Source: Euryarchaeota archaeon UBA256 (lineage in GTDB: Archaea > Thermoplasmatota > Poseidoniia > Poseidoniales > Poseidoniaceae). Taken from it: a stretch of 64,000 nucleotides of DNA. The notes under the pieces are model-generated. The model worked only from the letters and a program-made list of their open reading frames with translations, was not told the origin of the DNA and did not search any database. The translations under genes were made by a program, and so were the position numbers. The stretch spans positions 143,024 to 207,023 of the forward strand of contig DACE01000033.1 of NCBI GenBank assembly GCA_002494645.1, written 5' to 3'. Shown here piece by piece: positions 1 through 64,000 of the stretch (position 1 is the first letter of the stretch; each line of letters opens with the position of its first letter).

Positions 1-2360
1 CAACCCGTATGTGGATGCAGTCCATGACCTACGATGCAATGCTGAATGCCTATGAAAACCGCCAACCCGGAGATACTTATCAGGCGCTCAGCGATGCAGC
101 GTACTCCCGATCAAGGGCGGATTGGATTATTGGTATGAACGGCTCCCGGGTTGCAACCCGATTGCCACAAAACAGAGACAGGTCTGCTAACTCCTTGGGA
201 CGTGTTCAAACCGCCACACTCGCCCTCGTCGTGGACCATGAAATCGAAGTGCTCTCGCACATACCCGTCCCTTACTGGCAACTCAACGGAACGTTTTCTG
301 CCAACGATGCAGTGTGGACGGCTCGTTGGGAACGCACAGGTCACAAAGACGACAATGAGCGTCCTGAATACAAGGCACATCGTATCATGGACGTCACGGA
401 AAAAGAAGCGATTGAGGCTGTTCTCACCGATAATGGCTCCTTCTCTACCGAAGAGAAAAGTCGTACGAAGAAAGAACAACCTCCTTTCAATTTCGACCTC
501 ACGACCCTACAAAAAAGAGCGAATAGCATGTGGTCATGGTCAGCAAAACGAACGCTCGGTGTGGCCCAAGACCTCTACGATAAGTTCAAACTCACGACTT
601 ACCCCCGAACCGATTCAAAGTATCTAACCGAAGACATGCATGAAACGGTCGCAAAGACACTCGACGATCTTTCGAGCCAATCGAATTATTCTGAACACGT
701 CAAGCGCCTTCAAACTGATGGTTTGGCAAATGCAAAGCGCAACTTCAACAATTCGAAGGTATCAGATCACTACGCCATTGTACCTACTGGACAAAACCCT
801 CCCCTTAATTTTGGAGGCGACCATGCTAAACTCTACGATATGATCGTACGAAATTTCTTGGCATCATGGCACCCCATAGCTGAATGGACCGTCACCAAAC
901 GAACATCAACCAAATCTGGGCATCAATTCATCAAGGAAGTTGAACGCTTGGCCGTGCCTGGATGGCGTGCTGTCGTCGCAAAGAAGGACAAAGTGCCAGA
1001 GGGTTGGGGCAATCTCAGTAGTAATCCCTGTGAAACAACGCTTGATTCTCATGAATTCTCAGAAGAGAAAAGCAAGCCAAAAAATAGACTCAAGGAAGCA
1101 AGCCTGCTCCAACTCATGGAGCATGCTGGCAAACATATCGATGATGAGGAGCTTGCAGAAGCGATCAAAGAAAAAGGATTGGGGACGCCTGCAACACGTG
1201 CTGATACCATTGAAAAGCTGTTGGGCCGCAACTACATTCGTAGATCACGCAACGGTACCATCAGTGCATCGCCTCATGGAATCAGGATGATTGACGTACT
1301 TCGCCGTATTCCGGTCGAATGGATTACCTCGCCCGAATTGACCGGGGACATGGAAGCCTCGCTGCTCTCTGTTCAACGCGGTGAAGCACCGATGGAAACC
1401 TACATGGAAAAAATCATCCAACAAACTCAAACAATGGTTGAACGGATTCGAGACCACGACCGAAGCACCCTCTATCTTGACGAGCCAAGCCTAGGCGAAT
1501 GCCCATCTTGCAGCGGAGCAATTATGGAAAATACTCTGGCTTACCAGTGCGAAAAGAATGAGGGAAGAAACAAAGGATGTCCGTTTGTCTTCTGGAAAGA
1601 CACTTCCGGTCGTTGGTTTGACCGCAACACTGCTTCACTACTCATAGAGAACAGTTCCCTTGACGACCTCCATGGATTCTTTTCTCAGGCAGGAGAAGGG
1701 TACGAAACATCTGTAGTACTTTCAAAGGATGGAAAGGTCACAACCAAAGGCGGTGCTGGCGGGGGTACCAGTGAAGACGACGAAGTATTGTGCCCATGTC
1801 CGGTATGTGACCACGGATCAATCCGAATTACAACCAACGCCTATAATTGTGACAACACCGAATGTACCTTCCGAGGAATGCAGAACGTCATGTGCAAGAG
1901 ATTGATTACGCCAGATGAGGCAAGACCTATTTTCACCGATGGAAAATCCGTTCTTCTTGAGGAATTCACGTCAAAGCGAAATAAACCGTTCAATGCTTTT
2001 CTCATGCTTGATAAGAATCGTGTGAAATATGATTTCCCTCCGCGTGCTGCCGCTGCAGATGCCAAACGCTTCACCGTAGTTCCTGGCGTGGTGGCAATTT
2101 GCCCCCAAACAAAGGCCAACATCATTGAAACTGAGACACATTATACAACAGAAGATAATTCAACGAATTGTAAAATACACATTGAGCGATGTATTTCGAA
2201 GCGAGACATTACACGAGAGGAAGCAAAAACGCTCATTGAAACAGGCACAGTAGGTCCTTTTGATGATTTCACTTCCAAGAAGACAAATAACCCCTTTGCA
2301 GCCTCATTATACCTGAAAAAGAATCAGGCCGTTGGATATAAGTTTGCCAAACGGTCATGA
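1..2360 (+). CDS. Type IA DNA topoisomerase (topoisomerase III-like), N-terminus cut off by window edge
   Basis: The frame is open to base 1. GRVQTATL and the active-site Tyr motif TYPRTDSKYL are present. There are Cys-rich zinc ribbons (CPSCSG..., CPCPVCDHG...CDNTEC). Two copies of the C-terminal topoisomerase repeat occur (FTSKRNKPFNAFLML / FTSKKTNNPFAASLYL). Confidence 0.85.
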   Translation, partial: TRMWMQSMTYDAMLNAYENRQPGDTYQALSDAAYSRSRADWIIGMNGSRVATRLPQNRDRSANSLGRVQTATLALVVDHEIEVLSHIPVPYWQLNGTFSANDAVWTARWERTGHKDDNERPEYKAHRIMDVTEKEAIEAVLTDNGSFSTEEKSRTKKEQPPFNFDLTTLQKRANSMWSWSAKRTLGVAQDLYDKFKLTTYPRTDSKYLTEDMHETVAKTLDDLSSQSNYSEHVKRLQTDGLANAKRNFNNSKVSDHYAIVPTGQNPPLNFGGDHAKLYDMIVRNFLASWHPIAEWTVTKRTSTKSGHQFIKEVERLAVPGWRAVVAKKDKVPEGWGNLSSNPCETTLDSHEFSEEKSKPKNRLKEASLLQLMEHAGKHIDDEELAEAIKEKGLGTPATRADTIEKLLGRNYIRRSRNGTISASPHGIRMIDVLRRIPVEWITSPELTGDMEASLLSVQRGEAPMETYMEKIIQQTQTMVERIRDHDRSTLYLDEPSLGECPSCSGAIMENTLAYQCEKNEGRNKGCPFVFWKDTSGRWFDRNTASLLIENSSLDDLHGFFSQAGEGYETSVVLSKDGKVTTKGGAGGGTSEDDEVLCPCPVCDHGSIRITTNAYNCDNTECTFRGMQNVMCKRLITPDEARPIFTDGKSVLLEEFTSKRNKPFNAFLMLDKNRVKYDFPPRAAAADAKRFTVVPGVVAICPQTKANIIETETHYTTEDNSTNCKIHIERCISKRDITREEAKTLIETGTVGPFDDFTSKKTNNPFAASLYLKKNQAVGYKFAKRS

Positions 2361-2411
2361 GGGACTTCTCCGTAAAGGAAGGTTGAAACAATACCTTTCA
2401 CACGAAGAGAT

Positions 2412-3626
2412 ATGGACACCTACCACTACGATGTCGTCATCGTCGGTGCGGGACCTATCGGAGGAAGGTCTGCTGAACTTCTTGCTGAAACCGGACTCTC
2501 GGTCTTGATGCTCGAGGAGCACACAGAAATCGGGCGTCCGTTCCAGTGCGCTGGTTTGGTGACCCCGTCTGCAATGAAGGTTGTAGAAGCGTATGATACA
2601 GTTCTCGAGGAAGTGGATGGAGCATTGATTCATGGGCCAAGTGGAACCCTCGTCCCCGTCGGTACAGAAGGTGTACTGAGAACCTATGTTGTTTGCAGAA
2701 AGCGCTTCGACCAATTTGTTGTTCAAAAGGGCATGGAAGCAGGAGCTCATATGTGGCTGAATTCATCCCCAATCGATGCTACAATTGAAAACGAGGGAGC
2801 AACGATTGTTGTCAAAAAGGACGGAACAGAAGTTACCGTTCGATGCAAATTGATCATCGGTGCGGATGGCGCACACAGTTGGACACGCCGTTATTTCAAA
2901 ATGGGACGACCCAAAGAATTGATGATTGGATTTCAGACAGAAGTCGTCGGATATCAAGGACGTGAACGCTGGCTGGAGATGTACAGCGGTGAAAGCATCG
3001 CACCTGGATTCTTTGCGTGGGTAATTCCATCTGGTTTTGGAACCCATCGAATTGGATTGTGGTCAACCGCAGACCGACTTAACGGGAGAAGCATTGAATC
3101 ATGCTACCAAGACCTGCTTGACCATCCCCTCTGGAAGGATAGATTCAGCGAAACTCAAGAAATAGCACGATATTGTGGACCCGTACCTTCTGGTATGGTC
3201 AAAAAAACTGTCAAGGAACGTGTGATGTTACTCGGTGACGCTGCAGGCATGGCAAAACCCACAACCGGGGGTGGCATCGGTCCGGGATTCCACCAAATAC
3301 AGTGCATATTGACACCACTCGTAGATGCGGTCAACAAGAATGATTTGTCAGAATCGCGATTGCGTGCCATCACGAAAAAACCCTGGGAAGCAATGAAAAA
3401 AGAACAGGATAGAGCTCGTGCTTTACGAAATCTCTTGGTCAGCGATTGTAGTGATAATAAACTCGACCAGCATTTCATGAACTTTGCTCATCCTGACACA
3501 CTGCAACTCATCAATGAGGTCGGTGATATTGAGAAACCCGTCCCACTCGGCATGGCCTTGTTGCGAAATGTACCAGCATTCCGACCTCTCGCTCTCAAAG
3601 CAGGGGTTCGTCTTCTTTTGAGTTAG
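2412..3626 (+). CDS. FAD-dependent geranylgeranyl reductase family protein (archaeal lipid saturation)
   Basis: N-terminal dinucleotide fold YDVVIVGAGPIGG. The GADGAHS and LLGDAAGMAKPTTGGGI motifs are typical of GGR-family flavoproteins. Length is ~400 aa. Confidence 0.8.
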   Translation: MDTYHYDVVIVGAGPIGGRSAELLAETGLSVLMLEEHTEIGRPFQCAGLVTPSAMKVVEAYDTVLEEVDGALIHGPSGTLVPVGTEGVLRTYVVCRKRFDQFVVQKGMEAGAHMWLNSSPIDATIENEGATIVVKKDGTEVTVRCKLIIGADGAHSWTRRYFKMGRPKELMIGFQTEVVGYQGRERWLEMYSGESIAPGFFAWVIPSGFGTHRIGLWSTADRLNGRSIESCYQDLLDHPLWKDRFSETQEIARYCGPVPSGMVKKTVKERVMLLGDAAGMAKPTTGGGIGPGFHQIQCILTPLVDAVNKNDLSESRLRAITKKPWEAMKKEQDRARALRNLLVSDCSDNKLDQHFMNFAHPDTLQLINEVGDIEKPVPLGMALLRNVPAFRPLALKAGVRLLLS

Positions 3627-3633
3627 GTGATCC
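3625..3633 (+). promoter_or_regulatory. Shine-Dalgarno site (AGGTGATCC) for the GTG-initiated gene at 3635
   Basis: A 9-nt match to the complement of the archaeal 16S 3' end. It overlaps the GGR stop codon and ends 1 nt before the GTG. Confidence 0.5.
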
Positions 3634-3634
3634 T

Positions 3635-4777
3635 GTGGTCGAACTCAAAGAAATTCAGCGTATCCGTTACCCTCCCTTTGAGGCGTCTCGATGGATTCCC
3701 TCTGCACTACCAATTGCTCAACGGACTGCTTCCATAGGAGATTTTGAGTCGAAGGCAGAGGCTCAAAGCTTCCTCAATACCAAAGGCCCGTCGGTTCAAA
3801 TTGGTGAAGAAGATTCATGGCTAATTGAACGGAGTTACAGATACGGCGAAGATGAACTCCATCCCATCAGCGAACTGGCTGTATTGGAACACGAAACCTT
3901 CCCGAATGTCGTGTACAGACAACGCCAAGGTTGGTATCTTATTCCTAATCCAATTCACAATATATTGCGGAAATTTATCAACGGTGTTGTCGTTATCCTC
4001 TTGCTTAGCCTGGCTTATCTCTTCATTTCTCCCATCCTTATCTTCCTCTCAATTCCAGTGTACGGAATTGAAACGGTTCGTTGGGGTTTGTTGGACTACC
4101 CCTCCCTTGCAGTTGTCGTTGTACCGTTAATTTTTGCACCCTTAATCGTGAGAGTATGTGCGAATTTACTTGAACTTAGGAGGCAGAATTCCTTTCTCAA
4201 ACGTGGACTAAAATCTCCTACGATCAAGTTTCTCAAATCGAGTATTTCTGACCAAGCGCTTGAATTCGACCTGATATTTCCAGAATGGGATGATGGCTGG
4301 AAGCATGTAGATGTCATGTGGAGAGTTGGTGTTCTACCTCCTGCTAGAGAAGTGTTATTCAAGGAACTCGCCCGTGAAGTCACTCGCCAACCGCCTCCAG
4401 GTCTAGCAACCGAATTACCGCATCATTGGGAAGAGGGTTTAGATGACGGAACTGCAGGTGGGGAGGATGCTCCTATGGAGCTCCAAGATGTCAAAGGAGG
4501 CTTCTATCTCCGCCCCATGCGAATAATGTCATCTGGAGGAAGCCAGCGATGGGATGATGGGAAATCAATCTGCCTCTCACCCCCCGAACCCATTTGGCCA
4601 GGAACCCTCAATTCCGACTTGATTCGCATCCATTGGGAATGCATTATACGGATTGAGCGGGAACAAAAAGGTGCTCTTCTTTGGGTTCAACCTCTCAAGG
4701 TCGCTCATTCAAAAACATTAGACAGAATCACCGATTTACCACTGCACGATGGCCGTTCCGAATTGGACATTAGATAA
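3635..4777 (+). CDS. Hypothetical membrane protein (3 predicted TM helices, soluble N- and C-terminal domains)
   Basis: Long ORF with a strong SD. Hydrophobic segments VVVILLLSLAYLFISPILIFLSIPVY and LAVVVVPLIFAPLIV. No recognisable catalytic motif. Confidence 0.55.
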   Translation: MVELKEIQRIRYPPFEASRWIPSALPIAQRTASIGDFESKAEAQSFLNTKGPSVQIGEEDSWLIERSYRYGEDELHPISELAVLEHETFPNVVYRQRQGWYLIPNPIHNILRKFINGVVVILLLSLAYLFISPILIFLSIPVYGIETVRWGLLDYPSLAVVVVPLIFAPLIVRVCANLLELRRQNSFLKRGLKSPTIKFLKSSISDQALEFDLIFPEWDDGWKHVDVMWRVGVLPPAREVLFKELAREVTRQPPPGLATELPHHWEEGLDDGTAGGEDAPMELQDVKGGFYLRPMRIMSSGGSQRWDDGKSICLSPPEPIWPGTLNSDLIRIHWECIIRIEREQKGALLWVQPLKVAHSKTLDRITDLPLHDGRSELDIR

Positions 4778-4814
4778 TCAACACATTCATGGATGTCAAT
4801 GCCTTGCATCTTTC

Positions 4815-7800
4815 ATGGACAAGCGAAAAGCGTCTGCTTTCTTCTTTGTCGCCATCATGCTTCTAGCAGGGTGTATGAGTGGTAGTGACCCTGCTCCGAT
4901 TGAAGAAGTCATCATTGAAACCTATACCATTGAGCCTACCTGGGTTCTATCTCCAAATGCCATTCAATTGGGTGATGAGGCTACCTTTTTACTCAATGTT
5001 GAGCAACAGGGGACGGGAGAATATTCCATCGAGCCGACCGTACTTCTTCCATCATTTGCGACGCTGAATGTCTTTGACTGGACACAGCAAGATGGTACTG
5101 AATCCACGAAGACATACCAATTATCGTTCATCCCTGCCTCAGTAGGTGAACATATTATTTCAATCGCTTTTGCAAATCAAGGTTCAAACAACTTAGTGCC
5201 ACAACCAGCAAAAATGGTCCACGTACTGACCGTGCTACAACCTGATGAACCGGCACCCATCCTCACCGTTCCCGCACAATTGGTTTTAGAAGAGCCTAAT
5301 TTGGTGTGGTTTGAAGGTAGCATAGAACACACCGACTCAAATTCCTGTGCTATAACATACACCGTTACAGATGGAAATTCTGGTCAAATTAGCCTTAATG
5401 AACAAGAAACATGGAAAGTGCTGCTCGATTTTACCGAGGCTACTTCATCCCACACCATTACCACTGTAGCCACATGCGGAGTCTACACAATTCTAAGCGA
5501 CACGACGGTCACTCAGGTGATTATTGAAGGTGCAGGGGATGATGAAGATGGAGACGGTATTCAAAATGCTAATGACCTCTGTCCAACAGGATATGGAGCA
5601 AATGAAGGTTGGCAATCGACACTTACAACCGACGGAGATCGTGATGGGTGTCGAGATAATGATGAAGACGAAGATGACGACAACGACGGAATCATTGACC
5701 TTTATGATGGATGTCCAACATCCTACGGATGGATTAGCACCCCAAGTGCCGACTACGATTACGATGGTTGCCATGATGCCGATGAAGACGATGATGATGA
5801 TGGAGACGGGGTTTTGGATCTCGATGACTCTTGCCCAATTGGTCGGAAAGGGTGGGCATCCAACCGGTACAGCGACTGGGACAATGATGGTTGTTCGGAC
5901 CTCGACGAAGATGACAACGACGACAACGATGACCTACGAGACGAAATTGATGACTGTCCAAAGGGAGTTGCAGAATGGCAATCAAACAATACAACGGATT
6001 GGGACCATGATGGATGTCACGATTTCAATGAGGATGAGGACGATGATAACGACGGAGTCAATGATGTTAATGCGACTGGTTCTACACTTGATTTATGCCC
6101 TCAAACACCCAAAAACGCCACTGATATCAACGAATTTGGGTGTGCTGCACTTCAACGTGACACTGATGGAGACGGAGTAAATGACTTTGTTGACCAGTGT
6201 GAGGGGACACCTACAGGACTTCAAGTGAATTCTCTCGGCTGTGCTGATTTAGACGGCGATGGCGTCTTCGCCAATGTTGACCTCTGCCCGCAATCACCCG
6301 ACAGATGGAGCGTCAATGCTGTAGGTTGTGCAGTCGTCCAAGAGCCAGTGGCTTGGACAGACAGCACCAGCCTCAACGGTCCGATGCAAACTGTTCCACA
6401 ATTCAGTTTTCCTACCCTCAATGGCACATACAACTTCAAAAACCGCTGGAGCGGACATGATGTCTACTTTTTCATGTTCAAGTATACCGATTCCAGCGGT
6501 AATTCGAACACTGGAACGTGGGGGCAAAACCCTGGTAAATTCATACGCAATTTACCAGAAAATACACAACTCTTCTACGGTTCATTTGATAACAGTTATC
6601 ACAACGATATAATTTCTCAGCGTAATACAGTTTTGGCAGGATTAACCGCATCTGAAGAAGCGTATTGGGACTCACGCATCCATTATATCGACATGGATGC
6701 GAGTAATCTTGGAGGTGGCATAGGCTCCATCATCTCATCCTTCAACAATCCATTCTTTGTTGGAATTGACCGCTTCCAACTAGCAAGAGAGACCGGTTCA
6801 CTCTACGCTTGGACTTCTCAATCCAATGATCCGTTCCATCTCTCCTTTGAGCCCAATCAATGGGTTGCAGAATTCCCAACCAAGATTCGTCAGCATGACC
6901 CCGCAGTACATGCAGTGACGATCATGGACTTTCAAAGGCACACGGGTGGCTGGGGAGGGGGTTACTCTGAATTTGCCAACGCGACAATGAACCTACCCCA
7001 AGATTTGACATCGTATGACACCCTTGAAGTGTACCATGAACATGCCTGTTATGAACGTAAAAATCGCTATCAAAACTCAGACCAGTCCTACGGAGGATGC
7101 CACGAGTGGGATTACCTCGCCTACCTCTATGTCTGTGATGAAATGAACAATTCAATATGCAATACCGAGATGGTTCGATGGATAACTACCTACGGAAGAG
7201 AAGGTATGTGGTTAACAGACATTAGCCCCTATCTTTTCATGCTCAATGATGGAGAAGATCGACGATTTAAGTATGCAGGAGCGAATAAGGGAGATCTTAC
7301 TGTCACTTTCCTCTTCAGTGATTGGGGAAGTGGAACTCGCGCAACCAATGCCACCTACGCATTCAGCGGGGGGCAGTTTGATGGCACATACAATAACGAA
7401 TCTCGCTATCTTCGCCAACTTAATTTCACGACACCTGCATGGGCAACCAGTGTTGAAATTGTCGCTACAATCACCGGCCACGGTTTCAATAAAGACAGTG
7501 CGAATTGTGCTGAATTCTGTGACCACCAGCATTATTACACCATGGGAAGTCATCAAACATACGAATGGCATCCTATCGTATACAGCAGTGAAGGTTGCGA
7601 AAATGAAGTCAACAATGGGGTTGTTGCCAATCAATTTGGTTCATGGCCATTTGGAAGAGCGGGTTGGTGTGCAGGACAAGATGTCAAGCAGTGGAGGTAT
7701 GACATCACGGACTGGGTTGACAATTCAACCAATAATACGAATCATCTCACCTACAGAGGCTATTACAACGGTGCGGAATATGTCCCCTCTGACGGAATCG

Positions 7801-7880
7801 GGAACGGTGGACGTAACATACGTGCTGTCGTTTGGGTTGTATTTTATGGTCCCACAACGGGTGTTGGAGCAGCAAGTTGA
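4815..7880 (+). CDS. Secreted lipoprotein with Ig-like N-terminal region, thrombospondin-type-3 Ca-binding repeat array and C-terminal PNGase F-like domain
   Basis: ATG at 4815 gives a signal peptide plus lipobox (FFFVAIMLLAGC). There are more than 10 DxDxDGxxDxxD-type repeats. The C-terminal segments CHEWDYLAYLYV, ATITGHGF..CAEFCDHQH and FGRAGWCAGQD parallel PNGase F segments CDEWDRYANVYV, TTISGWGH..CAEWCFRTH and DRAGWCPGM. Confidence 0.75.
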   Translation: MDKRKASAFFFVAIMLLAGCMSGSDPAPIEEVIIETYTIEPTWVLSPNAIQLGDEATFLLNVEQQGTGEYSIEPTVLLPSFATLNVFDWTQQDGTESTKTYQLSFIPASVGEHIISIAFANQGSNNLVPQPAKMVHVLTVLQPDEPAPILTVPAQLVLEEPNLVWFEGSIEHTDSNSCAITYTVTDGNSGQISLNEQETWKVLLDFTEATSSHTITTVATCGVYTILSDTTVTQVIIEGAGDDEDGDGIQNANDLCPTGYGANEGWQSTLTTDGDRDGCRDNDEDEDDDNDGIIDLYDGCPTSYGWISTPSADYDYDGCHDADEDDDDDGDGVLDLDDSCPIGRKGWASNRYSDWDNDGCSDLDEDDNDDNDDLRDEIDDCPKGVAEWQSNNTTDWDHDGCHDFNEDEDDDNDGVNDVNATGSTLDLCPQTPKNATDINEFGCAALQRDTDGDGVNDFVDQCEGTPTGLQVNSLGCADLDGDGVFANVDLCPQSPDRWSVNAVGCAVVQEPVAWTDSTSLNGPMQTVPQFSFPTLNGTYNFKNRWSGHDVYFFMFKYTDSSGNSNTGTWGQNPGKFIRNLPENTQLFYGSFDNSYHNDIISQRNTVLAGLTASEEAYWDSRIHYIDMDASNLGGGIGSIISSFNNPFFVGIDRFQLARETGSLYAWTSQSNDPFHLSFEPNQWVAEFPTKIRQHDPAVHAVTIMDFQRHTGGWGGGYSEFANATMNLPQDLTSYDTLEVYHEHACYERKNRYQNSDQSYGGCHEWDYLAYLYVCDEMNNSICNTEMVRWITTYGREGMWLTDISPYLFMLNDGEDRRFKYAGANKGDLTVTFLFSDWGSGTRATNATYAFSGGQFDGTYNNESRYLRQLNFTTPAWATSVEIVATITGHGFNKDSANCAEFCDHQHYYTMGSHQTYEWHPIVYSSEGCENEVNNGVVANQFGSWPFGRAGWCAGQDVKQWRYDITDWVDNSTNNTNHLTYRGYYNGAEYVPSDGIGNGGRNIRAVVWVVFYGPTTGVGAAS
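5533..6302 (+). repeat. In-frame array of Asp-rich thrombospondin-type-3-like Ca-binding repeats (coding repeat)
   Basis: Reiterated D-x-D-x-D-G-x-x-D-x-x-D / C-P units (e.g. DEDGDGIQNANDLCP, DGDRDGCRDNDEDEDDDNDGIIDLYDGCP, DTDGDGVNDFVDQC, DLDGDGVFANVDLCP). The GAT/GAC-rich DNA generates long shadow ORFs in other frames. Confidence 0.8.
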
Positions 7881-9031
7881 GCCACATCATCTGAAAGTTG
7901 AACCGTTGAGAGCCAAGCATAATCACTGTCCCTTCGTTGAGGGATAAAACCTGCTCGAACAATCGATGTTTGGAGTTCATATTCCGATGCATCGAGTTTG
8001 CTCGTACCGGATGCCGAAACAACATTCTCTTCCATCATGGTTGAACCAGCATCATCAGCTCCAGCAAGGAGAGCCATTTGTGCAATCTGCAGACCCATCG
8101 TCGGCCAAGAAGCCTGTATATGTTCAACATTGTCAAGATAGAGGCGAGATATGGCAACGTGCCTCAAATATTCTGAAGACCCAGCTCCAAGTGTATGTTT
8201 ATTCTGACCCCGATTCCTACGGCCAAAGGAGTTGACTTCAAGTTGAACAGGCCATGCGATAAATGAAGTAAAACCTGAGCCACCTTTGGCATGAGTCCGG
8301 TCTTGTAGCACACGAATTGCATCCATATGACGAACCCGCTGCTCATTCGATTCACCAAAGCCAATGACATTGGTAGCACTTGTCGTTAAATCCAAAGATT
8401 GGGCTTCTTCCATGACTCTAAGCCAATTTTGAGGTGAGCCTTTTTTGGGTGAAACATCGTTTCGAACTGCATCGACAAGCATTTCGGCACCACCGCCAGG
8501 TAGGCCGTGCATCCCAGCCTCTTTCAGTGAAGAAAGGACCTCAAGGGTCGACATCCCGCAAACATCAGCCAAACCCTCAATTTCAATGGGGCTAAAGCAA
8601 TCCAAGTCAATATTTGGGTGGTTGGTTCTGAGATGCTTGATGAGGTCAATATACCACTGGAAGGGAAGGTCCGGATTGACCCCTCCTTGCATGAGGATAC
8701 GAGAACCATGAATCGCTTCAAGTTCGCTTACCCGCTTAGAGATTTGCTCATAGGTTTGGGTGTAGGTTTCATCGTGACCTGGTGGACGATAAAAGGAACA
8801 AAATTGACAGTTGATCGTACAGACGTTCGTGTAGTTGATATTCCTGTCAACAAGATAGGTCACTTGTCCTCCTGGATGCATCGCCATACGCCGTCGGTGG
8901 GCTGCTTGCATCAATGTGTGGAGGGGAGCAGTGTTATAGAGCAAGGTTGCTTCTTCAATTGACAGACGATGTGCTGAGGCTTCTTCCCTACTCCAGCCGG
9001 CTTGACGCATGAGAATACTTCGCCAATCCAA
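7844..9031 (-). CDS. Radical SAM enzyme of the MqnC/MqnE/CofH family (futalosine-pathway menaquinone biosynthesis type)
   Basis: The CTINCQFCSF (CxxxCxxC) cluster is preceded by NINYTNVC. GSRILMQGGVNPDLP and the overall ~390-aa layout are typical of MqnC/MqnE. The subtype cannot be resolved by eye. Confidence 0.75.
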   Translation of the reverse strand: MDWRSILMRQAGWSREEASAHRLSIEEATLLYNTAPLHTLMQAAHRRRMAMHPGGQVTYLVDRNINYTNVCTINCQFCSFYRPPGHDETYTQTYEQISKRVSELEAIHGSRILMQGGVNPDLPFQWYIDLIKHLRTNHPNIDLDCFSPIEIEGLADVCGMSTLEVLSSLKEAGMHGLPGGGAEMLVDAVRNDVSPKKGSPQNWLRVMEEAQSLDLTTSATNVIGFGESNEQRVRHMDAIRVLQDRTHAKGGSGFTSFIAWPVQLEVNSFGRRNRGQNKHTLGAGSSEYLRHVAISRLYLDNVEHIQASWPTMGLQIAQMALLAGADDAGSTMMEENVVSASGTSKLDASEYELQTSIVRAGFIPQRRDSDYAWLSTVQLSDDVAQLAAPTPVVGP

Positions 9032-9040
9032 GGTATCACC

Positions 9041-10414
9041 TCATTGAAGGGGGACGCCAACAATACTTTCGATGTCTTCAATCGTTTTCGGACAGTCAGC
9101 TGTAAGTACGACTGGTCCATCTTTGGAGACCAAGACATCGTCTTCAATACGAATTCCAATGTTTGCATACCGAGGAGGGCAGTCTACATCGGGCCTCCAT
9201 GCGCCAAAGTAGAGTCCGGGTTCAACCGTCAAGCACATTCCCTCTTCGAGGGTTCGGGGTACGCCACCTGGCTTGTACACGCCTACATCGTGAACATCTA
9301 GGCCAATCCAGTGACTCGTATTGTGCATGTACCAGTTGCCGAGTTCACCCGATTCAGAATTCAATGCTTCATCGAGCGTTTGGGAAATAATTCCCAATTC
9401 AATAAGGCCTTCAGCAAGCACCTTTCGTGCTGCGTCATGGGGTGCTGTATAGGGTTGTCCAACTCTGCATGCATCAATTGCAGCGTATTGTGCCTTCAAT
9501 ACCAAAGCATATATTTCTCGTTGGGCTTCTGAAAACTTCCCAGAAATAGGCCAAGAGCGGGTAATATCGCTGGCGTAACCTCTGAATTCTGCACCAGCAT
9601 CAATCAATATGACCTCATCCCAATTGCATTCATCGCTGTTCACAGTGTAGTGTAGAATCGTTGCATTTTCTCCGCAGCCGACAATGGAAGGGTAAGACCA
9701 ACCAGATCCACCTGCATAAGAAAAGAAGCCTTCAATGACGGATTGAAGTTGGTATTCTGTGACACCTTTGCGGCTGTGACGCATTGCAAGTTCGTGAGCG
9801 AGGCTAGCAACTTTTCCAGAATAGAGCATTTGCTCAATCTCCGATTCAGATTTTCTCAAACGAAGTTCAGCGATTATTGCGGAGGGGTCTTCGATGGTAA
9901 CAGGCCCCGTACCAAAGTGTTGACGCGCACGGTCTCGTTTACGCACGGCTTCGTTGACAAGCTGGTCGACCTCTACATCGACACCACCACGCAAATACAC
10001 TCGTCGAGCATCATTCATCCAGTTTGATAGGTGTTCATCGCGCTCATCGCATGAATAGGCTTCATCAATCGGCCAATCAGTGACTGCTCCTTCTGTACCA
10101 GGCCTGCGACCTTCCCAGATTTCTTTGAGCGTATCCTTTGGTTGAACAAATAGGTACGTCTTCCAAGTACCTTCAACGCACCTCATCACAAGAGTTGCCT
10201 CTGGGTCAACCCACCCTGTGAGGTATAGTAGGTCGCTGGTTGTACGGTAACGATAGTGTACGTCATTAGAATGGGTAGCCATTTTTGGTGAGCAAAGGAT
10301 GAGCAGGTCGTCGCTACGGAATTGGGAAATCAAACGTTGTTGACGCATGCGGAATTCCTGCAGCGGAGTTGAAGCAGGTCGGTCGGGCAAACTTGCGAAG
10401 GCCTCTGCGAACAT
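9041..10414 (-). CDS. Xaa-Pro aminopeptidase (M24B metallopeptidase)
   Basis: N-terminal AMP_N-type domain. Metal-ligand motifs LIDAGAEFRGYASDITR, HNTSHWIGLDVHD, VEPGLY and IGIRIEDDVLV. Confidence 0.85.
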   Translation of the reverse strand: MFAEAFASLPDRPASTPLQEFRMRQQRLISQFRSDDLLILCSPKMATHSNDVHYRYRTTSDLLYLTGWVDPEATLVMRCVEGTWKTYLFVQPKDTLKEIWEGRRPGTEGAVTDWPIDEAYSCDERDEHLSNWMNDARRVYLRGGVDVEVDQLVNEAVRKRDRARQHFGTGPVTIEDPSAIIAELRLRKSESEIEQMLYSGKVASLAHELAMRHSRKGVTEYQLQSVIEGFFSYAGGSGWSYPSIVGCGENATILHYTVNSDECNWDEVILIDAGAEFRGYASDITRSWPISGKFSEAQREIYALVLKAQYAAIDACRVGQPYTAPHDAARKVLAEGLIELGIISQTLDEALNSESGELGNWYMHNTSHWIGLDVHDVGVYKPGGVPRTLEEGMCLTVEPGLYFGAWRPDVDCPPRYANIGIRIEDDVLVSKDGPVVLTADCPKTIEDIESIVGVPLQ

Positions 10415-10417
10415 GTT

Positions 10418-11992
10418 TCACCCTCGCGCTTCGTCTTCTTCAACCGTTGCATCATGCCCGTTCGGTGAACGGAGAGTTCCATCTGGAACCGTACCGTCCG
10501 ATGTGTTCCATTTAGGAATATCAAAATCTACTTTTTTTGTCGAACGAATGACGAATACTAGAATGAGGACAATGACAAAGAGTAAACTAACGGCCTGTAT
10601 AGGTGAAATCAACGTGCTCACTGAGTCTTCAGATGATGTGATTACAATTTCAAATGAAATTGAATCGGTTGCTCCATCATCATCGAAAACGATCAGTTCA
10701 ACTGAATGCAAGCCTTCTCCGTCAAAATCATCAAAATTTAATTGACTCTGCCCACGAATTGAAGTTGATTCATCGATGACCCATAGGTATTCAATGGGCT
10801 CATTGTCAATGCTATAGGTGCCATCAAGCGTCCAATTGCTCCCGGGCCCGACCTCAACACGTTGGTTTCCATTTATTTGCAAACCATCTGCAACCAAAAT
10901 CACTTGAGGTTTGATGTTTTCAACAGAGAAGTTATGTTGGAGTGTGATTGAAAAACCTGCTTGATCACGTACAAAGAGTTCAACATGATAATCACCTGAA
11001 TCTGTTAGATTGAGGAGGATGGTACCGGTTGAAATCAGTTCTGAATCATTTACAGCTCGAATCGTTCCGCCATCATGGTGAATGGACCATTGATTGGTCA
11101 ACTTACTGCCTTCAAATCCATCCGATAGTTCTGCATATAATTGAAATTCTTCACTCTCTAGGACACGATCCGGTCCAGAAATACTACCTGTAGGGGGGGT
11201 GGAGTCAAAGGTGACGCTGCTGCGGACTTTGCCACTTTGACGGAGTAAATCATCTTTCATTGAAACATCAACGAACCAAATCCCATCGGGAAGAGATAAA
11301 GTCGATTGATTGAGAGTCAAGGTCACGACATAGCCTTGGGATGAATAGGGGATGGATCGCACGATCGGTTCATCAAGACAAACACCAAATGGCGCCTGGC
11401 AAAGTTCGGCCTCGAATTGAAGTTCAGTGTATTGACCTGAAGGGGTAATGAGCTGGAATTCTAATTCTACGGCATCTCCACTTACAACAGACTGGGTCTC
11501 AACGGATTCAGAAGTAGCGTAATCTCCAATTTCATCGAGGAGGATCGGTCGGTGATGGGCTTGTCCGATGAAGGCCACGAGGAATGGTTCGAATGGCACA
11601 GTATCTTCCCAATTCGTTTGTAAACTGATGAAACATGTGCAGTCAATACCTGTCACATTAATGTCTAAGGTCCATCGAAATGAGTCCTTACCCACTGGCA
11701 CCACTGAGGTGAGATATGGTCCACTGAGCAAGGTGATCGGCGTGGATGTGCTGATGTTGACCAGTGACCAAGTTGCGTTACGGAGGGGTTTATCTGAGAT
11801 TCCCGAGAGGAGGAGGGATGCTTGTGTATTCATTCCATGGGCTTGGTCAAATGCAAAACCGTTCGAATATTGGGTGGAACTTGATTCATCAGCCATTGTA
11901 GATTGAACGGGAAGACATGCCACTGCAACAACAACAACGAGCAAGAGCGTTAATTCCCTTCGCAATCCGGGGCGCTCGTTCATAGTCATCAT
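10418..11992 (-). CDS. Secreted, C-terminally membrane-anchored surface protein with Ig/PKD-like domains
   Basis: Signal sequence LTLLLVVVVAVACLPVQS. PKD-like block (IEYLWVIDEST...GLHSVELIVFDDDGATDSISFEIVI). C-terminal TM LLFVIVLILVFVI followed by a charged tail. It starts 4 nt after the upstream TSP3 gene's stop codon. Confidence 0.65.
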   Translation of the reverse strand: MMTMNERPGLRRELTLLLVVVVAVACLPVQSTMADESSSTQYSNGFAFDQAHGMNTQASLLLSGISDKPLRNATWSLVNISTSTPITLLSGPYLTSVVPVGKDSFRWTLDINVTGIDCTCFISLQTNWEDTVPFEPFLVAFIGQAHHRPILLDEIGDYATSESVETQSVVSGDAVELEFQLITPSGQYTELQFEAELCQAPFGVCLDEPIVRSIPYSSQGYVVTLTLNQSTLSLPDGIWFVDVSMKDDLLRQSGKVRSSVTFDSTPPTGSISGPDRVLESEEFQLYAELSDGFEGSKLTNQWSIHHDGGTIRAVNDSELISTGTILLNLTDSGDYHVELFVRDQAGFSITLQHNFSVENIKPQVILVADGLQINGNQRVEVGPGSNWTLDGTYSIDNEPIEYLWVIDESTSIRGQSQLNFDDFDGEGLHSVELIVFDDDGATDSISFEIVITSSEDSVSTLISPIQAVSLLFVIVLILVFVIRSTKKVDFDIPKWNTSDGTVPDGTLRSPNGHDATVEEDEARG

Positions 11993-11996
11993 CTAT

Positions 11997-14900
11997 TCAG
12001 TCACTAAAAGGGTCACACAACTCACCCTGTCCAGGGTAGGAGACAGGGTTGCGCGGGTTTGTATCCCATTTGTATTCACAATAATTGACGTGCCCATCAC
12101 CGTCTGTATCAACCATACGGTCGGCACCATCAAATGGGTCAAATTGGAAGTGATACTCCCAACCTGTTGCCATACCGTCATCGTCGTGGTCTTGATAGTA
12201 AACTTCAGGCCCGTCGTTCCAATCGTCACCATCCGTGTCATTTGTGATTGGATTGGTACCGTTTTGCATTTCCTCAAAATTGGTGTAATTTTGTAGATTA
12301 TCGTAGAATCGCTGACCGTCAGGTGTGGTTGGGTCAATATTGCATTCCGAATTTGTTGTATCGTTGTATCCCGGACAGTAACGCTTGATGAGACCAGTTC
12401 GATTGAGTCCGTCGTCATCAGGGTCTTCAAACCCGTCATCAAGGCCATCAAGGTCGCTGTCTGGCATTGAAGGGTCCATCACACCACGAGCACCATAAGC
12501 ACCAATGGTCGAGTTATCAACAAGTCCTGTCTCAAATGCTAGTTGCGAATAATACACTTCCCAACCGTCGGGAAGCATGTCTCCATCGGAATCGTCGTCA
12601 ACAGGGTTGGTGTCCCAGCGATCGGGTGCTTCAAGACCGTTAGCGAGTGTGTCGTTGTCGATGTCAAAGGTGTCATCCTTGAGCGAATCCAATGACGGGT
12701 CGAGAGCCCAACGGCCGTTGCACCCATCGCACAGATTATTTCCTGGCATGAGGAAACCTGTTAGATTCATCTCACTGACGGCAAACTTGGGTTCCAGCGC
12801 AAAGCCACCCAACCAGTTTTGCCACTCATACCCACCGGGTTGCATGGTACATGAGTTGCTTTGACTACTTGTATCACAGCCAGGACGGAGCCATGTGGAC
12901 GTGGCAACCCATAGGCTGTGGGAATTGGTATTATCTTCTGCGGATTTTACTTGCATTTCCCATCCATCAAGCATGCCATCGGAGTCGGTATCGTTCAACA
13001 GTGGATTGGTAGGGTTTTGGAACGGACGCGGTACAAAGAGTACTTCTTGTCCGTCAACCAATCCGTCGTCATCGGTATCAGAGTTATTGGCATGCGTGAG
13101 GAAATTATCTTCACCTGCAACGACTTCTTCGCCGTCTTCAAGTCCATCATTGTCGGTATCAAACATGCAAGGGCTGGTGGCATATGCTTCCCCATCCCAC
13201 ATGAAATTGTTTCCAGCCTCTTCGAGGTCGGTCAAACCATCTGAATCGGTATCAGGATTGGATGCATTAGAACCGCCGCCGTTACATACGGTAGAAAATT
13301 CAGCAAAGTCTGACAAACCATCAGAATCGGTGTCGAACAGACCTGGGTCAGACGTAACCCATGTGGGCTGCACACCTCGATTAACAACCAAGATTTCCCA
13401 GCCCATCACTTCAATGCCGTCAATAAGGCCGTCTCCGTCTGTATCGGAATTGAGTGGGTCAGTGCTACGACCGTCTAGAACACCGTCTTGGTCACGGTCA
13501 TTGGCTTGGTATTCCATCACGTTGGTGAATTGTTCTTCAGCCTCAACAATACTGACCCAACTGAAAAGACGTGAATCCACAGTGTCGCCCACAGAGACAT
13601 GGATACCGTAGACATATCCGTCCACTGGTGCGAGAAGGTTGACAATTTGTTGGTTTCCACCGCCGAGTGTAATTCGAGCTCGGGCGACCGTTTCGTTAGC
13701 CTCAACTTGTTCATCAAGAACAACATCAATTGCGTGGACGACTGCAGAATTTTCAAGTGTACTGAACATGACTTGTCCGTCATTGTCAGCATCCCATCCA
13801 TCACGGTCAGGGTCTTGGTTCCGGTTTACTGCAGAGCGAGGGTGCAGACCGTTTACTGCTTCCCATTGGTCTGGCATATCGTCTTGGTCCGTGTCTTGGA
13901 GCCACGGAGAAGTGAAGTTTCCTTCGCCAAATATTTGGGCAACCTGGTATTCTTCGAGATTGTTCATTCCATCTTCATCCCAGTCGCCATAGCCATCAGA
14001 AGCATTGGCAGGATTGAGGACCTGAGCCGCATTGGGTGCAAGTTCTTCAATTGAGTAACAATATTCGAATCCATCGGGCATACCATCGCCGTCGGTATCC
14101 CAATCCGACGGACCGTTGAGGAGGCCATCATCGTCCATGTCCATCATGAACCAGCTGCGATCAACGCCAAAGAAGGGTCCAACACGTGGTTCAGGGTCGA
14201 GGAGAGCCTCATTGCAGTTTTCACCCATTCCGGTGTAGAGCGCAATTGATTCATTGGCGATTTCAACGATGTCGTCAATGAGATCATTGTCCGAATCCCG
14301 AGCGGTTGGATTTGTACCAAAGGATTCTTCTTCAAAATTAGCGAGACCGTCATCGTCGGTGTCAAGAACCATATCACACGAATGGCGGTCATTTGAGGCG
14401 AGGTCATCCCAATCAGCCATTCCGTTTTCCCCGTTGAATCGTGTTTCAAGTGCATCTACCATTGCTTGGTCAAGCAAGAGACAATCCCAATTTCCATCGA
14501 GGGGATTGAACAAGGTTACTTCTCCACCCGGCGTTTGCACAGCCATGGTGTAGAGCGATTCCCAGCGGTCATTCAGGCCGTCGTTATCGGTATCTGCACG
14601 CTGGGGGTCAGTACCCAATTCTTGTTCAGCTTGGTTGGTCAGTCCGTCTCGGTCTGGATCACCAGTAGGCCCTTGGTTGGGGTCAGGCCATGAATCAGTT
14701 TCGTTAGCGATGGTAGCATCTTCAGTCTCCTCACTTTGTGTTGGGTCGACATTGATGTCATCAGATTCACCGTTGTCAAGTGGGTTCAACCCATGTTGTA
14801 CTTCCCAACCATCACTCATCCCATCGTTGTCAGTATCGGCATCATTGACGTCGGTACCGTATTGAGTTTCTTCGAGTTTGTCTGAAAGGCCGTCTCCGTC

Positions 14901-15098
14901 AGTGTCAATTGCTTCGCCCATAAGGTCTGCTTCACCACGCAAATCCTCTTCCACTGCGGACTCAAAACCACCGACGCTTTCGTTGGTTTGGAAGAACCCT
15001 GAAACACCCACAAAAAGAGTGCCAAAAATGAGGGTTGAAATGATTGCTACAGTTGCCATTTGATTGTGTTTGAGGCTCATAGGACATACCCTGCACAT
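11997..15098 (-). CDS. Large secreted protein built almost entirely of thrombospondin-type-3-like Ca-binding repeats
   Basis: N-terminal hydrophobic signal (MATVAIISTLIFGTLFVGVSG). Dozens of DTDGDGLSD / DTDNDGMSDGWE / NDTDSDGMLDGWE units. The start may be the internal ATG at 15080 or 15059. Confidence 0.75.
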   Translation of the reverse strand: MCRVCPMSLKHNQMATVAIISTLIFGTLFVGVSGFFQTNESVGGFESAVEEDLRGEADLMGEAIDTDGDGLSDKLEETQYGTDVNDADTDNDGMSDGWEVQHGLNPLDNGESDDINVDPTQSEETEDATIANETDSWPDPNQGPTGDPDRDGLTNQAEQELGTDPQRADTDNDGLNDRWESLYTMAVQTPGGEVTLFNPLDGNWDCLLLDQAMVDALETRFNGENGMADWDDLASNDRHSCDMVLDTDDDGLANFEEESFGTNPTARDSDNDLIDDIVEIANESIALYTGMGENCNEALLDPEPRVGPFFGVDRSWFMMDMDDDGLLNGPSDWDTDGDGMPDGFEYCYSIEELAPNAAQVLNPANASDGYGDWDEDGMNNLEEYQVAQIFGEGNFTSPWLQDTDQDDMPDQWEAVNGLHPRSAVNRNQDPDRDGWDADNDGQVMFSTLENSAVVHAIDVVLDEQVEANETVARARITLGGGNQQIVNLLAPVDGYVYGIHVSVGDTVDSRLFSWVSIVEAEEQFTNVMEYQANDRDQDGVLDGRSTDPLNSDTDGDGLIDGIEVMGWEILVVNRGVQPTWVTSDPGLFDTDSDGLSDFAEFSTVCNGGGSNASNPDTDSDGLTDLEEAGNNFMWDGEAYATSPCMFDTDNDGLEDGEEVVAGEDNFLTHANNSDTDDDGLVDGQEVLFVPRPFQNPTNPLLNDTDSDGMLDGWEMQVKSAEDNTNSHSLWVATSTWLRPGCDTSSQSNSCTMQPGGYEWQNWLGGFALEPKFAVSEMNLTGFLMPGNNLCDGCNGRWALDPSLDSLKDDTFDIDNDTLANGLEAPDRWDTNPVDDDSDGDMLPDGWEVYYSQLAFETGLVDNSTIGAYGARGVMDPSMPDSDLDGLDDGFEDPDDDGLNRTGLIKRYCPGYNDTTNSECNIDPTTPDGQRFYDNLQNYTNFEEMQNGTNPITNDTDGDDWNDGPEVYYQDHDDDGMATGWEYHFQFDPFDGADRMVDTDGDGHVNYCEYKWDTNPRNPVSYPGQGELCDPFSD

Positions 15099-15182
15099 CA
15101 GTGCAACTCAACCGAGGTGGTGATTCGGTTATGAACCTTGACCAAAGATGAGCAGAAAATTGAAACCGGTCGGCGAGAAGTG

Positions 15183-16229
15183 TTATGTTTTCACTGCATA
15201 ATCAACGGAATGGAAGTTGAGGGACATCAAGACCTTCGACGGATGAATTGTAACCGTAATGATGGGCGATTGACCATGGCCTCGCTCAAACATACCGGCA
15301 AGGATACCACATGTCAGTGCAGGGAGAGGAGAATGAACAGAAAACTCCGTGGCATCATCATCGTCCAAAAGACTGGATTTCATGCTCACATGACCCAACC
15401 CTCGTTGCGAAAGGTGAATATGGAATAATTCAGCCCAATCTGAAGAATGTTGAACAAAAACTGGAGTTTCAGAATCCTGAAAGCCCTGCTTAGCAGCGTA
15501 TGCTACCGACGCAAAGAGTTGGCATTCATTGGATGAGGTCCCCTCAACATGCCAATCCCTCAACCACGATGTTTGGCCGTAAAGCGGTCGGCCAATGAGG
15601 GCGTTGTACAACTGGTAAAACGCAGAGATATGAACGAAAAACGAACGTTGTTGGCCTCGGAAGAAACCATAACTACGAGCCTCTAACTCAAGATCAATTT
15701 CACCTTGAATCGTATCTGATTCACCATCAGCTCCCCATTGCAAATGAGGTGGTTTCTGAACCGATGCCATGGGTTCCGATTTCTGTTCGAAATCAAGGTC
15801 GACACGCTCTAGGGAGCGTTGTTGCCACCCCATGGTCCACCGTTCTTGTGTCAGGTACTCCTTGTGGGCAAGTGCCACGCCAACCGACCAAGCATCATGG
15901 CAGGGCATCATGATGTGATTGTTTTGAAGTGAAAATATCCCCCATCCCATAGAAATACAGCGGGCATTGAGACGCACCTGGATTTTTTTGCCCCCAAAGA
16001 ATCGAGGCCTACGGAACATGACATGATTGGAAAGAACTAATTCTTCTGCATCCGTTCCTGCGTAAATCAATTTCCGTCCCATAGGGGATTCAAATAACGC
16101 GTCCAAATGAGTGCATAAAAGTTCAAATTCACGAACACCGAATAATGCAATTGGAGTGTCCGTGTTGTCGAAAAAATATCCATTTCTCCCAAAGATAAAC
16201 CCTTGATGAAGTGGTAATTTTTGAGCCAT
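15183..16229 (-). CDS. Hypothetical cytoplasmic protein, possibly two V4R-like (4-vinyl-reductase-type) small-molecule-binding domains
   Basis: Long ORF in an operon-like context. Each half ends in a Cys-x4-G-type segment (MPCHDAWSVGVALAHKE; ALTCGILAGMFERGHG) reminiscent of V4R domains. This is a weak, by-eye call. Confidence 0.5.
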   Translation of the reverse strand: MAQKLPLHQGFIFGRNGYFFDNTDTPIALFGVREFELLCTHLDALFESPMGRKLIYAGTDAEELVLSNHVMFRRPRFFGGKKIQVRLNARCISMGWGIFSLQNNHIMMPCHDAWSVGVALAHKEYLTQERWTMGWQQRSLERVDLDFEQKSEPMASVQKPPHLQWGADGESDTIQGEIDLELEARSYGFFRGQQRSFFVHISAFYQLYNALIGRPLYGQTSWLRDWHVEGTSSNECQLFASVAYAAKQGFQDSETPVFVQHSSDWAELFHIHLSQRGLGHVSMKSSLLDDDDATEFSVHSPLPALTCGILAGMFERGHGQSPIITVTIHPSKVLMSLNFHSVDYAVKT

Positions 16230-16244
16230 GGAATGACACCACCA

Positions 16245-17558
16245 TCAAACAGGATATCCCGAACGTCCTTCATCATTGAAACAATAACCGATGGTTTGGC
16301 GCTGAGATTTGAGTGCATGAACATCTTTTTTGACGGATTTGGGGTCTTCTCCCTTCAGCAAAACACGCGCATATAATGACGCTACCATCTCCATATCTGA
16401 CGTTGTAAAACCAACCCGTGTGAGTTCTTGAACGCCCAAGCGCAATCCAGAAGGTGTCATGGCTTTGGTATCGCCCGGCAACATGTTCATGTTGGTGATA
16501 ATCCCTGCCTCTTCCAAAAGTTGTGCCGCTTTCGCACCAGCGCCTGAGTCTGTTTCACCATGGCGAGTCAGAACTTGATGTGAAGCTGTGTAACCACGAC
16601 TTTCGGCAAGGACATCAAAGCCTTCACCCGCAAGTGCTTGTGCAAAGGCTTGTGCATTTGCAACTGTGTCGATAGCATAATCTCGCCCAAATTCTTGAAA
16701 CTCTGTAAGTGCCATCACTTTCCCTGCAACATGATGAAGGTGATAGGATGAGCATACGCCAGGAAACATGGCATTGTTGAGGCGCTTATGCATCGATTCA
16801 TCGGTCGATGAAGAGAGAAGGAATCCACCCTGGGGCCCGGGAAATGTTTTGTGACTTGAACCCGTCATGAGGTCCGCACCTTCTCGCAGTGGATCCTGAA
16901 ATTGCCCGCCAGCAATAAGACCCAAAACGTGAGCGCCGTCATACATGACAGTAGCACCCACTTCGTGAGCAGCATCTGCCATTTCCCGAAGGGGGGTTGG
17001 GAAGAGAAAAACTGACTGCCCAAACAGTGCAACTTTCGGCTGAACTTCACGTATCACCTTGCAAGCAGCATCAATGTCGGGCTCCATTCGCTCTTCATTC
17101 CAAGGATAGGTCGTGAGATTAAGATCCCGCAATCCCACTGCTCCCATTCGGGCGTGGGAAATATGACCCCCATCGGCTGTTGAGACTGCTGTGATGCGGT
17201 CTCCTGGACGAGCGAGAGCTTTGAGTGCTCCGATGTTGCTCACCGTACCTGAAATCGATTGGATGTTGGCGAATGAACAATTAAAAACGCGTTGAGCGAG
17301 TTCAATTCCAAGTGCCTCAATGGTGTCGAAATCATCGCATCCTTGGTAGTAGCGTTTTCCAGGCAAGCCTTCTGCATAGCGCCCGTGTAAATCACTACCA
17401 ACAATGTCTCGGACAAGGGGAGAGATGATGTTTTCAGAGGCGATCATGCCGAGGCCGTTTCTATAATGCTGTCCGCTGGATTGAACTGCATTGAGAACAG
17501 TTGTAGCATGTTCACGATTCGTTGTCCCAGATGAAACTCCTAAATCTGTCTCGCTCAT
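16245..17558 (-). CDS. glyA: Serine hydroxymethyltransferase
   Basis: MIASENIISP, GLPGKRYYQGC and the PLP-lysine motif TGSSHKTFPGPQGG. Length 437 aa. Confidence 0.95.
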   Translation of the reverse strand: MSETDLGVSSGTTNREHATTVLNAVQSSGQHYRNGLGMIASENIISPLVRDIVGSDLHGRYAEGLPGKRYYQGCDDFDTIEALGIELAQRVFNCSFANIQSISGTVSNIGALKALARPGDRITAVSTADGGHISHARMGAVGLRDLNLTTYPWNEERMEPDIDAACKVIREVQPKVALFGQSVFLFPTPLREMADAAHEVGATVMYDGAHVLGLIAGGQFQDPLREGADLMTGSSHKTFPGPQGGFLLSSSTDESMHKRLNNAMFPGVCSSYHLHHVAGKVMALTEFQEFGRDYAIDTVANAQAFAQALAGEGFDVLAESRGYTASHQVLTRHGETDSGAGAKAAQLLEEAGIITNMNMLPGDTKAMTPSGLRLGVQELTRVGFTTSDMEMVASLYARVLLKGEDPKSVKKDVHALKSQRQTIGYCFNDEGRSGYPV

Positions 17559-17606
17559 GTTAGGATACTGTGCAAATCAGTCTTTGAACTGATTGACTGT
17601 GGATTC

Positions 17607-20600
17607 TCAACGGGTGCTGGGACGGGACGAGGTATTGCTAGACCGCTCGCTTCGTATTGTATTACGTGGAATGAAACGCTCTTGGTCAGCATGTTCCTCG
17701 CCCTTTGCCGCTGCATTGAGAGATTTAGGGTCCTTCTTTCGGATATAGTTGGTACGACCACGATAGGCCACTGGTCCAATAACCCGTTCGAGATGAGGAC
17801 CTTCTTCGTCATGTTCTCTTGGCCGCTTGAGCCACCACGCCTTACCGAGGGGTTGAACGCGAGGAGGGCGTGCTTTTCGAATACTGATTGCACGACGACG
17901 CAACCGAGCCTTGACCTTTTTCTCAGACTCTTTTGGGAGCCGTTCATACATCCATGCCGGCATACCGATATCCAATACCACGCCGTTGACAGTCACCAAT
18001 ATCCCTGAGAGAAGCAGATGCGTACCAATGGGAATATTTTCCATTGTTGGTTGCGCCTTAAACCGCTTCATCCTCTTTGCGTACTTGAGCATGCCACGCT
18101 GGTCACGATGTTTGATGAGCATCTCTTGCTGTTTGTTGAATCGGCGGTAACTGAAATGCAATGTCATCAGAACACCCAAGAGAGTCATCCCTTCAGTTTG
18201 TCCAACTTCTTGGTAGGTCAAAATACTGAGAACAATCCACATAGGTATCAGCACGAAGTAGGTGAAAATCACCGACAAAATACCTTGCGAAAAACGAGGT
18301 GGCATGGCGGTTCGAGCGGCTTCATGTGCAGCGATCATAACGTTCGCATTCAATGCCTCGTCAATACCACCTTTTTGTTTGAGAGCTGCATATGCATTAA
18401 CAGGAGCAGCATCCAACCATTTCTTCGCCTCTTTGTCGTTATCCAATATGAGAGATACTTCGAGGTTTTCCCGGCCCTTCTTCCCGTAACCAAAGATCAC
18501 AGCGACTGCCATTACTCGGGGGTCTTTGCTATCGCTCTTAATCAACTCATCCAGGATGCTTTTCGCATCGTGCCATTGACCAGTATCAAGTAAACACAAG
18601 GCAACAGCAATGCGCGGTCGGACACCTGTTGGATCCTTCCGAACCAATGAAATCGCCAAGTCCAATGCTTCATCGTAGCGACGTTGTGCTCGAAGAAGAG
18701 CGACCATTGATAATTGACCAATCAGAGATATCCGATCGTTTTGAACCATCATGTCGCTGGGTTGGGGTTTCCAATACCCGAGCATTCCTTGGAGCATTTG
18801 TATGTGATCAATCGCCGAATTATTTTCCCAATCCCACAAATCATCTTCGGTGACCCTCCCGTGCCATGGATCCATCCACTCACAAATGAATGAGAGAATT
18901 TCTGGTTCATCATATCCCTCTGGCTGCTGAAGTCCATGGAGGGCTTCTCGTGCAGCATCTAAGCGACGCAACGCCATGTATCCAGTAGCGATGATCATGC
19001 GAGCTTCGTCATCGTCGCCACCTGCTTGGGCGAGAAGTTTACGGCTTTCTTCAATGGCTTCTGGCCACAACCCTCGTAGTGCTTTTTCCCACATTGAGGC
19101 ACGTGACTGTTCTTGGCGAATAAGGGCTTGGTCACCCGGGAAATCATGGGTTTGAACCTTGATGAGTAAATCAATATCTTCGTTGAATGCTGCCGTTTCA
19201 ACAAGATTCTGTAGACGGTCACCACCCTGCAACTTAACAGCACCTTCCCTCCGCTCGTCAGGATTCAAATCGAATCGCAAACGAGTCAATGACGAAAACC
19301 GTGCCATTGAGAGCAACCATGTCAGCATAAAAACAGCCTGACCGACTGCAATAAACATCCACACTGTGAGAAGGCGATAGTATTCTGAGAATCCATTACT
19401 CTCAAGCCAATCAGTAAGCGGCATGAGGTCTCCAAATTCTTTGTAACATACCAGAATCAAGAGAAGTACGGTGTATCCTGAGAAGCCTGCAAAAGCAAAG
19501 GTCAATTGTCGTGCTTGTGCTGCTTTTTCAGTCCTTATCTCACGCGGAGTATCTAGGGTCACGCCGAAGAGTCCACCAAAGGTTTGTCCCCCAAGAATTA
19601 AGTTACGAGTTAATTCAAAAATAAACGCTAAACCGACGATGGCAATGTTGAGTGTAAGATAAAGTGAGAGAAATTGTGGCGCTGATTTGATGAATTCCCA
19701 ATGGAATAAAATTTCAGAGATCATATCAATTCGGATGAATATCGAATATCCAATAATACCACCGTAATTGAGTATATCTTCCCCATTGGCTGGGTTTTCA
19801 AGCATCACATACAACACGGTCAAAATACCGTTCAGCGCGGTAATTGGCATGGTGAACAGAAAGAGCACCAAAATGAAAGAAAAGAGGCGACCAATGAATC
19901 CGTTCTTCTCGGGGTCAATCGGGTTGGCACGCCCACGAGTTGTTCGCCATTTGTTGATGAGCAACATGTTCCACGAGGCACCCATGATGCGCCCATATGC
20001 AAAAATAGTTGGCGCCATGAAGGTAAGCATTGCGAATGCCAACCACGTTGGCGTCACTTCCCCTTTGAGACTGATGCCGTAGACCACTACAATGAGCGTG
20101 ATGATGACCAAGATTGCGAGGGTTGAGATGCGACGAATGACATCAGCACTCACGGATGAACGGATTTCACGGGAACGACGACCAACAAGTTGCCCATTGA
20201 GTGTTTCCCAAGGCGAAATTAGAACGGGTATGAGGATGAATGTAGCGATGATGTAGAGATTGATTTGAGAAAAGGTACCTGCGTCAAAGAGCAACTCCAT
20301 GATCAAAACCAAGACGCCAGTGAGGCCCATCATGTAGAGGAGAACCCCGTAACCAACGGTGCCTTGTTTCAATAACTTTCGAGCGTCACGCAGCGTCCGA
20401 GTGATACGATGAACCTCATACAAATCATCGTCAATCTCGAATGCAACTTGCAAATTTTTGAGTTGTTGAGGTATGAACCAGCGTCGTACAAAATACGCGA
20501 TCACTAAGGCCAAAAGAAGAGGGGTCATCAAGGCCAAAGAAAACGAACTGGACGCAGAGATGGTAGCAGCAGATGCGTTAGGAAGGGTGACAACCAAAGC

Positions 20601-20645
20601 GAGGAACCCCAAAAGGAGTGCGCCCCCACGAGACTTCGCCCCCAT
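17607..20645 (-). CDS. Large polytopic membrane protein with central helical-repeat (TPR-like) domain and basic C-terminal tail; function unknown
   Basis: Signal-like N-terminus and more than 10 hydrophobic helices in the first ~470 aa. A soluble alpha-helical repeat region of ~300 aa follows, then 2-3 more TM helices and a Lys/Arg-rich tail. Confidence 0.65.
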   Translation of the reverse strand: MGAKSRGGALLLGFLALVVTLPNASAATISASSSFSLALMTPLLLALVIAYFVRRWFIPQQLKNLQVAFEIDDDLYEVHRITRTLRDARKLLKQGTVGYGVLLYMMGLTGVLVLIMELLFDAGTFSQINLYIIATFILIPVLISPWETLNGQLVGRRSREIRSSVSADVIRRISTLAILVIITLIVVVYGISLKGEVTPTWLAFAMLTFMAPTIFAYGRIMGASWNMLLINKWRTTRGRANPIDPEKNGFIGRLFSFILVLFLFTMPITALNGILTVLYVMLENPANGEDILNYGGIIGYSIFIRIDMISEILFHWEFIKSAPQFLSLYLTLNIAIVGLAFIFELTRNLILGGQTFGGLFGVTLDTPREIRTEKAAQARQLTFAFAGFSGYTVLLLILVCYKEFGDLMPLTDWLESNGFSEYYRLLTVWMFIAVGQAVFMLTWLLSMARFSSLTRLRFDLNPDERREGAVKLQGGDRLQNLVETAAFNEDIDLLIKVQTHDFPGDQALIRQEQSRASMWEKALRGLWPEAIEESRKLLAQAGGDDDEARMIIATGYMALRRLDAAREALHGLQQPEGYDEPEILSFICEWMDPWHGRVTEDDLWDWENNSAIDHIQMLQGMLGYWKPQPSDMMVQNDRISLIGQLSMVALLRAQRRYDEALDLAISLVRKDPTGVRPRIAVALCLLDTGQWHDAKSILDELIKSDSKDPRVMAVAVIFGYGKKGRENLEVSLILDNDKEAKKWLDAAPVNAYAALKQKGGIDEALNANVMIAAHEAARTAMPPRFSQGILSVIFTYFVLIPMWIVLSILTYQEVGQTEGMTLLGVLMTLHFSYRRFNKQQEMLIKHRDQRGMLKYAKRMKRFKAQPTMENIPIGTHLLLSGILVTVNGVVLDIGMPAWMYERLPKESEKKVKARLRRRAISIRKARPPRVQPLGKAWWLKRPREHDEEGPHLERVIGPVAYRGRTNYIRKKDPKSLNAAAKGEEHADQERFIPRNTIRSERSSNTSSRPSTR

Positions 20646-20683
20646 GTTTCTTCCTCAATGCTTACGCTTCATGAATCCTCCTC

Positions 20684-21895
20684 CTACGGTCTGTGTCGTT
20701 GGAGGAATCGTTCAATTCTGTCAAAGACCTCGCAAAGAACGTCCAAATTAGCAAGGTAAACCAATCGAACATGGCCTTTTCCAAGTTCGGGTGAAAATCC
20801 ACTCCCGTGTACCAAGAGGACATGTTCCTCGTGTAAGAGGTCCAGGACAAATTGTTTGTCATTTGCCATCCACTGTTCATCAGTCAACCGAATGAACATG
20901 TAAAATGCACCTCCTGGATGCTCAACATCAAGGCCTTCAATCGATGCAATTCGCTCAATACAGTAATCCCGTTGCTGCATGACTCTCGTTGAGTATTCGT
21001 CCATCCAAGAACGTTCACCCGTTAAACCTGCAAGATACCCAAGTTGAGCAGGGGTCGAGGCACACAGTCGTGAACGTAGAAGACGTTCCAGACCGTCTCG
21101 CACCAAGGACAAGCGCCCCAAAGGGTCGTGGAGTGCCATGTACCCTATTCTCCATCCGGGGGCGTAGTAAACCTTCGAGACACCGTTGAGAGCGACTACT
21201 GGGACAGTATCACTGCGACTTGCAACAGAAACATGTTGTCCTGTGAAGTCGAGACCGTCGTAAATTTCATCGGCTACGAGGATACAATTTGGATATCGTT
21301 GAGCAATGGCTAATAATTTGTCAACATCATCTGCACCGCATACCGTTCCGCATGGGTTATTGGGGTTGATGAGAACAAGCAGTCTCACTCGGTCATTCAT
21401 TTTGGATTCAATGTCATCAAAATCTAGATGCCAGCCTTCCGTGCTCTTCAGAGCATATTCCACCGTTTCCGCACCGTACATTTGCGGATATGCCATGTAG
21501 GGAGGATAGTGCGGCCCCGGGGCAAGAACTTGGGTGCCTTCTTCGAGTACAGCTGCAAAGAGAAGTTGCAATGCCTCAGTGACACCATGGCACACGTAAA
21601 CATCATCTGGGGTTGCAGGCCATCCCTTACGTTGTTCGTCTTCTGCAATCGCCTGACGCAGTTCCGGCAATCCATACGAAGGAGAATATCCGTTCCTGCC
21701 ATCCTTCAATGCTTGAGCGTAAGCATCGACCATATGAGTTGGAGTGGGAAGCCCAGGATATGCAAGAGGGTCGCCAATATTGAGTTTGAGAATTTCATGA
21801 CCCTGACGTTCAAGTTCAGTAGCAGGAACCACAACATCACGGATTGCATATTCAATACTCGATGCCCTTGAGGATACTGGTATCATGTTGCTCAT
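20684..21895 (-). CDS. Alanine aminotransferase-type class I PLP aminotransferase
   Basis: End-to-end similarity to archaeal AlaAT as I recall it (SIEYAIRDVVVPA, LNIGDP, INPNNPCG, PLP-Lys SKVYYAPGWRIGY, HGSGF). Confidence 0.85.
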   Translation of the reverse strand: MSNMIPVSSRASSIEYAIRDVVVPATELERQGHEILKLNIGDPLAYPGLPTPTHMVDAYAQALKDGRNGYSPSYGLPELRQAIAEDEQRKGWPATPDDVYVCHGVTEALQLLFAAVLEEGTQVLAPGPHYPPYMAYPQMYGAETVEYALKSTEGWHLDFDDIESKMNDRVRLLVLINPNNPCGTVCGADDVDKLLAIAQRYPNCILVADEIYDGLDFTGQHVSVASRSDTVPVVALNGVSKVYYAPGWRIGYMALHDPLGRLSLVRDGLERLLRSRLCASTPAQLGYLAGLTGERSWMDEYSTRVMQQRDYCIERIASIEGLDVEHPGGAFYMFIRLTDEQWMANDKQFVLDLLHEEHVLLVHGSGFSPELGKGHVRLVYLANLDVLCEVFDRIERFLQRHRP

Positions 21896-21909
21896 TATTG
21901 TCCACGTCC

Positions 21910-22383
21910 TTAAGTCAGGGAAGTTCGCTTTTCTCCAGCCATGTTGAGGACTTCATCAAAATGTTCCGCAGAAACGGGTTGAACTGAGAGACGTTGGCCA
22001 CGTTGTAAAAGAGGCATTCCCTCAAGAGAGGGGTTTTCCTTCATTTCGTGCAAAGAAACTGGTTCGAGTTCGAGTAACGGTTCAAGGTCGACCATGAACC
22101 ATCGAGGATTTTCTGGCGATGATTTTTCATCGAAATACTTGCTCTTGGTATCCCACGATGTGAAGTCTGGATAGCCTTCGTTCAAAATTCGAGCGACACC
22201 AGCAACATGCGGAGGTTTCGTATTTGAGTGATAAAAGAGGACCAGATCCCCTTTTTTCATGGCATCCCGCATCATATTCCTCGCTTGGTAATTGCGGACA
22301 CCATCCCAATGCGTTTGGCCGTCTTGAACGAGCTGAGTGAAGGGGTAGACATCAGGTTCTGACTTCATGAGCCAATGGTTCAT
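21910..22383 (-). CDS. EVE (PUA-like) domain protein
   Basis: MNHWLMKSEPDVY...WDGVRNYQARNMMRDAMKKGDLVLFYHS is the EVE-domain signature. The start is moved to the ATG at 22383, because the longer ORF would overlap the upstream MMPL gene. Confidence 0.75.
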   Translation of the reverse strand: MNHWLMKSEPDVYPFTQLVQDGQTHWDGVRNYQARNMMRDAMKKGDLVLFYHSNTKPPHVAGVARILNEGYPDFTSWDTKSKYFDEKSSPENPRWFMVDLEPLLELEPVSLHEMKENPSLEGMPLLQRGQRLSVQPVSAEHFDEVLNMAGEKRTSLT

Positions 22384-22420
22384 GATTCTCCGTAGTGGCG
22401 GGGGTCTATGGATTGCTCGC

Positions 22421-25400
22421 TTACCAAGCATCAACGACATTGTCCACCAGAGCAGCATCCATGACGTCCTCTGTGCTGTTGACATGGCGAACGAGACCGA
22501 GTTTTTTGGCCATTGAGTTTGAACCACTCACCGCTCCAATCCCCATCTTTTCTAAGGTAACAAAGATCGCTGGAAGCAGCACAAGAGCACTGGCCGCCGC
22601 TACCCACAAGAGAATAAGAATCACCGTGATAAAGGGCTGAATTTCAGGGATGGGGATGTTGTACGCAGTGAACATCCCCAAAGATGTGACGACTGCTGCT
22701 TCGAAGAGCGACATTCCAGTCCCCACTGCTGCACTTCGTATTGCGTCAATACCTCCACCGAGTTCGCGAATACGATTGGCGATGTGAATCGAAAAGTCAA
22801 CACCAACTCCGACAAGAATCGAACCGATCATGACCGTAACAAGCGAAAGTGGAACGTCCATTCTCCACATCACCAACCATTGAAGTGCGACCGTTGCAAT
22901 GACCGGAGATGTCGTCCATATCGAATAGCGAATGTCCCGGAAGACCACTGCCAAGGTAATGAGTGTGAGAATGATCGCAAAACCAAGAGAAGTCCATTGC
23001 GAGCCAACAATCAATTCATTCACCTCAATAGCCGTTGCAGCCACTCCAGTGAGGTCTTCGGCAGTTTCACCGTGTAGGCCTTGGAAAGTGGATGTTCGTT
23101 CATTGACTAAATCGACACTTTTCGACGTGTCTGCTACGGGTATGAAGGGCATATCAACATAGATGAGGGAACGACCATAATCTTCGCTGATGAAAATTTC
23201 ACGAGTCTCTTTGGTGAGTGATGCATAAAATACATCCAAGAGAAAGATCTCACTTTGTTGAGAGCCTGGTAGACCAAAATCTCCGGGACGAGTCAAGAGA
23301 TCCCAAAAGGAGCCGTCGATGGATTGGCTTTGATTCAGCAAAACCTCAGCCGTGGTCTTCACATCTTCACACTGCTCTGAGCCCGCACAAGGAACTTGTT
23401 GAATGAACTCATTGAATTGCTCACCCGACACAGTCACCTGAATACCGGATGATTTCATCAAAAACACAACTGAAACAGCCGTTGTATTCTCAATATTATT
23501 GAGAGAAGCTTCCAGCGTATTGATCTGTGTCAGCAGTTCAACAGGGTCATCATTCGTATTGTCGTTGTCATTGCTGTCCCCACTCACGTTGGCGTTGACA
23601 AGAACCATTCCAACTTGACCAGCCTCGAATTCTTGACTGTACTGTTTCATTTTCACGACCGATGATTCACCTTCGGGAGCCATACCGAGAAGGTCGATGT
23701 TTTCCTCAACGTTAGCCCGACCAACCGTAGCAGAAACAAGAATGAGAAACAGGAATACTCCAATGACGGCTTTGTTGTAACGCACGGGAACCTCAACAAG
23801 AACATCAAAGGCCTTGAGAGGCGGGTGCTTGGGCTTTTTGAGGTCCAGAATGAGTGTTAAATTTGGGACCATAAACATCGTGAGAATGTAAACGACGACA
23901 ATGCCTCCAGAGAGTGCGATACCAACGGTTTGAATGGGCGCCATTGGTGTGAAGACCAGCGATATGAATCCAATCACAGTGGTAACGGCCGAAAGAAAAA
24001 CTGCACGCCCAGTTGATGAGAGTGACGCTCGCATTTTCTCATCACGAGTTCCCTCCTCCTCAGCATAGCGATTGGTAATATGTAATCCATACGACACCCC
24101 CAACGCGAGTAAAATCGGGCCAACGATGATGACGGTCATCGTTACTTCATAATTCGTCGCCCCCAGTATGCCAAGCGTCCAAAAGACTGCACATAACGTC
24201 GGTAGGCCTGCGATCACCAACACCTTGAACCCTTGAAGGGGGCGCATACCTGTCAAGCCAGTTTGGAGTAAGTCAGAGTGGAATACAAATAAACCGATGG
24301 CCACCAAGAGAACAGCCATAGGAAAGATTTCCCAAAAGAGTCGGAATGAAAATTCTGTGACAGCATTGGTGATTGGGACTGGACCAGTGAGCACCATGGA
24401 TAAGCCAAGATCTTCCCAATCGCAAACTCGATTGTCCGCCGGCTGTCCATTTTCAGTAAATTCACACGGTCGCTCCATTTTTGAGATAACGTCCAACATT
24501 TCTTGGGTGTCTGCAATGATGTCCTTTGCGGGCCTTGACTCTGTAACTGCAATCGCCATGATGGCTCGGTCGAGCAGGCCATCTGGGCCTCCGTCTTCTC
24601 CACCTTCAATATCTCGTGCTAATTTGTCCAAACCAGACGATGGCGAACCGTCCTCCTCGTACATCTCACCGATGACGAGGTCGATTGTTGTTTGACTTGG
24701 AATTTCATATGAGCCGCCTAATTCCTCATCAGTAATTGCAAATGCGTCGTTCACCTCTTCTGCAAGGTTACGGGAAGCGCAATCATCGTTGGGGTTCGCG
24801 CACCCGAGTTCTCCAATCTCAGTAACGATGGCTTCACGGATTCGTGGGGCACTTGAATTCACTTCCTTGAGCACTGTAGAGAGGGACAAGATGTAAATGA
24901 CGTCGTCGGAGTCATCTGAAAGATAAGGGTTGAGGATGTTTTCAACGTAACTGATTTCCTGCAGAATACGTTGCTGAGTGATGTTCTGATTTGAAGATTC
25001 AATATAGACAACCATGACATTTGTTGACCAGTCTTCCTCTACTTTGCTGATGAGTTCAGCCACTTGGCTGCCATCGGGCAAATAGACTTCCATATCTCCG
25101 TTCACGTTCAGTGCAGGATTGTCGGGGTCATTGTCAAACTGAGTGTCATCGAGGAAGCCGGATTGTGTCACGAAATACACGGTAAGGAGTAAAAATACGA
25201 GAATTGTTGGAATCGGAAATTTGGTAATGGCGCCGGTTGCACCTGTCTTTTGCCACTCACGTTTCATTCGTTTTGGGGCATCGAGAACCGCATCAATTGC
25301 ACGCTTTGAGTCAAGTGTATTGATCTGCCCAGCGAGTTGCTCACGTACGTGGCGAGAGGACTTGGCAATGGCATCAATGCGCTTGTTTCCTACCGATTCA

Positions 25401-25444
25401 ACGGGTCCTGATTCTGATGATGAGGTTTCGTCTTGCGTTGACAC
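22421..25444 (-). CDS. RND-superfamily / MMPL-type exporter
   Basis: Two bundles of ~6 TM helices, each preceded by a large extracytoplasmic domain. SSD-like segments (GVSYGLHITNRY; GVGVDFSIHIANR). Confidence 0.8.
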   Translation of the reverse strand: MSTQDETSSSESGPVESVGNKRIDAIAKSSRHVREQLAGQINTLDSKRAIDAVLDAPKRMKREWQKTGATGAITKFPIPTILVFLLLTVYFVTQSGFLDDTQFDNDPDNPALNVNGDMEVYLPDGSQVAELISKVEEDWSTNVMVVYIESSNQNITQQRILQEISYVENILNPYLSDDSDDVIYILSLSTVLKEVNSSAPRIREAIVTEIGELGCANPNDDCASRNLAEEVNDAFAITDEELGGSYEIPSQTTIDLVIGEMYEEDGSPSSGLDKLARDIEGGEDGGPDGLLDRAIMAIAVTESRPAKDIIADTQEMLDVISKMERPCEFTENGQPADNRVCDWEDLGLSMVLTGPVPITNAVTEFSFRLFWEIFPMAVLLVAIGLFVFHSDLLQTGLTGMRPLQGFKVLVIAGLPTLCAVFWTLGILGATNYEVTMTVIIVGPILLALGVSYGLHITNRYAEEEGTRDEKMRASLSSTGRAVFLSAVTTVIGFISLVFTPMAPIQTVGIALSGGIVVVYILTMFMVPNLTLILDLKKPKHPPLKAFDVLVEVPVRYNKAVIGVFLFLILVSATVGRANVEENIDLLGMAPEGESSVVKMKQYSQEFEAGQVGMVLVNANVSGDSNDNDNTNDDPVELLTQINTLEASLNNIENTTAVSVVFLMKSSGIQVTVSGEQFNEFIQQVPCAGSEQCEDVKTTAEVLLNQSQSIDGSFWDLLTRPGDFGLPGSQQSEIFLLDVFYASLTKETREIFISEDYGRSLIYVDMPFIPVADTSKSVDLVNERTSTFQGLHGETAEDLTGVAATAIEVNELIVGSQWTSLGFAIILTLITLAVVFRDIRYSIWTTSPVIATVALQWLVMWRMDVPLSLVTVMIGSILVGVGVDFSIHIANRIRELGGGIDAIRSAAVGTGMSLFEAAVVTSLGMFTAYNIPIPEIQPFITVILILLWVAAASALVLLPAIFVTLEKMGIGAVSGSNSMAKKLGLVRHVNSTEDVMDAALVDNVVDAW

Positions 25445-25602
25445 TTCATCACCTCAACTCATGGGAGGCGGGCCTCATTCAAAGCCTTACCCACACGATG
25501 CATATTGTTCGGGTCTGATTTGACCGTTTCAAAGGCGAGGGGTTGAAATGGTAACCCACTTCCCGTCAACTGGACCCACCTCAATGACCGAGGCGGGGCC
25601 AG

Positions 25603-28104
25603 GTGAGGCACATGCCAGCCCCGAAATTACCAGAAAAACGATGGTCAATTGACCTTGAAAAATCCATACAGGAAGCGCATTATGAAAACGAGAGCGTTTA
25701 CGCTCAGCGCTATGGTTTTCAACCGAACTCAGGGAAAGAAATTTTTGTGATTGACACACCACCACCCTACCCATCTGGCACATGGCACATCGGAGCAGTA
25801 GCCCAATATTCTATGATTGACGTCATCGCTCGTAGTCAACGACTCTTAGGCAAGGAGGTGTACTTCCCTTGGGGAGTTGACCGTAACGGGATCAACATTG
25901 AATTCACCGTCGAACGAAACACTAAGCGGAAAATGAAAACATACGATCGTGAAGAGTTCCTCGAACTCTGCAAAACCACCATTGAAGAATTTACTCAAGC
26001 CATGCGATTGACTGCAAAGCGTGTTGGCCTTTCATGTGATTTTTCGCGTGAATACCTCACTGATGCACCAGATTACCGTAGTGTAACGCAATCAATCTTC
26101 ATTGAATTGTTCAAAAAAGGCGATATTATTGAGGACCTAAGGCCGAATATCTACGACCCCGTTGAGGGTACCACCATTGCCGATGCTGAAGTTGAACGGC
26201 TTCCAAGAAAGACACGTTTGGTCGATGTCAGATGGACCTGTGAGGACGGTACTGACCTCGTCATTTCGACCACTCGCCCAGAGTTAATCTGTGCGTGTGG
26301 AGTGATTGTCGTTCACCCTGATGATGACCGATACAGTCACCTTGTTGGTCAAAAAGTCGAACTTCCACTCCCCGTCACAGGCCGCTCAACGCATGTGGAT
26401 GTGATGACACATCCATCCGTAAAATCGGAGTTCGGTACGGGAATCCTCATGGTCTGTTCTTTCGGCGACCAGAATGACGTGGCAGTATTCCGTGAACTCG
26501 GACTCACTCCCTTCCAAGCCATCGACCTCGAAGGAAGGTTAACAGAACTATCGGGACCTCTTTCGGGACTTCGTGTAATGGATGCTCGCCAACGGGCGAT
26601 TGAATTGCTCGAAGAAGGCGGTCGTTTGGTTCATTCGGTTGAGCGCGACCAGGATGTCCCCGTATCGGAGCGTGGCAAAAATCCTGTGGAAATCATTCTC
26701 TTGAAGGAATGGTATGTTCGTCAGACTCACATCCAAGATCGAATGAAAGAGCACATTGATAAGATTCAATTTCATCCAATTCGTAACCGGCAATTTTTGC
26801 TTGACTGGATGGATAACATCAGCATTGACTGGCCTATTAGCCGACGCCGTTGGTACCACACTGAAATTCCGATTTGGTACAGTGAAGACAGTGAACGAGT
26901 TGTGATTCCCCCGCCTGGAATCTATGTTCAACCTTGGAAGGAATCCCCCCCTGCTGGTAGTCGTGTTTTGAGCAGAGAAACGCGTGAGGACATGGGTTCA
27001 TATGAGGAACTCAAGACTTCCCTTGGTCAATTGAAGGGTGAAGAGAAGGTCTTCGACACCTGGATGGATTCCTCAAACTCGAATCTTTTTGTGAGCGGCT
27101 ATCTTAATCACCCCGATGTCTTTGACAAAGCATTCCCTACAGCGTTGAGGCCACAGGGCAAAGAAATTGTTCGAACATGGCTCTATTACACGCTTCTCAA
27201 GTCAACGCTCCTCTTGGACCAACCTGGCTTCGACCATGTTTGGATCGACGGACTTGGAATGGACCCGTGGGGCCGTAAAATGAGCAAATCATTAGGCAAT
27301 GGAATTGATGCTGATTCCGTCCTTGAATGCGGCGCAGGTGGGCGCACAGGATCGTGGAGCGTCAAAGGCCCTGATGGAACCATCAAACTCCGAGCCAACA
27401 AGATTGGAAGCGAATGCTTCAGACTCTGGAAGGCATGCGATGCTCAAGTCGGAGATGATTTCCAAATCAATCCCGAAGAAATTGAAAAGAAATATTTTGG
27501 CGTATTGACGAAACTCTTCAATGTCGCAAGATTTGCATCCCAATTTGAAGTACCCCTCAACCTTGATGATCCACCAGCTGACCTCCTCATAGAAGACCGC
27601 TGGATTCTTGCAGAATTCCAAACGACGATGAATACTGTTGAACGAGCATGGGCATCGCTTGACATCTACACTGCTACCCAAGCCCTCAAGACATTTGGAA
27701 CAGGGTTATTGCCCAGCCACTATCTTGAAATGGTCAAATCTCGACTTTATGCAGACGATGAACAGGCAGCATGGACACTCCATCGAATCGTTCGCGATTA
27801 CATGGCAGCTTTGAGCCCTGTCTGCCCCTTCTTTACGCACCATATCAGCAGCACCGTATACGGAACATCTGCAGTTGACATTGATTCATTCCCATCCTAT
27901 GCACTGCCTGAACTTCATCCAGATGGTGAGGATGCGAAGGGCTTGTGCGGTCTATCTGGCTCGCTTCAAGAATTCAACAGCCAAACATGGGCAACCAAAA
28001 AAGAACGAGGAATTTCCCTCAATCAACCGATTACTGGTATCGAATTACCACAAGAACTCACGGCCTTCCAAAGCACGTTAACTCGAATGCATCAACTTGA
28101 GTAA
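25603..28104 (+). CDS. valS: Valine--tRNA ligase (class Ia aaRS, archaeal type)
   Basis: IDTPPPYPSGTWHIGA (HIGH region). CP1 editing-domain motifs TTRPELICACGVIVVHPDDDRY and GTGILMVCSFGDQNDV. KMSKSLGNG. The size fits ValRS rather than LeuRS or IleRS. GTG start at 25603, or ATG at 25612. Confidence 0.8.
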   Translation: MRHMPAPKLPEKRWSIDLEKSIQEAHYENESVYAQRYGFQPNSGKEIFVIDTPPPYPSGTWHIGAVAQYSMIDVIARSQRLLGKEVYFPWGVDRNGINIEFTVERNTKRKMKTYDREEFLELCKTTIEEFTQAMRLTAKRVGLSCDFSREYLTDAPDYRSVTQSIFIELFKKGDIIEDLRPNIYDPVEGTTIADAEVERLPRKTRLVDVRWTCEDGTDLVISTTRPELICACGVIVVHPDDDRYSHLVGQKVELPLPVTGRSTHVDVMTHPSVKSEFGTGILMVCSFGDQNDVAVFRELGLTPFQAIDLEGRLTELSGPLSGLRVMDARQRAIELLEEGGRLVHSVERDQDVPVSERGKNPVEIILLKEWYVRQTHIQDRMKEHIDKIQFHPIRNRQFLLDWMDNISIDWPISRRRWYHTEIPIWYSEDSERVVIPPPGIYVQPWKESPPAGSRVLSRETREDMGSYEELKTSLGQLKGEEKVFDTWMDSSNSNLFVSGYLNHPDVFDKAFPTALRPQGKEIVRTWLYYTLLKSTLLLDQPGFDHVWIDGLGMDPWGRKMSKSLGNGIDADSVLECGAGGRTGSWSVKGPDGTIKLRANKIGSECFRLWKACDAQVGDDFQINPEEIEKKYFGVLTKLFNVARFASQFEVPLNLDDPPADLLIEDRWILAEFQTTMNTVERAWASLDIYTATQALKTFGTGLLPSHYLEMVKSRLYADDEQAAWTLHRIVRDYMAALSPVCPFFTHHISSTVYGTSAVDIDSFPSYALPELHPDGEDAKGLCGLSGSLQEFNSQTWATKKERGISLNQPITGIELPQELTAFQSTLTRMHQLE

Positions 28105-28107
28105 TGG

Positions 28108-29241
28108 TCATTCATCCTCTGAAAACAACATGGTTTGACGTGATGGTGGCGCTTCGAGTTGTCCTAATCTGAAACCAATTAATCGAATCGTTCCCTCGGA
28201 ATCTACACTGTTTGCAAAAAGTGAACTCGCCAATCGCATGAAGACATCAGTTTCATCCATGGCTACAGGGATACTGCGCCCCGTCGTATGGGTTTCAAAC
28301 CCCGTGTAGCGTATTTTCACTTCACCCATTCGGCCTGATACACCCAGTTCCACAGCACGTTTCATCACCGCCTGGACCAATTGTTTGAGGTATTCAAGGA
28401 CTTTTTCATGGTCGTTTTGGTCAGATTCAAACGTGTGTTCCTTACCGATGGACTTGCGACTTCGCAAAGGGCTCACGGTGCTGCTACTTTCTCCCTCAAT
28501 CAAGGCCATGAACCAGTTTGCAAAGCGTTCCCCTGCCAGTCGGGACAAGGTGAGTTCCCCTAATTCATGCACTTCATCGGCAGTAGAATATCCCCACTCG
28601 ACCAATTGGGTTGCACGTTTAGGTCCAATACCTGGAATTTCACGCAGATTACGACCGGTAAAAAAATCCTGAACTTCATCTGGCATGACCCGATAAATAC
28701 CGTGCGGTTTTCTAATCTCGCTGCTCATCTTGGCTAAAATTCGAGTTGGGCCAATCCCGAAAGAGGCAGAGAGATTCAATCGTTCCATGATGCTGATTTG
28801 CAGTTCTCGAGCCAATGCGAGTGCAGCATCCCAATCGCCATCAACGCGTTCGGTTACATCGAGGTATGCTTCATCGATGCTTGCCTGTTCAAAGACATCA
28901 GCCTCCTCACGCAAGATGTCCATCACTTTACGGCTCGCCCTACTGTAGAGTCCACGCGTGCCGCGAATGTACAGGGCTGGTCCAAATGGAGCAGCCGGGC
29001 ACCGACGCCATGCTTCGGAAATAGGCATAGCAGAACGAATCCCATAAACTCGTGCAGCGTAATTACAAGTTGACACTATGCCTCGTCCCCTTCCTTGCTT
29101 TGGGTCTGAACCAATGACCAAGGGTACTTCATCGTCCAATCCGTGATGGAGTGTTTCAACGGCTGCAAAAAATGCATCAAGGTCACAATGCAAAATGATT
29201 CGTTCAATAGAATCATGACCTGTACCACTCAACGTGTTCAC
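28108..29241 (-). CDS. dinB: Y-family DNA polymerase IV (DinB/Dbh/Dpo4 type), catalytic residues intact
   Basis: ILHCDLDAFFAAVE, steric-gate region VSTCNYAAR, SIDEAYLDVT and a HhH segment IPGIGPKRA. Confidence 0.9.
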   Translation of the reverse strand: MNTLSGTGHDSIERIILHCDLDAFFAAVETLHHGLDDEVPLVIGSDPKQGRGRGIVSTCNYAARVYGIRSAMPISEAWRRCPAAPFGPALYIRGTRGLYSRASRKVMDILREEADVFEQASIDEAYLDVTERVDGDWDAALALARELQISIMERLNLSASFGIGPTRILAKMSSEIRKPHGIYRVMPDEVQDFFTGRNLREIPGIGPKRATQLVEWGYSTADEVHELGELTLSRLAGERFANWFMALIEGESSSTVSPLRSRKSIGKEHTFESDQNDHEKVLEYLKQLVQAVMKRAVELGVSGRMGEVKIRYTGFETHTTGRSIPVAMDETDVFMRLASSLFANSVDSEGTIRLIGFRLGQLEAPPSRQTMLFSEDE

Positions 29242-29266
29242 GGCCTTAGAATATAGCCACAGGTGT

Positions 29267-29293
29267 TTGAACTTGATGTAAGGTTCAGTTCAA
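29267..29293. promoter_or_regulatory. Inverted repeat TTGAACT-N13-AGTTCAA (with nested TGAAC-N10-GTTCA GTTCA) in the dinB / radB-like divergent spacer; candidate operator
   Basis: Read directly from the sequence. It is the only extended dyad in the 101-nt divergent spacer. No known binding protein is assigned. Confidence 0.25.
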
Positions 29294-29342
29294 GCAAGGG
29301 GTGTTAGAAAGATACGATGACTTCCGATGAAGTCTTCTGTTG

Positions 29343-30140
29343 ATGGAGATGTTAGATGATAGAGGACAAACGTTGCTTGCTGCACAGCGAGCCTTCTCCA
29401 TTGTGGAGCACACTGCGAGCATCAATCTCGCAGATATTCAGCCACAGGCTGGACAAATTTACCATGTCACAGGACCCGGCTTTGCGGGAGATCGTATGCG
29501 CCCCATCGTCGAACAATGGGTTATTCAAGCCATTGAACACGAACAAACTGTGCACTGGATCGATGGTGCTTGCAGAATTAATCCTGCCCGATTCATTCCC
29601 CTTCTTGAACAACATAAACTCCCAATCAACGAGTCCCTCAGCCGAATCTTTCTCAGCAGAGGTTTCACCCTTCACCAATTGGACAGTCAACTCGCCCGCT
29701 TGCCTTCCGAATTAGCGATTACCAAGTCACCTATCGTAGTAGTTGATGGATTGCTCACGATGCACGAAGACGATGCCATTGGAACATTGGAATCCCGAAT
29801 TTTGTTGAGACGGCACATTCATGTCCTCGAACAAATCGCCAAGCAGCGGCAAGTCGCCGTGATTCTCATCACTGGAACTTCATCAGCAAAACGTCACGGG
29901 CGTCGCCTGGATTACATACGCAGGCACGCACAAAATCATCTTGATGGACGAATCGTTCAAAGAAACAGAACTTCGGTTCTTCGCCTCCATCACCCGCGAA
30001 GTGGCCAGTTTGGAATACTCGCAATATCAGCAGAGAATGGACAAACTCGTTTTCGAATGCGTCCATCGGTACGCACCAGTGAAATGGACATCACTTCACC
30101 GCATCTTGGAATTCCGACTGACCAAATTCAAGGAGACTGA
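29343..30140 (+). CDS. RadB/RecA-superfamily paralog with degenerate Walker A (predicted ATPase-inactive)
   Basis: Block-by-block parallel to archaeal RadB. GQIYHVTGPGFAGDR matches the P-loop, but GK[ST] is replaced by GDR. TVHWIDGACRINPARF matches YVDTEGGFSPERL. SPIVVVDGL matches Walker B. LEQIAKQRQVAVILITG matches ARRKNVAVIVVNQ. First ATG at 29343. Confidence 0.6.
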   Translation: MEMLDDRGQTLLAAQRAFSIVEHTASINLADIQPQAGQIYHVTGPGFAGDRMRPIVEQWVIQAIEHEQTVHWIDGACRINPARFIPLLEQHKLPINESLSRIFLSRGFTLHQLDSQLARLPSELAITKSPIVVVDGLLTMHEDDAIGTLESRILLRRHIHVLEQIAKQRQVAVILITGTSSAKRHGRRLDYIRRHAQNHLDGRIVQRNRTSVLRLHHPRSGQFGILAISAENGQTRFRMRPSVRTSEMDITSPHLGIPTDQIQGD

Positions 30141-32547
30141 CCTGCTGACCGGATTGCCGAATCATGGAGGAGGTCCATCCAAAAGGTGCTAGAATGGCCC
30201 AAATAGCTCGCTCCGCTATTGAACTGTAGTGATTCGGGCAAAGTTGGCATGAAGGATGGAGATGGTCGATTTCATCTGCGAGTCGCACTCGCTCCTGAAG
30301 AGGTTCTGCATTATGGCTCACCACGATATACCGAATGGTTGACCCAGGAGGAATTGTAGTTCCTTGTTCTTGTGCCCGAAGAAGAGCCGCATAGGTGAGG
30401 TTTTTGACACGATAACCGTCAAGATCTTTGCTCACACGTCGCGCGATGAGCCCCTGAATTGGTGGAATGTTTCGCTCATAAAGTTGAGATAAGTCACGAC
30501 GGTAGAGGCGAAGGACATCGTGTTGGGCTGAAGGGCCTGGACGTCCATTGATGCGTGTTCCTGCCGAGAGCAAATCCAATGACCGCTGTTGGAGTGAACG
30601 AATCCACGAAGGGGTTGAATGCTGACGCAGTTCAATCCCTCTCACTTTGTACTCTGTTCCGTCAAAAGCCCAATATTTCGTCAACGAACCAGCACCGTGC
30701 ATTCTACTCGGAAGAAAGGCAATGAATTCGTAAAATTGCTCATACTCGAGAGGTATTCCGATTTGGTCCGTGACACGTTGAGCAAACTCCTGTGCTGCCT
30801 TGATTTGAACATCTTTTGGGCGGTTCTTGGAATCGCTTAACCACACACAGTCAACGATTGCATGAAGAACTTCCCAACCTTCCTCTTGAGCCATTTCAAT
30901 CGTTTCCAAAAGAATGTCACGTGACCAAGCACAAATGGCTTCATGTGCCTCAATCCTTCCGAAACGAGCATTACGATATCCAGTATATCCAAAGCATGTG
31001 ACAAGAAGCCATTTCAATGCATTTTGTCGCAAATCAAAGGCGTCACCTTTCGTGATACGTTGGAGTTTTAATTGACGTCGTCGTTCAATGATCGGCGCTA
31101 CGACACGTCCAAGAAAGCCTTGATGACGTCCACAAGTGTGACTGTTAAGGCCGGGTACACCCAATGATTTTTCGTTGGGAAGCGGGAACATTCCATGACC
31201 GAATTCAGTCCGTAGTCGTCGATGGAGGAATTCAGTATGAGCCTTACTTGGCTCAAGTGGGACAAATGCTGCAGCATTCAGAGTTTCAGCAGGTTGACAG
31301 CACGTGCAATTGAGCGTCTCAGGAGAAATGTTTCTGGTTGCGATGATGCTTGGGAAGAGACTTGCAAAATCGAGTTCAATGACGGCAGAATGTACGCCTG
31401 CTTGACTGTCAAGGTAGAGTCCACCCCGGTCCGCATGCAACAACTCAAGTGCTGTTTTTGTATCCTCTGGACGGTTCTTTTTCCAAGGAACCAATACTCC
31501 ATCGTCCATTGCAACACGCATTTGTATGGCACTGATAACCGAACCCGGAGAGAGTCTCGAGATGATTTGAGCAGATTGCCTTGAATGTTGAGCGAGTTCA
31601 AACAAACCAGCAAGACCACCTTCACGAACAATGAAACTGTTAGCGAAATCCAAATGAAGTCGTCCCTTTGCAAAATAAGACCCGTATTTGTGCATTGTTT
31701 GGCCGTAAGAATGAACGGTTCGTTCCTTGGTTGTACGAGAAAGCCTCTCATCGGTTCGACCCAAACGTAAGTGAACAGCATGCAAGGAAGCATGGTGTTC
31801 AAGCGAGGGAAAAAGACGCTGGTCGCCTCCTCGCGTCACAATAATGTCTGGGTCGAAAATGTCAATCTGCTCTTGAATTGCCTCAAGAAATTCTGCCGTT
31901 GATGGAAACGATGAGCGTTGAAGTTGAACCGTATTCAGTACGTTGATCGGGGGCGCCATACCCTGTTCTTGCAACGGTTTTATTGACAGACTGCGGATGG
32001 GATTGAATTCAGATGCAGGTCCATCACCTGATTCAAATTCAAGATTCAATTGAACCACCAAAAAAGGAGGGAAATCTCCGGTATGTTCCGTTGAATCCCT
32101 TACAGGTTGCAGGTGCCCATCCTCAAAGGTCACAGCGTGAAAGGGCACACATCTGTACTCATTGAGAAAACGCTGAGCATGGTGTGCGTCGACAGAGTAA
32201 AGCGAATACATGTGAAACGAACCGCGCGTTTCAATGTGCTCAGCGAGGCCACGTAGAAGACGAGAGCATAATACTTCAACTTCAAGGACATCGCATAAGT
32301 CACTGGTTCCAAGGGTGAGTTGAGCTCGGCGCCATATGCGTTGACCTATGTTGAAACGTTGCATGATTTCTGGTTGTTCCAGCCAATGTTCAAGGCGTTC
32401 AAGCGATGAAGGTGTGCCGTGAACGTGAAGCGTTGGCGCCCAATCAATGTGGCATGAATGGGCGTTTCCATCACGGTCTACCACCCATGCAACCATGCCG
32501 GTTGCTGCATCATTCTCATGCACATCAAGAAGCCAACCTTCAATCAT
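30091..32547 (-). CDS. polB: Divergent family-B DNA polymerase, 3'-5' exonuclease motifs inactivated
   Basis: Collinear with archaeal PolB: MIEGWLLDV start, DPDIIVTRGGDQRLFPSL, GRLHLDF, motif A LDFASLFPSII, motif B KWLLVTCFGY, motif C LHAIVDCV and a C-terminal QVSLLEFG PIP-like box. The first ATG is at 32547; the ORF track's 32574 start is a TTG. Confidence 0.85.
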   Translation of the reverse strand: MIEGWLLDVHENDAATGMVAWVVDRDGNAHSCHIDWAPTLHVHGTPSSLERLEHWLEQPEIMQRFNIGQRIWRRAQLTLGTSDLCDVLEVEVLCSRLLRGLAEHIETRGSFHMYSLYSVDAHHAQRFLNEYRCVPFHAVTFEDGHLQPVRDSTEHTGDFPPFLVVQLNLEFESGDGPASEFNPIRSLSIKPLQEQGMAPPINVLNTVQLQRSSFPSTAEFLEAIQEQIDIFDPDIIVTRGGDQRLFPSLEHHASLHAVHLRLGRTDERLSRTTKERTVHSYGQTMHKYGSYFAKGRLHLDFANSFIVREGGLAGLFELAQHSRQSAQIISRLSPGSVISAIQMRVAMDDGVLVPWKKNRPEDTKTALELLHADRGGLYLDSQAGVHSAVIELDFASLFPSIIATRNISPETLNCTCCQPAETLNAAAFVPLEPSKAHTEFLHRRLRTEFGHGMFPLPNEKSLGVPGLNSHTCGRHQGFLGRVVAPIIERRRQLKLQRITKGDAFDLRQNALKWLLVTCFGYTGYRNARFGRIEAHEAICAWSRDILLETIEMAQEEGWEVLHAIVDCVWLSDSKNRPKDVQIKAAQEFAQRVTDQIGIPLEYEQFYEFIAFLPSRMHGAGSLTKYWAFDGTEYKVRGIELRQHSTPSWIRSLQQRSLDLLSAGTRINGRPGPSAQHDVLRLYRRDLSQLYERNIPPIQGLIARRVSKDLDGYRVKNLTYAALLRAQEQGTTIPPGSTIRYIVVSHNAEPLQERVRLADEIDHLHPSCQLCPNHYSSIAERAIWAILAPFGWTSSMIRQSGQQVSLLEFGQSEFQDAVK

Positions 32548-32824
32548 CGTTCGCCATCTCTTCCAGTGCAGCAACGCGGTTGGATAGGTCGTCGAGACGT
32601 TTCATCAGCCCGATGAGCATGCTGAGAACGACCGGTTGCCATGTATTGTGTGCAGGCAGCATTCCTCCCGCAGACCTCCGCTGACGCACGTCATTGAACA
32701 ACTGATCCAAAAGAACTCGCTCATTGGGTGAAAGAGCCCGATGAAAGGGCATCAAGGCATTCAATTCAGCATCTGCTCTCGTTCGCCATGGTGGCACACT
32801 TCGACCCATACGCCCGTTGTTCAA
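32540..32824 (-). CDS. Small hypothetical protein (94 aa) overlapping the polB start
   Basis: The ATG ORF's stop codon (32540-32542) lies 8 nt inside polB. It has a basic N-terminal half and an amphipathic, acidic C-terminal helix (RLDDLSNRVAALEEMANDD). No recognisable family. Confidence 0.4.
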   Translation of the reverse strand: MNNGRMGRSVPPWRTRADAELNALMPFHRALSPNERVLLDQLFNDVRQRRSAGGMLPAHNTWQPVVLSMLIGLMKRLDDLSNRVAALEEMANDD

Positions 32825-32873
32825 CGGGAGGAAGAGATGCTTTCTCTTGACCCGTTTTGTGAAACTGAAAGTG

Positions 32874-33857
32874 TCACAAATACTGCTTATTCACGATGAA
32901 ATCACACGCTTCTTCCTTGAGAATTGCGTCAACATTTTTTGCAATATCAAGACCAACTCGTGCTTGAGCTTCAACAGTTGATGCTCCGATATGTGGGGTG
33001 CCGTGAAAATGCTCCATTTGAAGAAGTGGATGGGACGGGTCAACGGGTTCATGTTCAAACACATCAAGAGCCGCTGAGGTGAGGGTGCCAGATTCGAGTG
33101 CACCGAGGACCGCATCTTCGTCAACGATTCCTCCACGTGCACAATTGATGATGTGATTGCCGCACTGAGCGCCATCAAGGCCAATCTGGGGCATGGACTG
33201 GATTCGTTCTGAATTCACAAGATGACGCGTTTCTTCTGTGAGATTGCAGTGGATGGAAATGTGAGTGCAATTTGAAAAAAGGGCGTCAATGGATTTGTGT
33301 AAGCGTGTACCTTGAGATTTGGCGATTTTAGGAGGCAAATAAGGGTCGTAAGCATGGACTTCCATGCCGATGGATTGAGCGATTTTTCCGACGGATTGGG
33401 CGATCCGTCCAAATCCAATGAGTCCCAAGGCTTTCCCTGCAAGTTCTGAACCTTTCATCTCTTTTTTTGCCCATCGACCATCTCGCAGTGAACGGTCTGC
33501 CCGGGGAAGATGGCGAATGGATGCCAAGAGATGTCCCAGCGTTAATTCGACTACAGATTGTGTGCTCGCCCTCGGTGCATTGACCACCGGTATACCTTGA
33601 GCGCCTGCTGCTTCCAAATCGATGTTATCTACACCGACGCCTGCACGACCGATAACCTGAAGTTGAACGCCAGGTGTATTGAGTACCTCTCGCGTTAACT
33701 TCGTCGCACTGCGTACGATAATAGCATCAAAATTGTGAAGACCATCGTGCAATAATTGGTCGGGGGTAATCGGGGCATTGATGACTTCATGGCCAGCCTT
33801 TGTAAGCCAGAGTACGGCCTTTTTATCCATACCGTCCGTAACTGCAATCCTCGCCAT
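32874..33857 (-). CDS. D-3-phosphoglycerate dehydrogenase / D-isomer-specific 2-hydroxyacid dehydrogenase
   Basis: NAD-binding GLIGFGRIAQSVG and the catalytic region NCARGGIVDE ... TPHIGAST. It lacks the ACT domain of long SerA forms. Confidence 0.8.
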   Translation of the reverse strand: MARIAVTDGMDKKAVLWLTKAGHEVINAPITPDQLLHDGLHNFDAIIVRSATKLTREVLNTPGVQLQVIGRAGVGVDNIDLEAAGAQGIPVVNAPRASTQSVVELTLGHLLASIRHLPRADRSLRDGRWAKKEMKGSELAGKALGLIGFGRIAQSVGKIAQSIGMEVHAYDPYLPPKIAKSQGTRLHKSIDALFSNCTHISIHCNLTEETRHLVNSERIQSMPQIGLDGAQCGNHIINCARGGIVDEDAVLGALESGTLTSAALDVFEHEPVDPSHPLLQMEHFHGTPHIGASTVEAQARVGLDIAKNVDAILKEEACDFIVNKQYL

Positions 33858-33945
33858 GGAACCCTTGTGTCAGGGAGGGTGTTAGAACATTGGGATATGG
33901 TCAAGTCGAACCGTGCTTTTCAACAACCCCAACCGTTTGGGTGAC

Positions 33946-35112
33946 ATGGAGATGGCCATGGCAACCGAGGCTCAAGAGTTGTTGTGGGGCGCTGGCATCC
34001 TCGCACTCCCACTCATTTTGGCACTTCCAATGCGCTTGGCCTGGCAAATTTGGGTTGGTATCGGTCACGAAGTTTCTGAATACCGAACCATCGTGCGGCA
34101 GATTGTTGACTCAGGTCACCAAGTGTCGTCCTTTTCGCAAACGCTCGATGACATCGCGAGGAACCTACGAATACCGCCTGCTAAGCAGCGTTTAATTGAG
34201 GCTGAATTACTCCACCCGCTGACCATCTCACATTTCCTGCTATTACCGGCGCTACTCATTCTACCGTTGTCCGCCATCATGGCGCTACCCCTCATCCTCA
34301 TCGGATTTCCATTCATGCTTTTGATGGAGTATGTATTAATTCGAAAGGGGTTACTGATCTGGATTTTGCAAACCATTGAACGTTTGATGCATTGGCAAGT
34401 CATCCACATACCAAAGCCTCACAGAGGGACGCGAGAGAATCGGAAATCATTGACCGAGTTTTCGCAGCATATCGAACATTTCAACTATGTACCACAAGCG
34501 GCCTTTCTTGGGCTCTTCGCTTGGTTAATTGTCCATTGGCTTTTGAACTTGGAATCTTGGACCATCGAATTTATCGTTTCGTCCATTCTTTACATGGTAT
34601 TGTTGTCAATTCTTTCTGTGCTCAACACTGCTTTCGAAGCAGACTTGGTCTTCGTCGACCCCGCAAAAGGGAGGCTTGTCCCCGTCAATCAATGGCTTGA
34701 AGGCGTCCTCAATCCAATTGTTGGAATCGGTCTGCTCTTCCTTCTTGGACGGAATCTTCTCGAAGAATCAAGGGATGTTGGGGGCAATCCGATTCTTTTC
34801 GCAACGGTCGTTCTGACGCTGCTGTACGGAGCGGCGATTGTTGGGATCTCCTATCGCTGGGGTTATTCGTCGTGGCGTGGTGAGCGGGTTCGCCATGAGT
34901 TTGAGAAACAGGTTGTTGAGTTCTTAGGGCCTTTGTCCTACGACCTCACTCGTACTAAGGGGCGTATTGATTTCAACGTTCGAATGGAAATGGAAGAGCG
35001 GCTCACAACATTTGATGTGGTCAATCCAACGCAATTATCCTTTGAGGATTTGCAAAACTTGCCTTCCGTTCCAGTGGATACCGACGCTCCCACCAACCCA
35101 CTGCGACGCTGA
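33946..35112 (+). CDS. Hypothetical polytopic membrane protein
   Basis: The first ATG after the GTG at 33913 is used. At least 7 hydrophobic helices and a soluble C-terminal ~90 aa. No motif recognised. Confidence 0.55.
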   Translation: MEMAMATEAQELLWGAGILALPLILALPMRLAWQIWVGIGHEVSEYRTIVRQIVDSGHQVSSFSQTLDDIARNLRIPPAKQRLIEAELLHPLTISHFLLLPALLILPLSAIMALPLILIGFPFMLLMEYVLIRKGLLIWILQTIERLMHWQVIHIPKPHRGTRENRKSLTEFSQHIEHFNYVPQAAFLGLFAWLIVHWLLNLESWTIEFIVSSILYMVLLSILSVLNTAFEADLVFVDPAKGRLVPVNQWLEGVLNPIVGIGLLFLLGRNLLEESRDVGGNPILFATVVLTLLYGAAIVGISYRWGYSSWRGERVRHEFEKQVVEFLGPLSYDLTRTKGRIDFNVRMEMEERLTTFDVVNPTQLSFEDLQNLPSVPVDTDAPTNPLRR

Positions 35113-35829
35113 TTAATCGAGCCAGGGAATAACATCCGGGATTTCAGCAAAAATATTGGCTGGGACGGCTATTTTAATCTTTGAAACTCCCCCGAGTTTT
35201 TCCGCACTGGCACGCTGCCATGCATCGAATTCATCAAAGGATTGCATCGAGAGGACCGGATTGTTTTTCTTATTCCATTCCAAACTTTTCATTTCAGTCC
35301 CTGGAGGGTCGTGGCCCGAACAGACGATGGTTGAACCCTGAAACCGCTCAAGGACCGTTAGAGCGTCCCAATGAACGTGAGTTCGTCCGCTTGGTAGGTC
35401 ATCCCGTCCGACACCACCCTCTCCGTTGAAGAGGAAATCACCGGTCATCATGTAGCCAGGCACATGAACGATCATGGAATCGTTGGTATGTCCTGGTGAA
35501 AAGTGAAATTGAATTGGTACTGAACCGAGCATGATTTTCTCTTCATCGTCCACATATTGAGTTACGCCAAGACTGGCTGTTTGGTTTGACATAACATATT
35601 CACAAGACAATTGCTCTTGAAGTGAGAAACATGCCGTAATGTGGTCTGCATGCGTGTGCGTGGCAATGGCATAGCGGAGGGTCAAACCTTGTGATTTAAG
35701 GAGCGAAGTATACCGTTCGAGATAGTCGTAAACAGGGTCTACGAGTGCAGCTTCATTGGTTGCTTCGTCAACGATCAAGTAGGTCATTGCCCAGACTCCT
35801 TCATTCAGTTGTTCAAATCGCATGAACAT
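35113..35829 (-). CDS. Metallo-beta-lactamase-fold hydrolase (glyoxalase II / ETHE1-like)
   Basis: The THTHADH motif, downstream SPGHTNDS and GD/H ligands. The start is trimmed to MFMRFEQL to remove a non-conserved-looking extension that overlaps the rmuC upstream region. Confidence 0.75.
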   Translation of the reverse strand: MFMRFEQLNEGVWAMTYLIVDEATNEAALVDPVYDYLERYTSLLKSQGLTLRYAIATHTHADHITACFSLQEQLSCEYVMSNQTASLGVTQYVDDEEKIMLGSVPIQFHFSPGHTNDSMIVHVPGYMMTGDFLFNGEGGVGRDDLPSGRTHVHWDALTVLERFQGSTIVCSGHDPPGTEMKSLEWNKKNNPVLSMQSFDEFDAWQRASAEKLGGVSKIKIAVPANIFAEIPDVIPWLD

Positions 35830-35902
35830 GGCGACACAAAGGTACGACTTGAACTTTGACACCTTCGTATTCATCAAATACTGTTGCCGCCGTCTTGATG
35901 GC

Positions 35903-37138
35903 ATGGCGGGTGTAATCGAATACGGATTTTTACTGGTTGGTTGCCTTCTGGGCATGGCTCTCGGATGGTTACTAGCAAAGAACCGATTAGGTATGGACAT
36001 GGCGAGAGCTGAAGCGGATGCAACGGCGCGAGATCAGGTTTTTGATGAAAAATCAAAGCTCTTAGAGGCTCAAATGGAGAACGTCGCGAACCGCATTTCT
36101 CAACAAAACTCCGAAGCCTTCCTTCAACTCGCTGAAGAACGGTTAGGTCGTGTGACGACATCAGCTGAAAAAGACCATGAAGCGAGGAAAAAAGAAATGG
36201 AAGAATTGATGAAACCGATGACGGAATCGCTCTCAAACCTCGACCAAATGTCTCGTGATTTGGAAAAAGAACGATTGAATGCCTATCAGGGAATGAAACG
36301 CCACATGGAATTATTGGAACAAAATACCCATCGCTTAGGCAAAGAAGCCAATGCTCTGTCCACTGCACTTCGTAAGAGTTCCAGCGTCCGTGGTGACTGG
36401 GGAGAAGTCGCTCTGAAGAATCTTCTTGAAATGGCCGGCATGACAAAAAATACGGATTTCTTTGAACAGCAAGGTGATGAACGAGGTAATCGGCCTGATT
36501 TCGTCGTTAACCTTCCGGGAAACGGTGCCATACCAATCGATGCAAAAACAACTGCAAAACACTATCTGGAATCCCTCGACCAAGAAGACCCCGACCAGAG
36601 GGCCGCAAAACTGGCATTGCATGCAAAATCAATGCGTGGGCGAGTAACTGAATTGGCCCGTAAGGACTACCTTTCTGGTGTAAGTGGTCGTGCCGAATTT
36701 GTAGTGATGTTCGTCCCTTCGGAGGCATTGATTTCCTCTGCATTTGAGATTGACCCCACATTGCATTCCGATGCTATGGACCGAGGTGTCATCATTTCTG
36801 GGCCTGCATCGATGATAGCCTTGCTCAAAACCGCTGCTCTGTATTGGCAGCAAGTGCGCTTTGCTGAAGAGGCCGCACAAGTCGTCGGTGTTTCACAGGA
36901 ATTCTACAAACGAATGGCAACATGGAGTGGCCACTTTGCTGAGGTCGGCAAGCGACTGGATAAAGCAACTGAATATTACAATAAAGCAGTGGGATCATGG
37001 GACCGAAATGTTCTCCCCCAAGGCAAAAAATTGGAAGAACTGGGCATCCATGTGAACCAAACAAAATCGCTGGTTGAACCGCAACCAATAACGGAGAGCC
37101 CGCGACTTCCAACCAGCCTTAACCAAGAAGATGAGTAG
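35903..37138 (+). CDS. rmuC: DNA recombination protein RmuC
   Basis: N-terminal TM helix, long coiled coil, RGDWGEVALKNLLE, and a nuclease-like core (PDFVVNLPGNGAIPIDAK...FVVMFVPSE). Confidence 0.85.
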   Translation: MAGVIEYGFLLVGCLLGMALGWLLAKNRLGMDMARAEADATARDQVFDEKSKLLEAQMENVANRISQQNSEAFLQLAEERLGRVTTSAEKDHEARKKEMEELMKPMTESLSNLDQMSRDLEKERLNAYQGMKRHMELLEQNTHRLGKEANALSTALRKSSSVRGDWGEVALKNLLEMAGMTKNTDFFEQQGDERGNRPDFVVNLPGNGAIPIDAKTTAKHYLESLDQEDPDQRAAKLALHAKSMRGRVTELARKDYLSGVSGRAEFVVMFVPSEALISSAFEIDPTLHSDAMDRGVIISGPASMIALLKTAALYWQQVRFAEEAAQVVGVSQEFYKRMATWSGHFAEVGKRLDKATEYYNKAVGSWDRNVLPQGKKLEELGIHVNQTKSLVEPQPITESPRLPTSLNQEDE

Positions 37139-37186
37139 GATGTCAACCGTGCGAGCCTTCTTCAAAGTGTAGGCTGTGGCCTCACC

Positions 37187-37912
37187 ATGCATCCCAATGA
37201 AGTCATTTACCTCGAACATGACGGTAAGGTCCTCTTGGTTGATGAAACGGGAGATGGACCTCTTCTTCCACAAAAAGGTCGTATCAGCCACGAGGGATAC
37301 CTTCGCTTTCCGACCCATGATGAACTCGTTAAGTTGGAAATCACCTATCAACGGAAGGGATTGACGACGATTCGCTTTGGTCAAGAGAAGGCACGGGTAG
37401 TGAAGGGCTATCCGAACATTGCTTGGCCCGACCAATGGGCATGGAAGGATGACTGCATATCCGACAATGGCGTTCACCCGGTAGCACGAGAAGCAATTTA
37501 TCGATCAATTCATCGCTTGGTCTCCAAAGTGATGGTCCAGAATTCAGACGGCCATGTTTTGATGGCACAGGTTGAGCGAGGGCATTTCAGAGGCTTTTGG
37601 ACACTACCTGGGGGATACATGGACCACGACGAACATCCTGCAATTGGTTGTGTTCGAGAGACGCTTGAGGAACTTGGACTGGAGATTGTCCTCACCGATG
37701 AAGAACCGGTGATCACACAGAACATCTTCAATGATGAAGGCATTTCTTTCGTCTCGTTTACCTACCGTTCAACGTGGGACGGTCAACTTGAGGAATTGAC
37801 ACTCCAAACAGAGGAGATAGCCGCAGCAGCGTGGTTTTCTCCACAAGATGCTCTCGACCAAGCAGTCTCCCATTTTGACAGAGAAGCCCTTCGAAGCCTG
37901 GTTGGCGAGTGA
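37187..37912 (+). CDS. NUDIX hydrolase with N-terminal extension
   Basis: Nudix box GGYMDHDEHPAIGCVRETLEELGLE. Confidence 0.85.
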   Translation: MHPNEVIYLEHDGKVLLVDETGDGPLLPQKGRISHEGYLRFPTHDELVKLEITYQRKGLTTIRFGQEKARVVKGYPNIAWPDQWAWKDDCISDNGVHPVAREAIYRSIHRLVSKVMVQNSDGHVLMAQVERGHFRGFWTLPGGYMDHDEHPAIGCVRETLEELGLEIVLTDEEPVITQNIFNDEGISFVSFTYRSTWDGQLEELTLQTEEIAAAAWFSPQDALDQAVSHFDREALRSLVGE

Positions 37913-37915
37913 GGG

Positions 37916-40765
37916 TTAGAGGCCGAGGTGTTCTTTTGCTGCAGCAAGTGCATCCACAAGGCCTTCGGGATGAGAACCACCGCCTTGTGCCAGCGTAGGT
38001 CGGCCTCCTCCACCACCTTTGATATGGGGTGAAATCAATCGTAAGAGGTCGACTGCATTGTATCGCTCACTTGCGAGTGACCCCTCCGTTACGGCCACCA
38101 TCAACTTCCCGCCACCATCCTTTGAACCAAGAATGGCCAGTGTAGGCGTGTTGAGGTCGAGCGTGAGTTCTTTCAACATCTTCGTCATTGCTTTCAAATC
38201 ACCATCAACTTCCATGACAACGACCCTGACACCATCGATTTCAGATGTATCATTGCCTCCACCGCTTGTTCGAAGGCGAACTATTTCAGCTTCAAGGTGC
38301 TCAATATGCTTTCGTTGTTCTTTCCATTCCGAGAAAAAGCGTTCTGCAGTTTTAGGCAAATCTGAAGCATGGATGCCAAAGATTTCACTGGTTGACCGAA
38401 CCAATTCATCTTGTTGCCGTGCATAGGTTAACGCTGCATCTCCAGCAACGATATGCAACCGTTCCACGCCATCCTGTACGGCAGTTGAACGGACCAAACG
38501 TATGGAACCGATTTGACCTGGTTCATCGTGATGTGTTCCTCCACATGCCTGCGTATCGTGGTCTGCGATTTTCAAAATCCGTATTGAATCACCCTTCGGG
38601 GCCCCGCCTTGATAGAGGTCGAACCCGTGAACAAGGTCAGCGTCCTTCCGGTTCAATTCCGATTTTTCTGTTGTGCGTACCTGTGCAAGAATTGAATTGG
38701 ACATCGATTCTATGTGATCCAAATCCTCACGAGTTAGGCGATGGTAATGTGTGATGTCAAGCCTGCCACTCTCAGTTGAGAGATGCGACCCTGCTTGGAA
38801 AATGTGAGGGCCAAGCAGACGACGCGCTGCACCGCCCACGATATGTACGGCAGTATGATGATCCATCAATTGTTTCCGTCGGCTCCAGTCAATTTCCCCT
38901 GTTACAGATTGACCGGTGGATAACGCTCCGTCCGTATAGTGCAGAATCACTCCATCGGATGATTGGGTGTCAATCACCCGCAGGGAGATTGAACCTTGGT
39001 TAAGTGCTCCGTGGTCTCCTTCTTGGCCTCCACCTTCCGGATAAAAGTTCGACTTGTCAAGGACGACGACGTGGGATGCCCCCTTTGGCCCCTCGCCTGA
39101 ATTCACTTCCTTGCATTCCAAAACTGAGGCCTCAAACATGGTTGAATACACATCATCGTAGTAAGAAGCCGTCGTCTTGGGATAGGCGGATACATCCAAT
39201 ACAATATTCGTCGTTTCGGTGGTTTTAGCGGCATCTTTTGCCAATTTAGCATGGCGTTCCGCCATTTCTGCGTTAAATCCAGTACGTAATACCACGCTTT
39301 TCCATCCCGCATCACGTGCGAGGTTCACGACGATATCTGGTGCAAGCCCATGTGAATCATTGAGCGTGAACAGAATCTCATCGGGAATCTCCTTAGCGTC
39401 CTTTTCAACGCCTTTGAACTGAGTGAGAATCACATTCTTACCTTTCCTTAGCATTTCTGCGTACCGTTCTTCCTCCAGTGCTAGAATTGTTAGAAGGCCT
39501 GCACGGTGTTGCTTGTTGAGGTGACCGTCCAAATTGACATCTAAATGATGTTCAGCAAGGTGTTGTAAGGTGACTCCCAACTCGAGTTCGTCTCGCATTC
39601 TCAGTACACGTCGTGCCAGCATACGAGCAAGATATCCTGCTTTCGCATTCGATGGGACAAGTCCGTCTCCAAGCATATTGCAGAGTGCGTGCAGATGGTC
39701 GGGAATGGCGTATATGTTGGCAAGAGGCGCGGTGATTCCTGAGAATTGTTCGGCAGTGATATCGATGCCACGTTGCTTGAGACGAGTGAGAAAAATCGAG
39801 GTGAGTTGCTCACCGTCTACGCCGGCTTCAATGTTCATGATGCCATTAAGGCGACTCATTTCCCCCAATAGTTGCTCTAAATCCAAGGACGGCCATTGAC
39901 TTGAAACCGTTTCAAAACCAGAGCGTTCTTTTAGCCAAGCGACGGTCTCTGGATAGATGGCCTCGTAGATCGTCGGTGTGCCAGCGGCAGCCCAACAAAA
40001 GCGTTCAAGACCGTATCCAGTATCAATAATCTGCAAAGCCATTTTCTGATAGCGGTCACCTTTGAGTTCGACATCGCCATCGGGATGCTCTTCCATATCC
40101 ATGAAGACCAGCGTGGCTAGTTCAAGGCCACCGACAATCACTTCCACTGCAGCTCCTGCGTTTCCTCCACCGCACCATGGATTTTCTACATAGGTAATTT
40201 CATTGGCGTCAATACCGAAGGTTTTGGTGAGCATGGTGTGGCATTGTTCAACGCATTCTTCCATCCAGTAGATGACTTTTCCATCTTCAGGTCGGTTGAA
40301 AACGTGATGAGCCATCATCTCAAAGGTCGTGAGGTGGCGCCCCGACCGACCTACTGCATCGACGTCCGTCAGTCGGATGCACGGTTGTGAAATGGTAAGC
40401 GGGTTGGCTGGTGGTTCAACCATGCCCGAAGTGACATGGGGTTGAAAGTCAGCGATTGAGGCAATGGTCAGGTGAATATCATCTCGCCACCGTGCAAGTA
40501 CTGGATAAGGGTCAATCCGTACGTGCCCTACACCCTCAAAGAAGTTGAGAAATGCCTCCCTCATCGCATCTTTGAGGGCTTTTCCACGCTGTTCAAATCC
40601 ATCAATAAGTGGTGCTCCGATAAAGGTGTATTCATCTTCCGAAGTGTCTCCACAGGTCTCACGTGTTTCGTCACACGTCCAAAACCAAAGTGCGGTGACA
40701 CTGCATTGTTTACGGACGAACCCGTTTGCATGAAAAACCGCCAAATCAATGGGTGGTAATGCCAT
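37916..40765 (-). CDS. alaS: Alanine--tRNA ligase (archaeal type)
   Basis: Archaeal N-terminus (FWTCDETRETCGD..EYTFIGAP). Editing-domain motifs HHTAVH and CGGTH. C-terminal DHHA1-like end. Length 949 aa. Confidence 0.95.
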   Translation of the reverse strand: MALPPIDLAVFHANGFVRKQCSVTALWFWTCDETRETCGDTSEDEYTFIGAPLIDGFEQRGKALKDAMREAFLNFFEGVGHVRIDPYPVLARWRDDIHLTIASIADFQPHVTSGMVEPPANPLTISQPCIRLTDVDAVGRSGRHLTTFEMMAHHVFNRPEDGKVIYWMEECVEQCHTMLTKTFGIDANEITYVENPWCGGGNAGAAVEVIVGGLELATLVFMDMEEHPDGDVELKGDRYQKMALQIIDTGYGLERFCWAAAGTPTIYEAIYPETVAWLKERSGFETVSSQWPSLDLEQLLGEMSRLNGIMNIEAGVDGEQLTSIFLTRLKQRGIDITAEQFSGITAPLANIYAIPDHLHALCNMLGDGLVPSNAKAGYLARMLARRVLRMRDELELGVTLQHLAEHHLDVNLDGHLNKQHRAGLLTILALEEERYAEMLRKGKNVILTQFKGVEKDAKEIPDEILFTLNDSHGLAPDIVVNLARDAGWKSVVLRTGFNAEMAERHAKLAKDAAKTTETTNIVLDVSAYPKTTASYYDDVYSTMFEASVLECKEVNSGEGPKGASHVVVLDKSNFYPEGGGQEGDHGALNQGSISLRVIDTQSSDGVILHYTDGALSTGQSVTGEIDWSRRKQLMDHHTAVHIVGGAARRLLGPHIFQAGSHLSTESGRLDITHYHRLTREDLDHIESMSNSILAQVRTTEKSELNRKDADLVHGFDLYQGGAPKGDSIRILKIADHDTQACGGTHHDEPGQIGSIRLVRSTAVQDGVERLHIVAGDAALTYARQQDELVRSTSEIFGIHASDLPKTAERFFSEWKEQRKHIEHLEAEIVRLRTSGGGNDTSEIDGVRVVVMEVDGDLKAMTKMLKELTLDLNTPTLAILGSKDGGGKLMVAVTEGSLASERYNAVDLLRLISPHIKGGGGGRPTLAQGGGSHPEGLVDALAAAKEHLGL

Positions 40766-40891
40766 GTAACTTCATCCCTCCAGTGTGGATGCTTCGTCCA
40801 CAACGAACCCCCCCTTCAAGCCTGTGCTGGCTCAACTCCTTCTTACCCCGATTGTGAAAAGCCTCAAAACCACCGCAACGCAGGAGCGGTC

Positions 40892-42367
40892 ATGCCTCCG
40901 ACTTGGCGAGAACATCTCGTTGATGAGGGGGACGGTACAATGCGAATCAAGGCCCACGGCATGATGAATGTTGATGCCCGGATGGTCACAGATGCAAAGC
41001 ATATGCAACAGCATGCGGACGACCGTGGACCAGAACAACTGGTCAATACGGCATCACTACCGGGAATTGTTGGCGAGGCTTGGGCCATGGCTGATTGGCA
41101 TTATGGGTACGGCTTTCCAATTGGAGGCGTTGTGGCTACTGATGTCGATGCTGGAGAATTAGGCGGCGCCATTTCCCCTGGTGGCGTTGGATTTGACATC
41201 AACTGCGGTGTACGGTTCCTTGCACTTGAGGCAACAAAAGATGACATTCCAAACCTTCGAAAATTAGCAGGTAGACTCGCAGGACGGGTTCCTGCTGGGG
41301 GTTCGGGCAAAGGCGGTGTTGATATTACACCTTCACATTTACAAGAAATTTTGCACCTCGGCGCAGAAGCCACCATCGACTTGGGGTACGGACAACATGA
41401 CGATCTCGCTTCCATTGAATCAAGAGGGCGGCTAGAAACCGAAGAGGCCTCCGTATCAAAACGCGCAATGGAGAGAGGTATGAAATCTCTTGGAACATTG
41501 GGCAGCGGCAATCATTTCCTTGAACTTCAAACTGTCTGCGACGTGGTGGATGAAGCTACGGCGAAACAATGGGGGTTGTTCGAAGATCAGGTTGTTGCGA
41601 TGATTCACTCCGGTAGTAGAGGACTGGGGCATCAGGTTTGTACTGACCATGTACGCCAACTTGAAGCGTCCTACACCAAAGACGGAAATCGCTGGGTGAA
41701 CGAGCAATGGGGCTATGAATTGCCAGACCGCCAACTTGCATCAGCTCCCATTCATTCCAGAGAGGGTATGGCCTACCTTGATGCAATGAATGCTGCTGCC
41801 AATTTTGCCTTTGCCAATAGAAGTGTTCTTGCAGAGCGACTGCGAACGGTTCTTCGCCTTGAGATGGGTGTTGACGGCGAAGCAAGAACACTCTATGATG
41901 TAGCTCACAACATTGCAAAAATTGAAAACCATCAAGTCCAAGATCGCCAGTGCAATTGCGTTGTTCACAGAAAGGGTGCTACCAGAGCCTTTGATGCTGG
42001 GCATCAGGACCTATCATCGAGATTTTCAGTCACTGGACAGCCAGTGATCGTTCCCGGTGACATGGGCAATGGTTCGTGGATTATGGCAGGACCAAACCAA
42101 GGACAAAACCAAGCTTTTGGTTCATCCTGTCATGGAGCAGGACGCGCTTTATCACGGTCACAAGCAAAGAAAACCATCGACGGAAATGCCCTCAAAAGAG
42201 AATTGGAAGCAAGTGGCATTCGTGTTCACGCATCGACTCCGAATGTCTTGTCTGAAGAGGCTCCCAGTGCCTACAAGGACGTTGATGATGTGATTCGACT
42301 GACGACCAAAGCAGGGCTTGCTCGTCCAGTAGCAAAAATGAATCCGCTTGCTGTGATTAAAGGTTGA
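40892..42367 (+). CDS. rtcB: RNA-splicing ligase RtcB
   Basis: PDAHYGYG-type MADWHYGYGFPIGG, DINCGVR, GSGNHFLE, HSGSRGLGHQV and CHGAGR. No intein. Confidence 0.95.
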   Translation: MPPTWREHLVDEGDGTMRIKAHGMMNVDARMVTDAKHMQQHADDRGPEQLVNTASLPGIVGEAWAMADWHYGYGFPIGGVVATDVDAGELGGAISPGGVGFDINCGVRFLALEATKDDIPNLRKLAGRLAGRVPAGGSGKGGVDITPSHLQEILHLGAEATIDLGYGQHDDLASIESRGRLETEEASVSKRAMERGMKSLGTLGSGNHFLELQTVCDVVDEATAKQWGLFEDQVVAMIHSGSRGLGHQVCTDHVRQLEASYTKDGNRWVNEQWGYELPDRQLASAPIHSREGMAYLDAMNAAANFAFANRSVLAERLRTVLRLEMGVDGEARTLYDVAHNIAKIENHQVQDRQCNCVVHRKGATRAFDAGHQDLSSRFSVTGQPVIVPGDMGNGSWIMAGPNQGQNQAFGSSCHGAGRALSRSQAKKTIDGNALKRELEASGIRVHASTPNVLSEEAPSAYKDVDDVIRLTTKAGLARPVAKMNPLAVIKG

Positions 42368-42559
42368 TCACATACAGACTTGGCTAAGTCCATGACCTGG
42401 AATTGTTGGTGCTGCACCAGAATGTACCCCATCGGGTTCTTCAACGATGACGCTCAACAAGGTGTTGACCAATTCTTTTAATTCGTCAACTTGATGTTGT
42501 AGGTCCTTGACTCTCTTTTTCATTTCTCCTGTTTCCTCTTGCTCTCGCTGCATGTGCAT
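42368..42559 (-). CDS. Possible small coiled-coil protein (63 aa)
   Basis: Only an ORF with a charged heptad-like segment (KKRVKDLQHQVDELKELVNTLL). No SD and no homology recognised. Confidence 0.25.
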   Translation of the reverse strand: MHMQREQEETGEMKKRVKDLQHQVDELKELVNTLLSVIVEEPDGVHSGAAPTIPGHGLSQVCM

Positions 42560-42672
42560 CCCATCTGAGAAGTTGCCTTCTCAAGGTGAAATCAGTCAAA
42601 TCACCTCTTATACATTGAGGTCTTTTATGAGAAAGGATGCGTTTTTTCAAAGTTGATTCAACATACGAAGAA

Positions 42673-42747
42673 TGGAGCCACCGGCGAGATTTGAACTCGC
42701 GACCTCCTCATTACCAATGAGGTGCTATACCCCTAAGCCACGGTGGC
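42673..42747 (-). tRNA. tRNA-Thr (anticodon GGU), CCA encoded
   Basis: The reverse complement folds as a cloverleaf. Acceptor GCCACCG/CGGTGGC, anticodon stem CCTCA/TGAGG with loop TTGGTAA, T arm GCGAG-TTCAAAT-CTCGC, discriminator T, then CCA. Confidence 0.9.
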
Positions 42748-42773
42748 AGTGAAACGACCGACCAACCAAATGG

Positions 42774-42781
42774 ATATAACC
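42774..42781 (-). promoter_or_regulatory. BRE/TATA-like box (cGGTTATAT) 27-34 nt upstream of tRNA-Thr 5' end
   Basis: Same motif and same spacing as upstream of tRNA-Ser. The spacing fits archaeal TATA-to-TSS distance. Confidence 0.45.
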
Positions 42782-42797
42782 GCTTCGCGAGAGTTAT

Positions 42798-44384
42798 TCA
42801 CGATTGAATTCTGAAAATCGACCAAGTAGGCGTCGTCCATGGCTGAGTGAACGTGAGCGGAGTATCCCCGCTATGAATCAGAGTCGAATTGAGTGGGACA
42901 TAGTTTGTATCGGGTGCGACCAATACATAGGAAATATTGTTGCCCCCGTCCAAAAGCATGGTGGCATCTGATGGGTTAGACCAGATGGCTGAAATATTCT
43001 CTTCACCAGAGAGATCGATGTGCGTTTTCAAACTGTACATGAGGTGAACGGCCAATGATGGTTCTGCAACAAAGAGAAAGGTCGAATTTTCTCCGAGGTA
43101 TTCATCCAATTCCCCACCGGCCTCCTCGGTCCACAACTGCTGCCCTACAAGACTTGTAAAGAGCGTGAAGGGGAGAATGAGAAGCAAGCCTAGAAGTAAA
43201 GCACGCTTATTCACCGCTCTGTCAACATCGATGGAAGGTTCAGCTTGTTCGTGAAGTAGGTGAAGAATGAAGATGAGGGGTAGGATGAGGAGTGTGAGAT
43301 AACGGCCATTATTGCCCAGAAGGAAAGCGGTTTCGAGAACAGAGGCATTCCATAAATTCGCTTCAAACACCCACAAAGAGGCGATGTAGAACAGCAAACT
43401 TACACAAAGAACCGCCACAAAAGTCGTAACCATTGTGATGCTATGGCCCACTGCCCCACGTGCTGACTTGAGGAGCGGTGCGCAAAATGGCCACAAACAG
43501 AAACCTACGAGAATGAAGATGCCGACACCATCAATTATTGCCAAAAGGAAAGCGAAGAGAAAGGTCACTGGTTGGTCTCGAAGAACACCCAACGTCCCGT
43601 TGAATTGAGTCAAACCGAACACCACCAAACATACGAGGGTTGTCCCAGCAGCCCATGTTGCCATCAACCAAGGGCGCTGAGTTGCAGGTGTCTGGTGCTT
43701 CAAACTCAATCTCCCATCCACAAAATCCCAGAGCCATCCAGCAACAAGAACACCGCAAAAGGCAAGGAGGCTGATGTCCATTGCAAAGCCTTTCCAAGCC
43801 AAAACCAAAACAACTGAAGTGGCCATCAATGTGTAGGTGAGGCGCCTCGTAGAAGGTTTCGAAGCGTCTGCAATCATCAACGGGAAAATGCTTAATCCAA
43901 AAAAGATACACAAAAACACCTCGTCGTAACCTCGCCCAGTGGCGAAGACAAGAGGAGGACTCCATGCCACCAATGCGCCCCATCTCGGGTCGTATGATTG
44001 GCCGAGACCTTCTCGCCTCCATCGTGGAACAATACCCGCCATTGTAACCAAGACCAAAAGACCTGTCAAAGCGCCTATTTTCACGGCAAATTCGCTTACA
44101 AACCAAGGTCCAATATATCCATCATAACCCCCCGATGATGTCGTTTCATAGGTTTGTTCAGCATCATATCGCGTTGGACCCCACGGGTAGTCTTGGCCTG
44201 TTTCACTTTCATCCAATGCAACATTAAGACGAACATGCGCATCGAGGCCAAGATCGCTGGTGGCAACTGCACATACCTGTAAGAGCAGACCCATAGCGAG
44301 CAGGAGATACCACCAACGCCGATGGTTGACTTGAGGGAAGTCCACGATTTGGCCACATGCTATTTGGATAACATTCTTTCCCAC
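42798..44384 (-). CDS. Polytopic membrane protein with C-terminal extracytoplasmic domain, possibly GT-C-fold glycosyltransferase
   Basis: About 11 TM helices, an acidic first loop (LGLDAHV..ALDESE) and a ~130-aa soluble C-terminal domain. This architecture resembles ArnT/PMT-type enzymes. No WWDYG motif, so it is not AglB. Confidence 0.55.
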   Translation of the reverse strand: MGKNVIQIACGQIVDFPQVNHRRWWYLLLAMGLLLQVCAVATSDLGLDAHVRLNVALDESETGQDYPWGPTRYDAEQTYETTSSGGYDGYIGPWFVSEFAVKIGALTGLLVLVTMAGIVPRWRREGLGQSYDPRWGALVAWSPPLVFATGRGYDEVFLCIFFGLSIFPLMIADASKPSTRRLTYTLMATSVVLVLAWKGFAMDISLLAFCGVLVAGWLWDFVDGRLSLKHQTPATQRPWLMATWAAGTTLVCLVVFGLTQFNGTLGVLRDQPVTFLFAFLLAIIDGVGIFILVGFCLWPFCAPLLKSARGAVGHSITMVTTFVAVLCVSLLFYIASLWVFEANLWNASVLETAFLLGNNGRYLTLLILPLIFILHLLHEQAEPSIDVDRAVNKRALLLGLLLILPFTLFTSLVGQQLWTEEAGGELDEYLGENSTFLFVAEPSLAVHLMYSLKTHIDLSGEENISAIWSNPSDATMLLDGGNNISYVLVAPDTNYVPLNSTLIHSGDTPLTFTQPWTTPTWSIFRIQS

Positions 44385-44418
44385 AATGACACACCCAAAC
44401 GGGCGAAGGGTGAGTGAA

Positions 44419-44504
44419 TGGCGCCGAGAGAGAGATTTGAACTCCCGAGGGACAGGCCCACGCGATTTCCAGTCGCGCGCACTACCAGGCTATGCGATCT
44501 CGGC
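44419..44504 (-). tRNA. tRNA-Ser (anticodon GGA), long variable arm, CCA encoded
   Basis: Acceptor GCCGAGA/TCTCGGC, anticodon stem CGCGA/TCGCG with loop CTGGAAA, variable arm GGGCCTGTCCC, T arm GGGAG-TTCAAAT-CTCTC, discriminator G, then CCA. Confidence 0.9.
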
Positions 44505-44530
44505 TCTTATCCTGCCGAACCCCCTCTTTC

Positions 44531-44538
44531 GTTTAACC
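44531..44538 (-). promoter_or_regulatory. BRE/TATA-like box (cGGTTAAAC) 27-34 nt upstream of tRNA-Ser 5' end
   Basis: It shares CGGTTA-A and identical spacing with the tRNA-Thr upstream box. Confidence 0.45.
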
Positions 44539-44609
44539 GTCACGCATGAAGTTGATTCGCCAAGCAACAGAAGCGAAAGGACTCAAAGGGGCAACACCCA
44601 CCGACAACC

Positions 44610-45740
44610 ATGGGGGAGGCGACGGTCGGTGGCGACCCTGAGAATCGCCAACACACCAACTTACCTTTTCGCATGGCTGAGATGGAGTTGACCATTGCCA
44701 TCCCTGAGCGCTACCCACTTGCGAATGAGGTCAATACGATTGTTAGAGAATGGTATTTCCAATTTAACTTATTGAGAAACGATTGGAACAAACAACACGT
44801 TTCAGCGATACTTTTCGGAATCATCGCTTTTGGCTTGGGATCAATTTCTACAGAACTGTGGGCAGGTGGCGATGCCAAGGTCGCTGGCCTCGATGGTATT
44901 ATGGCCGTTAGTGGATTCCAATTCTTCCAAATCCTTGTTTCAATCCTGCTTTGGACCTGGTTTATCTACCAAGCATGGACACTTTTTCCCGTCATGCGAG
45001 TTCATGCGATTTCTCTCCTTGTGATGTGGAACGGCTTGATGGTCTCGCAAATTTATTTCCAGCGGAACAATTCTACGTTCCCATTCGGCCTCAGTCTTTC
45101 GGAGATGATGGAGGGAACCCTGATCATCCTCGTGGTCTTTTTCTTCCTCTTTTTCTTCTGGAAAGCAGTGATTGAAACTCGTGACCTCCACGTTGAGGTG
45201 AACCATTTGCATGAAGACGTCCGAGTTATGGAAACTGAGATGGCTGAGCATTCCCTCAAGGGTTGGACTGCGATTTTTGGGTTTTGGATTGGATTGATCA
45301 TGATGACGACCTGGACAGGTGTTCGTCATATTTCATCATACGGAGATCAAAATCTTGGCTACCTCGTCATCCATTTGCTTACTGGGGTTGTATCAATCCC
45401 CTTGTTTTTCTTCATCCTTTGGTATCCCCAACGCATGTTAGGTGAACAGGCCCAAGTACGAACCCGTGCCGCACTTGATGCAGCCATTGAAATGGAAGGC
45501 GAGGGCGTGACCATCGAAGCCAAGGCGAAATGTCCCGATTGTTCAGAACCTTCGTTGTTGATGAGAGAAACTTCTGGGTCCTTGGTACACCCCTGTCAAC
45601 AGACTGGCTGTTCAACCATGGTTACAATAGGAACAGCCTGTGCCACATGCAATACAAAAATGTCAAGCCGTCTTGAATGCAAAGCATGTGGAGTCAATGC
45701 TCCAGCGCTTGACTATTTCCCAGACCAGGATGTGTGGTGA
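44610..45740 (+). CDS. Hypothetical membrane protein with C-terminal double zinc ribbon
   Basis: At least 6 TM helices, then CPDCSEP...HPCQQTGC...CATCNTKM...CKACG. The start could instead be the ATG at 44673. Confidence 0.55.
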   Translation: MGEATVGGDPENRQHTNLPFRMAEMELTIAIPERYPLANEVNTIVREWYFQFNLLRNDWNKQHVSAILFGIIAFGLGSISTELWAGGDAKVAGLDGIMAVSGFQFFQILVSILLWTWFIYQAWTLFPVMRVHAISLLVMWNGLMVSQIYFQRNNSTFPFGLSLSEMMEGTLIILVVFFFLFFFWKAVIETRDLHVEVNHLHEDVRVMETEMAEHSLKGWTAIFGFWIGLIMMTTWTGVRHISSYGDQNLGYLVIHLLTGVVSIPLFFFILWYPQRMLGEQAQVRTRAALDAAIEMEGEGVTIEAKAKCPDCSEPSLLMRETSGSLVHPCQQTGCSTMVTIGTACATCNTKMSSRLECKACGVNAPALDYFPDQDVW

Positions 45741-46957
45741 TGAATTTTAAAGCAAGGCGAGAAGATTTTCCCACGCTAAGAAACAACGATGCTCCGGCAT
45801 ACTTGGACAATGCATGCGTCACCCTGAAACCCCAATCCGTCATTGACAGTATTCAGCGATACTACAGTGAAATCCCTGGTTGCGGAGGCCGGTCAGTTCA
45901 TCGCTATGGAACTGCAGTGTCAAAAGGTGTGAATGATGCAAGAAAGGGATTGGCTGGATTCATCAATGCTGAATCAGCAAAAGAAATAGTGTTCACCCGA
46001 AATGCAACACACTCCATCAATCAAATCGCTCACGGAATGAGTTGGAAGAAGGGAGATATCGTCCTCACAACAGACCGAGAACACAATTCAAACTTGGTAC
46101 CTTGGCTCCAACTTGAACAGGAGCGTGGCATTGACCACAGGGTCGTAAAAAGTCATCAGAATAATACCTTTGACCTCGAAGCATTTGAGGAAGCATGCAA
46201 AACAGCGGGAGACAAGTTACGACTGGTTTCCATGAGTCATGTTGGCAACCTCGATGGCGTATCCATACCAATCCGCGAAATCACAAAAATAGCTCATGAC
46301 TTTGGTGCTCTTGTCGCCGTTGATGGTGCTCAATCCACTCCTCACATGAATGTCGATGTTCAAAAACTTGACATTGATTTCCTTTCGTTTTCAATACACA
46401 AAATGTGTGGCCCATCTGGTATGGGGGGATTATGGGGGCGTTACGAATTATTGGACGACCTAAGAACCATCCAATCCGGAGGACAAACCGTAGCGTCTTC
46501 AACCTACACAGAAGTGGTATGGGCCCAACCCCCTGCGCGATTCGAAGGTGGTTTGGGGAATTTTTCAGGAATGCTCGCAACAGGAGCTGCTATCGAATAT
46601 CTCACAAATCTTGACATGGACGCCGTTCATGAGCACGAAATCAAACTCAATAACATCATGACTCGAGGGATAAAAGATCTCGCAGGTTTAGAGATTATCG
46701 GACCAGAGGATGCGTCTCAACGAGGAGGTATTTGTTCAATCTTGATGAATGAACTTCCGACTCATGATGTCGCACTTCTCCTTGATGAAGCGGCCGGAGT
46801 CATGGTTCGTAGTGGCCAGCACTGTGTTCATTCTTGGTTTGCAGATAGAGGATTACCTCAAGGTTCACTCCGAGCGTCCGCATACTTTTACAATACCGAG
46901 GAAGACGTCAAACGCTTCGTAGAGACACTAACTGAAATTGTTCACACATTGGGATGA
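45740..46957 (+). CDS. Cysteine desulfurase (SufS/Csd-type class V aminotransferase)
   Basis: PLP-Lys motif SFSIHKMCGPSGMGGLWG and the catalytic Cys loop RSGQHCVHSW. The ATG overlaps the upstream stop (TGATG). Confidence 0.85.
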   Translation: MNFKARREDFPTLRNNDAPAYLDNACVTLKPQSVIDSIQRYYSEIPGCGGRSVHRYGTAVSKGVNDARKGLAGFINAESAKEIVFTRNATHSINQIAHGMSWKKGDIVLTTDREHNSNLVPWLQLEQERGIDHRVVKSHQNNTFDLEAFEEACKTAGDKLRLVSMSHVGNLDGVSIPIREITKIAHDFGALVAVDGAQSTPHMNVDVQKLDIDFLSFSIHKMCGPSGMGGLWGRYELLDDLRTIQSGGQTVASSTYTEVVWAQPPARFEGGLGNFSGMLATGAAIEYLTNLDMDAVHEHEIKLNNIMTRGIKDLAGLEIIGPEDASQRGGICSILMNELPTHDVALLLDEAAGVMVRSGQHCVHSWFADRGLPQGSLRASAYFYNTEEDVKRFVETLTEIVHTLG

Positions 46958-46961
46958 GAAA

Positions 46962-48128
46962 ATGCCATTAGATGAAATCGCGAATGTTGCCGTGGATGTG
47001 GCAGCGGAATCATCCGTATTTGTCGTTGCTGACCTTGTCACAACGGGCGACGATATGCGTATGATTCGCCGAATCGTGACCATCACACTCAGCGTCACCA
47101 TGATTCTCGCAGCAGGATATCTTGTCGCAGTCCTCATGACAGATGGCGCCATCTTGTTGCGACCTAGTGAACAGGCACTTGAACGGCATGCCGATTACAA
47201 CGATTTAGTCAATGTCCCAGGTGGGGAATCTTCGGCTCCGGACATCACCGTATGTATCGTTGATTCAGGTATTTCAATGGACCATAGCGATTTTAATGAA
47301 TTAAGTTTGGCGGGTTGGAAGGATTTCGTGAACAATCGTGCAGAACCCTATGACGACCACGGCCACGGCACATCAATGGCAGGCCTCCTTGTAGCCAACG
47401 GTTGGATGAAGGGAGTCGCCAACGATGTCAACCTCCTCGTAGCAAAGGCCCTTGGAAGTACCGGTTCCGGCGATGACGGCATCGTTGCCGAAGCCATTGA
47501 TTGGTGCGTCAACAACGGAGCCCACATCATCTCCCTTTCCCTCGGCGGTGCACCCGACGTCCTGCCGTTCGATATTGGATCCGGACGAAATTCGGGAGAT
47601 GCATCAAACGATGCCATTGATGCGGGAGTCTATGTTGTGGCTGCAGCCGGAAATGATGGAGGCCCAGATGATGATGGAGATGTAGCCCACCCATCAAGCG
47701 AACAGCAAGTCATCTCTGTTGGAGGAGTAACCCTTTCGGGCACTTCTTGGTCAGGTTCTTCGGAAGGTGACAACAACGGTCGACTCTTACCTCTCCCAAT
47801 CCTCATGCCACGAGGCGACCCAAATCAAAAGCCAGAGATTGTTGCACCTGCTCAAGGTGTTCCTGTCCTCACCAAAGAAGGCGGATGGGGTCTGGCCGAT
47901 GGAACAAGTGCTGCTACGGTCTATGTGACCGGAGCTTTGGCAATTCTATTGCAACAGAACCCTGAATTACGAGCCAATGAAACCGGTTCAAGTGACACGG
48001 TCAACACGGTCAAAACATGGATTATGGAAAGTGCTGTGCCCGAAGAAGGTCAAAGCGGCCATGACGACAGGTATGGTTACGGAATGCTCGACATCGAGGG
48101 ATTACTCGCCCAACCCGGTTCTTCATGA
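46962..48128 (+). CDS. Membrane-anchored subtilisin-like serine protease (S8)
   Basis: N-terminal TM helix. Catalytic triad motifs VDSGISMDH, HGHGTSMAG and GTSAATVYVTGA. The first ATG is 5 nt after the sufS-like stop. Confidence 0.85.
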   Translation: MPLDEIANVAVDVAAESSVFVVADLVTTGDDMRMIRRIVTITLSVTMILAAGYLVAVLMTDGAILLRPSEQALERHADYNDLVNVPGGESSAPDITVCIVDSGISMDHSDFNELSLAGWKDFVNNRAEPYDDHGHGTSMAGLLVANGWMKGVANDVNLLVAKALGSTGSGDDGIVAEAIDWCVNNGAHIISLSLGGAPDVLPFDIGSGRNSGDASNDAIDAGVYVVAAAGNDGGPDDDGDVAHPSSEQQVISVGGVTLSGTSWSGSSEGDNNGRLLPLPILMPRGDPNQKPEIVAPAQGVPVLTKEGGWGLADGTSAATVYVTGALAILLQQNPELRANETGSSDTVNTVKTWIMESAVPEEGQSGHDDRYGYGMLDIEGLLAQPGSS

Positions 48129-48857
48129 AGTTGGTAACCAACCGACAAGCGTTCCTCCAAAAAGGGGCATGAAGGCTACGTGATGGGAATTTTGTGTCTC
48201 GCGAATTAAATTCATCCAAGCATTGAATCCATCAACAAGAGCCATACCTTGCTCATCATCTGGGTCAACCTCACCCGTTGGCATGTCTGGCTCTTTGGTG
48301 AAAAGAACCCCGTTCGCAGAAAGCAACGGCAAATACGTTTTCACGAGGTCTGCTCGGTTGGGAGATGGTCCGTCGATGATGATCGCATCGTATGATGATT
48401 GAAATTTAGTTTCTGAAAGTTCGGTGTTAATCGTTGCGGCGACCGACCATGCTGCGTGTTCAGCAGCCAATTGTATAGGCTCACCCACAACGATATCAGT
48501 CCAATTCAATGCATCATACCGTGTCACAAGCCTGTGGAGAATCACGCCGAATTTTGCACCTTGTTCCACCAGTGTCAGGTTCTGTGGGCGTCGTTCTCGT
48601 TCAAAAGCGTCGAGAAGCCATGCTGTACGATGGCCGATACTTGCACCAACCTCGAGTACAGATTGAGGACCAAGACGCACCAAGGCATCCCGCAGCCTGC
48701 GGTGAATCGAAATTGACCAAGTGGTCAAGCCCATGTGCTGGAGTTGTTGACCGATGTTAGCAGCAATCTCAGGTTCATCCCGAGGTTGTTGCCCGTCTTT
48801 GGCCATTAAATGACTGAGGATATCCGAGCGTTCTACCTCGGCTTCGTCACCTGACAT
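48123..48857 (-). CDS. Class I SAM-dependent methyltransferase (O-methyltransferase family 3-like)
   Basis: Motif I VLEVGASIGHRT, an acidic residue after beta-2 (LVEQ) and IIIDGP post-motif. Confidence 0.7.
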   Translation of the reverse strand: MSGDEAEVERSDILSHLMAKDGQQPRDEPEIAANIGQQLQHMGLTTWSISIHRRLRDALVRLGPQSVLEVGASIGHRTAWLLDAFERERRPQNLTLVEQGAKFGVILHRLVTRYDALNWTDIVVGEPIQLAAEHAAWSVAATINTELSETKFQSSYDAIIIDGPSPNRADLVKTYLPLLSANGVLFTKEPDMPTGEVDPDDEQGMALVDGFNAWMNLIRETQNSHHVAFMPLFGGTLVGWLPTS

Positions 48858-48941
48858 GGGCTTTCGTCAGCGCCCAGTATCTTGAAGGCTCGTACCGTGT
48901 TCACAACGGAGGGTTCAAACGATGGTGGCCATGCCTTGCCA

Positions 48942-49730
48942 ATGAGGGCATCTCAGATGGATGAAGAAGAAGTGTGGGAAGAGGACGAAGAAGTCCTCGA
49001 CAATGCCACCCATTGCCCCTCATGCGATGAGATGCAGGGTCATCAAATCCTGCGAGAGAAGGCTGTTGGAACAGGTGCTGATTTCAAAGTGCAATGTGAA
49101 ACATGTCATCACGTTCACACCGTTGAGTTTCGACCACCAGCCCCAGTTAAGATTCCATTTATTTTAACCGATGGACCCCATTCCGAACGTGTTGTTCTTG
49201 TCATTGATGCGGATGAGGAATTTAACCTGAATGATGTCTTCGAGGAAAATGAAAAACTGTGGCGAGTTCACCAACTCGAGGACACTGATGGAAAGCATCA
49301 CGAATCGGGGCTTGCCTCAAAGATCGTTCGCATCACCGCAGTACGCACTGATATGGTACGAGTAAAATTGACATTGACCCGTGGAGAGGATTCTCAAGCG
49401 GATGTCATCATGGTCTCTCAAGACACCACATTTACAGCATCAAATCTCATTGACCACAAAGGAGAGACATGGAGGATACGAGCAATACATACCGGGGCAG
49501 GACGAACACTCCGTGGAACCGTTCAAGCACCAGATATCAAGCGTATGTACCTTCATGAACCTCCCAATGAAGAGCACTTTGCTCCCAGAACTCCACGTGA
49601 GCGTCGGCAAGCGTGGAAAGAAGGCAAACTTGGATTCAACCCAAACCCCATTCGCCCGAAGGAACATGTGAAGAAGGGAGTTAATCCCAATACTTCCTCA
49701 AAGCGCAAGAAAAAGAAGCCAAGGCGCTGA
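48942..49730 (+). CDS. Zinc-ribbon protein with beta-rich body and poly-basic C-terminal tail; function unknown
   Basis: CPSCDE...CETCHH zinc ribbon after an acidic N-terminus. C-terminal KKGVNPNTSSKRKKKKPRR. The start is either TTG at 48882 or ATG at 48942. Confidence 0.55.
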   Translation: MRASQMDEEEVWEEDEEVLDNATHCPSCDEMQGHQILREKAVGTGADFKVQCETCHHVHTVEFRPPAPVKIPFILTDGPHSERVVLVIDADEEFNLNDVFEENEKLWRVHQLEDTDGKHHESGLASKIVRITAVRTDMVRVKLTLTRGEDSQADVIMVSQDTTFTASNLIDHKGETWRIRAIHTGAGRTLRGTVQAPDIKRMYLHEPPNEEHFAPRTPRERRQAWKEGKLGFNPNPIRPKEHVKKGVNPNTSSKRKKKKPRR

Positions 49731-50708
49731 TCATGGTCTGTTGGTCCATGGCATCATGAATGCCTTAGCAACCTGTGTACCAATCGTTGGGTTTTCTTTG
49801 AGTCGGCGAATACTGTATTCATACCACTTTTCACCATAAGGAATGTAAACACGGGTTCGATGCCCCTGTTTCAATAACTTTCTGCGCAATGGACCCCGTA
49901 CACCAAGCAGCATTTGGAATTCATACCCAGGACCTTTGTTCAATCTTGGCGGACCTGAATGAGGACGAGTATCTTCTTTCCCCGGTCCGAGTTGATGCGA
50001 TTCCAAGGCCTCAAGCGCATGGTCAATCACGGGATAATCGTGGCTCGCAATAGCAACATATGCTCCTGCGCTAAGCATTTTGTCAATGCAAGCATTTGTT
50101 GCATCAACGATGTCTTGATATTCCGTGAATGCAATGTCATCAGGTTCGAGGTAAATCCCTTTACAGATTCTGTAGTCTGCGTGAGGGCCAAGTTCTGTTT
50201 CGAGGCTGTCGATATCTGATAAACTTCGGAACAGACGACCCTGCAAGACCGTACCAACATTCGTTAATCCTTCTTTGTGAAGGTCAACGACGGCTTTGAT
50301 GGTGGCTGAGGTGACCCGATGATCTTCCATGTCAAGCCGAACGAACATTTCGTGCTTGGCCGCCATTTTGACAATTTCACGCATGTTCTCCATTCCTGCC
50401 TCCTCATCGATAAGCAGGCCAAATGCCGTGGGTTTTATACTCAAATTTGCATCCAAACCATGTTGTTGTATCGCATCAATTGCACGGACATATTCATCAA
50501 AAAAATACTGGGCTTCATCCATGGTCGAAATTTCCTCGCCGAGTACATCGATAGTAAAGCAGGCCCCTTCTGACGACAGGCGTTTCATGATGGTAACCGC
50601 GTCATCAAGTGTTGCCCCTGCGACATATCGACGGCTGACCCAGCGTACGAACCATCTTGGCATGCGCAGCGTCATAGCGACAACGGTCCGTGAGAACCAC
50701 CCAACCAT
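49731..50708 (-). CDS. Proline dehydrogenase
   Basis: PRODH TIM-barrel motifs (VRLDMEDH, ICKGIYLEP, IASHD, FQMLLGV, VYIPYGEKWYEYSIRRLKENP). Confidence 0.8.
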   Translation of the reverse strand: MVGWFSRTVVAMTLRMPRWFVRWVSRRYVAGATLDDAVTIMKRLSSEGACFTIDVLGEEISTMDEAQYFFDEYVRAIDAIQQHGLDANLSIKPTAFGLLIDEEAGMENMREIVKMAAKHEMFVRLDMEDHRVTSATIKAVVDLHKEGLTNVGTVLQGRLFRSLSDIDSLETELGPHADYRICKGIYLEPDDIAFTEYQDIVDATNACIDKMLSAGAYVAIASHDYPVIDHALEALESHQLGPGKEDTRPHSGPPRLNKGPGYEFQMLLGVRGPLRRKLLKQGHRTRVYIPYGEKWYEYSIRRLKENPTIGTQVAKAFMMPWTNRP

Positions 50709-50747
50709 GAAGCATCCACGAAAGCGGCACTCTTTGACCCTTTGTGC

Positions 50748-51710
50748 TTATTCATCTGTGCCTTGAAGGCGAGCCTTGATTTGGCGCGTGGTCAGCAATG
50801 GAATGTTCATTGTTTCGAGATGCTGCCGGATGGCTTGTCGCTGCCATCCTTTGAAGGCCTTCTTGTCCATTGAAACAATGAGTTCACCACCTGGAAATGC
50901 CTTGTGCGTTGAATCGATTGCATCGTTTATGGCCTGCTTCCAAGTACCTGTTGGCTCTTCACCTTCAACGAGTGTGAACGGCAAGGCATAGGATGCCAAC
51001 ATGTGACCCAACCATATATTTTCAAGCGCAGCAAGGTTGTTTGCCCGAGGTGCATAATGACCGCCACCTAATGTCACAAGGACGAGTTGTTCTTCCTTAT
51101 TGCTGACTTCAGACCAGGTTTTAGAATCCGGACTCAACAATCCATCACGAATTATTCCAGCCAAAAGGTCAGCTGCCCCTTCGTGCCCCCAGGTAGCATC
51201 GGTTGAACCCACCTCAATGAAGAGAGCGGGCGCCTCTAAAAATGGACCGTGATGGGTTACTTCCAGTGAAAGGTCAAAATGTTCGAGTTCAGGAATCTTT
51301 GGAGCCCGCTCAAGTAATAATTTCCACCACGGAGCGAGACGTGGGTTTGGCGGCGGCGTTTGACCTCCATAGCCACCATAGGGGCCGTGCTCTCCCAAAG
51401 GGAGATGAGGCACCCCAATGGGATGGAGAGTGAGTGATGCCCGTCCGCTGATGGCTGCGTGACGGGAGGGGAAAATGACCTCCCCAACCCGCTCTCCGGT
51501 CGCGTCATACCATCGCCGATCAAGGTGGTCTTCGAACAGAAGTCCGTCAGGGAGGTACCACATACGAAGATGGAGGTGGGAAAAGCATGGATGGCCTTCA
51601 ACCTCCTGATGTGATTCCCATTGCAGAAGTTTTTGCAAGGATTCTCCTTGGTTGAAACTGGCAATATCTGCTTGATTGACCACGATGAGAATCACATCGC
51701 TGGCCACCAT
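50748..51710 (-). CDS. dtdA: D-aminoacyl-tRNA deacylase, archaeal DTD2 type
   Basis: FPSRHAAISGRASLTLHPIG and EVTHHGP motifs of the DTD2 family. The start is set at the internal ATG (MVASDVILIVV). Confidence 0.75.
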   Translation of the reverse strand: MVASDVILIVVNQADIASFNQGESLQKLLQWESHQEVEGHPCFSHLHLRMWYLPDGLLFEDHLDRRWYDATGERVGEVIFPSRHAAISGRASLTLHPIGVPHLPLGEHGPYGGYGGQTPPPNPRLAPWWKLLLERAPKIPELEHFDLSLEVTHHGPFLEAPALFIEVGSTDATWGHEGAADLLAGIIRDGLLSPDSKTWSEVSNKEEQLVLVTLGGGHYAPRANNLAALENIWLGHMLASYALPFTLVEGEEPTGTWKQAINDAIDSTHKAFPGGELIVSMDKKAFKGWQRQAIRQHLETMNIPLLTTRQIKARLQGTDE

Positions 51711-51783
51711 GATGAGCGGATTAGGTCGTAGTTTTTCATCCCATCCGAACGAGGTTTGACATAGAGGACCTCCTGCATCAACC

Positions 51784-52740
51784 ATGGACGAAGGTCTACC
51801 GGCGACCATTCCCTTCCTCCCACGATCCTTCCACAGCCATGAGAAAGGCCACCTCGTTATCGGGATGGATGGGGAATTTCTTCGGATGGACCAAAATTAT
51901 GGTATTCTAGAGGAATATGCCACGCCATTTCCGATGAGAGTGAGCCATGCCGTTCATGTTGGAGATCATCTCTTTGCCACATGGATTGATGGCGAACTCA
52001 TGCTTGCAAGAATGGGTTCATTGAGCCTCAGCGACAGTCCTAAAGAAGGCCCGAAGCGAGCAGAATTACGAACTTCAAATCAAAATGCCGGAAAATATCA
52101 CCCCAAAGGAAACCGTTGGTCGCATGTTCTCAACGCTGAACCGTTAGCTATGGCGGTGGATGAATCTGCATTGGTATTCAATCTGTGGAAACGTGGCCTC
52201 TATGCCCTTGACCACGACGCAAAGGAACTTTGGAGACAACAAGACCCAAAGTGGAGTTATGCAAAACGACGGCCGCGAAATGAAGAGATTCTCGCCATTC
52301 ACCTCCATGATGAGGAATTCACCATCACTTCGCGTGGTGGAAGAGCACAACGTCGTTCCATGTCGACAGGGGATTTAATTGAAGAGTTCATTCTCAACGG
52401 TCCTGAAGCACCCCTTGAACATCACTTTAGGCATCAAAACCATCACCTCATCTGCTCGACGCAAGGTGAACTTTGTTGGCTAGAGAATAATTCCGTTATT
52501 CAACGTGTCCAATTGAAAGGACCCGTCCAGAGTGCTGTTTGGGACCCCCATATACCAGGGTGGAGACTTTCTGGCTGGCGTGAGGAGGTACTCATTTCAA
52601 GACGCAAGACAGAACAGCACACATGGGAAGAAATCCCTGTCCATATCCAGCCAGTCAAAGGTGGGGCTATGATTCTGTTTAACAACGGTACTTGGTCAAA
52701 CAGTCACTTCGAGAGCCTTGTGGCTCAGGAAGAAGAGTGA
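51784..52740 (+). CDS. Hypothetical protein (possibly beta-propeller-like)
   Basis: Long ORF with repeated beta-strand-rich W/G-containing segments. No motif recognised. Confidence 0.5.
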   Translation: MDEGLPATIPFLPRSFHSHEKGHLVIGMDGEFLRMDQNYGILEEYATPFPMRVSHAVHVGDHLFATWIDGELMLARMGSLSLSDSPKEGPKRAELRTSNQNAGKYHPKGNRWSHVLNAEPLAMAVDESALVFNLWKRGLYALDHDAKELWRQQDPKWSYAKRRPRNEEILAIHLHDEEFTITSRGGRAQRRSMSTGDLIEEFILNGPEAPLEHHFRHQNHHLICSTQGELCWLENNSVIQRVQLKGPVQSAVWDPHIPGWRLSGWREEVLISRRKTEQHTWEEIPVHIQPVKGGAMILFNNGTWSNSHFESLVAQEEE

Positions 52741-52911
52741 TCATTCATTCATGTTGGTAAAACCGCATCGTCCACAGGACTTGCGATTGTTATGGTGTGC
52801 AAGGAAAACACCGGGTCCACACTCTGGGCAGGAGTCTGCTCGAACGAGTTTGCCGTCTTCAACCTTGTACTTTGACCACTTGGCCTTTGCATTCGGTCCG
52901 TCACCCATCAT
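52741..52911 (-). CDS. rps27ae: 30S ribosomal protein S27ae (eS31)
   Basis: Not in the ORF track (56 aa). My translation is [56 protein letters not shown]. It has a CxxC...CxxC zinc ribbon, and its ATG overlaps the rps24e stop (ATGA). Confidence 0.9.
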
Positions 52912-53249
52912 TCATCGCCTCCTTCTTGGGGAGCCTCAGAGGCTGAGTCTTCTTTTGGTGCTGGAGAGCCTGAACGGAATGATTCATGTCGCTTGTGAAT
53001 GTAACTTGGTTCCACTGACATGGATTCTGCCGAGCCATAAATGAAGGCGGTTCCAGTTGTCAAGGGTTGGCCGTAACGTGTCACGCAATTTTTGACGACG
53101 ATCCAGTCGGGATTTGAGCCTGGTTCAAGGGTGCGCACAATGTCCATGACCTCTTTACGAGATGGTGTTGTTTTTCCTGCATGACGCCAGCTGAATGTAA
53201 TCTCAACTCGATTCAAAAGTTTGTTTTCTTTTCGCTCATTAATGTCCAT
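52908..53249 (-). CDS. rps24e: 30S ribosomal protein S24e
   Basis: [11 protein letters not shown]...TPSRKEV...FIYGSAESM is the typical S24e pattern, here with an acidic C-terminal tail. Confidence 0.9.
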
Positions 53250-53252
53250 ATA

Positions 53253-53260
53253 ATCACCTC
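53253..53260 (-). promoter_or_regulatory. Shine-Dalgarno (GAGGTGAT) for rps24e
   Basis: Perfect anti-16S match ending 3 nt upstream of the ATG (53249) and overlapping the spt4 stop codon. Confidence 0.5.
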
Positions 53261-53468
53261 AACGAATGTTTACTTTGAGAGCGTAGCGCCCTGGTTGTTC
53301 CACCTTGAGACGCTTGGCGATTTCCGAGCGCTCAGGTTGCATGATAATGACGTAGCCAGTCCAGTCCGATGAGACTTGGGCTGAGGGGTGCCGTGGGCAT
53401 TGGTCGATTGTGTCGGCGAGTACGAGGTGACATTCACCGCAAGCGAAGGGCATTTTCACCATGTTCAT
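53259..53468 (-). CDS. spt4: Transcription elongation factor Spt4 (RNA polymerase subunit E'')
   Basis: A 69-aa protein with a CGEC...CPRH zinc ribbon followed by WTGYVIIMQPE.SEIAK. It has a 4-nt ATGA overlap with rpo7. Confidence 0.85.
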   Translation of the reverse strand: MNMVKMPFACGECHLVLADTIDQCPRHPSAQVSSDWTGYVIIMQPERSEIAKRLKVEQPGRYALKVNIR

Positions 53469-54016
53469 TCACTTCCTTGCTTTTTCCAGCCAGGTGAGCC
53501 AAGACCATCTTGCTTGCTGGTCAAACCAATCTTAGAACGGCGAGGGTCAGAGGTATCGGGTGAAAGCGAAACGATGCGAGCCCGAACGAATGACCCGACG
53601 CCGAGTTCTTTCCCGCTTTGACGACCGGTGATTTTGTTTGCTCCAATGTTGATGTCAACGGGTTCATCCATAATTTGGGATTTGTGAAGCAAGGCTTCCA
53701 TTGGACCAATTCGAACAAAGGCTCCGAACTCATTGACTTCTGAGACAGCTCCCTCAACGACTTCTTGGTCGTCCATGCAAAAGAGCACAGCGTCAAATTG
53801 AACACGCTGGTATATTGCACCGTCACCGTGAATGATTCTGCCACGGCCAATCGTTTTGTGATTGTTGGTTACCAAAACAAAACGATTCTCTTCATCGAAT
53901 TTACCTTCAAATGCGTCCATGGAAAGGCGGTCAATATGCTGGTCAAGCGACTGACCTTTCCGCATGTATTCTGCAGGGATACGAATCGTATCTTCCTTGG
54001 TAACAACCTTGTACAT
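53465..54016 (-). CDS. rpoE: DNA-directed RNA polymerase subunit E' (Rpo7)
   Basis: N-terminal Rpb7 fold (MYKVVTKEDTIRIP) and a C-terminal S1 domain (VEGAVSEVNEFGAFVRIGPMEALLHKSQI). Confidence 0.9.
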   Translation of the reverse strand: MYKVVTKEDTIRIPAEYMRKGQSLDQHIDRLSMDAFEGKFDEENRFVLVTNNHKTIGRGRIIHGDGAIYQRVQFDAVLFCMDDQEVVEGAVSEVNEFGAFVRIGPMEALLHKSQIMDEPVDINIGANKITGRQSGKELGVGSFVRARIVSLSPDTSDPRRSKIGLTSKQDGLGSPGWKKQGSE

Positions 54017-54020
54017 TTTT

Positions 54021-54028
54021 TCACCTCT
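54021..54028 (-). promoter_or_regulatory. Shine-Dalgarno (AGAGGTGA) for rpo7
   Basis: Anti-16S match 4 nt upstream of the ATG at 54016. Confidence 0.45.
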
Positions 54029-54279
54029 AGTTCACTCCAAAGGCAAGGTGAAAAACGGGAGTCAAAGCGACTGTTCCGTCCATCACCGGATTCACCTCAG
54101 GAGAGAAAGCGACCGAAGTCATGTGAGTCCACCGACGACCCCTATTTAATTGAAGCGGAAAAATCAATCCTGTCCGATGCACCAAAAGCCGCTTCGGTAC
54201 AAGATGAAGCACCAAAGAAAAGGGGTTTTAGAAGTGAAGAACGCCATAAGCCATAACAACCCTCCGGAGACGGTCATGA

Positions 54280-57200
54280 ATGATGCCACAGCAACGCGGT
54301 TCATCTCAGCGCGCCAATGGTGCTGCGCTACTGATGGTTTGCTTGATGCTCACGCTTCCCATTACGCCGCTTTTTTCTTCCCAGCCCGAGGTACTTGCTG
54401 ATGAACCACATATCCACATGACGGGTCAAACCTACGATGCCTATGACCAACCTTGGCCGCAGTATGGACGAACGCCAACGCATAACTTTTCGATGCCGAA
54501 TCATGATCCCAACGGCGGACCGGGTGAAGGAAATGTAAGCGATGTCACTTCGCTTGCATCGCTCGTAAATCCAGTAGTCAACTGGCAGGTGTTTAATTCA
54601 GGAGATGGAAGTGATGCCTATGGTTCGGTCATCGGAGATTTCTCTCAAAGCATCAGTGCATCTCAGGCGGCAGTTGAACGATGTGGCCAGGGAACCTTGT
54701 TCCCAGTCATGATTTCGAGCACGATCACCGATGGTTCAAGAGAGAGTTTCTTGAACATCATCTCAGGGAACGATGCCAAGATAGCATGGCGTGTCAGCCT
54801 TGGAGTAACAGAAGCGATTCGCTCGACACCAATCATCCACGATATTGACGCCGATGGTTTCCAAGAAATTATCGTGGTCTACGACACCCAAGGTGCCCTT
54901 AACATTGATGTTTGGTCACCACGCCTCACCTGTACTGAGTCAAATTGGGCTACTTCTGGGCACAGCAATGAGTTGCTTTGGTCCTATACCGACGCCGAGG
55001 TACGTATCGGCTCTCCTTCACCTCATTTCGCCACCGCTAACTCGGACCACAAAGCCGTCACACAACCTCTACTTGCTGACTTGGAACTTGACGGTTCACC
55101 TGAACTTGTCCTTGCTGTTGTTGATGACCCCAGCGACAACCCCACACCAATGGTTCACGCATATGCCTTGCAGAATCTCCAACCTTCAGGCGCTGAATGG
55201 AGTGTTAACCTCGACCGTGGGACTCACCCAAGCGACCCTGTTTGGGCGCAACTGGACGGATCGACGACCAGTGTTCTGCTCACCACGATCGATGGAAATA
55301 CCGGCAACATGTGGATTTGGAAAATCGATGGTGATTCAGGTTCATTGGACTGGGAGCGAGTCGCAGTTCAAGGCACGGATTCGGATTCGGATTCTCCCCG
55401 ACTTCGCTTACCCGGACCTGTCATCACACAACTCGATGGAGATGATGCTCCTGAGATGATTCTCACCGTACCCACCGACCCCAACGGACGAACTTCAGGT
55501 AATGGTGCACGCTTTATTGGCATGGAAATCACCTCAACAACAGAAGTCTTCAATTTCCGTGCACAAAATGGATATGCTGATGCGCAGCCACTTCCTTTGG
55601 ACACTGATGATGATGGTATTTCAGACAGATTGTGTTGGGTGACATGGTATTCTGAATCAACGGTGAGTTTCAATCGCAAAGGCATGTTGGGATGCACCGA
55701 CATCAGTGATGAAAACCCAGTTACAGAATGGACCAGAGACCTCCAGCGAGGCAGCGGAAATGATAACGATGAAATCGCAGTTTCGCCACCGATTTGGATG
55801 GACATTGACGATGAAGGAACACCCGAAATCATTGTTGCTTTCGGTCGCCGTGTTTGGGCATTTGATGGTGATACAGGGGCGTCGGCTGATATCAACAATG
55901 AATGGTCCACCCCGCTCAACATGCCTCACCGAACATGGTCTGCACCAGCCCTCGCTGATGTCGATGGTGATGGAAATATTGACTTGCTCGTCGGTGACAC
56001 GCTCGTCTCAAATCGCGGACCAGACTTCGCACCATCCAGTGATAATCGAGGCCTTTCGTTCAATCCAGCTCAAGCCGACCCTGGTGCTCTTGTCACGGTC
56101 ACGGCACAGTTTTCCAACGTTGGAACAGGAGAAGCGGATGATGATCTTGATGCAGCGATCATCATGAACGGCGTGGAGTTGACGCGAGAGCGATTTACAG
56201 AGAGCGAGCCGGTTGCTCCTTCCGCCGAGGGCGGCCCTCAGACCTTTACAGCAGAATTCACAGCTGAACTTGGGCTGCATGTGTTTGAATTGGTTCTCGA
56301 CATCAACCAAAACATCACTGAACAACGAGAAGATAACAATCGGGCCGCCGCATCCTATCTTGTCGTTGAACCTCACGTCGCTGAATTAGCTGGACCAATT
56401 GAGACCACACGCATCAATCCAGGCACGACTCAGACACTGTCCGTTCAACTTACTGCCACAGGGTCTCAGATTGCTGAATGGACGCTCACCTATGATGATT
56501 CGAACCTACCAGCAGATTGGACATTCCAGCCCAGTTCCGGTACCGTGTTGAGCACCGAACTGACGCCGCAGGTCAGTCAGACCGTTGAATTTGACACCTC
56601 TGTTCCCATTGACGCTCTGGGTGATGAATCAGGTGTTGTTTCCTTCCTCTTGTCACTCAATACTGATGCTTCCATAAACACAACGCTGCAGGTACCAATC
56701 GAGGTCTTCAGAACACGAGGATTGGATATGGTAGGGGCATCCGGCCTCAATGCCTCGATGGGTCAGGGCCGGCCGGGTACTGTTGCGAAATCATGGTTTA
56801 TGGTGGAAAATCTCGGCAATGCTGTAGAAACGACAACCTCAATCACATGGACTGCTCCTACATGGGGAGGCTCGCCGTCACTTCACGATGCGAACGGAAA
56901 TGAATTATTTAGCATCAATCTTCAACCTGGTGAAGAAAAAGAACTCTTCGCATATCTCGATACTCCGGTTGGCACAACCGTTGGGACATCGACAGAAACC
57001 ACCCTCACAATGTGTATGGGAAGCGGCGAAGAAGCTCTTTGCGAATCGCTGAGCATTCACTTCATGGCTGTAGAAATTGCGGCTCATCCGAGCCACCACA
57101 GAACACTTCCAAATCATACCATAGCATGGCAACTTGATGGAGAATTACCGAACTCTGGTAAAGTGCAGTGGAATATGGCAGCGGCTGGGATGAGTCAACC

Positions 57201-60024
57201 TAACTGGGTCTGGACGGCGACGGGAGATTGGACAATCAACGGATCGTACTTGGAAAGTTCTGGTGTACCACAGAGTGCAATCGGTGGTGAACTTCGCGTT
57301 TATGTGCCGGAAAATGCGGTACCAAAGCGCCATGTATTTGTTGACAAAGACGCTTCTGAGCCCGACATGGAACTCAACATCACTGTCCAAGTGCTTCAGG
57401 TATATCGTTCCAATATATCTCTGATACAACCGGCACCTACTGCTGAAGGCAATGCCCTTTCTCTGAATGTAAGTGAACCGCATCGATTCCTGCTCTTCTT
57501 GGAAAACCCCGGCAATGGAGAGGATACCTTTGTGCTGACCGCAGAGGTCGAAAGTCCAAATCACGCATCAACCCCAGAAGTTGATTTCACCTTCTATGAC
57601 CCAGAAAAGACACTCGGAGCGCTTTCGACAGGTATTGGGTCCGTTGATGTGGAATTGTCAGAAGAAATACCTGCATTATTGCCGTTCACAATCCGTTTTA
57701 CATGGTCTTCTCAAGGTGACGAGAGTGTTTCTCAAAGTGCACTGGCGTACATCCAAGCGGCTCCAAGTCACGAGTGGGATGTTGACCTGCTCAATCAAAG
57801 CAGCGTAGAAGCAATTCCAGGTTCTGATGTTCATTTTGAATTCAATGTCACCAACCGAGGTAATGCTCCTGATAGCCTCAATCTCGTACCAGTACTCAAC
57901 ATCATAGGCCTTGGTAATGACACCATCACCTGGTCAGCGGACGAAGTGAATACATCGGTTGTGCCCATTAACGAAAGCACATCAATCCGCTTCACTCTTG
58001 AGGTCCCACTCCTAACATGGGCTGGAACCATCGGTGAAGTCACCCTTCAACATGTCGCAAGCACCTATGTCATCGGGGAAACATCGGTGAATGTCACCGT
58101 GGCAGAAATCTATGGATGGAAATTAAATCTCACGGGAACCGACTTAGAAGTTGATCCTGAAGGGCAGAATCTTACCTTAGAATTGATTCATGAAGGCAAC
58201 GGACATGAAATTCCCTACTTCGCTAAGGCAGGAGCCGGGTGGAACATCACATTACCCAACGCTGGTGATGTTGTTGAACCCTACGGCACGACCAGTTTTA
58301 CTGTCTTTGTTCAGCCCCCCGAAAATGCCATTGCTGGCGAGGTAGGCGTCATGCGGATTCGTATCACTGGTGATGACCTTAACGGGAAAATTGTCGAAGA
58401 GATTCCTCTGCGAGTAGGCGCTGCACCCCAACTCGAAATTGACCACAGGGGGGCATGGAATGTCAATACTGCCGGAGGCTACCCTACTGCGTGGATTGTC
58501 AATCAAGGAAACGATGTTGCACTCATCACACTTGATGTCAATGGATTGCCCGATGGGTGGACCACGCAACAAGGGTCACAGGTCGTCCTTGCCCCCGGTG
58601 AGGTCAAGGGGATGCCGCTATCGCTGGTCCCCGCAGTTGATTGGAATCAGCAACGTTTCCTGCTCACCATCAACGTCAATCACCCCATATTGGGAACCAT
58701 TCCTCACGATATCGAAGTCGAATATTCCGAATTATCGTTCGCCACGACGCCTGTCATTGACAGTTACATTGGTACTGAACACACATTCCTCCTCCATGAT
58801 ACTGGGAGTGAAACCCTTGCATTATCTGCGAGCTTAGACCTCCAACGAGAGAATGAGAAAGTAACCTTCATCCAGCCATCTGATTCGGGAGAAATCAAAA
58901 TCGCATATTCCGGCGCCTCAACAACTGGAAATTTGTCCCTCTACCTCGTTGCGAGGACCTACCCCGACGCCTTAGCCTCCTGTGAATTTAATGACAATGT
59001 GTTCGGGGATTTAGGCAGAATCACCCTCTCAGGGTCAATCGGTCAATGTGAACTCACCGCTTCGGAGTATGAAGATCTTCGGGCGGTCTTGACGCTGATT
59101 ACTTCAGAAGGTGAACGCATTCTGATCGATGAGGATGCTTGGACGGTTTCGGCTGGAGATAATGACACCGTCAACATCACGCTCAGCGAATGGACGCCGA
59201 ATCCAGGTGAATTCATTCTCATGGCGACCATGTACGATCAATTCGGGAGGGAACTTGCACAAACATCCCAAGCCCTTATCTCACGGGCTACTAATTGGAA
59301 CATCGGAATCAATTCATTGACAAGCGATGGGGATATCACCGTCGGTATTCAACGCACAGGGTACAACATTCTTGCTCAGGCTGTGTGCGAATTGACTGTG
59401 AGTTCAACAGGAGGATGGAGTGGAACATACTATGTTGATGTAGCCTACTCGGATTTTGCACCTGTGATTTTGATTGAGAATCCAGGTGATATTGAGAAAG
59501 ATGAAAAGATCACAGCTGTCCTCTCCTGCTCGGTTCCGTTTGATATTGATGATGACCCCGAGGACGACTCAGCCACGACGTTCTACAAACCTGAAAGTTT
59601 GCTCAGTGTGTCATCGACTGATGTTGAATGGATTATTGGCAGCGCTATCATCGTCATGGCCATCGCTTGGCTCTCAGGACTGATACGGCCTCGCCAAGAT
59701 GGTTTAACAAGGCCATCACCAAGTAAAGAGGAAGATGCCACAACGTCGAAAACGCAGGAAACCGTAGAGGAAGTTGATGATATCCAAGTTCAATCCGACC
59801 CTAACGACGAAAACGAAATCGCAGTAGAATTTAGTGAAGACCTCACCCCTATTGATGACGTAACATCAACAATTGAGGTCATTGACGCACCAGAACAACA
59901 GATCGATTCAGACCCATCTGCGAGCGGTCGATTGGCATCCATGCGGGATGAACTCGACGATCAAAGCATCGAAGAGCGTGAAGGTTCAATCGAAGACAGA
60001 ATGAACCAGTTCTTCGGGCGTTGA
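54280..60024 (+). CDS. Giant (1914 aa) surface protein: signal peptide, FG-GAP/integrin-alpha-like propeller repeats, CARDB and multiple Ig-like domains, C-terminal TM anchor and acidic cytoplasmic tail
   Basis: FG-GAP Ca-loops DIDADGFQEIIVV, DLELDGSPELVLA, QLDGDDAPEMILT, DIDDEGTPEIIVA and DVDGDGNIDLLVGD. CARDB hallmark ...VLDINQNITEQREDNN. TM helix IIGSAIIVMAIAWLSGLI near the C-terminus. Confidence 0.85.
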   Translation: MMPQQRGSSQRANGAALLMVCLMLTLPITPLFSSQPEVLADEPHIHMTGQTYDAYDQPWPQYGRTPTHNFSMPNHDPNGGPGEGNVSDVTSLASLVNPVVNWQVFNSGDGSDAYGSVIGDFSQSISASQAAVERCGQGTLFPVMISSTITDGSRESFLNIISGNDAKIAWRVSLGVTEAIRSTPIIHDIDADGFQEIIVVYDTQGALNIDVWSPRLTCTESNWATSGHSNELLWSYTDAEVRIGSPSPHFATANSDHKAVTQPLLADLELDGSPELVLAVVDDPSDNPTPMVHAYALQNLQPSGAEWSVNLDRGTHPSDPVWAQLDGSTTSVLLTTIDGNTGNMWIWKIDGDSGSLDWERVAVQGTDSDSDSPRLRLPGPVITQLDGDDAPEMILTVPTDPNGRTSGNGARFIGMEITSTTEVFNFRAQNGYADAQPLPLDTDDDGISDRLCWVTWYSESTVSFNRKGMLGCTDISDENPVTEWTRDLQRGSGNDNDEIAVSPPIWMDIDDEGTPEIIVAFGRRVWAFDGDTGASADINNEWSTPLNMPHRTWSAPALADVDGDGNIDLLVGDTLVSNRGPDFAPSSDNRGLSFNPAQADPGALVTVTAQFSNVGTGEADDDLDAAIIMNGVELTRERFTESEPVAPSAEGGPQTFTAEFTAELGLHVFELVLDINQNITEQREDNNRAAASYLVVEPHVAELAGPIETTRINPGTTQTLSVQLTATGSQIAEWTLTYDDSNLPADWTFQPSSGTVLSTELTPQVSQTVEFDTSVPIDALGDESGVVSFLLSLNTDASINTTLQVPIEVFRTRGLDMVGASGLNASMGQGRPGTVAKSWFMVENLGNAVETTTSITWTAPTWGGSPSLHDANGNELFSINLQPGEEKELFAYLDTPVGTTVGTSTETTLTMCMGSGEEALCESLSIHFMAVEIAAHPSHHRTLPNHTIAWQLDGELPNSGKVQWNMAAAGMSQPNWVWTATGDWTINGSYLESSGVPQSAIGGELRVYVPENAVPKRHVFVDKDASEPDMELNITVQVLQVYRSNISLIQPAPTAEGNALSLNVSEPHRFLLFLENPGNGEDTFVLTAEVESPNHASTPEVDFTFYDPEKTLGALSTGIGSVDVELSEEIPALLPFTIRFTWSSQGDESVSQSALAYIQAAPSHEWDVDLLNQSSVEAIPGSDVHFEFNVTNRGNAPDSLNLVPVLNIIGLGNDTITWSADEVNTSVVPINESTSIRFTLEVPLLTWAGTIGEVTLQHVASTYVIGETSVNVTVAEIYGWKLNLTGTDLEVDPEGQNLTLELIHEGNGHEIPYFAKAGAGWNITLPNAGDVVEPYGTTSFTVFVQPPENAIAGEVGVMRIRITGDDLNGKIVEEIPLRVGAAPQLEIDHRGAWNVNTAGGYPTAWIVNQGNDVALITLDVNGLPDGWTTQQGSQVVLAPGEVKGMPLSLVPAVDWNQQRFLLTINVNHPILGTIPHDIEVEYSELSFATTPVIDSYIGTEHTFLLHDTGSETLALSASLDLQRENEKVTFIQPSDSGEIKIAYSGASTTGNLSLYLVARTYPDALASCEFNDNVFGDLGRITLSGSIGQCELTASEYEDLRAVLTLITSEGERILIDEDAWTVSAGDNDTVNITLSEWTPNPGEFILMATMYDQFGRELAQTSQALISRATNWNIGINSLTSDGDITVGIQRTGYNILAQAVCELTVSSTGGWSGTYYVDVAYSDFAPVILIENPGDIEKDEKITAVLSCSVPFDIDDDPEDDSATTFYKPESLLSVSSTDVEWIIGSAIIVMAIAWLSGLIRPRQDGLTRPSPSKEEDATTSKTQETVEEVDDIQVQSDPNDENEIAVEFSEDLTPIDDVTSTIEVIDAPEQQIDSDPSASGRLASMRDELDDQSIEEREGSIEDRMNQFFGR

Positions 60025-60069
60025 TTCGTTCATGAGAAGGTATTATTCACAAGGCGCAGTGGCGAGTCC

Positions 60070-60756
60070 ATGGACGAGTCGGCTCTCTCCTCTACATCTC
60101 CATTTTACACCTTGGATGCCTTCAACGGTCAATGGGCCAACGGGCTGATAACAGCGGTTGAAGATGCACAGAGTGGCAATACAAGCACGTGGTCCGAATA
60201 TATCGTCCAACACAGCGATATTGCCCAACGCCTTAGCACTCAGGGAATCAAAGAGCCTCAGAATTTTGAAACGATTCAGTGGGATCCAGCGACGCTCTTA
60301 TTCACAGTTTGTGTCGAAATTACTGCAGATGGACGACCTCTTCCGTTGGGTGACCGATTGAACCGAGAACGATTCGGACGCTTTCCATACGGAAATGGTT
60401 CTGCTCTCGACTATCTGCTTGAATTCATCCGACCCAATCGTAGCATAACAGATAATGACGGCCAAGACATCTATGATTTGATCATTGATGATCTACGCAC
60501 GCTTTCTGCTGGCTGTACTGAGGAATTTAGGGGACATGCATTGTTTGAATCCGGATTCGGAGGAATGAACATCCAAGGATACCTCTCCAGCGAGCAGGTG
60601 AGAACGTTGAGGAAGAATCTTGCATCAAGGACATGGACTGCATCATACGAGGAACCACTGGATGGTGGAGTAGCAGATGTCGCTAAGCATTTCATTGCCC
60701 TGCTCAAGGCGGCAGAGAGAAGGCAGGTCGGTATTGTCCTACGCTCACATTCGTAA
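60070..60756 (+). CDS. Hypothetical cytoplasmic protein
   Basis: A 228-aa ORF lying 45 nt downstream of the giant surface-protein gene. No motif recognised. Confidence 0.5.
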   Translation: MDESALSSTSPFYTLDAFNGQWANGLITAVEDAQSGNTSTWSEYIVQHSDIAQRLSTQGIKEPQNFETIQWDPATLLFTVCVEITADGRPLPLGDRLNRERFGRFPYGNGSALDYLLEFIRPNRSITDNDGQDIYDLIIDDLRTLSAGCTEEFRGHALFESGFGGMNIQGYLSSEQVRTLRKNLASRTWTASYEEPLDGGVADVAKHFIALLKAAERRQVGIVLRSHS

Positions 60757-60757
60757 A

Positions 60758-61663
60758 TCAAAATGTTTGAGAAGTTAATCGCTCGTACATTGAGGCGTAC
60801 AATGACGCTGTTTCGTCAATAACCGACTGGGGAAGTGCAGGAATCGGAGGTTCATCCGTACCAGCATCACGAGCGGCCTTCAAATCGTTTTGATGGCCCG
60901 TTCCAATGTAGTGAGAGCGAACAAATTCTTTGCTTAACTCGATGCATTCACCATTATCATATGCTTCTGCATCCCACCAGCGGTCCTCATCGAGAGTGCC
61001 AAAGGTGTCAACGAGTACAACTTCACGGTTCGTTCCCAAAGCAAATTCCTTTTTGCCATCGACGTGGATCAATCCGTTTCGGGCAGCTTCTCGTTCAATG
61101 ATTTCATCAACACCAAGAGCAGCTGCTACAATCGCATCGTATTCTTCTTCGGTGATGTTGGAGATTTCAAGTCCCTCGTCTCGATTGATGTTGCGGTCAA
61201 ACTTTTCGAATTTGGTTGTGACTTCAACAAAGGGTTGTGCCAATTTGACACCGTACTCACAGTCAGGAGCAACACCCAAGGCTTCAGCAGAGAGTTCTCC
61301 ACGCTGAAACCGACGCCAAGCAGACCCAGAAAGGTAATGGCGGACAATAACTTCAAGAGGGACGAAAACCCATTCCATATCACGAGGAATGGCGCCTGGT
61401 TCCTTGATTACTTTGACCTTACGTACCAAACATCGGTCAGCGGCATTGACCTCGATTAAGTGAGTTTTACAGATTCCAGCGTCTTCAACCAATTTGAACC
61501 AATGAGCGGTCGTGCGATTAAGGGATTCACCCTTGCGAGGTATAAGAGATGGAATAATTTGGTCGAAGACAGAAATCTGATTTGTAAACCTAAATTCCAG
61601 AACTTCTGGATCGTCAGTCGACCAAACTTGCTTCACTTTTCCTTGGTAGAGCATTTCTCCCAT
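60758..61663 (-). CDS. purC: Phosphoribosylaminoimidazole-succinocarboxamide (SAICAR) synthase
   Basis: YQGKVKQVW...FTNQISVFD, the VRKVKVIKEP region and LVDTFGTLDEDRWW fit the long-form PurC pattern. Confidence 0.9.
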   Translation of the reverse strand: MGEMLYQGKVKQVWSTDDPEVLEFRFTNQISVFDQIIPSLIPRKGESLNRTTAHWFKLVEDAGICKTHLIEVNAADRCLVRKVKVIKEPGAIPRDMEWVFVPLEVIVRHYLSGSAWRRFQRGELSAEALGVAPDCEYGVKLAQPFVEVTTKFEKFDRNINRDEGLEISNITEEEYDAIVAAALGVDEIIEREAARNGLIHVDGKKEFALGTNREVVLVDTFGTLDEDRWWDAEAYDNGECIELSKEFVRSHYIGTGHQNDLKAARDAGTDEPPIPALPQSVIDETASLYASMYERLTSQTF

Positions 61664-61720
61664 GATTGATTGTCCACGAAATCAGCATTTGAACATTTCA
61701 CATTGAACTGTTGGTAAACA

Positions 61721-62383
61721 TCAGAGGAAACCAAGCGCATCTTCAATACGATTAAGTTCAGGACCCGTGGTTTTCGTACCGGAGACTGCACCGTCATTTG
61801 AGGCACAGGTGCCTGCGCCAACATAGGGTGAACCAAAGGAGACTGTTCCGACCATCGGAGGTACTCCGAGGATGTCCTCAATGAGCATGGCCTCATCAGG
61901 AGTTACATCTGGATGGAGGAGGACACCTTGGTCGTTGGTAACTGCAAGGCTCCCAACCACGTCTTGTCCCGCAACGGTTGTAGATACAATGTCAACCCCC
62001 AAAACTTCAGCTAAAATCTCAAGGCCATCTTGTGGGATACTTGGGGAGGCTACTGCCCCATGTTCGTTGACAATCAACAGATTACCGGCAGTATTCACAC
62101 CACCCTCCATAACAACCACATCTCCATATGATGTTAATTGGTCAATATCGTCTTCTGTGGCAATATCTGCAACAGCAATCCCACGCTGATTGCCTGAAAC
62201 CAGAGCACCAACGAGGTTGGAGCCCCCAATCGAGATCGGTTGGAGTTCAAGCCCGAGATTGTTAGAGAGAATATCGAGGGTAGGTTGTGGAAGTTCTGGA
62301 GGATGGAACAGGACCTTTCCTACCGTGGCGAGATGGACGCCAACTTGGTCACTACCAAAAATATCAACAGTGTCGATTGGCAT
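61721..62383 (-). CDS. eif6: Translation initiation factor 6 (aIF6)
   Basis: 220 aa with five-fold pseudo-repeats containing GS/GN.VG elements (IFGSDQVGVHLA, IGGSNLVGALV, GVNTAGNLLIVN, VAGQDVVGSLAV, SFGSPYVGAG). Confidence 0.9.
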   Translation of the reverse strand: MPIDTVDIFGSDQVGVHLATVGKVLFHPPELPQPTLDILSNNLGLELQPISIGGSNLVGALVSGNQRGIAVADIATEDDIDQLTSYGDVVVMEGGVNTAGNLLIVNEHGAVASPSIPQDGLEILAEVLGVDIVSTTVAGQDVVGSLAVTNDQGVLLHPDVTPDEAMLIEDILGVPPMVGTVSFGSPYVGAGTCASNDGAVSGTKTTGPELNRIEDALGFL

Positions 62384-62412
62384 GTGATCAGTCCTTAGGT
62401 CGGGATGTTGGT

Positions 62413-62420
62413 TCTAAAAT
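62413..62420 (-). promoter_or_regulatory. TATA-like box (ATTTTAGA) 30-37 nt upstream of the aIF6 ATG
   Basis: An AT-rich box in an otherwise GC-balanced spacer. A second box, ATTTTAAC, lies at 62426-62433. The first would give a very short leader. Confidence 0.3.
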
Positions 62421-62445
62421 GTGATGTTAAAATCCGATAGAACGC

Positions 62446-62477
62446 AAAAAAGGCCGGCCTCAAATGAGGTCCGGCCT
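62446..62477 (-). terminator. GC-rich hairpin followed by T6 downstream of 5S rRNA (rRNA operon terminator)
   Basis: The minus strand reads AGGCCGGACCTCA-TT-TGAGGCCGGCCT followed by TTTTT. It starts 42 nt after the predicted 5S 3' end. Confidence 0.55.
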
Positions 62478-62518
62478 AATGCGCCCTTACGGGGGAGGAT
62501 TTCCAAGGTGAAAAGAGA

Positions 62519-62640
62519 GGGGCACAGTGACTTCCTTTCCCGTGGACTCTCGTACCACAGTAATGGGAAAGACGCAGAAGGGCTTGACTTCTGGGTTCGG
62601 AATGGGACCAGGTATACACCTTCGCTGTGACCGTGCACCC
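62519..62640 (-). rRNA. rrf: 5S rRNA
   Basis: The reverse complement contains the universal CCTGGTCCCATTCCGAACCCAGAAGTCAAGCC block. The terminal helix I pairs GGGTGCACGGTCAC with GTCACTGTGCCC. Ends are accurate to within a few nt. Confidence 0.85.
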
Positions 62641-62739
62641 ATCTCTTTTCGAATCGGATAGGATGCGACGTAGCGTCGCAAGTGAATTGGCATGATATTT
62701 TAGACGAAGGGCACTCATGGTGCGGATACATACACGGAA

Positions 62740-64000
<1,261 letters not shown>

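Follow-up and report, generated by a model that had tools for sequence, protein, structure and literature searches.

A probable Poseidoniales form of the archaeal PolB2 mutasome and a tandem element conserved upstream of its genes

Results

Four adjacent genes lie between positions 28108 and 32824 of the window, by which we mean the whole 64,000-nt stretch of DNA analysed here, and an ORF check recovered all of them where the initial annotation had placed them. The minus strand carries dinB (28108-29241), polB2 (30091-32547) and a small gene whose mechanical ORF spans 32540-32824; a RecA-like gene, iRadA (29343-30140), is encoded on the plus strand, separated from dinB by a 101-nt spacer and overlapping the 3' end of polB2 convergently by 50 nt. 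Protein database searches returned dozens to hundreds of homologs per ORF, and the arrangement was seen again in ~80 species-level genomes, so these are real genes and not chance ORFs. Three of the four constitute the published PolB2 mutasome, a damage-tolerance DNA polymerase (PolB2) with two helper proteins (PPB2 and iRadA).

The polB2 gene encodes an 818-aa family-B polymerase of the Dpo2 group, the predicted translesion "extender" catalytic subunit. Its palm region is 30% identical (E 1e-30) to that of S. islandicus Dpo2, with which it has KW(I/L)LV..FGY.GYRN and (I/V)(I/V)D in common, and with EHR76801, a syntenic member of the published group 3b, the protein shares 51% identity; at 403 bits, NCBIfam NF004418 falls short of its cut-off. 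Motif A has the canonical form (DFASLFPS), and the non-canonical motifs B and C of the initial annotation are borne out: motif B reads KWLLVTCFGYTGY, and motif C (30850-30858, minus strand; I564-V565-D566, within HAIVDCV) has IVD instead of DTD. Replacement of the first catalytic Asp of motif C is a hallmark of PolB2 (PMC11791011), and motifs B and C, like the D(K/R) motif at D373-R374, match S. islandicus Dpo2. The further claim that all exonuclease motifs are lacking could be verified in part: the ExoII catalytic Asp column, which varies among aligned orthologs, is occupied by Leu245, and the Pfam exonuclease domain remains sub-threshold (19.2 versus 23 bits).

Substitution of the first motif C Asp and of key motif B residues, together with the Orc/Cdc6 genes that adjoin the operon in many euryarchaea, could indicate that the triad is catalytically dead and forms a regulatory or structural complex, with a role, for instance, at stalled forks or in initiating replication, an alternative raised in 2014. 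We regard this as improbable: among 17 orthologs neither the Asp of motif A nor the one left in motif C changes, the palm around them is likewise invariant, and S. islandicus Dpo2, with the same IID-type substitution, is reported (PMC7390963, PMC8764526) to be an active extender needed for damage-induced mutagenesis.

Two further segments of PolB2 are conserved. Residues 351-374 (31426-31497, minus strand; VLVPWKKNRPEDTKTALELLHA-DR) are nearly invariant in the 17 orthologs and align to S. islandicus ...MMADKGG; in published models the stretch ending in D(K/R) is a RadA-oligomerisation-like beta-alpha motif that binds iRadA, while DK/DR touches the PPB2 arm (PMC11791011). Near the C terminus, within or next to the iRadA 3'-end overlap, a PIP-like box QVSLLEFG (Q-x-x-L-x-x-F; 30121-30144, minus strand) occurs in ~80 species, with L805 invariant and F808 conserved in at least 90%, and probably represents a PCNA contact in the Poseidoniales lineage.

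The iRadA product (265 aa) is an inactivated RadA/Rad51 core without the N-terminal domain. A 265-aa protein listed in the database search table at 100% identity differs from that of the window at residue 6. Pfam Rad51 matches at 1e-07, disorder is predicted for residues 1-28 and 233-265, and the top Foldseek matches of the AF2 model (pLDDT 81.7) are RAD51/RadA ATPase cores (E ~1e-13, TMt up to 0.71). The Walker A lysine is indeed lost, as first described (GPGFAGDR, with Asp where Lys is expected), and WIDGAC stands in place of IDTE. Across all 59 relatives the catalytic Glu is absent and the Walker Lys position varies; since most Poseidoniales orthologs retain a GxxxxGK[ST] P-loop, "inactive" may here mean ATP-binding without hydrolysis. 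BLASTP detected no direct similarity between the window iRadA and that of S. islandicus, and the tie between them rests on published classification and gene context.

Identification of this protein as a RadB paralog was rejected (TIGR02237 score 24.6 bits, cut-off 172.4), and its RadA equivalog score is likewise far below cut-off. The initial annotation had also allowed for an ordinary RadB; the corresponding reading, in which a normal replicative or repair PolB and a normal RadB have been misread, draws on weak family-level matches only (Pfam DNA_pol_B and Rad51, TIGR02237) and is effectively refuted already by these scores, by the loss of the catalytic Glu throughout the relatives, by the PolB2-specific motifs and tight coupling to PPB2, and by the explicit classification of the clade as PolB2 (PMC11791011).

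The small gene encodes PPB2 (arCOG07300 / Pfam DUF8156; 32540-32809, minus strand), a helical 89-aa protein with the N-terminal arm MGRSVPPWR (R3, R9). The initial annotation was right about the gene and its 8-nt overlap with polB2 but gave it 94 aa, the length of the mechanical ORF. Orthologs have 89 aa and open without exception with MGR[ST]VPxWRxR, and a database entry matches the 89-aa product exactly; the start is therefore almost certainly the ATG at 32809 (MGRS...) and not 32824; every homolog carries PF26485. The stop overlaps the polB2 start (ATGATTGA), coupling the two genes translationally. Alignment to S. islandicus PPB2 with hhalign gave an E-value of 1.1e-4 at a probability of only 57%. 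The AF2 monomer, of moderate confidence (pLDDT 72), has a free arm at residues 1-6 and helical segments at 7-18, 20-25, 28-46 and 57-88, which we take as three main helices; a PDB structure search with this model returned no match.

A conserved tandem TTTCAnTTTCA element, ~60 nt upstream of both PPB2 and iRadA, seems to be a new addition to the description of this system. The PPB2-polB2 promoter region (32837-32871, minus strand) comprises CTTTCAGTTTCA at 32860-32871, GGGTC at 32849-32853 and a TATA-like AAAGCAT at 32837-32843. The element precedes PPB2 in 77/77 loci, at -79 to -58 and irrespective of the upstream gene; at a threshold of at least 12 bits it precedes iRadA in 42 of 80 loci and none of seven control genes, and it is a specific feature of the promoters of PPB2 and iRadA. 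Within the single window, two matches against 1.2 expected represent no enrichment above chance. The canonical form TTTCACTTTCA occupies the same position upstream of iRadA in 24/25 class B and 20/56-57 class A loci; the clade of the window has a degenerate TTCAGTTCAA variant, and the window copy (GGTTCAGTTCAAGC; 29282-29295, plus strand) scores only 3.3 bits. A GGGGTG box followed by a TATA-like AAAGATA (29298-29314, plus strand), ~32 nt upstream of the iRadA ATG, mirrors the PPB2 promoter (GGGTC ... AAAGCAT) in order and spacing and constitutes a putative iRadA promoter. PPB2 and polB2 are best explained as co-transcribed from the minus strand, with convergent iRadA having its own promoter. 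The dinB side of the spacer holds GGTGTTTGAACTTGATG (29262-29278), between 21 and 37 nt upstream of the dinB start codon and kept in essentially all class A spacers. In many loci this stretch is either broken by stop codons or not in frame, so it is non-coding; it probably serves as the core promoter of dinB, on whose strand it carries a TTCAAA box.

The tandem element resembles ANTTTC, the Sulfolobales damage-response element (DDRE), which is bound by Orc1-2, the protein on which dpo2 induction in Sulfolobus depends. Related elements lie upstream of PPB2 in Sulfolobales, where the likeness comes down to a core of ~7-8 nt and scores with the Poseidoniales PWM range only from 2.5 to 12.2 bits, and upstream of the PolB2 operon in 3/11 haloarchaeal loci. 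This likeness and the haloarchaeal recurrence suggest that PPB2-polB2 and iRadA may be under damage-inducible control through the element.

The dinB gene encodes an intact Y-family DNA polymerase IV of 377 aa (Pfam IMS + IMS_C), scoring 263.8 bits with the NCBIfam equivalog NF002677 (cut-off 256) and containing the catalytic motifs CDLDAFFAAVE and SIDEAYLD and a conserved C-terminal RQTxLF-type motif. Neighbourhood conservation, which the initial annotation had proposed to check, holds for the triad and not for dinB: the triad is intact in each of the ~75 Poseidoniales species covered, with or without dinB, and iRadA is convergent to PolB2 in 83/83 loci having both genes, but ~20 species (counted where the flank extends for 2.5 kb or more) have no dinB within 10 kb, and the PolB2 tree indicates that adjacency was lost at least two to three times with the triad retained. 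In all 56 class A loci where both were detected, the window included, dinB and iRadA diverge over a short spacer, and these loci fall in four clades that branch deeply in the PolB2 tree. Since dinB adjoins the triad only where valS, MMPL and dehydrogenase genes are all present, it is part of a housekeeping syntenic block, in which its place beside the triad dates from early in the order. The module does not include dinB as a conserved component, and the gene looks like a lineage-specific syntenic neighbour rather than a fourth subunit.

These patterns bear on the proposal of the initial annotation that an inactive recombinase-like adaptor physically pairs DinB with a proofreading-less PolB in a four-component mutasome of a new type. 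The invariant class A divergence, the canonical element inside about a third of class A spacers and the binding of RecA by bacterial UmuC and other Y-family polymerases (PMC11791011) speak for such pairing; nevertheless, we consider it very unlikely given the species without nearby dinB and the constant company of the housekeeping block (also in Table S1, PMC11791011), the rarity of IMS-domain neighbours outside group 3b (10/1728 loci, same table), the orientation of the element, directed towards iRadA only (0/57 class A loci towards dinB), and the published pentamer models, which are complete and confident without DinB.

A looser, non-physical coupling, in which DinB inserts, PolB2 extends and the class A spacer co-regulates both, is compatible with our preferred reading, and we hold it as a tentative possibility. 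Sequential abasic-site bypass by Dpo4 and then Dpo2 is known from S. islandicus (PMC8721586), the adjacency is ancient and widely kept, the element sits between the two core promoters of the spacer, and both polymerases have conserved C-terminal QxxL-type motifs; on the other hand, S. islandicus dpo2 is damage-induced and dpo4 is not, the element points only to iRadA, the adjacency was repeatedly lost while the triad stayed, and passive synteny can account for its retention elsewhere.

Discussion

We estimate at roughly 85% the probability that this locus is the Poseidoniales (Marine Group II) form of the known archaeal PolB2 mutasome, in operon arrangement "3b", with dinB as a non-component neighbour. 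The triad was reportedly first noted by Makarova and Koonin in 2013. An operon of PolB2, arCOG07300 and inactivated RadA was described by Makarova in 2014 (PMC4104785), and Timinskas, Timinskas and Venclovas (2025) presented PolB2-iRadA-3xPPB2 pentamer models, the MGRT arm, the D(K/R) motif, clamp motifs and operon groups, listing Poseidoniales loci under group 3b in their supplement (PMC11791011). The MG-II genome CM001443 is among the modelled members (EHR76801/EHR76800/3xEHR76802, ranking score 0.866; PMC11791011); its locus encodes EHR76801 exactly and is collinear with the window from MMPL through the lactamase gene, so the composition, for which the initial annotation knew of no described archaeal system, cannot be called novel.

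With group 3b the window has in common the IVD motif C, the D(K/R) motif, the MGR[ST] arm with R3 and R9, the RadA core devoid of N-terminal domain and catalytic Glu, and the order PPB2-PolB2 with iRadA downstream, and we find no essential difference. Details of the window or its clade are the opposite strand of iRadA and its overlap with polB2, a clamp-binding-like box on PolB2 and not on iRadA, a Walker Asp where most sister species have Lys, and neighbours (dinB, valS, a 2-hydroxyacid dehydrogenase gene) that elsewhere are orc1/cdc6, SRAP or DUF72. The Dpo2 system of S. islandicus (SiRe_0614-0616; Sulfolobus/Saccharolobus), damage-induced via Orc1-2, is the one with experimental evidence, the Poseidoniales locus being known from sequence. 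It has a homologous PolB2 with the same active-site substitutions, a homologous PPB2 with an MGRT arm and a CACTTTC(R)-type element 52-62 nt upstream of PPB2, but its three genes are co-oriented (group 3a), its Dpo2 is far shorter and the exonuclease domain has decayed further, its iRadA is too diverged for BLASTP, and its promoter element is either single or extended in another way (ACACTTTCGGTGTTCTCTC).

The mutasome-like character proposed in the initial annotation is upheld, and in its logic the module is analogous to Pol V and ImuABC. ImuA-ImuB-DnaE2 (ImuC) likewise places a degenerate RecA-like protein with a proofreading-less error-prone polymerase under damage control; its catalytic subunit, however, is the C-family DnaE2, its ImuB adaptor an inactive Y-family fold where Poseidoniales DinB is intact, it is LexA-regulated without a PPB2 equivalent, and homology is limited to the RecA superfamily. 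E. coli Pol V (UmuD'2C-RecA-ATP) also binds a RecA/Rad51-family partner via a filament-oligomerisation-like motif, places the N-terminal arm of a small subunit near the active site and uses the sliding clamp (PMC11791011), but its catalytic subunit is Y-family, its RecA is an active recombinase borrowed from the filament, and UmuD' is a dimer unrelated to PPB2. Eukaryotic Pol zeta (Rev3-Rev7x2-Pol31-Pol32) is a B-family, exonuclease-dead, multisubunit, damage-linked extender acting after a Y-family inserter, with unrelated accessory subunits and no RecA-like one.

Extrapolating from Sulfolobus work and published AlphaFold models to complex formation, polymerase activity and induction in Poseidoniales, PolB2, a proofreading-less polymerase with a non-canonical IVD active site, would assemble with one iRadA and a predicted PPB2 trimer. 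iRadA would dock through the RadA-oligomerisation-like motif preceding D373-R374, and one PPB2 MGRS arm would enter near the active site; in the models the arm sits in the PolB2/iRadA cleft, with iRadA on PolB2 and DinB not involved (PMC11791011). The complex would act as a damage-tolerance extender of mismatched or lesion-containing primer ends, with the QVSLLEFG box as putative link to PCNA, and DinB may precede it as inserter, perhaps under common regulation from the divergent spacer. Orc1-2-type control of PPB2-polB2 and iRadA might operate through the tandem element, as ANTTTC does for dpo2 in Sulfolobus. The mutasome-like idea was right yet not new, and the tandem element suggests damage-inducible control of the system.

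Identity of the polymerase locus

A conserved archaeal operon combining the family-B polymerase PolB2 with a helical protein of ~90 aa (arCOG07300) and an inactivated RadA was described by Makarova and Koonin (2013) and Makarova et al. (2014; PMC4104785). The two partners owe their present names, PPB2 and iRadA, to Timinskas, Timinskas and Venclovas (2025; PMC11791011), who also modelled a PolB2:iRadA:PPB2(3) heteropentamer, named it the PolB2 mutasome and explicitly likened it to Pol V. Dpo2 of S. islandicus is a PolB2, the sole damage-induced polymerase in that organism, required for induced mutagenesis and able to extend mismatches and lesions (PMC7390963, PMC8764526). The supplement of PMC11791011 places Poseidoniales loci in operon group "3b (PPB2-PolB2-iRadA)", and the pentamer modelled there from an MG-II genome (EHR76801/EHR76800/3xEHR76802) has an AF-Multimer ranking score of 0.866.

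Among the loci that we fetched, L050 (CM001443.1) is that MG-II genome and encodes EHR76801 exactly at the matched position. The window PolB2 is 51% identical to EHR76801 and lies in a syntenic locus, the two gene orders being collinear through MMPL, valS, dinB, iRadA, PolB2, PPB2, 2-hydroxyacid dehydrogenase, membrane protein and metallo-beta-lactamase genes; the window locus is therefore the ortholog of a member that has already been classified and modelled. All three proteins of the triad (PPB2, PolB2 and iRadA) carry the PolB2-mutasome features tested, namely motifs, adjacency and membership of operon group 3b, and the syntenic MG-II model predicts that they would form the PolB2:iRadA:PPB2(3) heteropentamer.

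These results recast the initial annotation, which had proposed a four-gene mutasome-like module of DinB, a RadB paralog with a dead P-loop, an exonuclease-dead PolB and a 94-aa ORF. The four ORFs are present, with a corrected start for the small gene, and the mutasome-like reading stands for PolB2, PPB2 and iRadA; the four-part complex containing DinB is not supported. Nor is the system new to archaea, since the triad has been published (PMC4104785, PMC11791011) and catalogued for this very lineage. Because the PolB2 mutasome of Marine Group II is already documented, the finding as originally written adds nothing new, and the potentially new item is solely the promoter element analyzed below. 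A literature search on Poseidoniales polymerases returned nothing useful.

The triad also differs from the bacterial ImuA-ImuB-DnaE2 cassette in three respects: its polymerase belongs to the B family rather than being a C-family DnaE2, the neighbouring Y-family protein has intact catalytic motifs whereas ImuB is inactive, and the ImuA cassette is under LexA control whereas the host here is an archaeon. No LexA was seen in a survey of the 64-kb window.

Protein features of the triad

The PolB2 gene (30091-32547, minus strand) overlaps the iRadA gene tail-to-tail by 50 nt. Its motif A is canonical (DFASLFPS), and the non-canonical state ascribed to its motifs B and C was borne out, motif B reading KWLLVTCFGYTGY and motif C HAIVDCV. 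In an alignment to KOD, I564-V565-D566 (IVD) of motif C stands where KOD has DTD; replacement of the first Asp of this DxD motif is common to most members of the PolB2 group (PMC11791011). The palm aligns with that of S. islandicus Dpo2 at 30% identity (E 1e-30), with IVD matched to IID, and the two proteins have in common KW(I/L)LV..FGY.GYRN, (I/V)(I/V)D and ADRGG/ADKGG, the latter being the "D(K/R)" motif. D373-R374, which aligns to 253-DK-254 of S. islandicus, is invariant among 17 orthologs, in which residues 351-372, the 22 residues ahead of it, are also nearly invariant; in the published models the stretch before D(K/R) serves as the iRadA-binding site, resembling the motif by which RadA oligomerises (PMC11791011). 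By its motif C, its alignment to Dpo2 and its synteny with EHR76801, the window polymerase is a member of the PolB2 group. The ExoII catalytic Asp corresponds to Leu245, a variable column among orthologs; the alignment of ExoI and ExoIII is unreliable, and the Pfam exonuclease domain scores below threshold.

The C-terminus of PolB2 carries QVSLLEFG (30121-30144, minus strand), which fits Q-x-x-L-x-x-F, lies inside or beside the 50 nt that the polB2 and iRadA 3′ ends share and is kept across the order, with L805 invariant and F808 conserved in at least 90% of orthologs. Downstream of this region the tails of both PolB2 and iRadA are poorly conserved, and that of iRadA is predicted to be disordered. 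A clear PIP box is lacking from the tail of the window iRadA. PCNA-binding motifs were commoner on iRadA than on PolB2 in the published survey (PMC11791011), and the Poseidoniales clade seems to be a putative case of a "PolB2-borne" clamp motif.

The iRadA gene (29343-30140, plus strand) is divergent from dinB. Its AF2 model is confident over residues 30-232 (pLDDT 81.7), with disordered tails, and its best Foldseek matches are RAD51/RadA ATPase cores (E about 1e-13). Only ~38 disordered or short residues precede the P-loop, the N-terminal domain being absent. A direct BLASTP comparison of the window protein with S. islandicus iRadA finds no similarity. Identification as a RadB paralog was rejected: with the equivalog model TIGR02237 the protein reaches 24.6 bits, far below the cut-off of 172.4, and the P-loop is not intact. 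The loss of the Walker A lysine was confirmed, the site (residues 44-51; 29472-29495, plus strand) reading GPGFAGDR with Asp at the Lys position.

Aligning 58 relatives and one published sequence yielded a Walker-A-like consensus of GPG[RH][AS]G-x-[SGR]MR. Position x is Lys in 33/56 Poseidoniales orthologs (GPGRAGKS), Arg in 13/56, Gly in the nearest relatives of the window protein and Asp in the window protein itself. In a second stretch (29556-29573), the RadA "IDTE" has become WIDGAC, as in essentially all relatives, and the catalytic Glu is Ala in 58/59 relatives and Ser in the remaining one. Because this Glu is lost, ATP hydrolysis by iRadA would be dead family-wide. Nucleotide binding, to judge from the Walker position, may persist in many species and may be lost or dispensable in that of the window.

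The small ORF had been described as 94 aa long with a stop overlapping the polymerase start. The overlap with the polymerase ATG is correct (8 nt, ATGATTGA), and the start is not: the mechanical ORF begins at a TTG, and the true start is the ATG at 32809, because orthologs are 89 aa long and open with an invariant MGR[ST]VPxWRxR, and a protein-database entry matches the 89-aa product exactly. The resulting PPB2 begins MGRSVPPWR, with R3 and R9, and M1, G2, R3, V5, P6, W8, R9 and R11 are invariant in its orthologs; published hallmarks of PPB2 are a length of ~90 aa, three helices, an MGRT arm at the N-terminus and the arginines R3 and R9 (PMC11791011). In the AF2 model, residues 1-6 form a free arm and helical segments cover 7-18, 20-25, 28-46 and 57-88, which we read as three main predicted helices. 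A family profile aligned by hhalign to S. islandicus PPB2 is collinear from residue 1, if weakly (E 1.1e-4, probability 57%). PF26485/DUF8156 is assigned to every PPB2 homolog in precomputed annotations; a Pfam search of the 94-aa and 89-aa forms gave no match in a Pfam copy that did not contain PF26485/DUF8156. Foldseek comparison of the monomer model with the PDB gave nothing significant, and the published resemblance to a sigma-factor domain was not reproduced.

Gene neighbourhood and the place of dinB

Gene neighbourhoods were analyzed in 80 species-level Poseidoniales loci and in contigs of selected homologs, locating nine neighbour genes and the triad. The initial annotation had asked whether the RecA-like gene, the small ORF and polB co-occur in related genomes, and across Poseidoniales loci the three do stay together. 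iRadA is convergent to PolB2 in 83/83 loci holding both, usually with a 3′ overlap of 4-188 nt. This overlap is not obligatory, because in two loci from related Poseidoniaceae (L037, at 12498-14443, and L080) two inserted membrane-protein genes (368 aa and 262 aa) separate polB2 from iRadA; the insertions leave the remaining block undisturbed.

The gene dinB (28108-29241, minus strand; start codon GTG at 29241) does encode an intact Y-family polymerase, with IMS, IMS_C and HhH domains in Pfam and the motifs CDLDAFFAAVE and SIDEAYLD. It scores 263.8 bits against the NCBIfam Pol IV equivalog NF002677 (cut-off 256). Bacterial-type Pol IV models match it best, at 263.8 bits versus 168.8 for the Dpo4-type model. 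DinB C-termini in class A loci, defined below, share a conserved RQ[TA][TK]L[FL]xEEE (28108-28140 in the window), a motif that resembles a canonical PIP box less than it does the QxxLF pattern of bacterial beta-clamp binding.

Co-localisation with dinB is not a constant of the module. The whole block including dinB is present in 56 loci (class A), the window among them, and in 20 others with at least 2.5 kb of flank past iRadA (class B) the genes around the intact PPB2-PolB2/iRadA triad are unrelated ones, dinB, valS and the dehydrogenase gene all being absent within 10 kb. Adjacency of dinB to the triad never occurs without the housekeeping block. In a neighbour-joining PolB2 tree, class A falls in four deep clades and class B forms one large clade and two or three small ones; it follows that the dinB-containing block is probably ancestral and that the triad left dinB at least 2-3 times, intact. 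Among 95 group 3b loci in Table S1 of PMC11791011, the neighbours include IMS (46), 2-Hacid_dh_C (45), tRNA-synt_1 (42) and Lactamase_B (32); its main text discusses neither DinB nor promoters.

The four-gene "RadB-bridged" model, in which a RecA-like protein bridges DinB and PolB in a four-part complex, was weighed against its rivals and rejected: dinB adjoins the triad only as part of the block, and class B loci keep the triad intact without it. No physical link was seen in this analysis. The distribution agrees with dinB being an old neighbour of the triad and not one of its subunits. By analogy with S. islandicus, where Dpo2 extends after Dpo4 has inserted opposite an abasic site (PMC8721586), a functional relationship between DinB and PolB2 is plausible; Sulfolobus dpo4 is not damage-induced (PMC6061795).

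The 64-kb window is otherwise the ordinary chromosome of a Poseidonia-like archaeon, with flat base composition and genes for topoisomerase, SHMT, valS, alaS, RtcB, eIF6 and similar functions, and neither a second PolB nor any other further polymerase was found within it. RmuC, NUDIX and EVE-domain genes form part of the same conserved block. A metallo-beta-lactamase-fold ORF (35113-36000, minus strand) overlaps an rmuC ORF (35822-37138, plus strand) head-to-head by 179 nt; its 295-aa start is probably too far upstream, because orthologs are called at 236-250 aa. An ORF of 1914 aa occupies 54280-60024 on the plus strand.

A tandem promoter element in Poseidoniales

The sequence CA(C)TTTCA(C/G)TTTCA lies upstream of the PPB2 ATG in 77/77 loci, at -79 to -58 (median -62), in class A and class B alike and whatever the upstream gene, and is followed by a GGGTC-like box and then by a TATA-like box ~31 nt before the ATG. 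In the window the element, anchored on the PPB2 ATG, is CTTTCAGTTTCA (32860-32871, minus strand), in which the hexamers ACTTTC and AGTTTC form a tandem spanning -62 to -51.

A position weight matrix (PWM) built from the PPB2-upstream sites was used to scan both strands of 1.53 Mb of loci, giving 315 matches of at least 12 bits; 108 of these precede PPB2, and 60 precede iRadA and share its orientation. Within 160 nt upstream of PPB2, the region on which the matrix was trained and for which the count is thus circular, 72/80 loci reach 12 bits (80/80 at 10 bits). The independent test is provided by the 160 nt upstream of iRadA, where 42/80 loci reach 12 bits in the same orientation. Upstream of dinB the corresponding figure is 0/57 in the same orientation and 20/57 in the opposite one, reflecting the copy in the shared spacer, and no locus reaches 12 bits in the 160 nt upstream of MMPL, valS, polB2, dehydrogenase, membrane protein, lactamase or rmuC genes. 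Extending the iRadA-upstream region to 300 nt, at least 12 bits are found in 24/25 class B and 20/56 class A loci; random 300-nt windows contain such a match in 1.7% of cases. The other class A loci, the window included, have a conserved, shortened TTCAGTTCAA variant at this place.

The divergent arrangement of dinB and the RecA-like gene across a 101-nt spacer, noted at the outset, was confirmed at exactly that length. Nearly all dinB/iRadA spacers contain a non-coding 17-nt element, GGTGTTTGAACTTGATG (29262-29278 in the window), which is probably the dinB core promoter. Reading it as a longer DinB N-terminus (IKFKH...) was rejected, as in-frame stops separate it from the conserved core in many loci. 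Next to it lies the iRadA-proximal variant GGTTCAGTTCAAGC (29282-29295, plus strand), of the TTCAGTTCAA type conserved in the clade, followed in plus-strand order by a GGGGTG box (29298-29303), an AAAGATA box (29308-29314) and the iRadA ATG at 29343. In the clade of the window, GGTGTTTGAACTTGATG and the iRadA-proximal motif form an imperfect inverted repeat, TTGAACT ... AGTTCAA.

Within the single 64-kb window the motif count is not above chance, and a second match, at 44200, is inside a coding region; the evidence for the element is its positional conservation across species and contexts. We put the probability that the tandem element is functional at about 85%, and we read it as a putative shared operator co-regulating both transcription units of the triad.

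Related elements in other archaea

In Sulfolobales, Orc1-2 binds the DNA-damage-responsive element (DDRE) ANTTTC, which induction requires and which sits 23-55 nt before the ATG in genes induced by damage; dpo2 induction is Orc1-2 dependent (PMC6061795). The Poseidoniales element resembles it in consisting of two tandem ANTTTC hexamers, but lies slightly further upstream than the published range. The dpo2 promoter was taken from metagenome contigs holding four Sulfolobales PPB2-polB2 loci (L093-L096), whose PPB2 promoters have ACACTTTCGGTGTTCTCTC at -52 (ACTTTC at -52); in a species ~80% identical, the PPB2 promoter has ATTTTCACTTTCGTTTTTCTCTC. The Poseidoniales PWM gives these sites only 2.5-12.2 bits, so that the part in common is the CACTTTC(R) core.

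A haloarchaeal set comprised 11 plasmid-borne operons with the order iRadA-PPB2-PolB2. Three of the 11 (L098, L103, L108) have TTCACTTTCACTTCCAC or TCACTTCCACTTTCAC at -63 to -69, with scores of 16.8-18.4 bits; across the haloarchaeal loci, 16 bits is attained at only 5 of 187,724 positions. The haloarchaeal tandem form is CACTT(T/C)CACTT(T/C)CAC; related elements thus occur 52-69 nt before the first gene of the PolB2 operon in two other phyla, in agreement with the Sulfolobus ANTTTC element to which Orc1-2 binds. In most other haloarchaeal loci a Cdc6/Cdc18 gene sits immediately upstream or close by, and tandem CGGAA(A/G) repeats are present instead. Relative to the first gene of the operon, these repeats are found around -45 to -60 (e.g. 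CCGGAAACCCGGAAACCCGGAAGCC) in L099-L102, L104, L105 and L107, and may be a different operator or the TTTCA element inverted.

A full-text literature search turned up no relevant account of the motif in connection with DNA damage in archaea, and Feng 2020 gives no promoter information. No Orc1/Cdc6 gene lies within the 64-kb window. The odds that the tandem element is an Orc1-2-type damage-response element are about even or slightly less. A further proposal, somewhat likelier to be wrong than right, is that TTTCAnTTTCA functions as an operator of the DNA-damage response and has accompanied the PolB2 operon from one archaeal phylum to another. The DDRE-like element common to PPB2 and iRadA points to putative damage-inducible expression of the triad.

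Biological significance

The PolB2 mutasome is "textbook-in-waiting" as the first multisubunit prokaryotic B-family translesion polymerase, and the variable Walker lysine of iRadA, set against the invariant loss of its catalytic Glu, is relevant to the importance of nucleotide binding in the mutasome. Clades with and without dinB beside the triad constitute a natural "experiment" on the co-regulation of a Y-family inserter with a PolB2 extender. The promoter element common to the two units of the triad resembles the only characterised archaeal damage-response operator. Should it prove to be a functional operator of this kind, the planktonic archaea most abundant in sunlit ocean waters would have an Orc1-2-type damage regulon, into which dinB would have been drawn, in most Poseidoniales lineages, through the divergent dinB/iRadA spacer, creating a co-regulated inserter-plus-extender locus. 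The element could serve to define a UV or DNA-damage regulon of uncultured surface-ocean archaea from genomes and metatranscriptomes.

Follow-up and report, generated by a model that had tools for sequence, protein, structure and literature searches.

The family-B polymerase gene of the window, the whole 64-kb stretch of DNA that was analysed, from a Marine Group II (Poseidoniales) archaeon, very probably encodes the catalytic subunit of the PolB2 "mutasome", the archaeal B-family translesion complex exemplified by Sulfolobus Dpo2. Dpo2 and its PPB2-iRadA partners have been described by Feng et al. 2022 (mBio, PMC8764526) and in the excerpts used here of Timinskas et al. 2025 (PMC11791011), where a Poseidoniales PolB2 complex is already catalogued and modelled. 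The protein is an ordinary member of this known archaeal PolB2/Dpo2 damage-tolerance polymerase family. Apparently undescribed so far are a 43-aa insertion, a CAnTTTCAsTTTCA promoter element, a PIP-like C terminus and an intact P-loop in the RadA-like protein of many relatives; the sections and supplement passages of PMC11791011 that were covered contain no mention of the insertion, the promoter element or a linkage to DinB.

The reading frame is open over 30091..32574(-), and the ATG at 32547 (MIEGW...) is the likely start, as in the 98%-identical 818-aa protein P0001. The first-pass annotation had called a family-B polymerase and proposed a Pfam profile check, in which DNA_pol_B matched with an E value of 4e-20 and DNA_pol_B_exo1 reached 19 bits, under its cutoff of 23. 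The top NCBIfam models were PolB2-type "type B DNA-directed DNA polymerase" families, a product name also carried by haloarchaeal plasmid PolB2 genes. Both NF004418 (403 bits, cutoff 692) and NF004416 (350 bits, cutoff 516) scored below cutoff, an indication that the clade of the window has diverged from the curated PolB2 models. An AF2 model was obtained with a pLDDT of 94 and a pTM of 0.92, and Foldseek matched it to 9N, KOD and Tgo with TM values of 0.70-0.76, over the full length of 9N and KOD. With more than 1000 homologs and 538 confirmed genomic matches, the frame is, by sequence conservation, a real gene and not a chance ORF.

Motifs were assigned by alignment of the PolB2 ORF to KOD/Tgo PolB (Table 1). 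The substitutions that had been read by eye in Exo I, Exo II and motifs B and C were all recovered in this alignment, and the motif A position agreed to the nucleotide. The Exo I column is without any conservation among relatives. Exo III had been described as absent; no YxxxD is present in the ORF in the alignment to Tgo, and the region is short by about 45 aa (profile 267->317, Tgo 238->333). By eye, S-F305-I-V-R-E309 (31621-31638), where helix 305-322 begins, could be a remnant with Tyr->Phe and Asp->Glu. The earlier treatment of the altered motifs as peculiarities of this gene did not hold. All of the best 150 representatives (out of 1.84 billion) have the PolB2 signatures, including motif C [LIV]H[GA]x[VT]D[SC], KW.LV.CFGY and CxCC...C, and on this comparison the altered motifs mark the published PolB2 (Sulfolobus Dpo2) family. 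The window protein has the complete set: IxD in motif C, KWLLVTCFGY in motif B, the D(K/R)GG loop and the CxCC...C hairpin. In 146 PolB2-type sequences D393 (motif A), D566 (motif C) and D373 are invariant, and the triphosphate-binding residues R490, K494 and K512 are kept in at least 90%. As modelled, the window protein has a complete family-B fold, a dead exonuclease-like domain and both metal-ligand Asp residues, D393 and D566.

Table 1. Features of the PolB2 locus, numbered from the first nucleotide of the window
Feature	Coordinates	Strand	Basis or remark
PolB2 (Dpo2-type) family-B DNA polymerase, 818 aa	30091..32547	(-)	Pfam, NCBIfam, PDB alignments, AF2, Foldseek
Exo I, LAFDIET in KOD/Tgo, VQLNLEF here	32035-32052	(-)	D141->N168; E143 retained as E170
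Exo II, DPDVLITYNGDNFDF in KOD/Tgo, DPDIIVTRGGDQRLF here	31801-31854	(-)	N210->G, D215->L
beta-alpha loop GVLVPWKKNRPEDTKTALELLHA, then D373-R374-G-G, D(K/R) motif	31420..31500	(-)	conservation, predicted helix, PMC11791011
Motif A, LDFRSLYPSII in KOD/Tgo, LDFASLFPSII here	31342-31374	(-)	Asp retained, Tyr->Phe
CTCC (C414, C416, C417), family-wide Cys cluster	31297..31308	(-)	with H470-T-C472 (31132-31140) at hairpin base
Clade-specific 43-aa insertion, residues 421-463, motif A to fingers	31159..31287	(-)	alignments, spacer lengths
Motif B, KILANSYYGY in KOD/Tgo, KWLLVTCFGY here	30976-31014	(-)	Asn->Val, Ser->Thr
Motif C, YSDTDG in KOD/Tgo, HAIVDC here	30847-30867	(-)	first Asp->Ile, second retained
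PIP-like C-terminal motif QVSLLEFG, residues 802-809	30121..30144	(-)	alignment to KOD C-terminal QVGLSAWL region
PPB2 (arCOG07300 / DUF8156), 89 aa	32540..32809	(-)	similarity to Halobaculum PPB2; DUF8156 in relatives
iRadA, RadA/Rad51 ATPase core without N-terminal domain	29343..30140	(+)	Pfam, NCBIfam, PDB alignment, Halobaculum similarity
Y-family DNA polymerase IV (DinB)	28108..29241	(-)	divergent from iRadA; NCBIfam, Pfam
Conserved promoter element CACTTTCAGTTTCA (tandem ANTTTC)	32860..32873	(-)	begins 64 nt upstream of PPB2 ATG
GGGTCAAG	32846-32853	(-)	after promoter element
AAAGCATC	32836-32843	(-)	after promoter element
iRadA promoter region, degenerate copy of element architecture, GGTTCAGTTCAAG ... 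GGGGTG ... AAAGATACG	29282..29316	(+)	

In replicative PolBs the motif B Asn, Ser and Tyr touch the incoming nucleotide. The window protein lacks all three, together with the first Asp of motif C, so its activity is argued from homology to Dpo2, with which it shares less than 30-35% identity. The purified Dpo2 of S. islandicus and of S. solfataricus showed robust polymerisation and no detectable 3'-5' exonuclease, and extended mismatches and lesions (PMC8764526). The earlier description of an active, proofreading-less accessory enzyme rather than a replicase matches this biochemistry. Its further term "fidelity-altered" applies to the extension of mispaired ends, the speciality of Dpo2, but not to insertion on undamaged DNA, where Dpo2 is of high fidelity and misincorporates at only 1e-4 to 1e-5. 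Before 2020, a parallel with the C-terminal half of Pol epsilon, itself inactive, led to the proposal that PolB2 is inactive too (Makarova et al. 2014, PMC4104785). A pseudo-polymerase that keeps the fold but serves as a structural or regulatory subunit, limited to binding DNA or partners, would agree with that published inference, with the losses in motifs B and C and with the degeneration of every exonuclease motif. It is nevertheless unlikely, because Dpo2 bearing the same IxD motif polymerises robustly in vitro and is required in vivo for damage-induced mutagenesis (PMC8764526; PMC11791011, excerpts), and because the invariance of D393 and D566 and the retention of R490, K494 and K512 across divergent sequences are hard to explain without catalysis.

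The 43-aa segment is, by alignment, restricted to the Poseidoniales-type clade and lies inside the family-wide CxCC...C hairpin. It had been noted earlier as a Cys/His-containing insertion of about 35 aa; its place between motifs A and B stood, whereas the length was revised and the CTCC (414-417) and HTC (470-472) residues proved to flank it. A helix (433-447) and short strands were predicted in it, with a modelled pLDDT of about 80-97. Among the best 150 representatives, the CxCC-to-HxC spacer measures 43-52 aa in the window clade only and 10-15 aa in most others; alignment showed no such insertion in haloarchaeal PolB2, and HMMER alignments were mostly interrupted at 420/463. The insertion may be a lineage-specific addition at the protein surface. 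C414, C416, C417 and C472 are kept in at least 90% of the 146 sequences and align to the KOD C428...C442 hairpin; together with H470 they may form a metal site or a disulfide. In the same set, G375 and G376 show little or no variation, almost every one of the best 150 representatives has [AST]D[RK]GG, and the AF2 model predicts a helix (366-372) before D373-R374. In the published models the beta-alpha loop and D(K/R) motif contact iRadA and the PPB2 N-terminal arm (PMC11791011, excerpts). At the C terminus, QVSLLEFG is a candidate PCNA-binding box. Q-x-x-L-x-x-F or TLFDF is kept at the equivalent place in the clade, with the strict pattern Q..[LIMV]..[FYW] in 65 of 116 sequences, and the QVSLLEFG codons overlap the opposite-strand 3' end of iRadA.

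The first-pass annotation had overlooked the neighbours that settle what the gene is, namely PPB2, iRadA and the adjacent DinB. PPB2 lies immediately upstream of PolB2, its stop overlapping the PolB2 ATG by 8 nt. Its N terminus, MGRSVPPWR, is an arm of the MGRT type described in the excerpts of PMC11791011, with Arg3 and Arg9, and MGR[ST].P starts were found in 80 loci. The protein shares 33% identity (E 6e-11) with PPB2 from the Halobaculum iRadA-PPB2-PolB2 operon, and products of its relatives carry the precomputed PF26485 DUF8156 domain. iRadA is convergent with PolB2, the 3' ends overlapping by 50 nt, as it is convergent in every related locus with enough DNA; since it is on the opposite strand, the three genes do not form a single operon. 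Pfam Rad51 matched iRadA with an E value of 1e-7, NCBIfam RadB/RadA matches were weak, the PDB RadA core alignment begins at residue 70 and includes Walker B, and identity to Halobaculum iRadA is 29% (E 3e-9). The Walker A of the window iRadA has degenerated (GPGFAGDR, residues 44-51), with loss of the P-loop Lys. In a P-loop survey, the RadA-like partner of 36 of 81 relatives retained a full Walker A, which sits poorly with the label "inactive" RadA. DinB passed the NCBIfam NF002677 cutoff (263.8 bits, cutoff 256) and matched Pfam IMS (4e-37) and IMS_C. The PolB2/PPB2/iRadA layout is kept in about 85 Poseidoniales loci, and of the 85 related loci whose downstream DNA is long enough, most have DinB next to iRadA.

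Two further explanations were considered. That PolB2 is the main or a co-replicative polymerase which simply lost proofreading is highly improbable: the enzyme is full-length, PIP-like at its C terminus and kept in all sampled Poseidoniales species loci, but the exonuclease is lost across the whole family, linkage to PPB2, iRadA and a Y-family polymerase is obligate, and Dpo2 is distributive and dispensable for growth (PMC8764526; PMC8100216, excerpts). Introduction by a virus, casposon or other mobile element, in place of a chromosomal repair gene, has a slimmer chance still. Archaeal viruses commonly carry family-B polymerases, including, in the portion of the literature covered, magroviruses of Poseidoniales, and haloarchaeal megaplasmids as well as Leptospira LE1-like phage records include PolB2 homologs. 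Against this, base composition is uniform over the window, the neighbours are housekeeping genes (class-I and alanyl tRNA synthetases, 2-hydroxyacid dehydrogenase, RtcB), synteny is kept over species with only 45-80% identity, and a search of the phage collection found no close match and no Poseidoniales-virus match.

As a translesion subunit, PolB2 would, from the published orthologues, polymerise DNA without proofreading and mainly extend mispaired or lesion-opposite primer ends after nucleotide placement by an inserter, a role for which the neighbouring DinB is a plausible candidate. It would act as a PolB2 : iRadA : PPB2(3) heteropentamer, by analogy with the model in PMC11791011 (excerpts), which includes the MGRT arm, D(K/R) loop and clamp motifs. 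The loop before D373-R374 would hold iRadA as RadA subunits hold each other, one PPB2 N-terminal arm (MGRS...) would extend toward the PolB2 active site, and the QVSLLEFG box may anchor the complex on PCNA.

Like Sulfolobus/Saccharolobus Dpo2, the window protein has I-x-D in motif C with the second Asp retained (401-IID-403 in Sis, 564-IVD-566 here), no exonuclease active site, a D(K/R) motif after the beta-alpha loop, and linked genes for a ~90-aa helical protein starting MGR(T/S) and a RadA core homolog lacking the N-terminal domain. It differs in being larger, with a largely intact exo-like fold where the Sulfolobus domain is more decayed (PMC11791011, excerpts), in the hairpin insertion, in the motif A Phe replacing the steric-gate Tyr, in its own PIP-like box, and in an iRadA that is convergent instead of co-directional, with DinB adjacent. 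Closest in lineage is the Poseidoniales group "3b (PPB2-PolB2-iRadA)" of the PMC11791011 supplement passages, of the same order and gene order, for example EHR76802/EHR76801/EHR76800 of the MG-II genome CM001443, whose complex was modelled there at a pLDDT of 87. In that genome (CM001443.1, locus L048) PolB2 is 51% identical to that of the window, and iRadA is likewise convergent and DinB likewise present. The window comes from a different species (best genome match Poseidonia sp., 79%), and its iRadA, unlike the group 3b description, lacks the P-loop Lys. PolB2 of the Halobaculum magnesiiphilum megaplasmid NZ_CP081959.1 is about 31% identical over 97% of the length and shares IVD, KWILVSCFGY, ADRGG and CGCC...C, with a PPB2 starting MGRT; its operon is co-directional (iRadA-PPB2-PolB2) and plasmid-borne, the insertion is missing and the Exo I region is deleted outright. 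With replicative archaeal PolB (KOD, 9N, Tgo, Pfu; PolB3/PolB1 groups) the protein shares the overall fold, the motif A Asp, the second motif C Asp, the fingers Arg/Lys, a hairpin where KOD has the C428-C442 disulfide, and the position of the C-terminal PCNA box; it has lost the Exo I-III catalytic residues and the first motif C Asp, carries VTCFG in place of NSxYG, and would require accessory subunits. Functional analogies drawn in the excerpts of PMC11791011 would be eukaryotic Pol zeta (Rev3-Rev7), a B-family damage-tolerance "extender" that has accessory subunits and whose exonuclease is dead, and E. coli Pol V (UmuD'2C-RecA), in which an oligomerisation-like motif joins the polymerase to a RecA/Rad51-family protein and the N-terminal arm of a small subunit reaches the active site. 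The accessory proteins of both are unrelated, and Pol V is Y-family.

Upstream alignments of PPB2 revealed a promoter element with the consensus CAnTTTCAsTTTCA, its PWM core holding 1.3-1.8 bits versus at most 0.5 in the flanks. The PPB2 copy is the sole perfect match within the window. At a PWM score of at least 14 bits, the element was found in 74 of 81 PPB2 promoters and 35 of 83 iRadA promoters versus 13 matches in 1.6 Mnt of background; the iRadA promoters are independent, with 0.002 matches expected per promoter stretch scanned. It resembles the Sulfolobales DNA-damage-responsive element ANTTTC (consensus AATAGTTTCRGWDTACTCWS), a target of Orc1-2 (Sun et al. 2018, PMC6061795): two tandem ANTTTC hexamers are present (ACTTTC AGTTTC), ACTTTCAG fits ANTTTCRG, and both elements precede a PolB2 operon, at -64 to -51 from the ATG here and -23 to -55 there. 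The window element differs in that its hexamers repeat in tandem every 6 nt and GGGTC and AAAGAT boxes come after them, and its host is of another phylum. Orc1-2 binding is putative here; no Orc1-2-type gene was seen in the annotated parts of the window. The shared element would co-regulate the two convergent transcription units, maybe in a DNA-damage response, which would fit an archaeon of the sunlit surface ocean; this reading draws on the likeness to the 6-nt Sulfolobus motif. The copy at the iRadA promoter of the window scored 2.2 bits only, and more distant relatives (e.g., L009, L045 and L061) carry copies of 21-23 bits at the same position.

The minus-strand open reading frame of the polymerase (30091..32574) opens from a TTG. 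Because the 98%-identical relative P0001 and all other relatives begin with MIEGW, the start of PolB2 was placed at the ATG at 32547, which yields a protein of 818 aa and is the start that the first-pass annotation had assumed. An AlphaFold2 model was built from an alignment of 146 sequences and had a pLDDT of 94 and a pTM of 0.92; a shallower model from 12 sequences (pLDDT 73, palm and fingers <50) was discarded in its favor. In Foldseek, the model superposed on full-length 9N and KOD polymerases with TM scores of 0.70-0.76 over ~880 columns. PolB2 has the family-B fold with N-terminal, exo-like, palm, fingers, and thumb domains, and the exo-like domain is predicted by the model to be present as a structure that lacks the catalytic residues.

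Motifs were placed by phmmer and profile alignments to the canonical archaeal KOD, Tgo, and 9N polymerases. The by-eye assignments of the first-pass annotation matched these alignments nearly residue for residue, and the coordinates agreed. The Pfam profile alignment named there as a check gave a DNA_pol_B match of 72 bits (E 4e-20) and a match to the exonuclease domain (exo1) below threshold. The loss of the exonuclease motifs described there was also borne out, with Asp replaced by Asn in Exo I and by Leu in Exo II and with YxxxD absent. By eye, F305-x-x-x-E309 may be a remnant of Exo III. The Exo I and Exo II columns are not conserved among relatives. In motif A, the exchange of Tyr for Phe is mostly confined to the Poseidoniales-type clade, and a few other PolB2 representatives carry Phe. 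The steric gate against the sugar is the aromatic ring of this residue and not its hydroxyl, so the exchange is probably conservative. The features hallmarking replicative PolB1 and PolB3 (intact Exo I-III, KxxxNSxYG, and DTD) are lacking in the window PolB2, and a role as the replicase of the archaeon is very improbable. Among the window ORFs scanned, no PolD or PolB3 was found.

Features of the PolB2 locus and motifs of PolB2 (canonical form first, window form second)
Feature	Position	Strand	Description
Promoter element	32860-32873	-	CACTTTCAGTTTCA, within the 64-nt spacer upstream of PPB2
PPB2	32540..32809	-	89 aa, starts MGRSVPPWR, directly upstream of PolB2
iRadA	29343..30140	+	RadA core, downstream of and convergent with PolB2
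Exo I	32035-32052		FDIET to LNLEF; Asp gone, Glu retained
Exo II	31801-31854		TYNGDNFDF to TRGGDQRLF; Asp to Leu
Exo III region			~45 aa shorter than Tgo in profile alignment; no YxxxD
Motif A	31342-31374		LDFRSLYPSII to LDFASLFPSII
Motif B	30976-31014		KILANSYYGY to KWLLVTCFGY
Motif C	30847-30867		YSDTDG to HAIVDC; first Asp replaced, second (D566) retained

A HMMER search run exhaustively against 1.84 billion representatives returned 2464 relatives, the best 150 of which were surveyed for signatures. In all of these 150, motif C reads [LIV]H[GA]x[VT]D[SC] and motif B reads KW.LV.CFGY. The best 150 also have [AST]D[RK]GG ahead of motif A and a CxCC...C cluster after it. Three aspartates never vary in the alignment of 146 sequences, namely D373, D393 in motif A, and D566 in motif C; R490, K494, K512, and the four Cys of the cluster are at least 90% conserved. 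Judged from these alignments, the motif losses are signatures of the PolB2 family. The best NCBIfam models for the window protein are PolB2-type, with scores below cutoff, and its motif C (564-IVD-566) compares with 401-IID-403 in Dpo2 of Sulfolobus islandicus. Earlier predictions had long described PolB2 as lacking activity (Makarova et al. 2014, PMC4104785). For the window protein, an inactive pseudo-enzyme is improbable: its catalytic residues are invariant, and the biochemistry of Sulfolobus Dpo2 contradicts it, since Dpo2 polymerizes DNA, has no exonuclease, and extends primer ends that are mismatched or lie opposite a lesion (PMC8764526). In Sulfolobus, PolB2 is required for damage-induced mutagenesis (PMC8764526, PMC11791011). 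Polymerase activity, absence of exonuclease, extension, and damage inducibility are known for Sulfolobus Dpo2 only (PMC8764526); by analogy to it, and with the PolB2 signatures, the earlier reading of an active, proofreading-less accessory enzyme is supported.

Between motifs A and B, the first-pass annotation had described a Cys/His-containing insertion. An insertion exists and comprises 43 aa (421-463, 31159-31287), but the Cys and His residues, CTCC (414-417) and HTC (470-472), flank it, and the Cys occur family-wide in the haloarchaeal PolB2 alignment and the survey of representatives. The Cys hairpin corresponds to the KOD hairpin with the C428-C442 disulfide. The insertion is confined to the Poseidoniales-type clade, where the Cys spacer measures 43-52 aa compared with 10-15 aa elsewhere; insertions of independent origin occupy this hairpin site in a few unrelated proteins. 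Within the clade it is conserved (FVPLxPxxAxxxFxxR...LFP), and AlphaFold2 modeled it confidently with a helix at 433-447. The D(K/R) motif with its preceding beta-alpha loop is present as A-D373-R374-G-G with a predicted helix at 366-372, and the D(K/R) loop forms the iRadA/PPB2 interface in the published models (PMC11791011). The insertion was considered as a Rad51-oligomerization-like loop binding iRadA and was rejected, because the loop in question precedes the invariant D373-R374 landmark upstream of motif A (GVLVPWKKNRPEDTKTALELLHA, 31432-31500) and is common to PolB2s without the insertion; haloarchaeal PolB2s have iRadA and no insertion. At the C terminus, a PIP-like box (Q-V-S-L-L-E-F-G, residues 802-809) aligns with the PCNA-box region of KOD, and PIP-like termini (QxxLxxF or TLFDF(F)) recur across the clade, which fits the theme of a clamp motif on either PolB2 or iRadA in PMC11791011.

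As a separate observation, many PolB2 representatives (P0133, P0135, P0136, P0140, P0193, P0199, P0213, P0220, P0228, P0245, P0254, P0258, and P0269) carry large intein-like insertions, ending ...HN/CFGY at the junction, exactly within motif B after KWxLVTC, and P0240 carries one inside motif A. Even an accessory polymerase such as PolB2 thus commonly harbors inteins.

Neighbors define PolB2 as much as motifs do (PMC11791011), and both PPB2 and iRadA are linked to PolB2 in the window, iRadA being adjacent but convergent. The PPB2 stop overlaps the PolB2 ATG by 8 nt. The hallmark of PPB2, as described in PMC11791011, is a helical protein of ~90 aa with an N-terminal MGRT arm and Arg3 and Arg9; the window protein has such an arm, including R3 and R9. 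In BLASTP it was 33% identical (E 6e-11) to PPB2 of a canonical iRadA-PPB2-PolB2 operon on a Halobaculum plasmid. PPB2 products of relatives carry DUF8156 (PF26485), the family being arCOG07300, and the sole hint on the trimeric state was a weak matrilin coiled-coil match (E 0.18). iRadA matched Pfam Rad51 (E 1e-7), is 29% identical to the Halobaculum iRadA, and consists of the RadA/Rad51 ATPase core without the N-terminal helical domain: residue 70 of the 266-aa reading from TTG 29340 corresponds to residue 167 of Pyrococcus furiosus RadA (1pzn) and to residue 61 of core-only RadA constructs.

The literature refers to the RadA-like partner as "inactivated," and the P-loop of the window iRadA (residues 44-51) has degenerated to GPGFAGDR compared with GxxxxGK[ST]. 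Among 81 Poseidoniales orthologues, however, Walker A is complete in 36 (e.g. GPGRSGKS), reduced to GK alone in 18, and without its Lys in 27, the window and its closest relatives included; Walker B (hhhhD) is kept in all 81. From this pattern, the P-loop seems to be decaying independently within Poseidoniales. On a tentative and rather unlikely reading, the 43-aa insertion and the frequent P-loop retention would be marks of a mutasome variant whose function differs and depends on nucleotide. As natural variants, both could help to dissect the roles that iRadA and the Cys hairpin play.

Next to iRadA, in divergent orientation, lies a genuine DinB, whose NCBIfam score exceeds the cutoff. In tblastn searches of ~85 related loci, iRadA was convergent wherever the DNA sufficed, and DinB came next in most. 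Close relatives that carry names belong to Candidatus Poseidoniales (Marine Group II) or Thermoplasmatota, and all 80 loci from species-representative genomes lie in Poseidoniales-type MAGs; the top match among these is a Poseidonia sp. with 79% identity. Two typical PPB2-PolB2-iRadA-DinB loci come from MAGs labeled Verrucomicrobiales bacterium (L036, NZEQ01000045.1) and Rhodobiaceae bacterium (L089, CALDQY010000189.1), which probably reflects binning contamination and not transfer. Base composition is even throughout the window. That PolB2 is the polymerase of a mobile element is very improbable: its context is syntenic and housekeeping, and a search of the phage collection for a viral origin gave no match beyond Leptospira LE1-like records and a weak halovirus hit. 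A literature search for Poseidoniales and DNA polymerase yielded virus papers only. The LE1-like records (H16-H19; KF114878-80, KX656785) encode PolB2-type polymerases 29-34% identical to the window PolB2 and represent a bacterial PolB2 on a mobile replicon (phage or plasmid-prophage).

Several features of the surroundings were recorded in addition. The 3' ends of PolB2 and iRadA overlap by 50 nt (30091-30140), and by ~60-90 nt in the related loci L001, L007, and L010. The overlap spans, on opposite strands, the PolB2 tail codons just past the PIP-like box and the iRadA C terminus, so that the two units may interfere with each other, by antisense effects or through transcription. DNA-metabolism genes lie beside the cluster at 35113-37912 (a metallo-beta-lactamase-fold protein, RmuC at 35822..37138, and a NUDIX hydrolase at 37187..37912), a neighborhood that is syntenic in L007 and L008. 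Further afield are an EVE-domain protein (21910..22527), a 1914-aa ORF (54280-60024, plus strand), and ORFs of 300-530 aa without a Pfam match (3635..4777, 15183..16229, 42798..44384, 44610..45740, and 51784..52740).

Taken with its partners, the window PolB2 very probably forms the catalytic subunit of a PolB2 mutasome; whatever goes beyond identity and context is drawn from orthologues. PolB2 would polymerize via D393 and D566 without proofreading and would act as an extender after an inserter, for which the adjoining DinB is plausible. As the published models have it, a PPB2 trimer and iRadA would join it in one complex; tethering to PCNA and co-regulation with iRadA are probable. In a supplementary list, Timinskas et al. 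2025 (PMC11791011) enter Poseidoniales operons as group "3b (PPB2-PolB2-iRadA)." That work classifies EHR76801 as PolB2 and reports a Marine Group II complex EHR76801/76800/3xEHR76802 modeled at pLDDT 87 (PMC11791011). The EHR76801 genome corresponds to locus L048, and its PolB2 is 51% identical to that of the window. Because such operons have been listed and modeled, the window system is already known and its lineage already sampled. The finding mainly confirms existing knowledge: PolB2 enzymes that look "inactivated" are genuine translesion polymerases, and Poseidoniales possess the full three-gene system.

A conserved promoter element lies upstream of PPB2. Its architecture (32836-32873, minus strand) is CA[C/n]TTTCA[C/G]TTT[C]A - N(~8) - GGGTC - N(~8) - AAAGAT/AAGCAT. 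It lies ~55-80 nt upstream of PPB2 (mode 63) in nearly all relatives (L001, L007-L090), in diverged surroundings; its core holds 1.3-1.8 bits per position compared with at most 0.5 in the flanks. A PWM was trained on the PPB2-upstream sites, where the element was present in 74 of 81 loci, and applied at a threshold of at least 14 bits. Matches were found in 35 of 83 iRadA upstream windows, a set independent of the training sites, compared with a background of 13 matches in 1.6 million positions (0.002 expected per window), although the loci are phylogenetically related and the counts overstate independence. Both convergent units therefore share the cis-element. In the window, the copy ahead of iRadA has degenerated (GGTTCAGTTCAAG), and a strong PWM match is absent from the iRadA-DinB intergenic region. 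Further matches of 17.5 bits (35498-35511, minus strand) and 16.7 bits (44198-44211, plus strand) fall inside ORFs, the first in the gene for the MBL-fold protein and the second in a membrane-protein ORF of 528 aa, and may be due to chance. Stray matches in L062 and L068 front no obvious genes, and no regulon could be defined from further copies in the window and such loci.

Two ANTTTC hexamers in tandem make up the element, and ACTTTCAG agrees with ANTTTCRG. In Sulfolobus, a damage-responsive element with ANTTTCRG is bound by Orc1-2, and in the Orc1-2/DDRE regulon of Sulfolobales the promoter ANTTTC is needed for damage induction (PMC6061795). The likeness is a resemblance at the sequence level and not a demonstrated link; the scan of window ORFs revealed no Orc1/Cdc6 gene. 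A tentative and rather unlikely proposal is that Poseidoniales respond to DNA damage (UV) through this element as operator, by a mechanism akin to the Orc1-2/ANTTTC system of Sulfolobales. If true, an Orc1/Cdc6-type damage regulon would span archaeal phyla and control the PolB2 mutasome in archaea that rank among the most abundant of the surface ocean. Marine Group II lives in sunlit surface water, and the PolB2-DinB cluster with its shared element hints at UV tolerance and mutagenesis. The element is a modest lead and gives a concrete sequence for seeking, beyond Crenarchaeota, a damage regulon in archaea. Just upstream of dinB lies another conserved element, GGTGTTTGAACTTGATG (29262-29278, plus strand), with the variants GGTGTTTCAAGTTGATG and AGTGTTTGAAATTCATCC. 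It recurs in most loci with DinB, does not match the PolB2 promoter PWM, and may be a dinB promoter or operator.

Follow-up and report, generated by a model that had tools for sequence, protein, structure and literature searches.

Introduction

Operons of the archaeal B-family polymerase PolB2 contain arCOG07300 genes together with inactivated RadA-family genes (Makarova 2014, PMC4104785). Timinskas, Timinskas and Venclovas (2025, PMC11791011) named these partners PPB2 and iRadA and described, as an AlphaFold model built in silico, a PolB2:iRadA:PPB2(3) heteropentamer. In their account, the first Asp of the PolB2 DxD motif is substituted, reading IID in S. islandicus, and a D(K/R) motif follows a beta-alpha motif that resembles the Rad51 oligomerization motif and binds iRadA. 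PPB2 carries an MGRT arm with Arg3 and Arg9, and a clamp-binding motif is found on either iRadA or PolB2 (PMC11791011). Genetic work in S. islandicus showed Dpo2/PolB2 to be damage-inducible and required for targeted mutagenesis (PMC11791011, PMC6061795), and dpo2 lies within the regulon of the Sulfolobus damage-response element bound by Orc1-2, 5'-ANTTTC-3' (PMC6061795). Supplementary file 2 of the 2025 study already lists two Poseidonia sp. proteins, MBL6742770 (PPB2) and MBL6742771 (PolB2), in the group "3b PPB2-PolB2-iRadA" (PMC11791011).

Here, we analyze a 64,000-nucleotide stretch of DNA from Euryarchaeota archaeon UBA256 (the window), which holds the whole module of iRadA, PolB2 and PPB2. 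The iRadA gene and all of its relatives carry only the annotation "hypothetical protein". We assign it with high confidence as iRadA, a RadA/Rad51-core protein that has lost ATPase function and serves as a subunit of the PolB2 translesion "mutasome" of archaea. The iRadA-PPB2-PolB2 system has been described before, and the gene's sister ortholog is in the published catalogue; since the iRadA family has been published, no new kind of system is added. We document the identities of the genes, their conserved linkage, the residue changes in iRadA and the selection acting on it.

Fold and family of iRadA

The features of the locus are collected in Table 1. Rad51 is the sole significant Pfam family for iRadA (32 bits, gathering cut-off 22). 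The NCBIfam RAD51, RadB, RadA and DMC1 models gave weak matches, all far under their cut-offs, with 24.6 bits against 172.4 for the RadB model TIGR02237 (residues 38-202) and 20 bits against 361 for the RadA model (TIGR02236/PRK04301). An AlphaFold2 (AF2) model made from 26 homologs shows a confident core (residues 22-228, mostly pLDDT >85) flanked by disordered termini (residues 1-21 and 229-265). The best 50 matches of this model in a Foldseek search of the PDB were all RAD51, RadA or DMC1 ATPase cores (E ~1e-12, probability 1.0), and the best solved-structure sequence match of the family profile was Thermococcus kodakarensis RadB (2cvf, E = 2e-4). The RecA-superfamily membership proposed in a preliminary description of this DNA is thus borne out, while its statement that the protein tracks RadB block by block was too strong: the family is iRadA, a derivative of the RadA/Rad51 core. 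The core begins at around residue 25, compared with a 344-residue RadA bearing an N-terminal extension in the same genome, which indicates that the HhH domain is absent from iRadA. The apparent conservation of the iRadA C-terminus, a disordered tail encoded in the 50-nt convergent overlap with PolB2, may be an antisense shadow of the polymerase gene.

Table 1 Features of the iRadA-PolB2-PPB2 locus, in window coordinates
Feature	Position	Strand	Remarks
DinB / Pol IV	28108..29241	-	Divergent neighbor; syntenic in the Poseidonia-type lineage only; outside the conserved module
Promoter element upstream of iRadA	29284..29311	+	TTCAGTTCAA, then GGGGT, then AGAAAG
iRadA CDS	29343..30140	+	265 aa; RadA/Rad51 ATPase core without the N-terminal HhH domain; sister ortholog in L010 is MBL6742772.1
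Walker A remnant GPGFAGDR	29472..29495	+	Residues 44-51; Gly scaffold kept, Lys to Asp, Ser/Thr to Arg
IDGAC, equivalent of RadA IDTE[DG]	29559..29573	+	Catalytic Glu to Ala; invariant in the family
Walker B strand IVVVD	29733..29747	+	Residues 131-135; Asp kept
ITGTS, aligned to RadA VTNQV	29868..29882	+	Conserved Gln of "TNQ" before loop L2 lost
PolB2 CDS	30091..32547	-	818 aa; start MIEGW at 32547, not TTG at 32574
PIP-like PCNA-binding motif QVSLLEFG	30121..30144	-	Near the PolB2 C-terminus; largely within the 50-nt convergent overlap with iRadA
PolB2 motif C "IVD" (HAIVDCVW)	30850..30858	-	First Asp of DxD replaced, as in S. islandicus "IID"
Invariant ADRGG in PolB2	31420..31434	-	Candidate for the published D(K/R) motif
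PPB2 (arCOG07300 / DUF8156) CDS	32540..32809	-	89 aa; starts MGRSVPPWR; 8-nt overlap with the PolB2 start
Promoter element upstream of PPB2-PolB2	32840..32871	-	CTTTCAGTTTCA, then GGGTC, then AGAAAG

By exact look-up, the PPB2 and iRadA of one related locus (L010) are MBL6742770.1 and MBL6742772.1, respectively. This iRadA is the tree sister of the window's protein, with an identity of 73% in the best BLAST segment and 77% over the tree columns. Since L010 is both the catalogued operon and the sister in the tree, the window's gene is an ortholog of a catalogued iRadA. The protein therefore combines the RadA/Rad51 core fold, the lack of an HhH domain, substituted ATPase residues, adjoining PolB2 and PPB2 genes, and a catalogued ortholog, which together place it in the iRadA family.

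The genome (1.79 Mb in 47 contigs, 87% complete), which its relatives place in Poseidonia (Marine Group II, Thermoplasmatota), was searched for other family members. It encodes a canonical RadA on contig C13, the 344-residue protein mentioned above, with an intact GEFGSGKTQ P-loop, as the preliminary description had suggested checking. The only further RecA-superfamily match, a weak third hit to Rad51, is a KaiC-like protein of 328 residues with an intact GTCGSGKTT P-loop (G000 C6:134066-134200; L003:889-1875, minus strand), and the search of the genome, at its 87% completeness, turned up no RadB. The identity of iRadA as the RadA recombinase was rejected on its score and on the absence of the HhH domain, Walker A, the catalytic Glu and the pre-L2 Gln, the genuine RadA being encoded on C13. 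A RadB identity was rejected on its score and on a P-loop reading GPGFAGDR rather than GxxxxGK[ST], and a KaiC reading was rejected as well.

Active-site residues

The residues of iRadA were compared with RadB (2cvf), Pyrococcus furiosus RadA and the RadA of the same genome by profile alignment (HMM, hhalign). A MAFFT alignment with the same-genome RadA misaligned Walker A, placing SGKTQ under TGPGF, and the HMM and hhalign alignments, the secondary structure of the model and the family consensus were used instead. The hhalign alignments and the PDB profile search of iRadA cover only residues from ~59 onward, so that the Walker A remnant is judged homologous from where it lies in the fold and from the GxxxxGK[ST] consensus that its relatives show. 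GPGFAGDR sits between a strand (residues 39-44) and a helix (residues 47-65) of the AF2 model, which is the Walker A position, and the relatives read G-x-G-x-x-G-K-[ST] there. IVVVD aligns with IIVDS of the same-genome RadA and LVVVD of RadB. Both the altered P-loop and the retained Walker B-like strand of the preliminary description were therefore correctly placed. Two lesions come in addition to those it had listed, namely the replacement of the catalytic Glu by Ala in IDGAC and the loss of the "TNQ" Gln in ITGTS. The ITGTS strand is followed in iRadA by a helix (residues 183-195), where RadA has a longer stretch; we take this to be the loss of loop L2.

With the catalytic Glu changed to Ala and the Gln lost, the iRadA of the window is predicted to be unable to hydrolyze ATP, and the changes of Lys to Asp and Thr to Arg mean that the protein of this lineage probably cannot bind ATP either. 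As iRadA lacks the ATPase residues, yet is under purifying selection (see below), its sequence identifies it as a structural or adaptor subunit and not a recombinase. The earlier reading as a non-catalytic scaffold with a recombinase fold was essentially right, and matches the published iRadA-PPB2-PolB2 mutasome.

PolB2 and PPB2

The PolB2 of the window has the characteristics of the Dpo2 type: another residue stands in place of the first Asp of DxD, the exonuclease domain has degenerated, its Pfam match staying under the cut-off, and the protein is additional to a canonical PolB (905 aa) encoded on contig C23 of the same genome. Its motif region closely resembles that of a Thermoplasmata PolB2 in supplementary file 1 of Timinskas 2025. 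A PCNA-binding-like motif is present on PolB2 and none on iRadA in the window, and the PIP-like pattern of PolB2, [QK]xx[ST]L[LF][DE]F, is kept in most loci. ADRGG is preceded by a nearly invariant stretch, GVLVPWKKNRPEDTKTALELL, which may be the beta-alpha motif reported to bind iRadA; the candidates for this motif and for D(K/R) were picked by conservation alone and not by alignment to the Sulfolobus protein.

The PPB2 of the window is 91% identical to MBL6742770.1, and its AF2 model (pLDDT 88) consists of an N-terminal arm and three helices. The N-terminus follows the pattern MGR[ST]VPxWRxR, in which M1, G2, R3, R9 and R11 are invariant in the orthologs. Its length of ~90 residues, the three helices, the MGRT-type arm with Arg3 and Arg9, and the position directly upstream of PolB2 agree with the published PPB2. 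Orthologs bear the precomputed Pfam label DUF8156, and the window's protein gave no Pfam match in a model set that lacked PF26485 (DUF8156). For both genes the TTG starts of the longest open reading frames are too long (PPB2 32540-32824, PolB2 to 32574), and in L010 an in-frame stop two codons upstream fixes the start of PPB2 at MGRS (32809).

Conservation of the locus

We examined linkage in 80 Poseidoniales loci drawn at species level from GTDB genomes. PolB2 adjoins iRadA convergently in 77 of them, and in the other three the contigs end too early to tell. The PPB2 gene (~89 aa) precedes PolB2 in 71/80 loci. In ~30 of the loci the synteny with the window is confined to these genes, which defines the conserved unit as iRadA> <PolB2 <PPB2. 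In the window, iRadA is convergent with PPB2-PolB2 and overlaps PolB2 by 50 nt, hence it stands outside their operon. DinB adjoins iRadA in 47/80 loci, largely those that also keep ValRS, MMPL and PGDH. The presence of DinB thus tracks this wider synteny, and its link to iRadA is unsupported by conservation. Of the functional connection to both flanking polymerases that had been proposed for the gene, the half concerning PolB2 holds and the half concerning DinB looks like plain synteny; the small upstream ORF encoding PPB2, a conserved partner, was missing from that pairing. Overall, the preliminary interpretation is supported in part.

A distant homolog locus, L092, also has DUF8156 and PolB genes. 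At L092:4771-11951, the iRadA-like protein P0132 (342 aa) has an N-terminal CxxC...CxxC zinc-ribbon-like segment, common to its relatives P0096, P0145 and P0163, and its gene lies directly after canonical RadA and before a 62-aa DUF8156 gene, near a split PolB. A separate group of iRadA-like proteins without a P-loop (P0051-P0078) shares a conserved C-terminal motif, ~SSxQPNGExxAxxARxASG. Two loci bear bacterial labels: L043 (NZEQ01000045.1, "Verrucomicrobiales bacterium") shows the MMPL-ValRS-DinB-iRadA-PolB2 synteny of Poseidoniales, and L025 (CAXHAW010000423.1, "uncultured bacterium"), a short contig, has its DinB-iRadA-PolB2 core. These labels are probably binning or labeling errors.

P-loop retention and selection in Poseidoniales

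The loss of the P-loop Lys is not general in the order. Among 79 Poseidoniales iRadAs, 55 retain the Lys and 53 the Ser/Thr, and the three Gly positions are conserved in 74-78 of the sequences; L011, of the Lys type, reads GPGRSGKS. The Lys is encoded by AAA (31) as well as AAG (24), and at the Gly positions all four codons occur. As synonymous codons are fully mixed, the P-loop is under selection in most Poseidoniales lineages. On the tree of the 79 proteins the Lys has been lost at least 4-6 times. The window's protein alone has Asp at this position, where its sister has Gly, and the Asp-Arg pair at the Lys-Ser/Thr position occurs once among the 79, in the window. Among 95 representatives of wider iRadA-like clusters, only two carry GxxxxGK[ST], both of the Poseidoniales type. 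The catalytic Glu, by comparison, is Ala in every Poseidoniales iRadA. What the family as a whole has lost is the catalytic Glu; the change of Lys to Asp is not family-defining.

Values of dN/dS for iRadA range from 0.09 to 0.21 across comparisons, with lineages that lack the Lys at similar values. For the window and L010 the ratio is 0.12, a rough figure because dS is saturated (1.5). The window's iRadA retains 35/35 family-invariant residues. Together, the kept P-loop and the absent Glu suggest that most Poseidoniales iRadAs bind nucleotide but do not hydrolyze it, and that in the window's genome binding, too, has been lost. Thus, the iRadAs of Poseidoniales may not be uniformly "inactivated". 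The maintenance of the P-loop under selection in most of them, with repeated losses, goes beyond what was described previously (PMC4104785, PMC11791011).

A shared promoter element

A three-part element precedes both transcription units of the module and is conserved across Poseidoniales. It consists of a tandem TT(T)CAnTT(T)CA (that is, ANTTTC twice), followed by GGGGT or GGGTC and by AGAAAG, and its distance to the start codon is nearly fixed (~56 nt for iRadA and ~61 nt for PPB2). The strict pattern was found in 34/49 upstream regions of iRadA and 38/71 of PPB2, against a background of 0.007 per 116 nt, and the upstream regions scored as element-free carry close variants. The element is also present upstream of iRadA in lineages with different synteny. 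Only four intergenic copies occur in the whole genome, which are those of iRadA and PPB2, one upstream of an ORF on contig C16 and one orphan site. The sharing of this element supports a joint regulation of iRadA and PPB2-PolB2, although they are encoded on opposite strands, and is an observation not contained in the earlier studies (PMC4104785, PMC11791011). The ANTTTC-like part resembles the Orc1-2 damage-response element of Sulfolobus, and a link to DNA damage may exist. Two Orc1/Cdc6 genes are present in the genome (C7:48239 and C6:103500), neither of which adjoins the iRadA locus.

The C16 copy (TTTCACTTTCAC...GGGGTC...GAAAAG; L096:4110-4175, corresponding to G000 C16 ~30110-30174, minus strand) is the only other clean intergenic one. 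The ORF that follows it (187 aa, beta-propeller-like) comes after a 102-aa ORF and a TFB gene, and may belong to the same regulon as iRadA and PPB2-PolB2. In the spacer between dinB and iRadA there is also a dyad, TTGAACT-N13-AGTTCAA (29267-29293), whose right arm falls within the iRadA promoter element. Read towards dinB, the left arm is likewise AGTTCAA, so dinB may share a half-site.

Discussion

Three other explanations of the gene were weighed. It could be an ortholog of RadB, the euryarchaeal RadA paralog, that has lost its P-loop and mediates recombination independently of the polymerases, as might be thought from the 2cvf match of the family profile and the weak TIGR02237 match. However, the RadB model reaches only 24.6 bits where 172 are required, the RAD51 and RadA models score equal to it or above, the gene keeps strict linkage with PolB2 and PPB2, and an ortholog is catalogued within a PolB2 operon; we regard a RadB ortholog as extremely improbable. 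Relaxed selection is a second consideration, under which iRadA would be decaying towards a pseudogene in the window's lineage and the loss of Lys and Thr would be a symptom. iRadA indeed evolves faster than any other gene of the locus (identity with L010 of 73%, compared with 79-96% for its neighbors), its clade sits on a long branch (0.56), and no other sequence among the 79 has Asp in place of the Lys. Yet the reading frame is intact with every family-invariant residue in place, the dN/dS against L010 is low and similar in other lineages without the Lys, and the promoter element is conserved, all of which makes decay very unlikely.

The remaining alternative concerns the partners, with iRadA as a common adaptor for DinB and PolB2 in a single translesion hub. 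The divergent orientation of dinB across a spacer of 101 nt, and the dyad within this spacer that reaches into the iRadA promoter element, would fit such an arrangement. Against this, the 47 loci with an adjoining DinB mostly keep ValRS, MMPL and PGDH as well and look like plain synteny, in other lineages iRadA-PolB2-PPB2 moves without dinB, and a contact between iRadA and DinB has neither published nor computed support. We consider a shared hub unlikely and retain the assignment of the gene as the iRadA of a PolB2 mutasome.

Following the published model, one PolB2, one iRadA and a trimer of PPB2 would form a heteropentamer. PolB2 would dock on iRadA via a loop that mimics the Rad51/RadA oligomerization motif, with iRadA held by this loop as a non-enzymatic subunit, and the MGRT arm of one PPB2 would be inserted between PolB2 and iRadA, near the DNA. 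Recruitment to PCNA would here proceed via the PolB2 tail, and the mutasome would extend distorted primer termini during damage tolerance. By analogy with the published systems, the Poseidoniales proteins may likewise be expected to form a complex, to act in translesion synthesis and to be induced by DNA damage. The correct naming of these genes would give abundant, heavily UV-exposed archaea of the surface ocean a dedicated B-family translesion complex besides DinB.

The retained P-loops bear on a possible regulation of the mutasome's recombinase-like subunit by nucleotide, and the promoter element bears on the wiring of the DNA-damage response in archaea outside Sulfolobales. In a reading that is possible but doubtful, the iRadA of most Poseidoniales species, with Walker A and the Walker B Asp kept under purifying selection and the catalytic Glu gone, binds nucleotide without hydrolyzing it and so gates the mutasome, as ATP gates RecA in Pol V Mut. 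Lineages would then have given up this switch at least 4-6 times, that of the window's genome by the change of Lys to Asp. Separately, the genes of the mutasome may be co-regulated through the ANTTTC-like element. If true, the cis-code of an Orc1-2-type damage response would extend from Sulfolobales to marine planktonic Thermoplasmatota.

Among known proteins, RadB (TIGR02237) is similar to iRadA in being a short RadA paralog without the N-terminal domain and with a similar order of blocks. It differs in keeping Walker A and the catalytic Glu and in not being linked to PolB2, and iRadA scores far under the RadB cut-off. ImuA, of the bacterial ImuA-ImuB-DnaE2 cassette, is likewise a RecA-fold accessory of a mutagenic polymerase. 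Taxon, partners and lineage are different, however, making the two analogous and not members of the same family; ImuA was rejected as an identity for the gene, since no ImuA model was among the Pfam and NCBIfam matches and the neighbors are PolB2 and PPB2 rather than imuB and dnaE2.

The published iRadA family (arCOG07763 / 04294 / 08101; S. islandicus WP_012710852) shows the same core without the N-terminal domain and the same substitution of ATPase residues. As in the window, its members are encoded with PPB2 and PolB2, and the gene order here is that of the published group "3b". The window is distinguished by the convergent arrangement of iRadA with PolB2, including the 50-nt overlap, and by a clamp motif located on PolB2. 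The state of the P-loop also varies: wider relatives are without any, most Poseidoniales keep GK[ST], and the window has Asp-Arg. The mutasome as a whole resembles the E. coli Pol V mutasome (UmuD'2C-RecA-ATP), where a RecA-superfamily protomer also sits on a translesion polymerase through an oligomerization-like motif and the N-terminal arm of a small subunit is inserted near the active site (PMC11791011). Pol V, however, uses the active, ATP-bound housekeeping RecA with a Y-family polymerase, whereas the PolB2 mutasome pairs a dedicated inactive paralog with a B-family enzyme.
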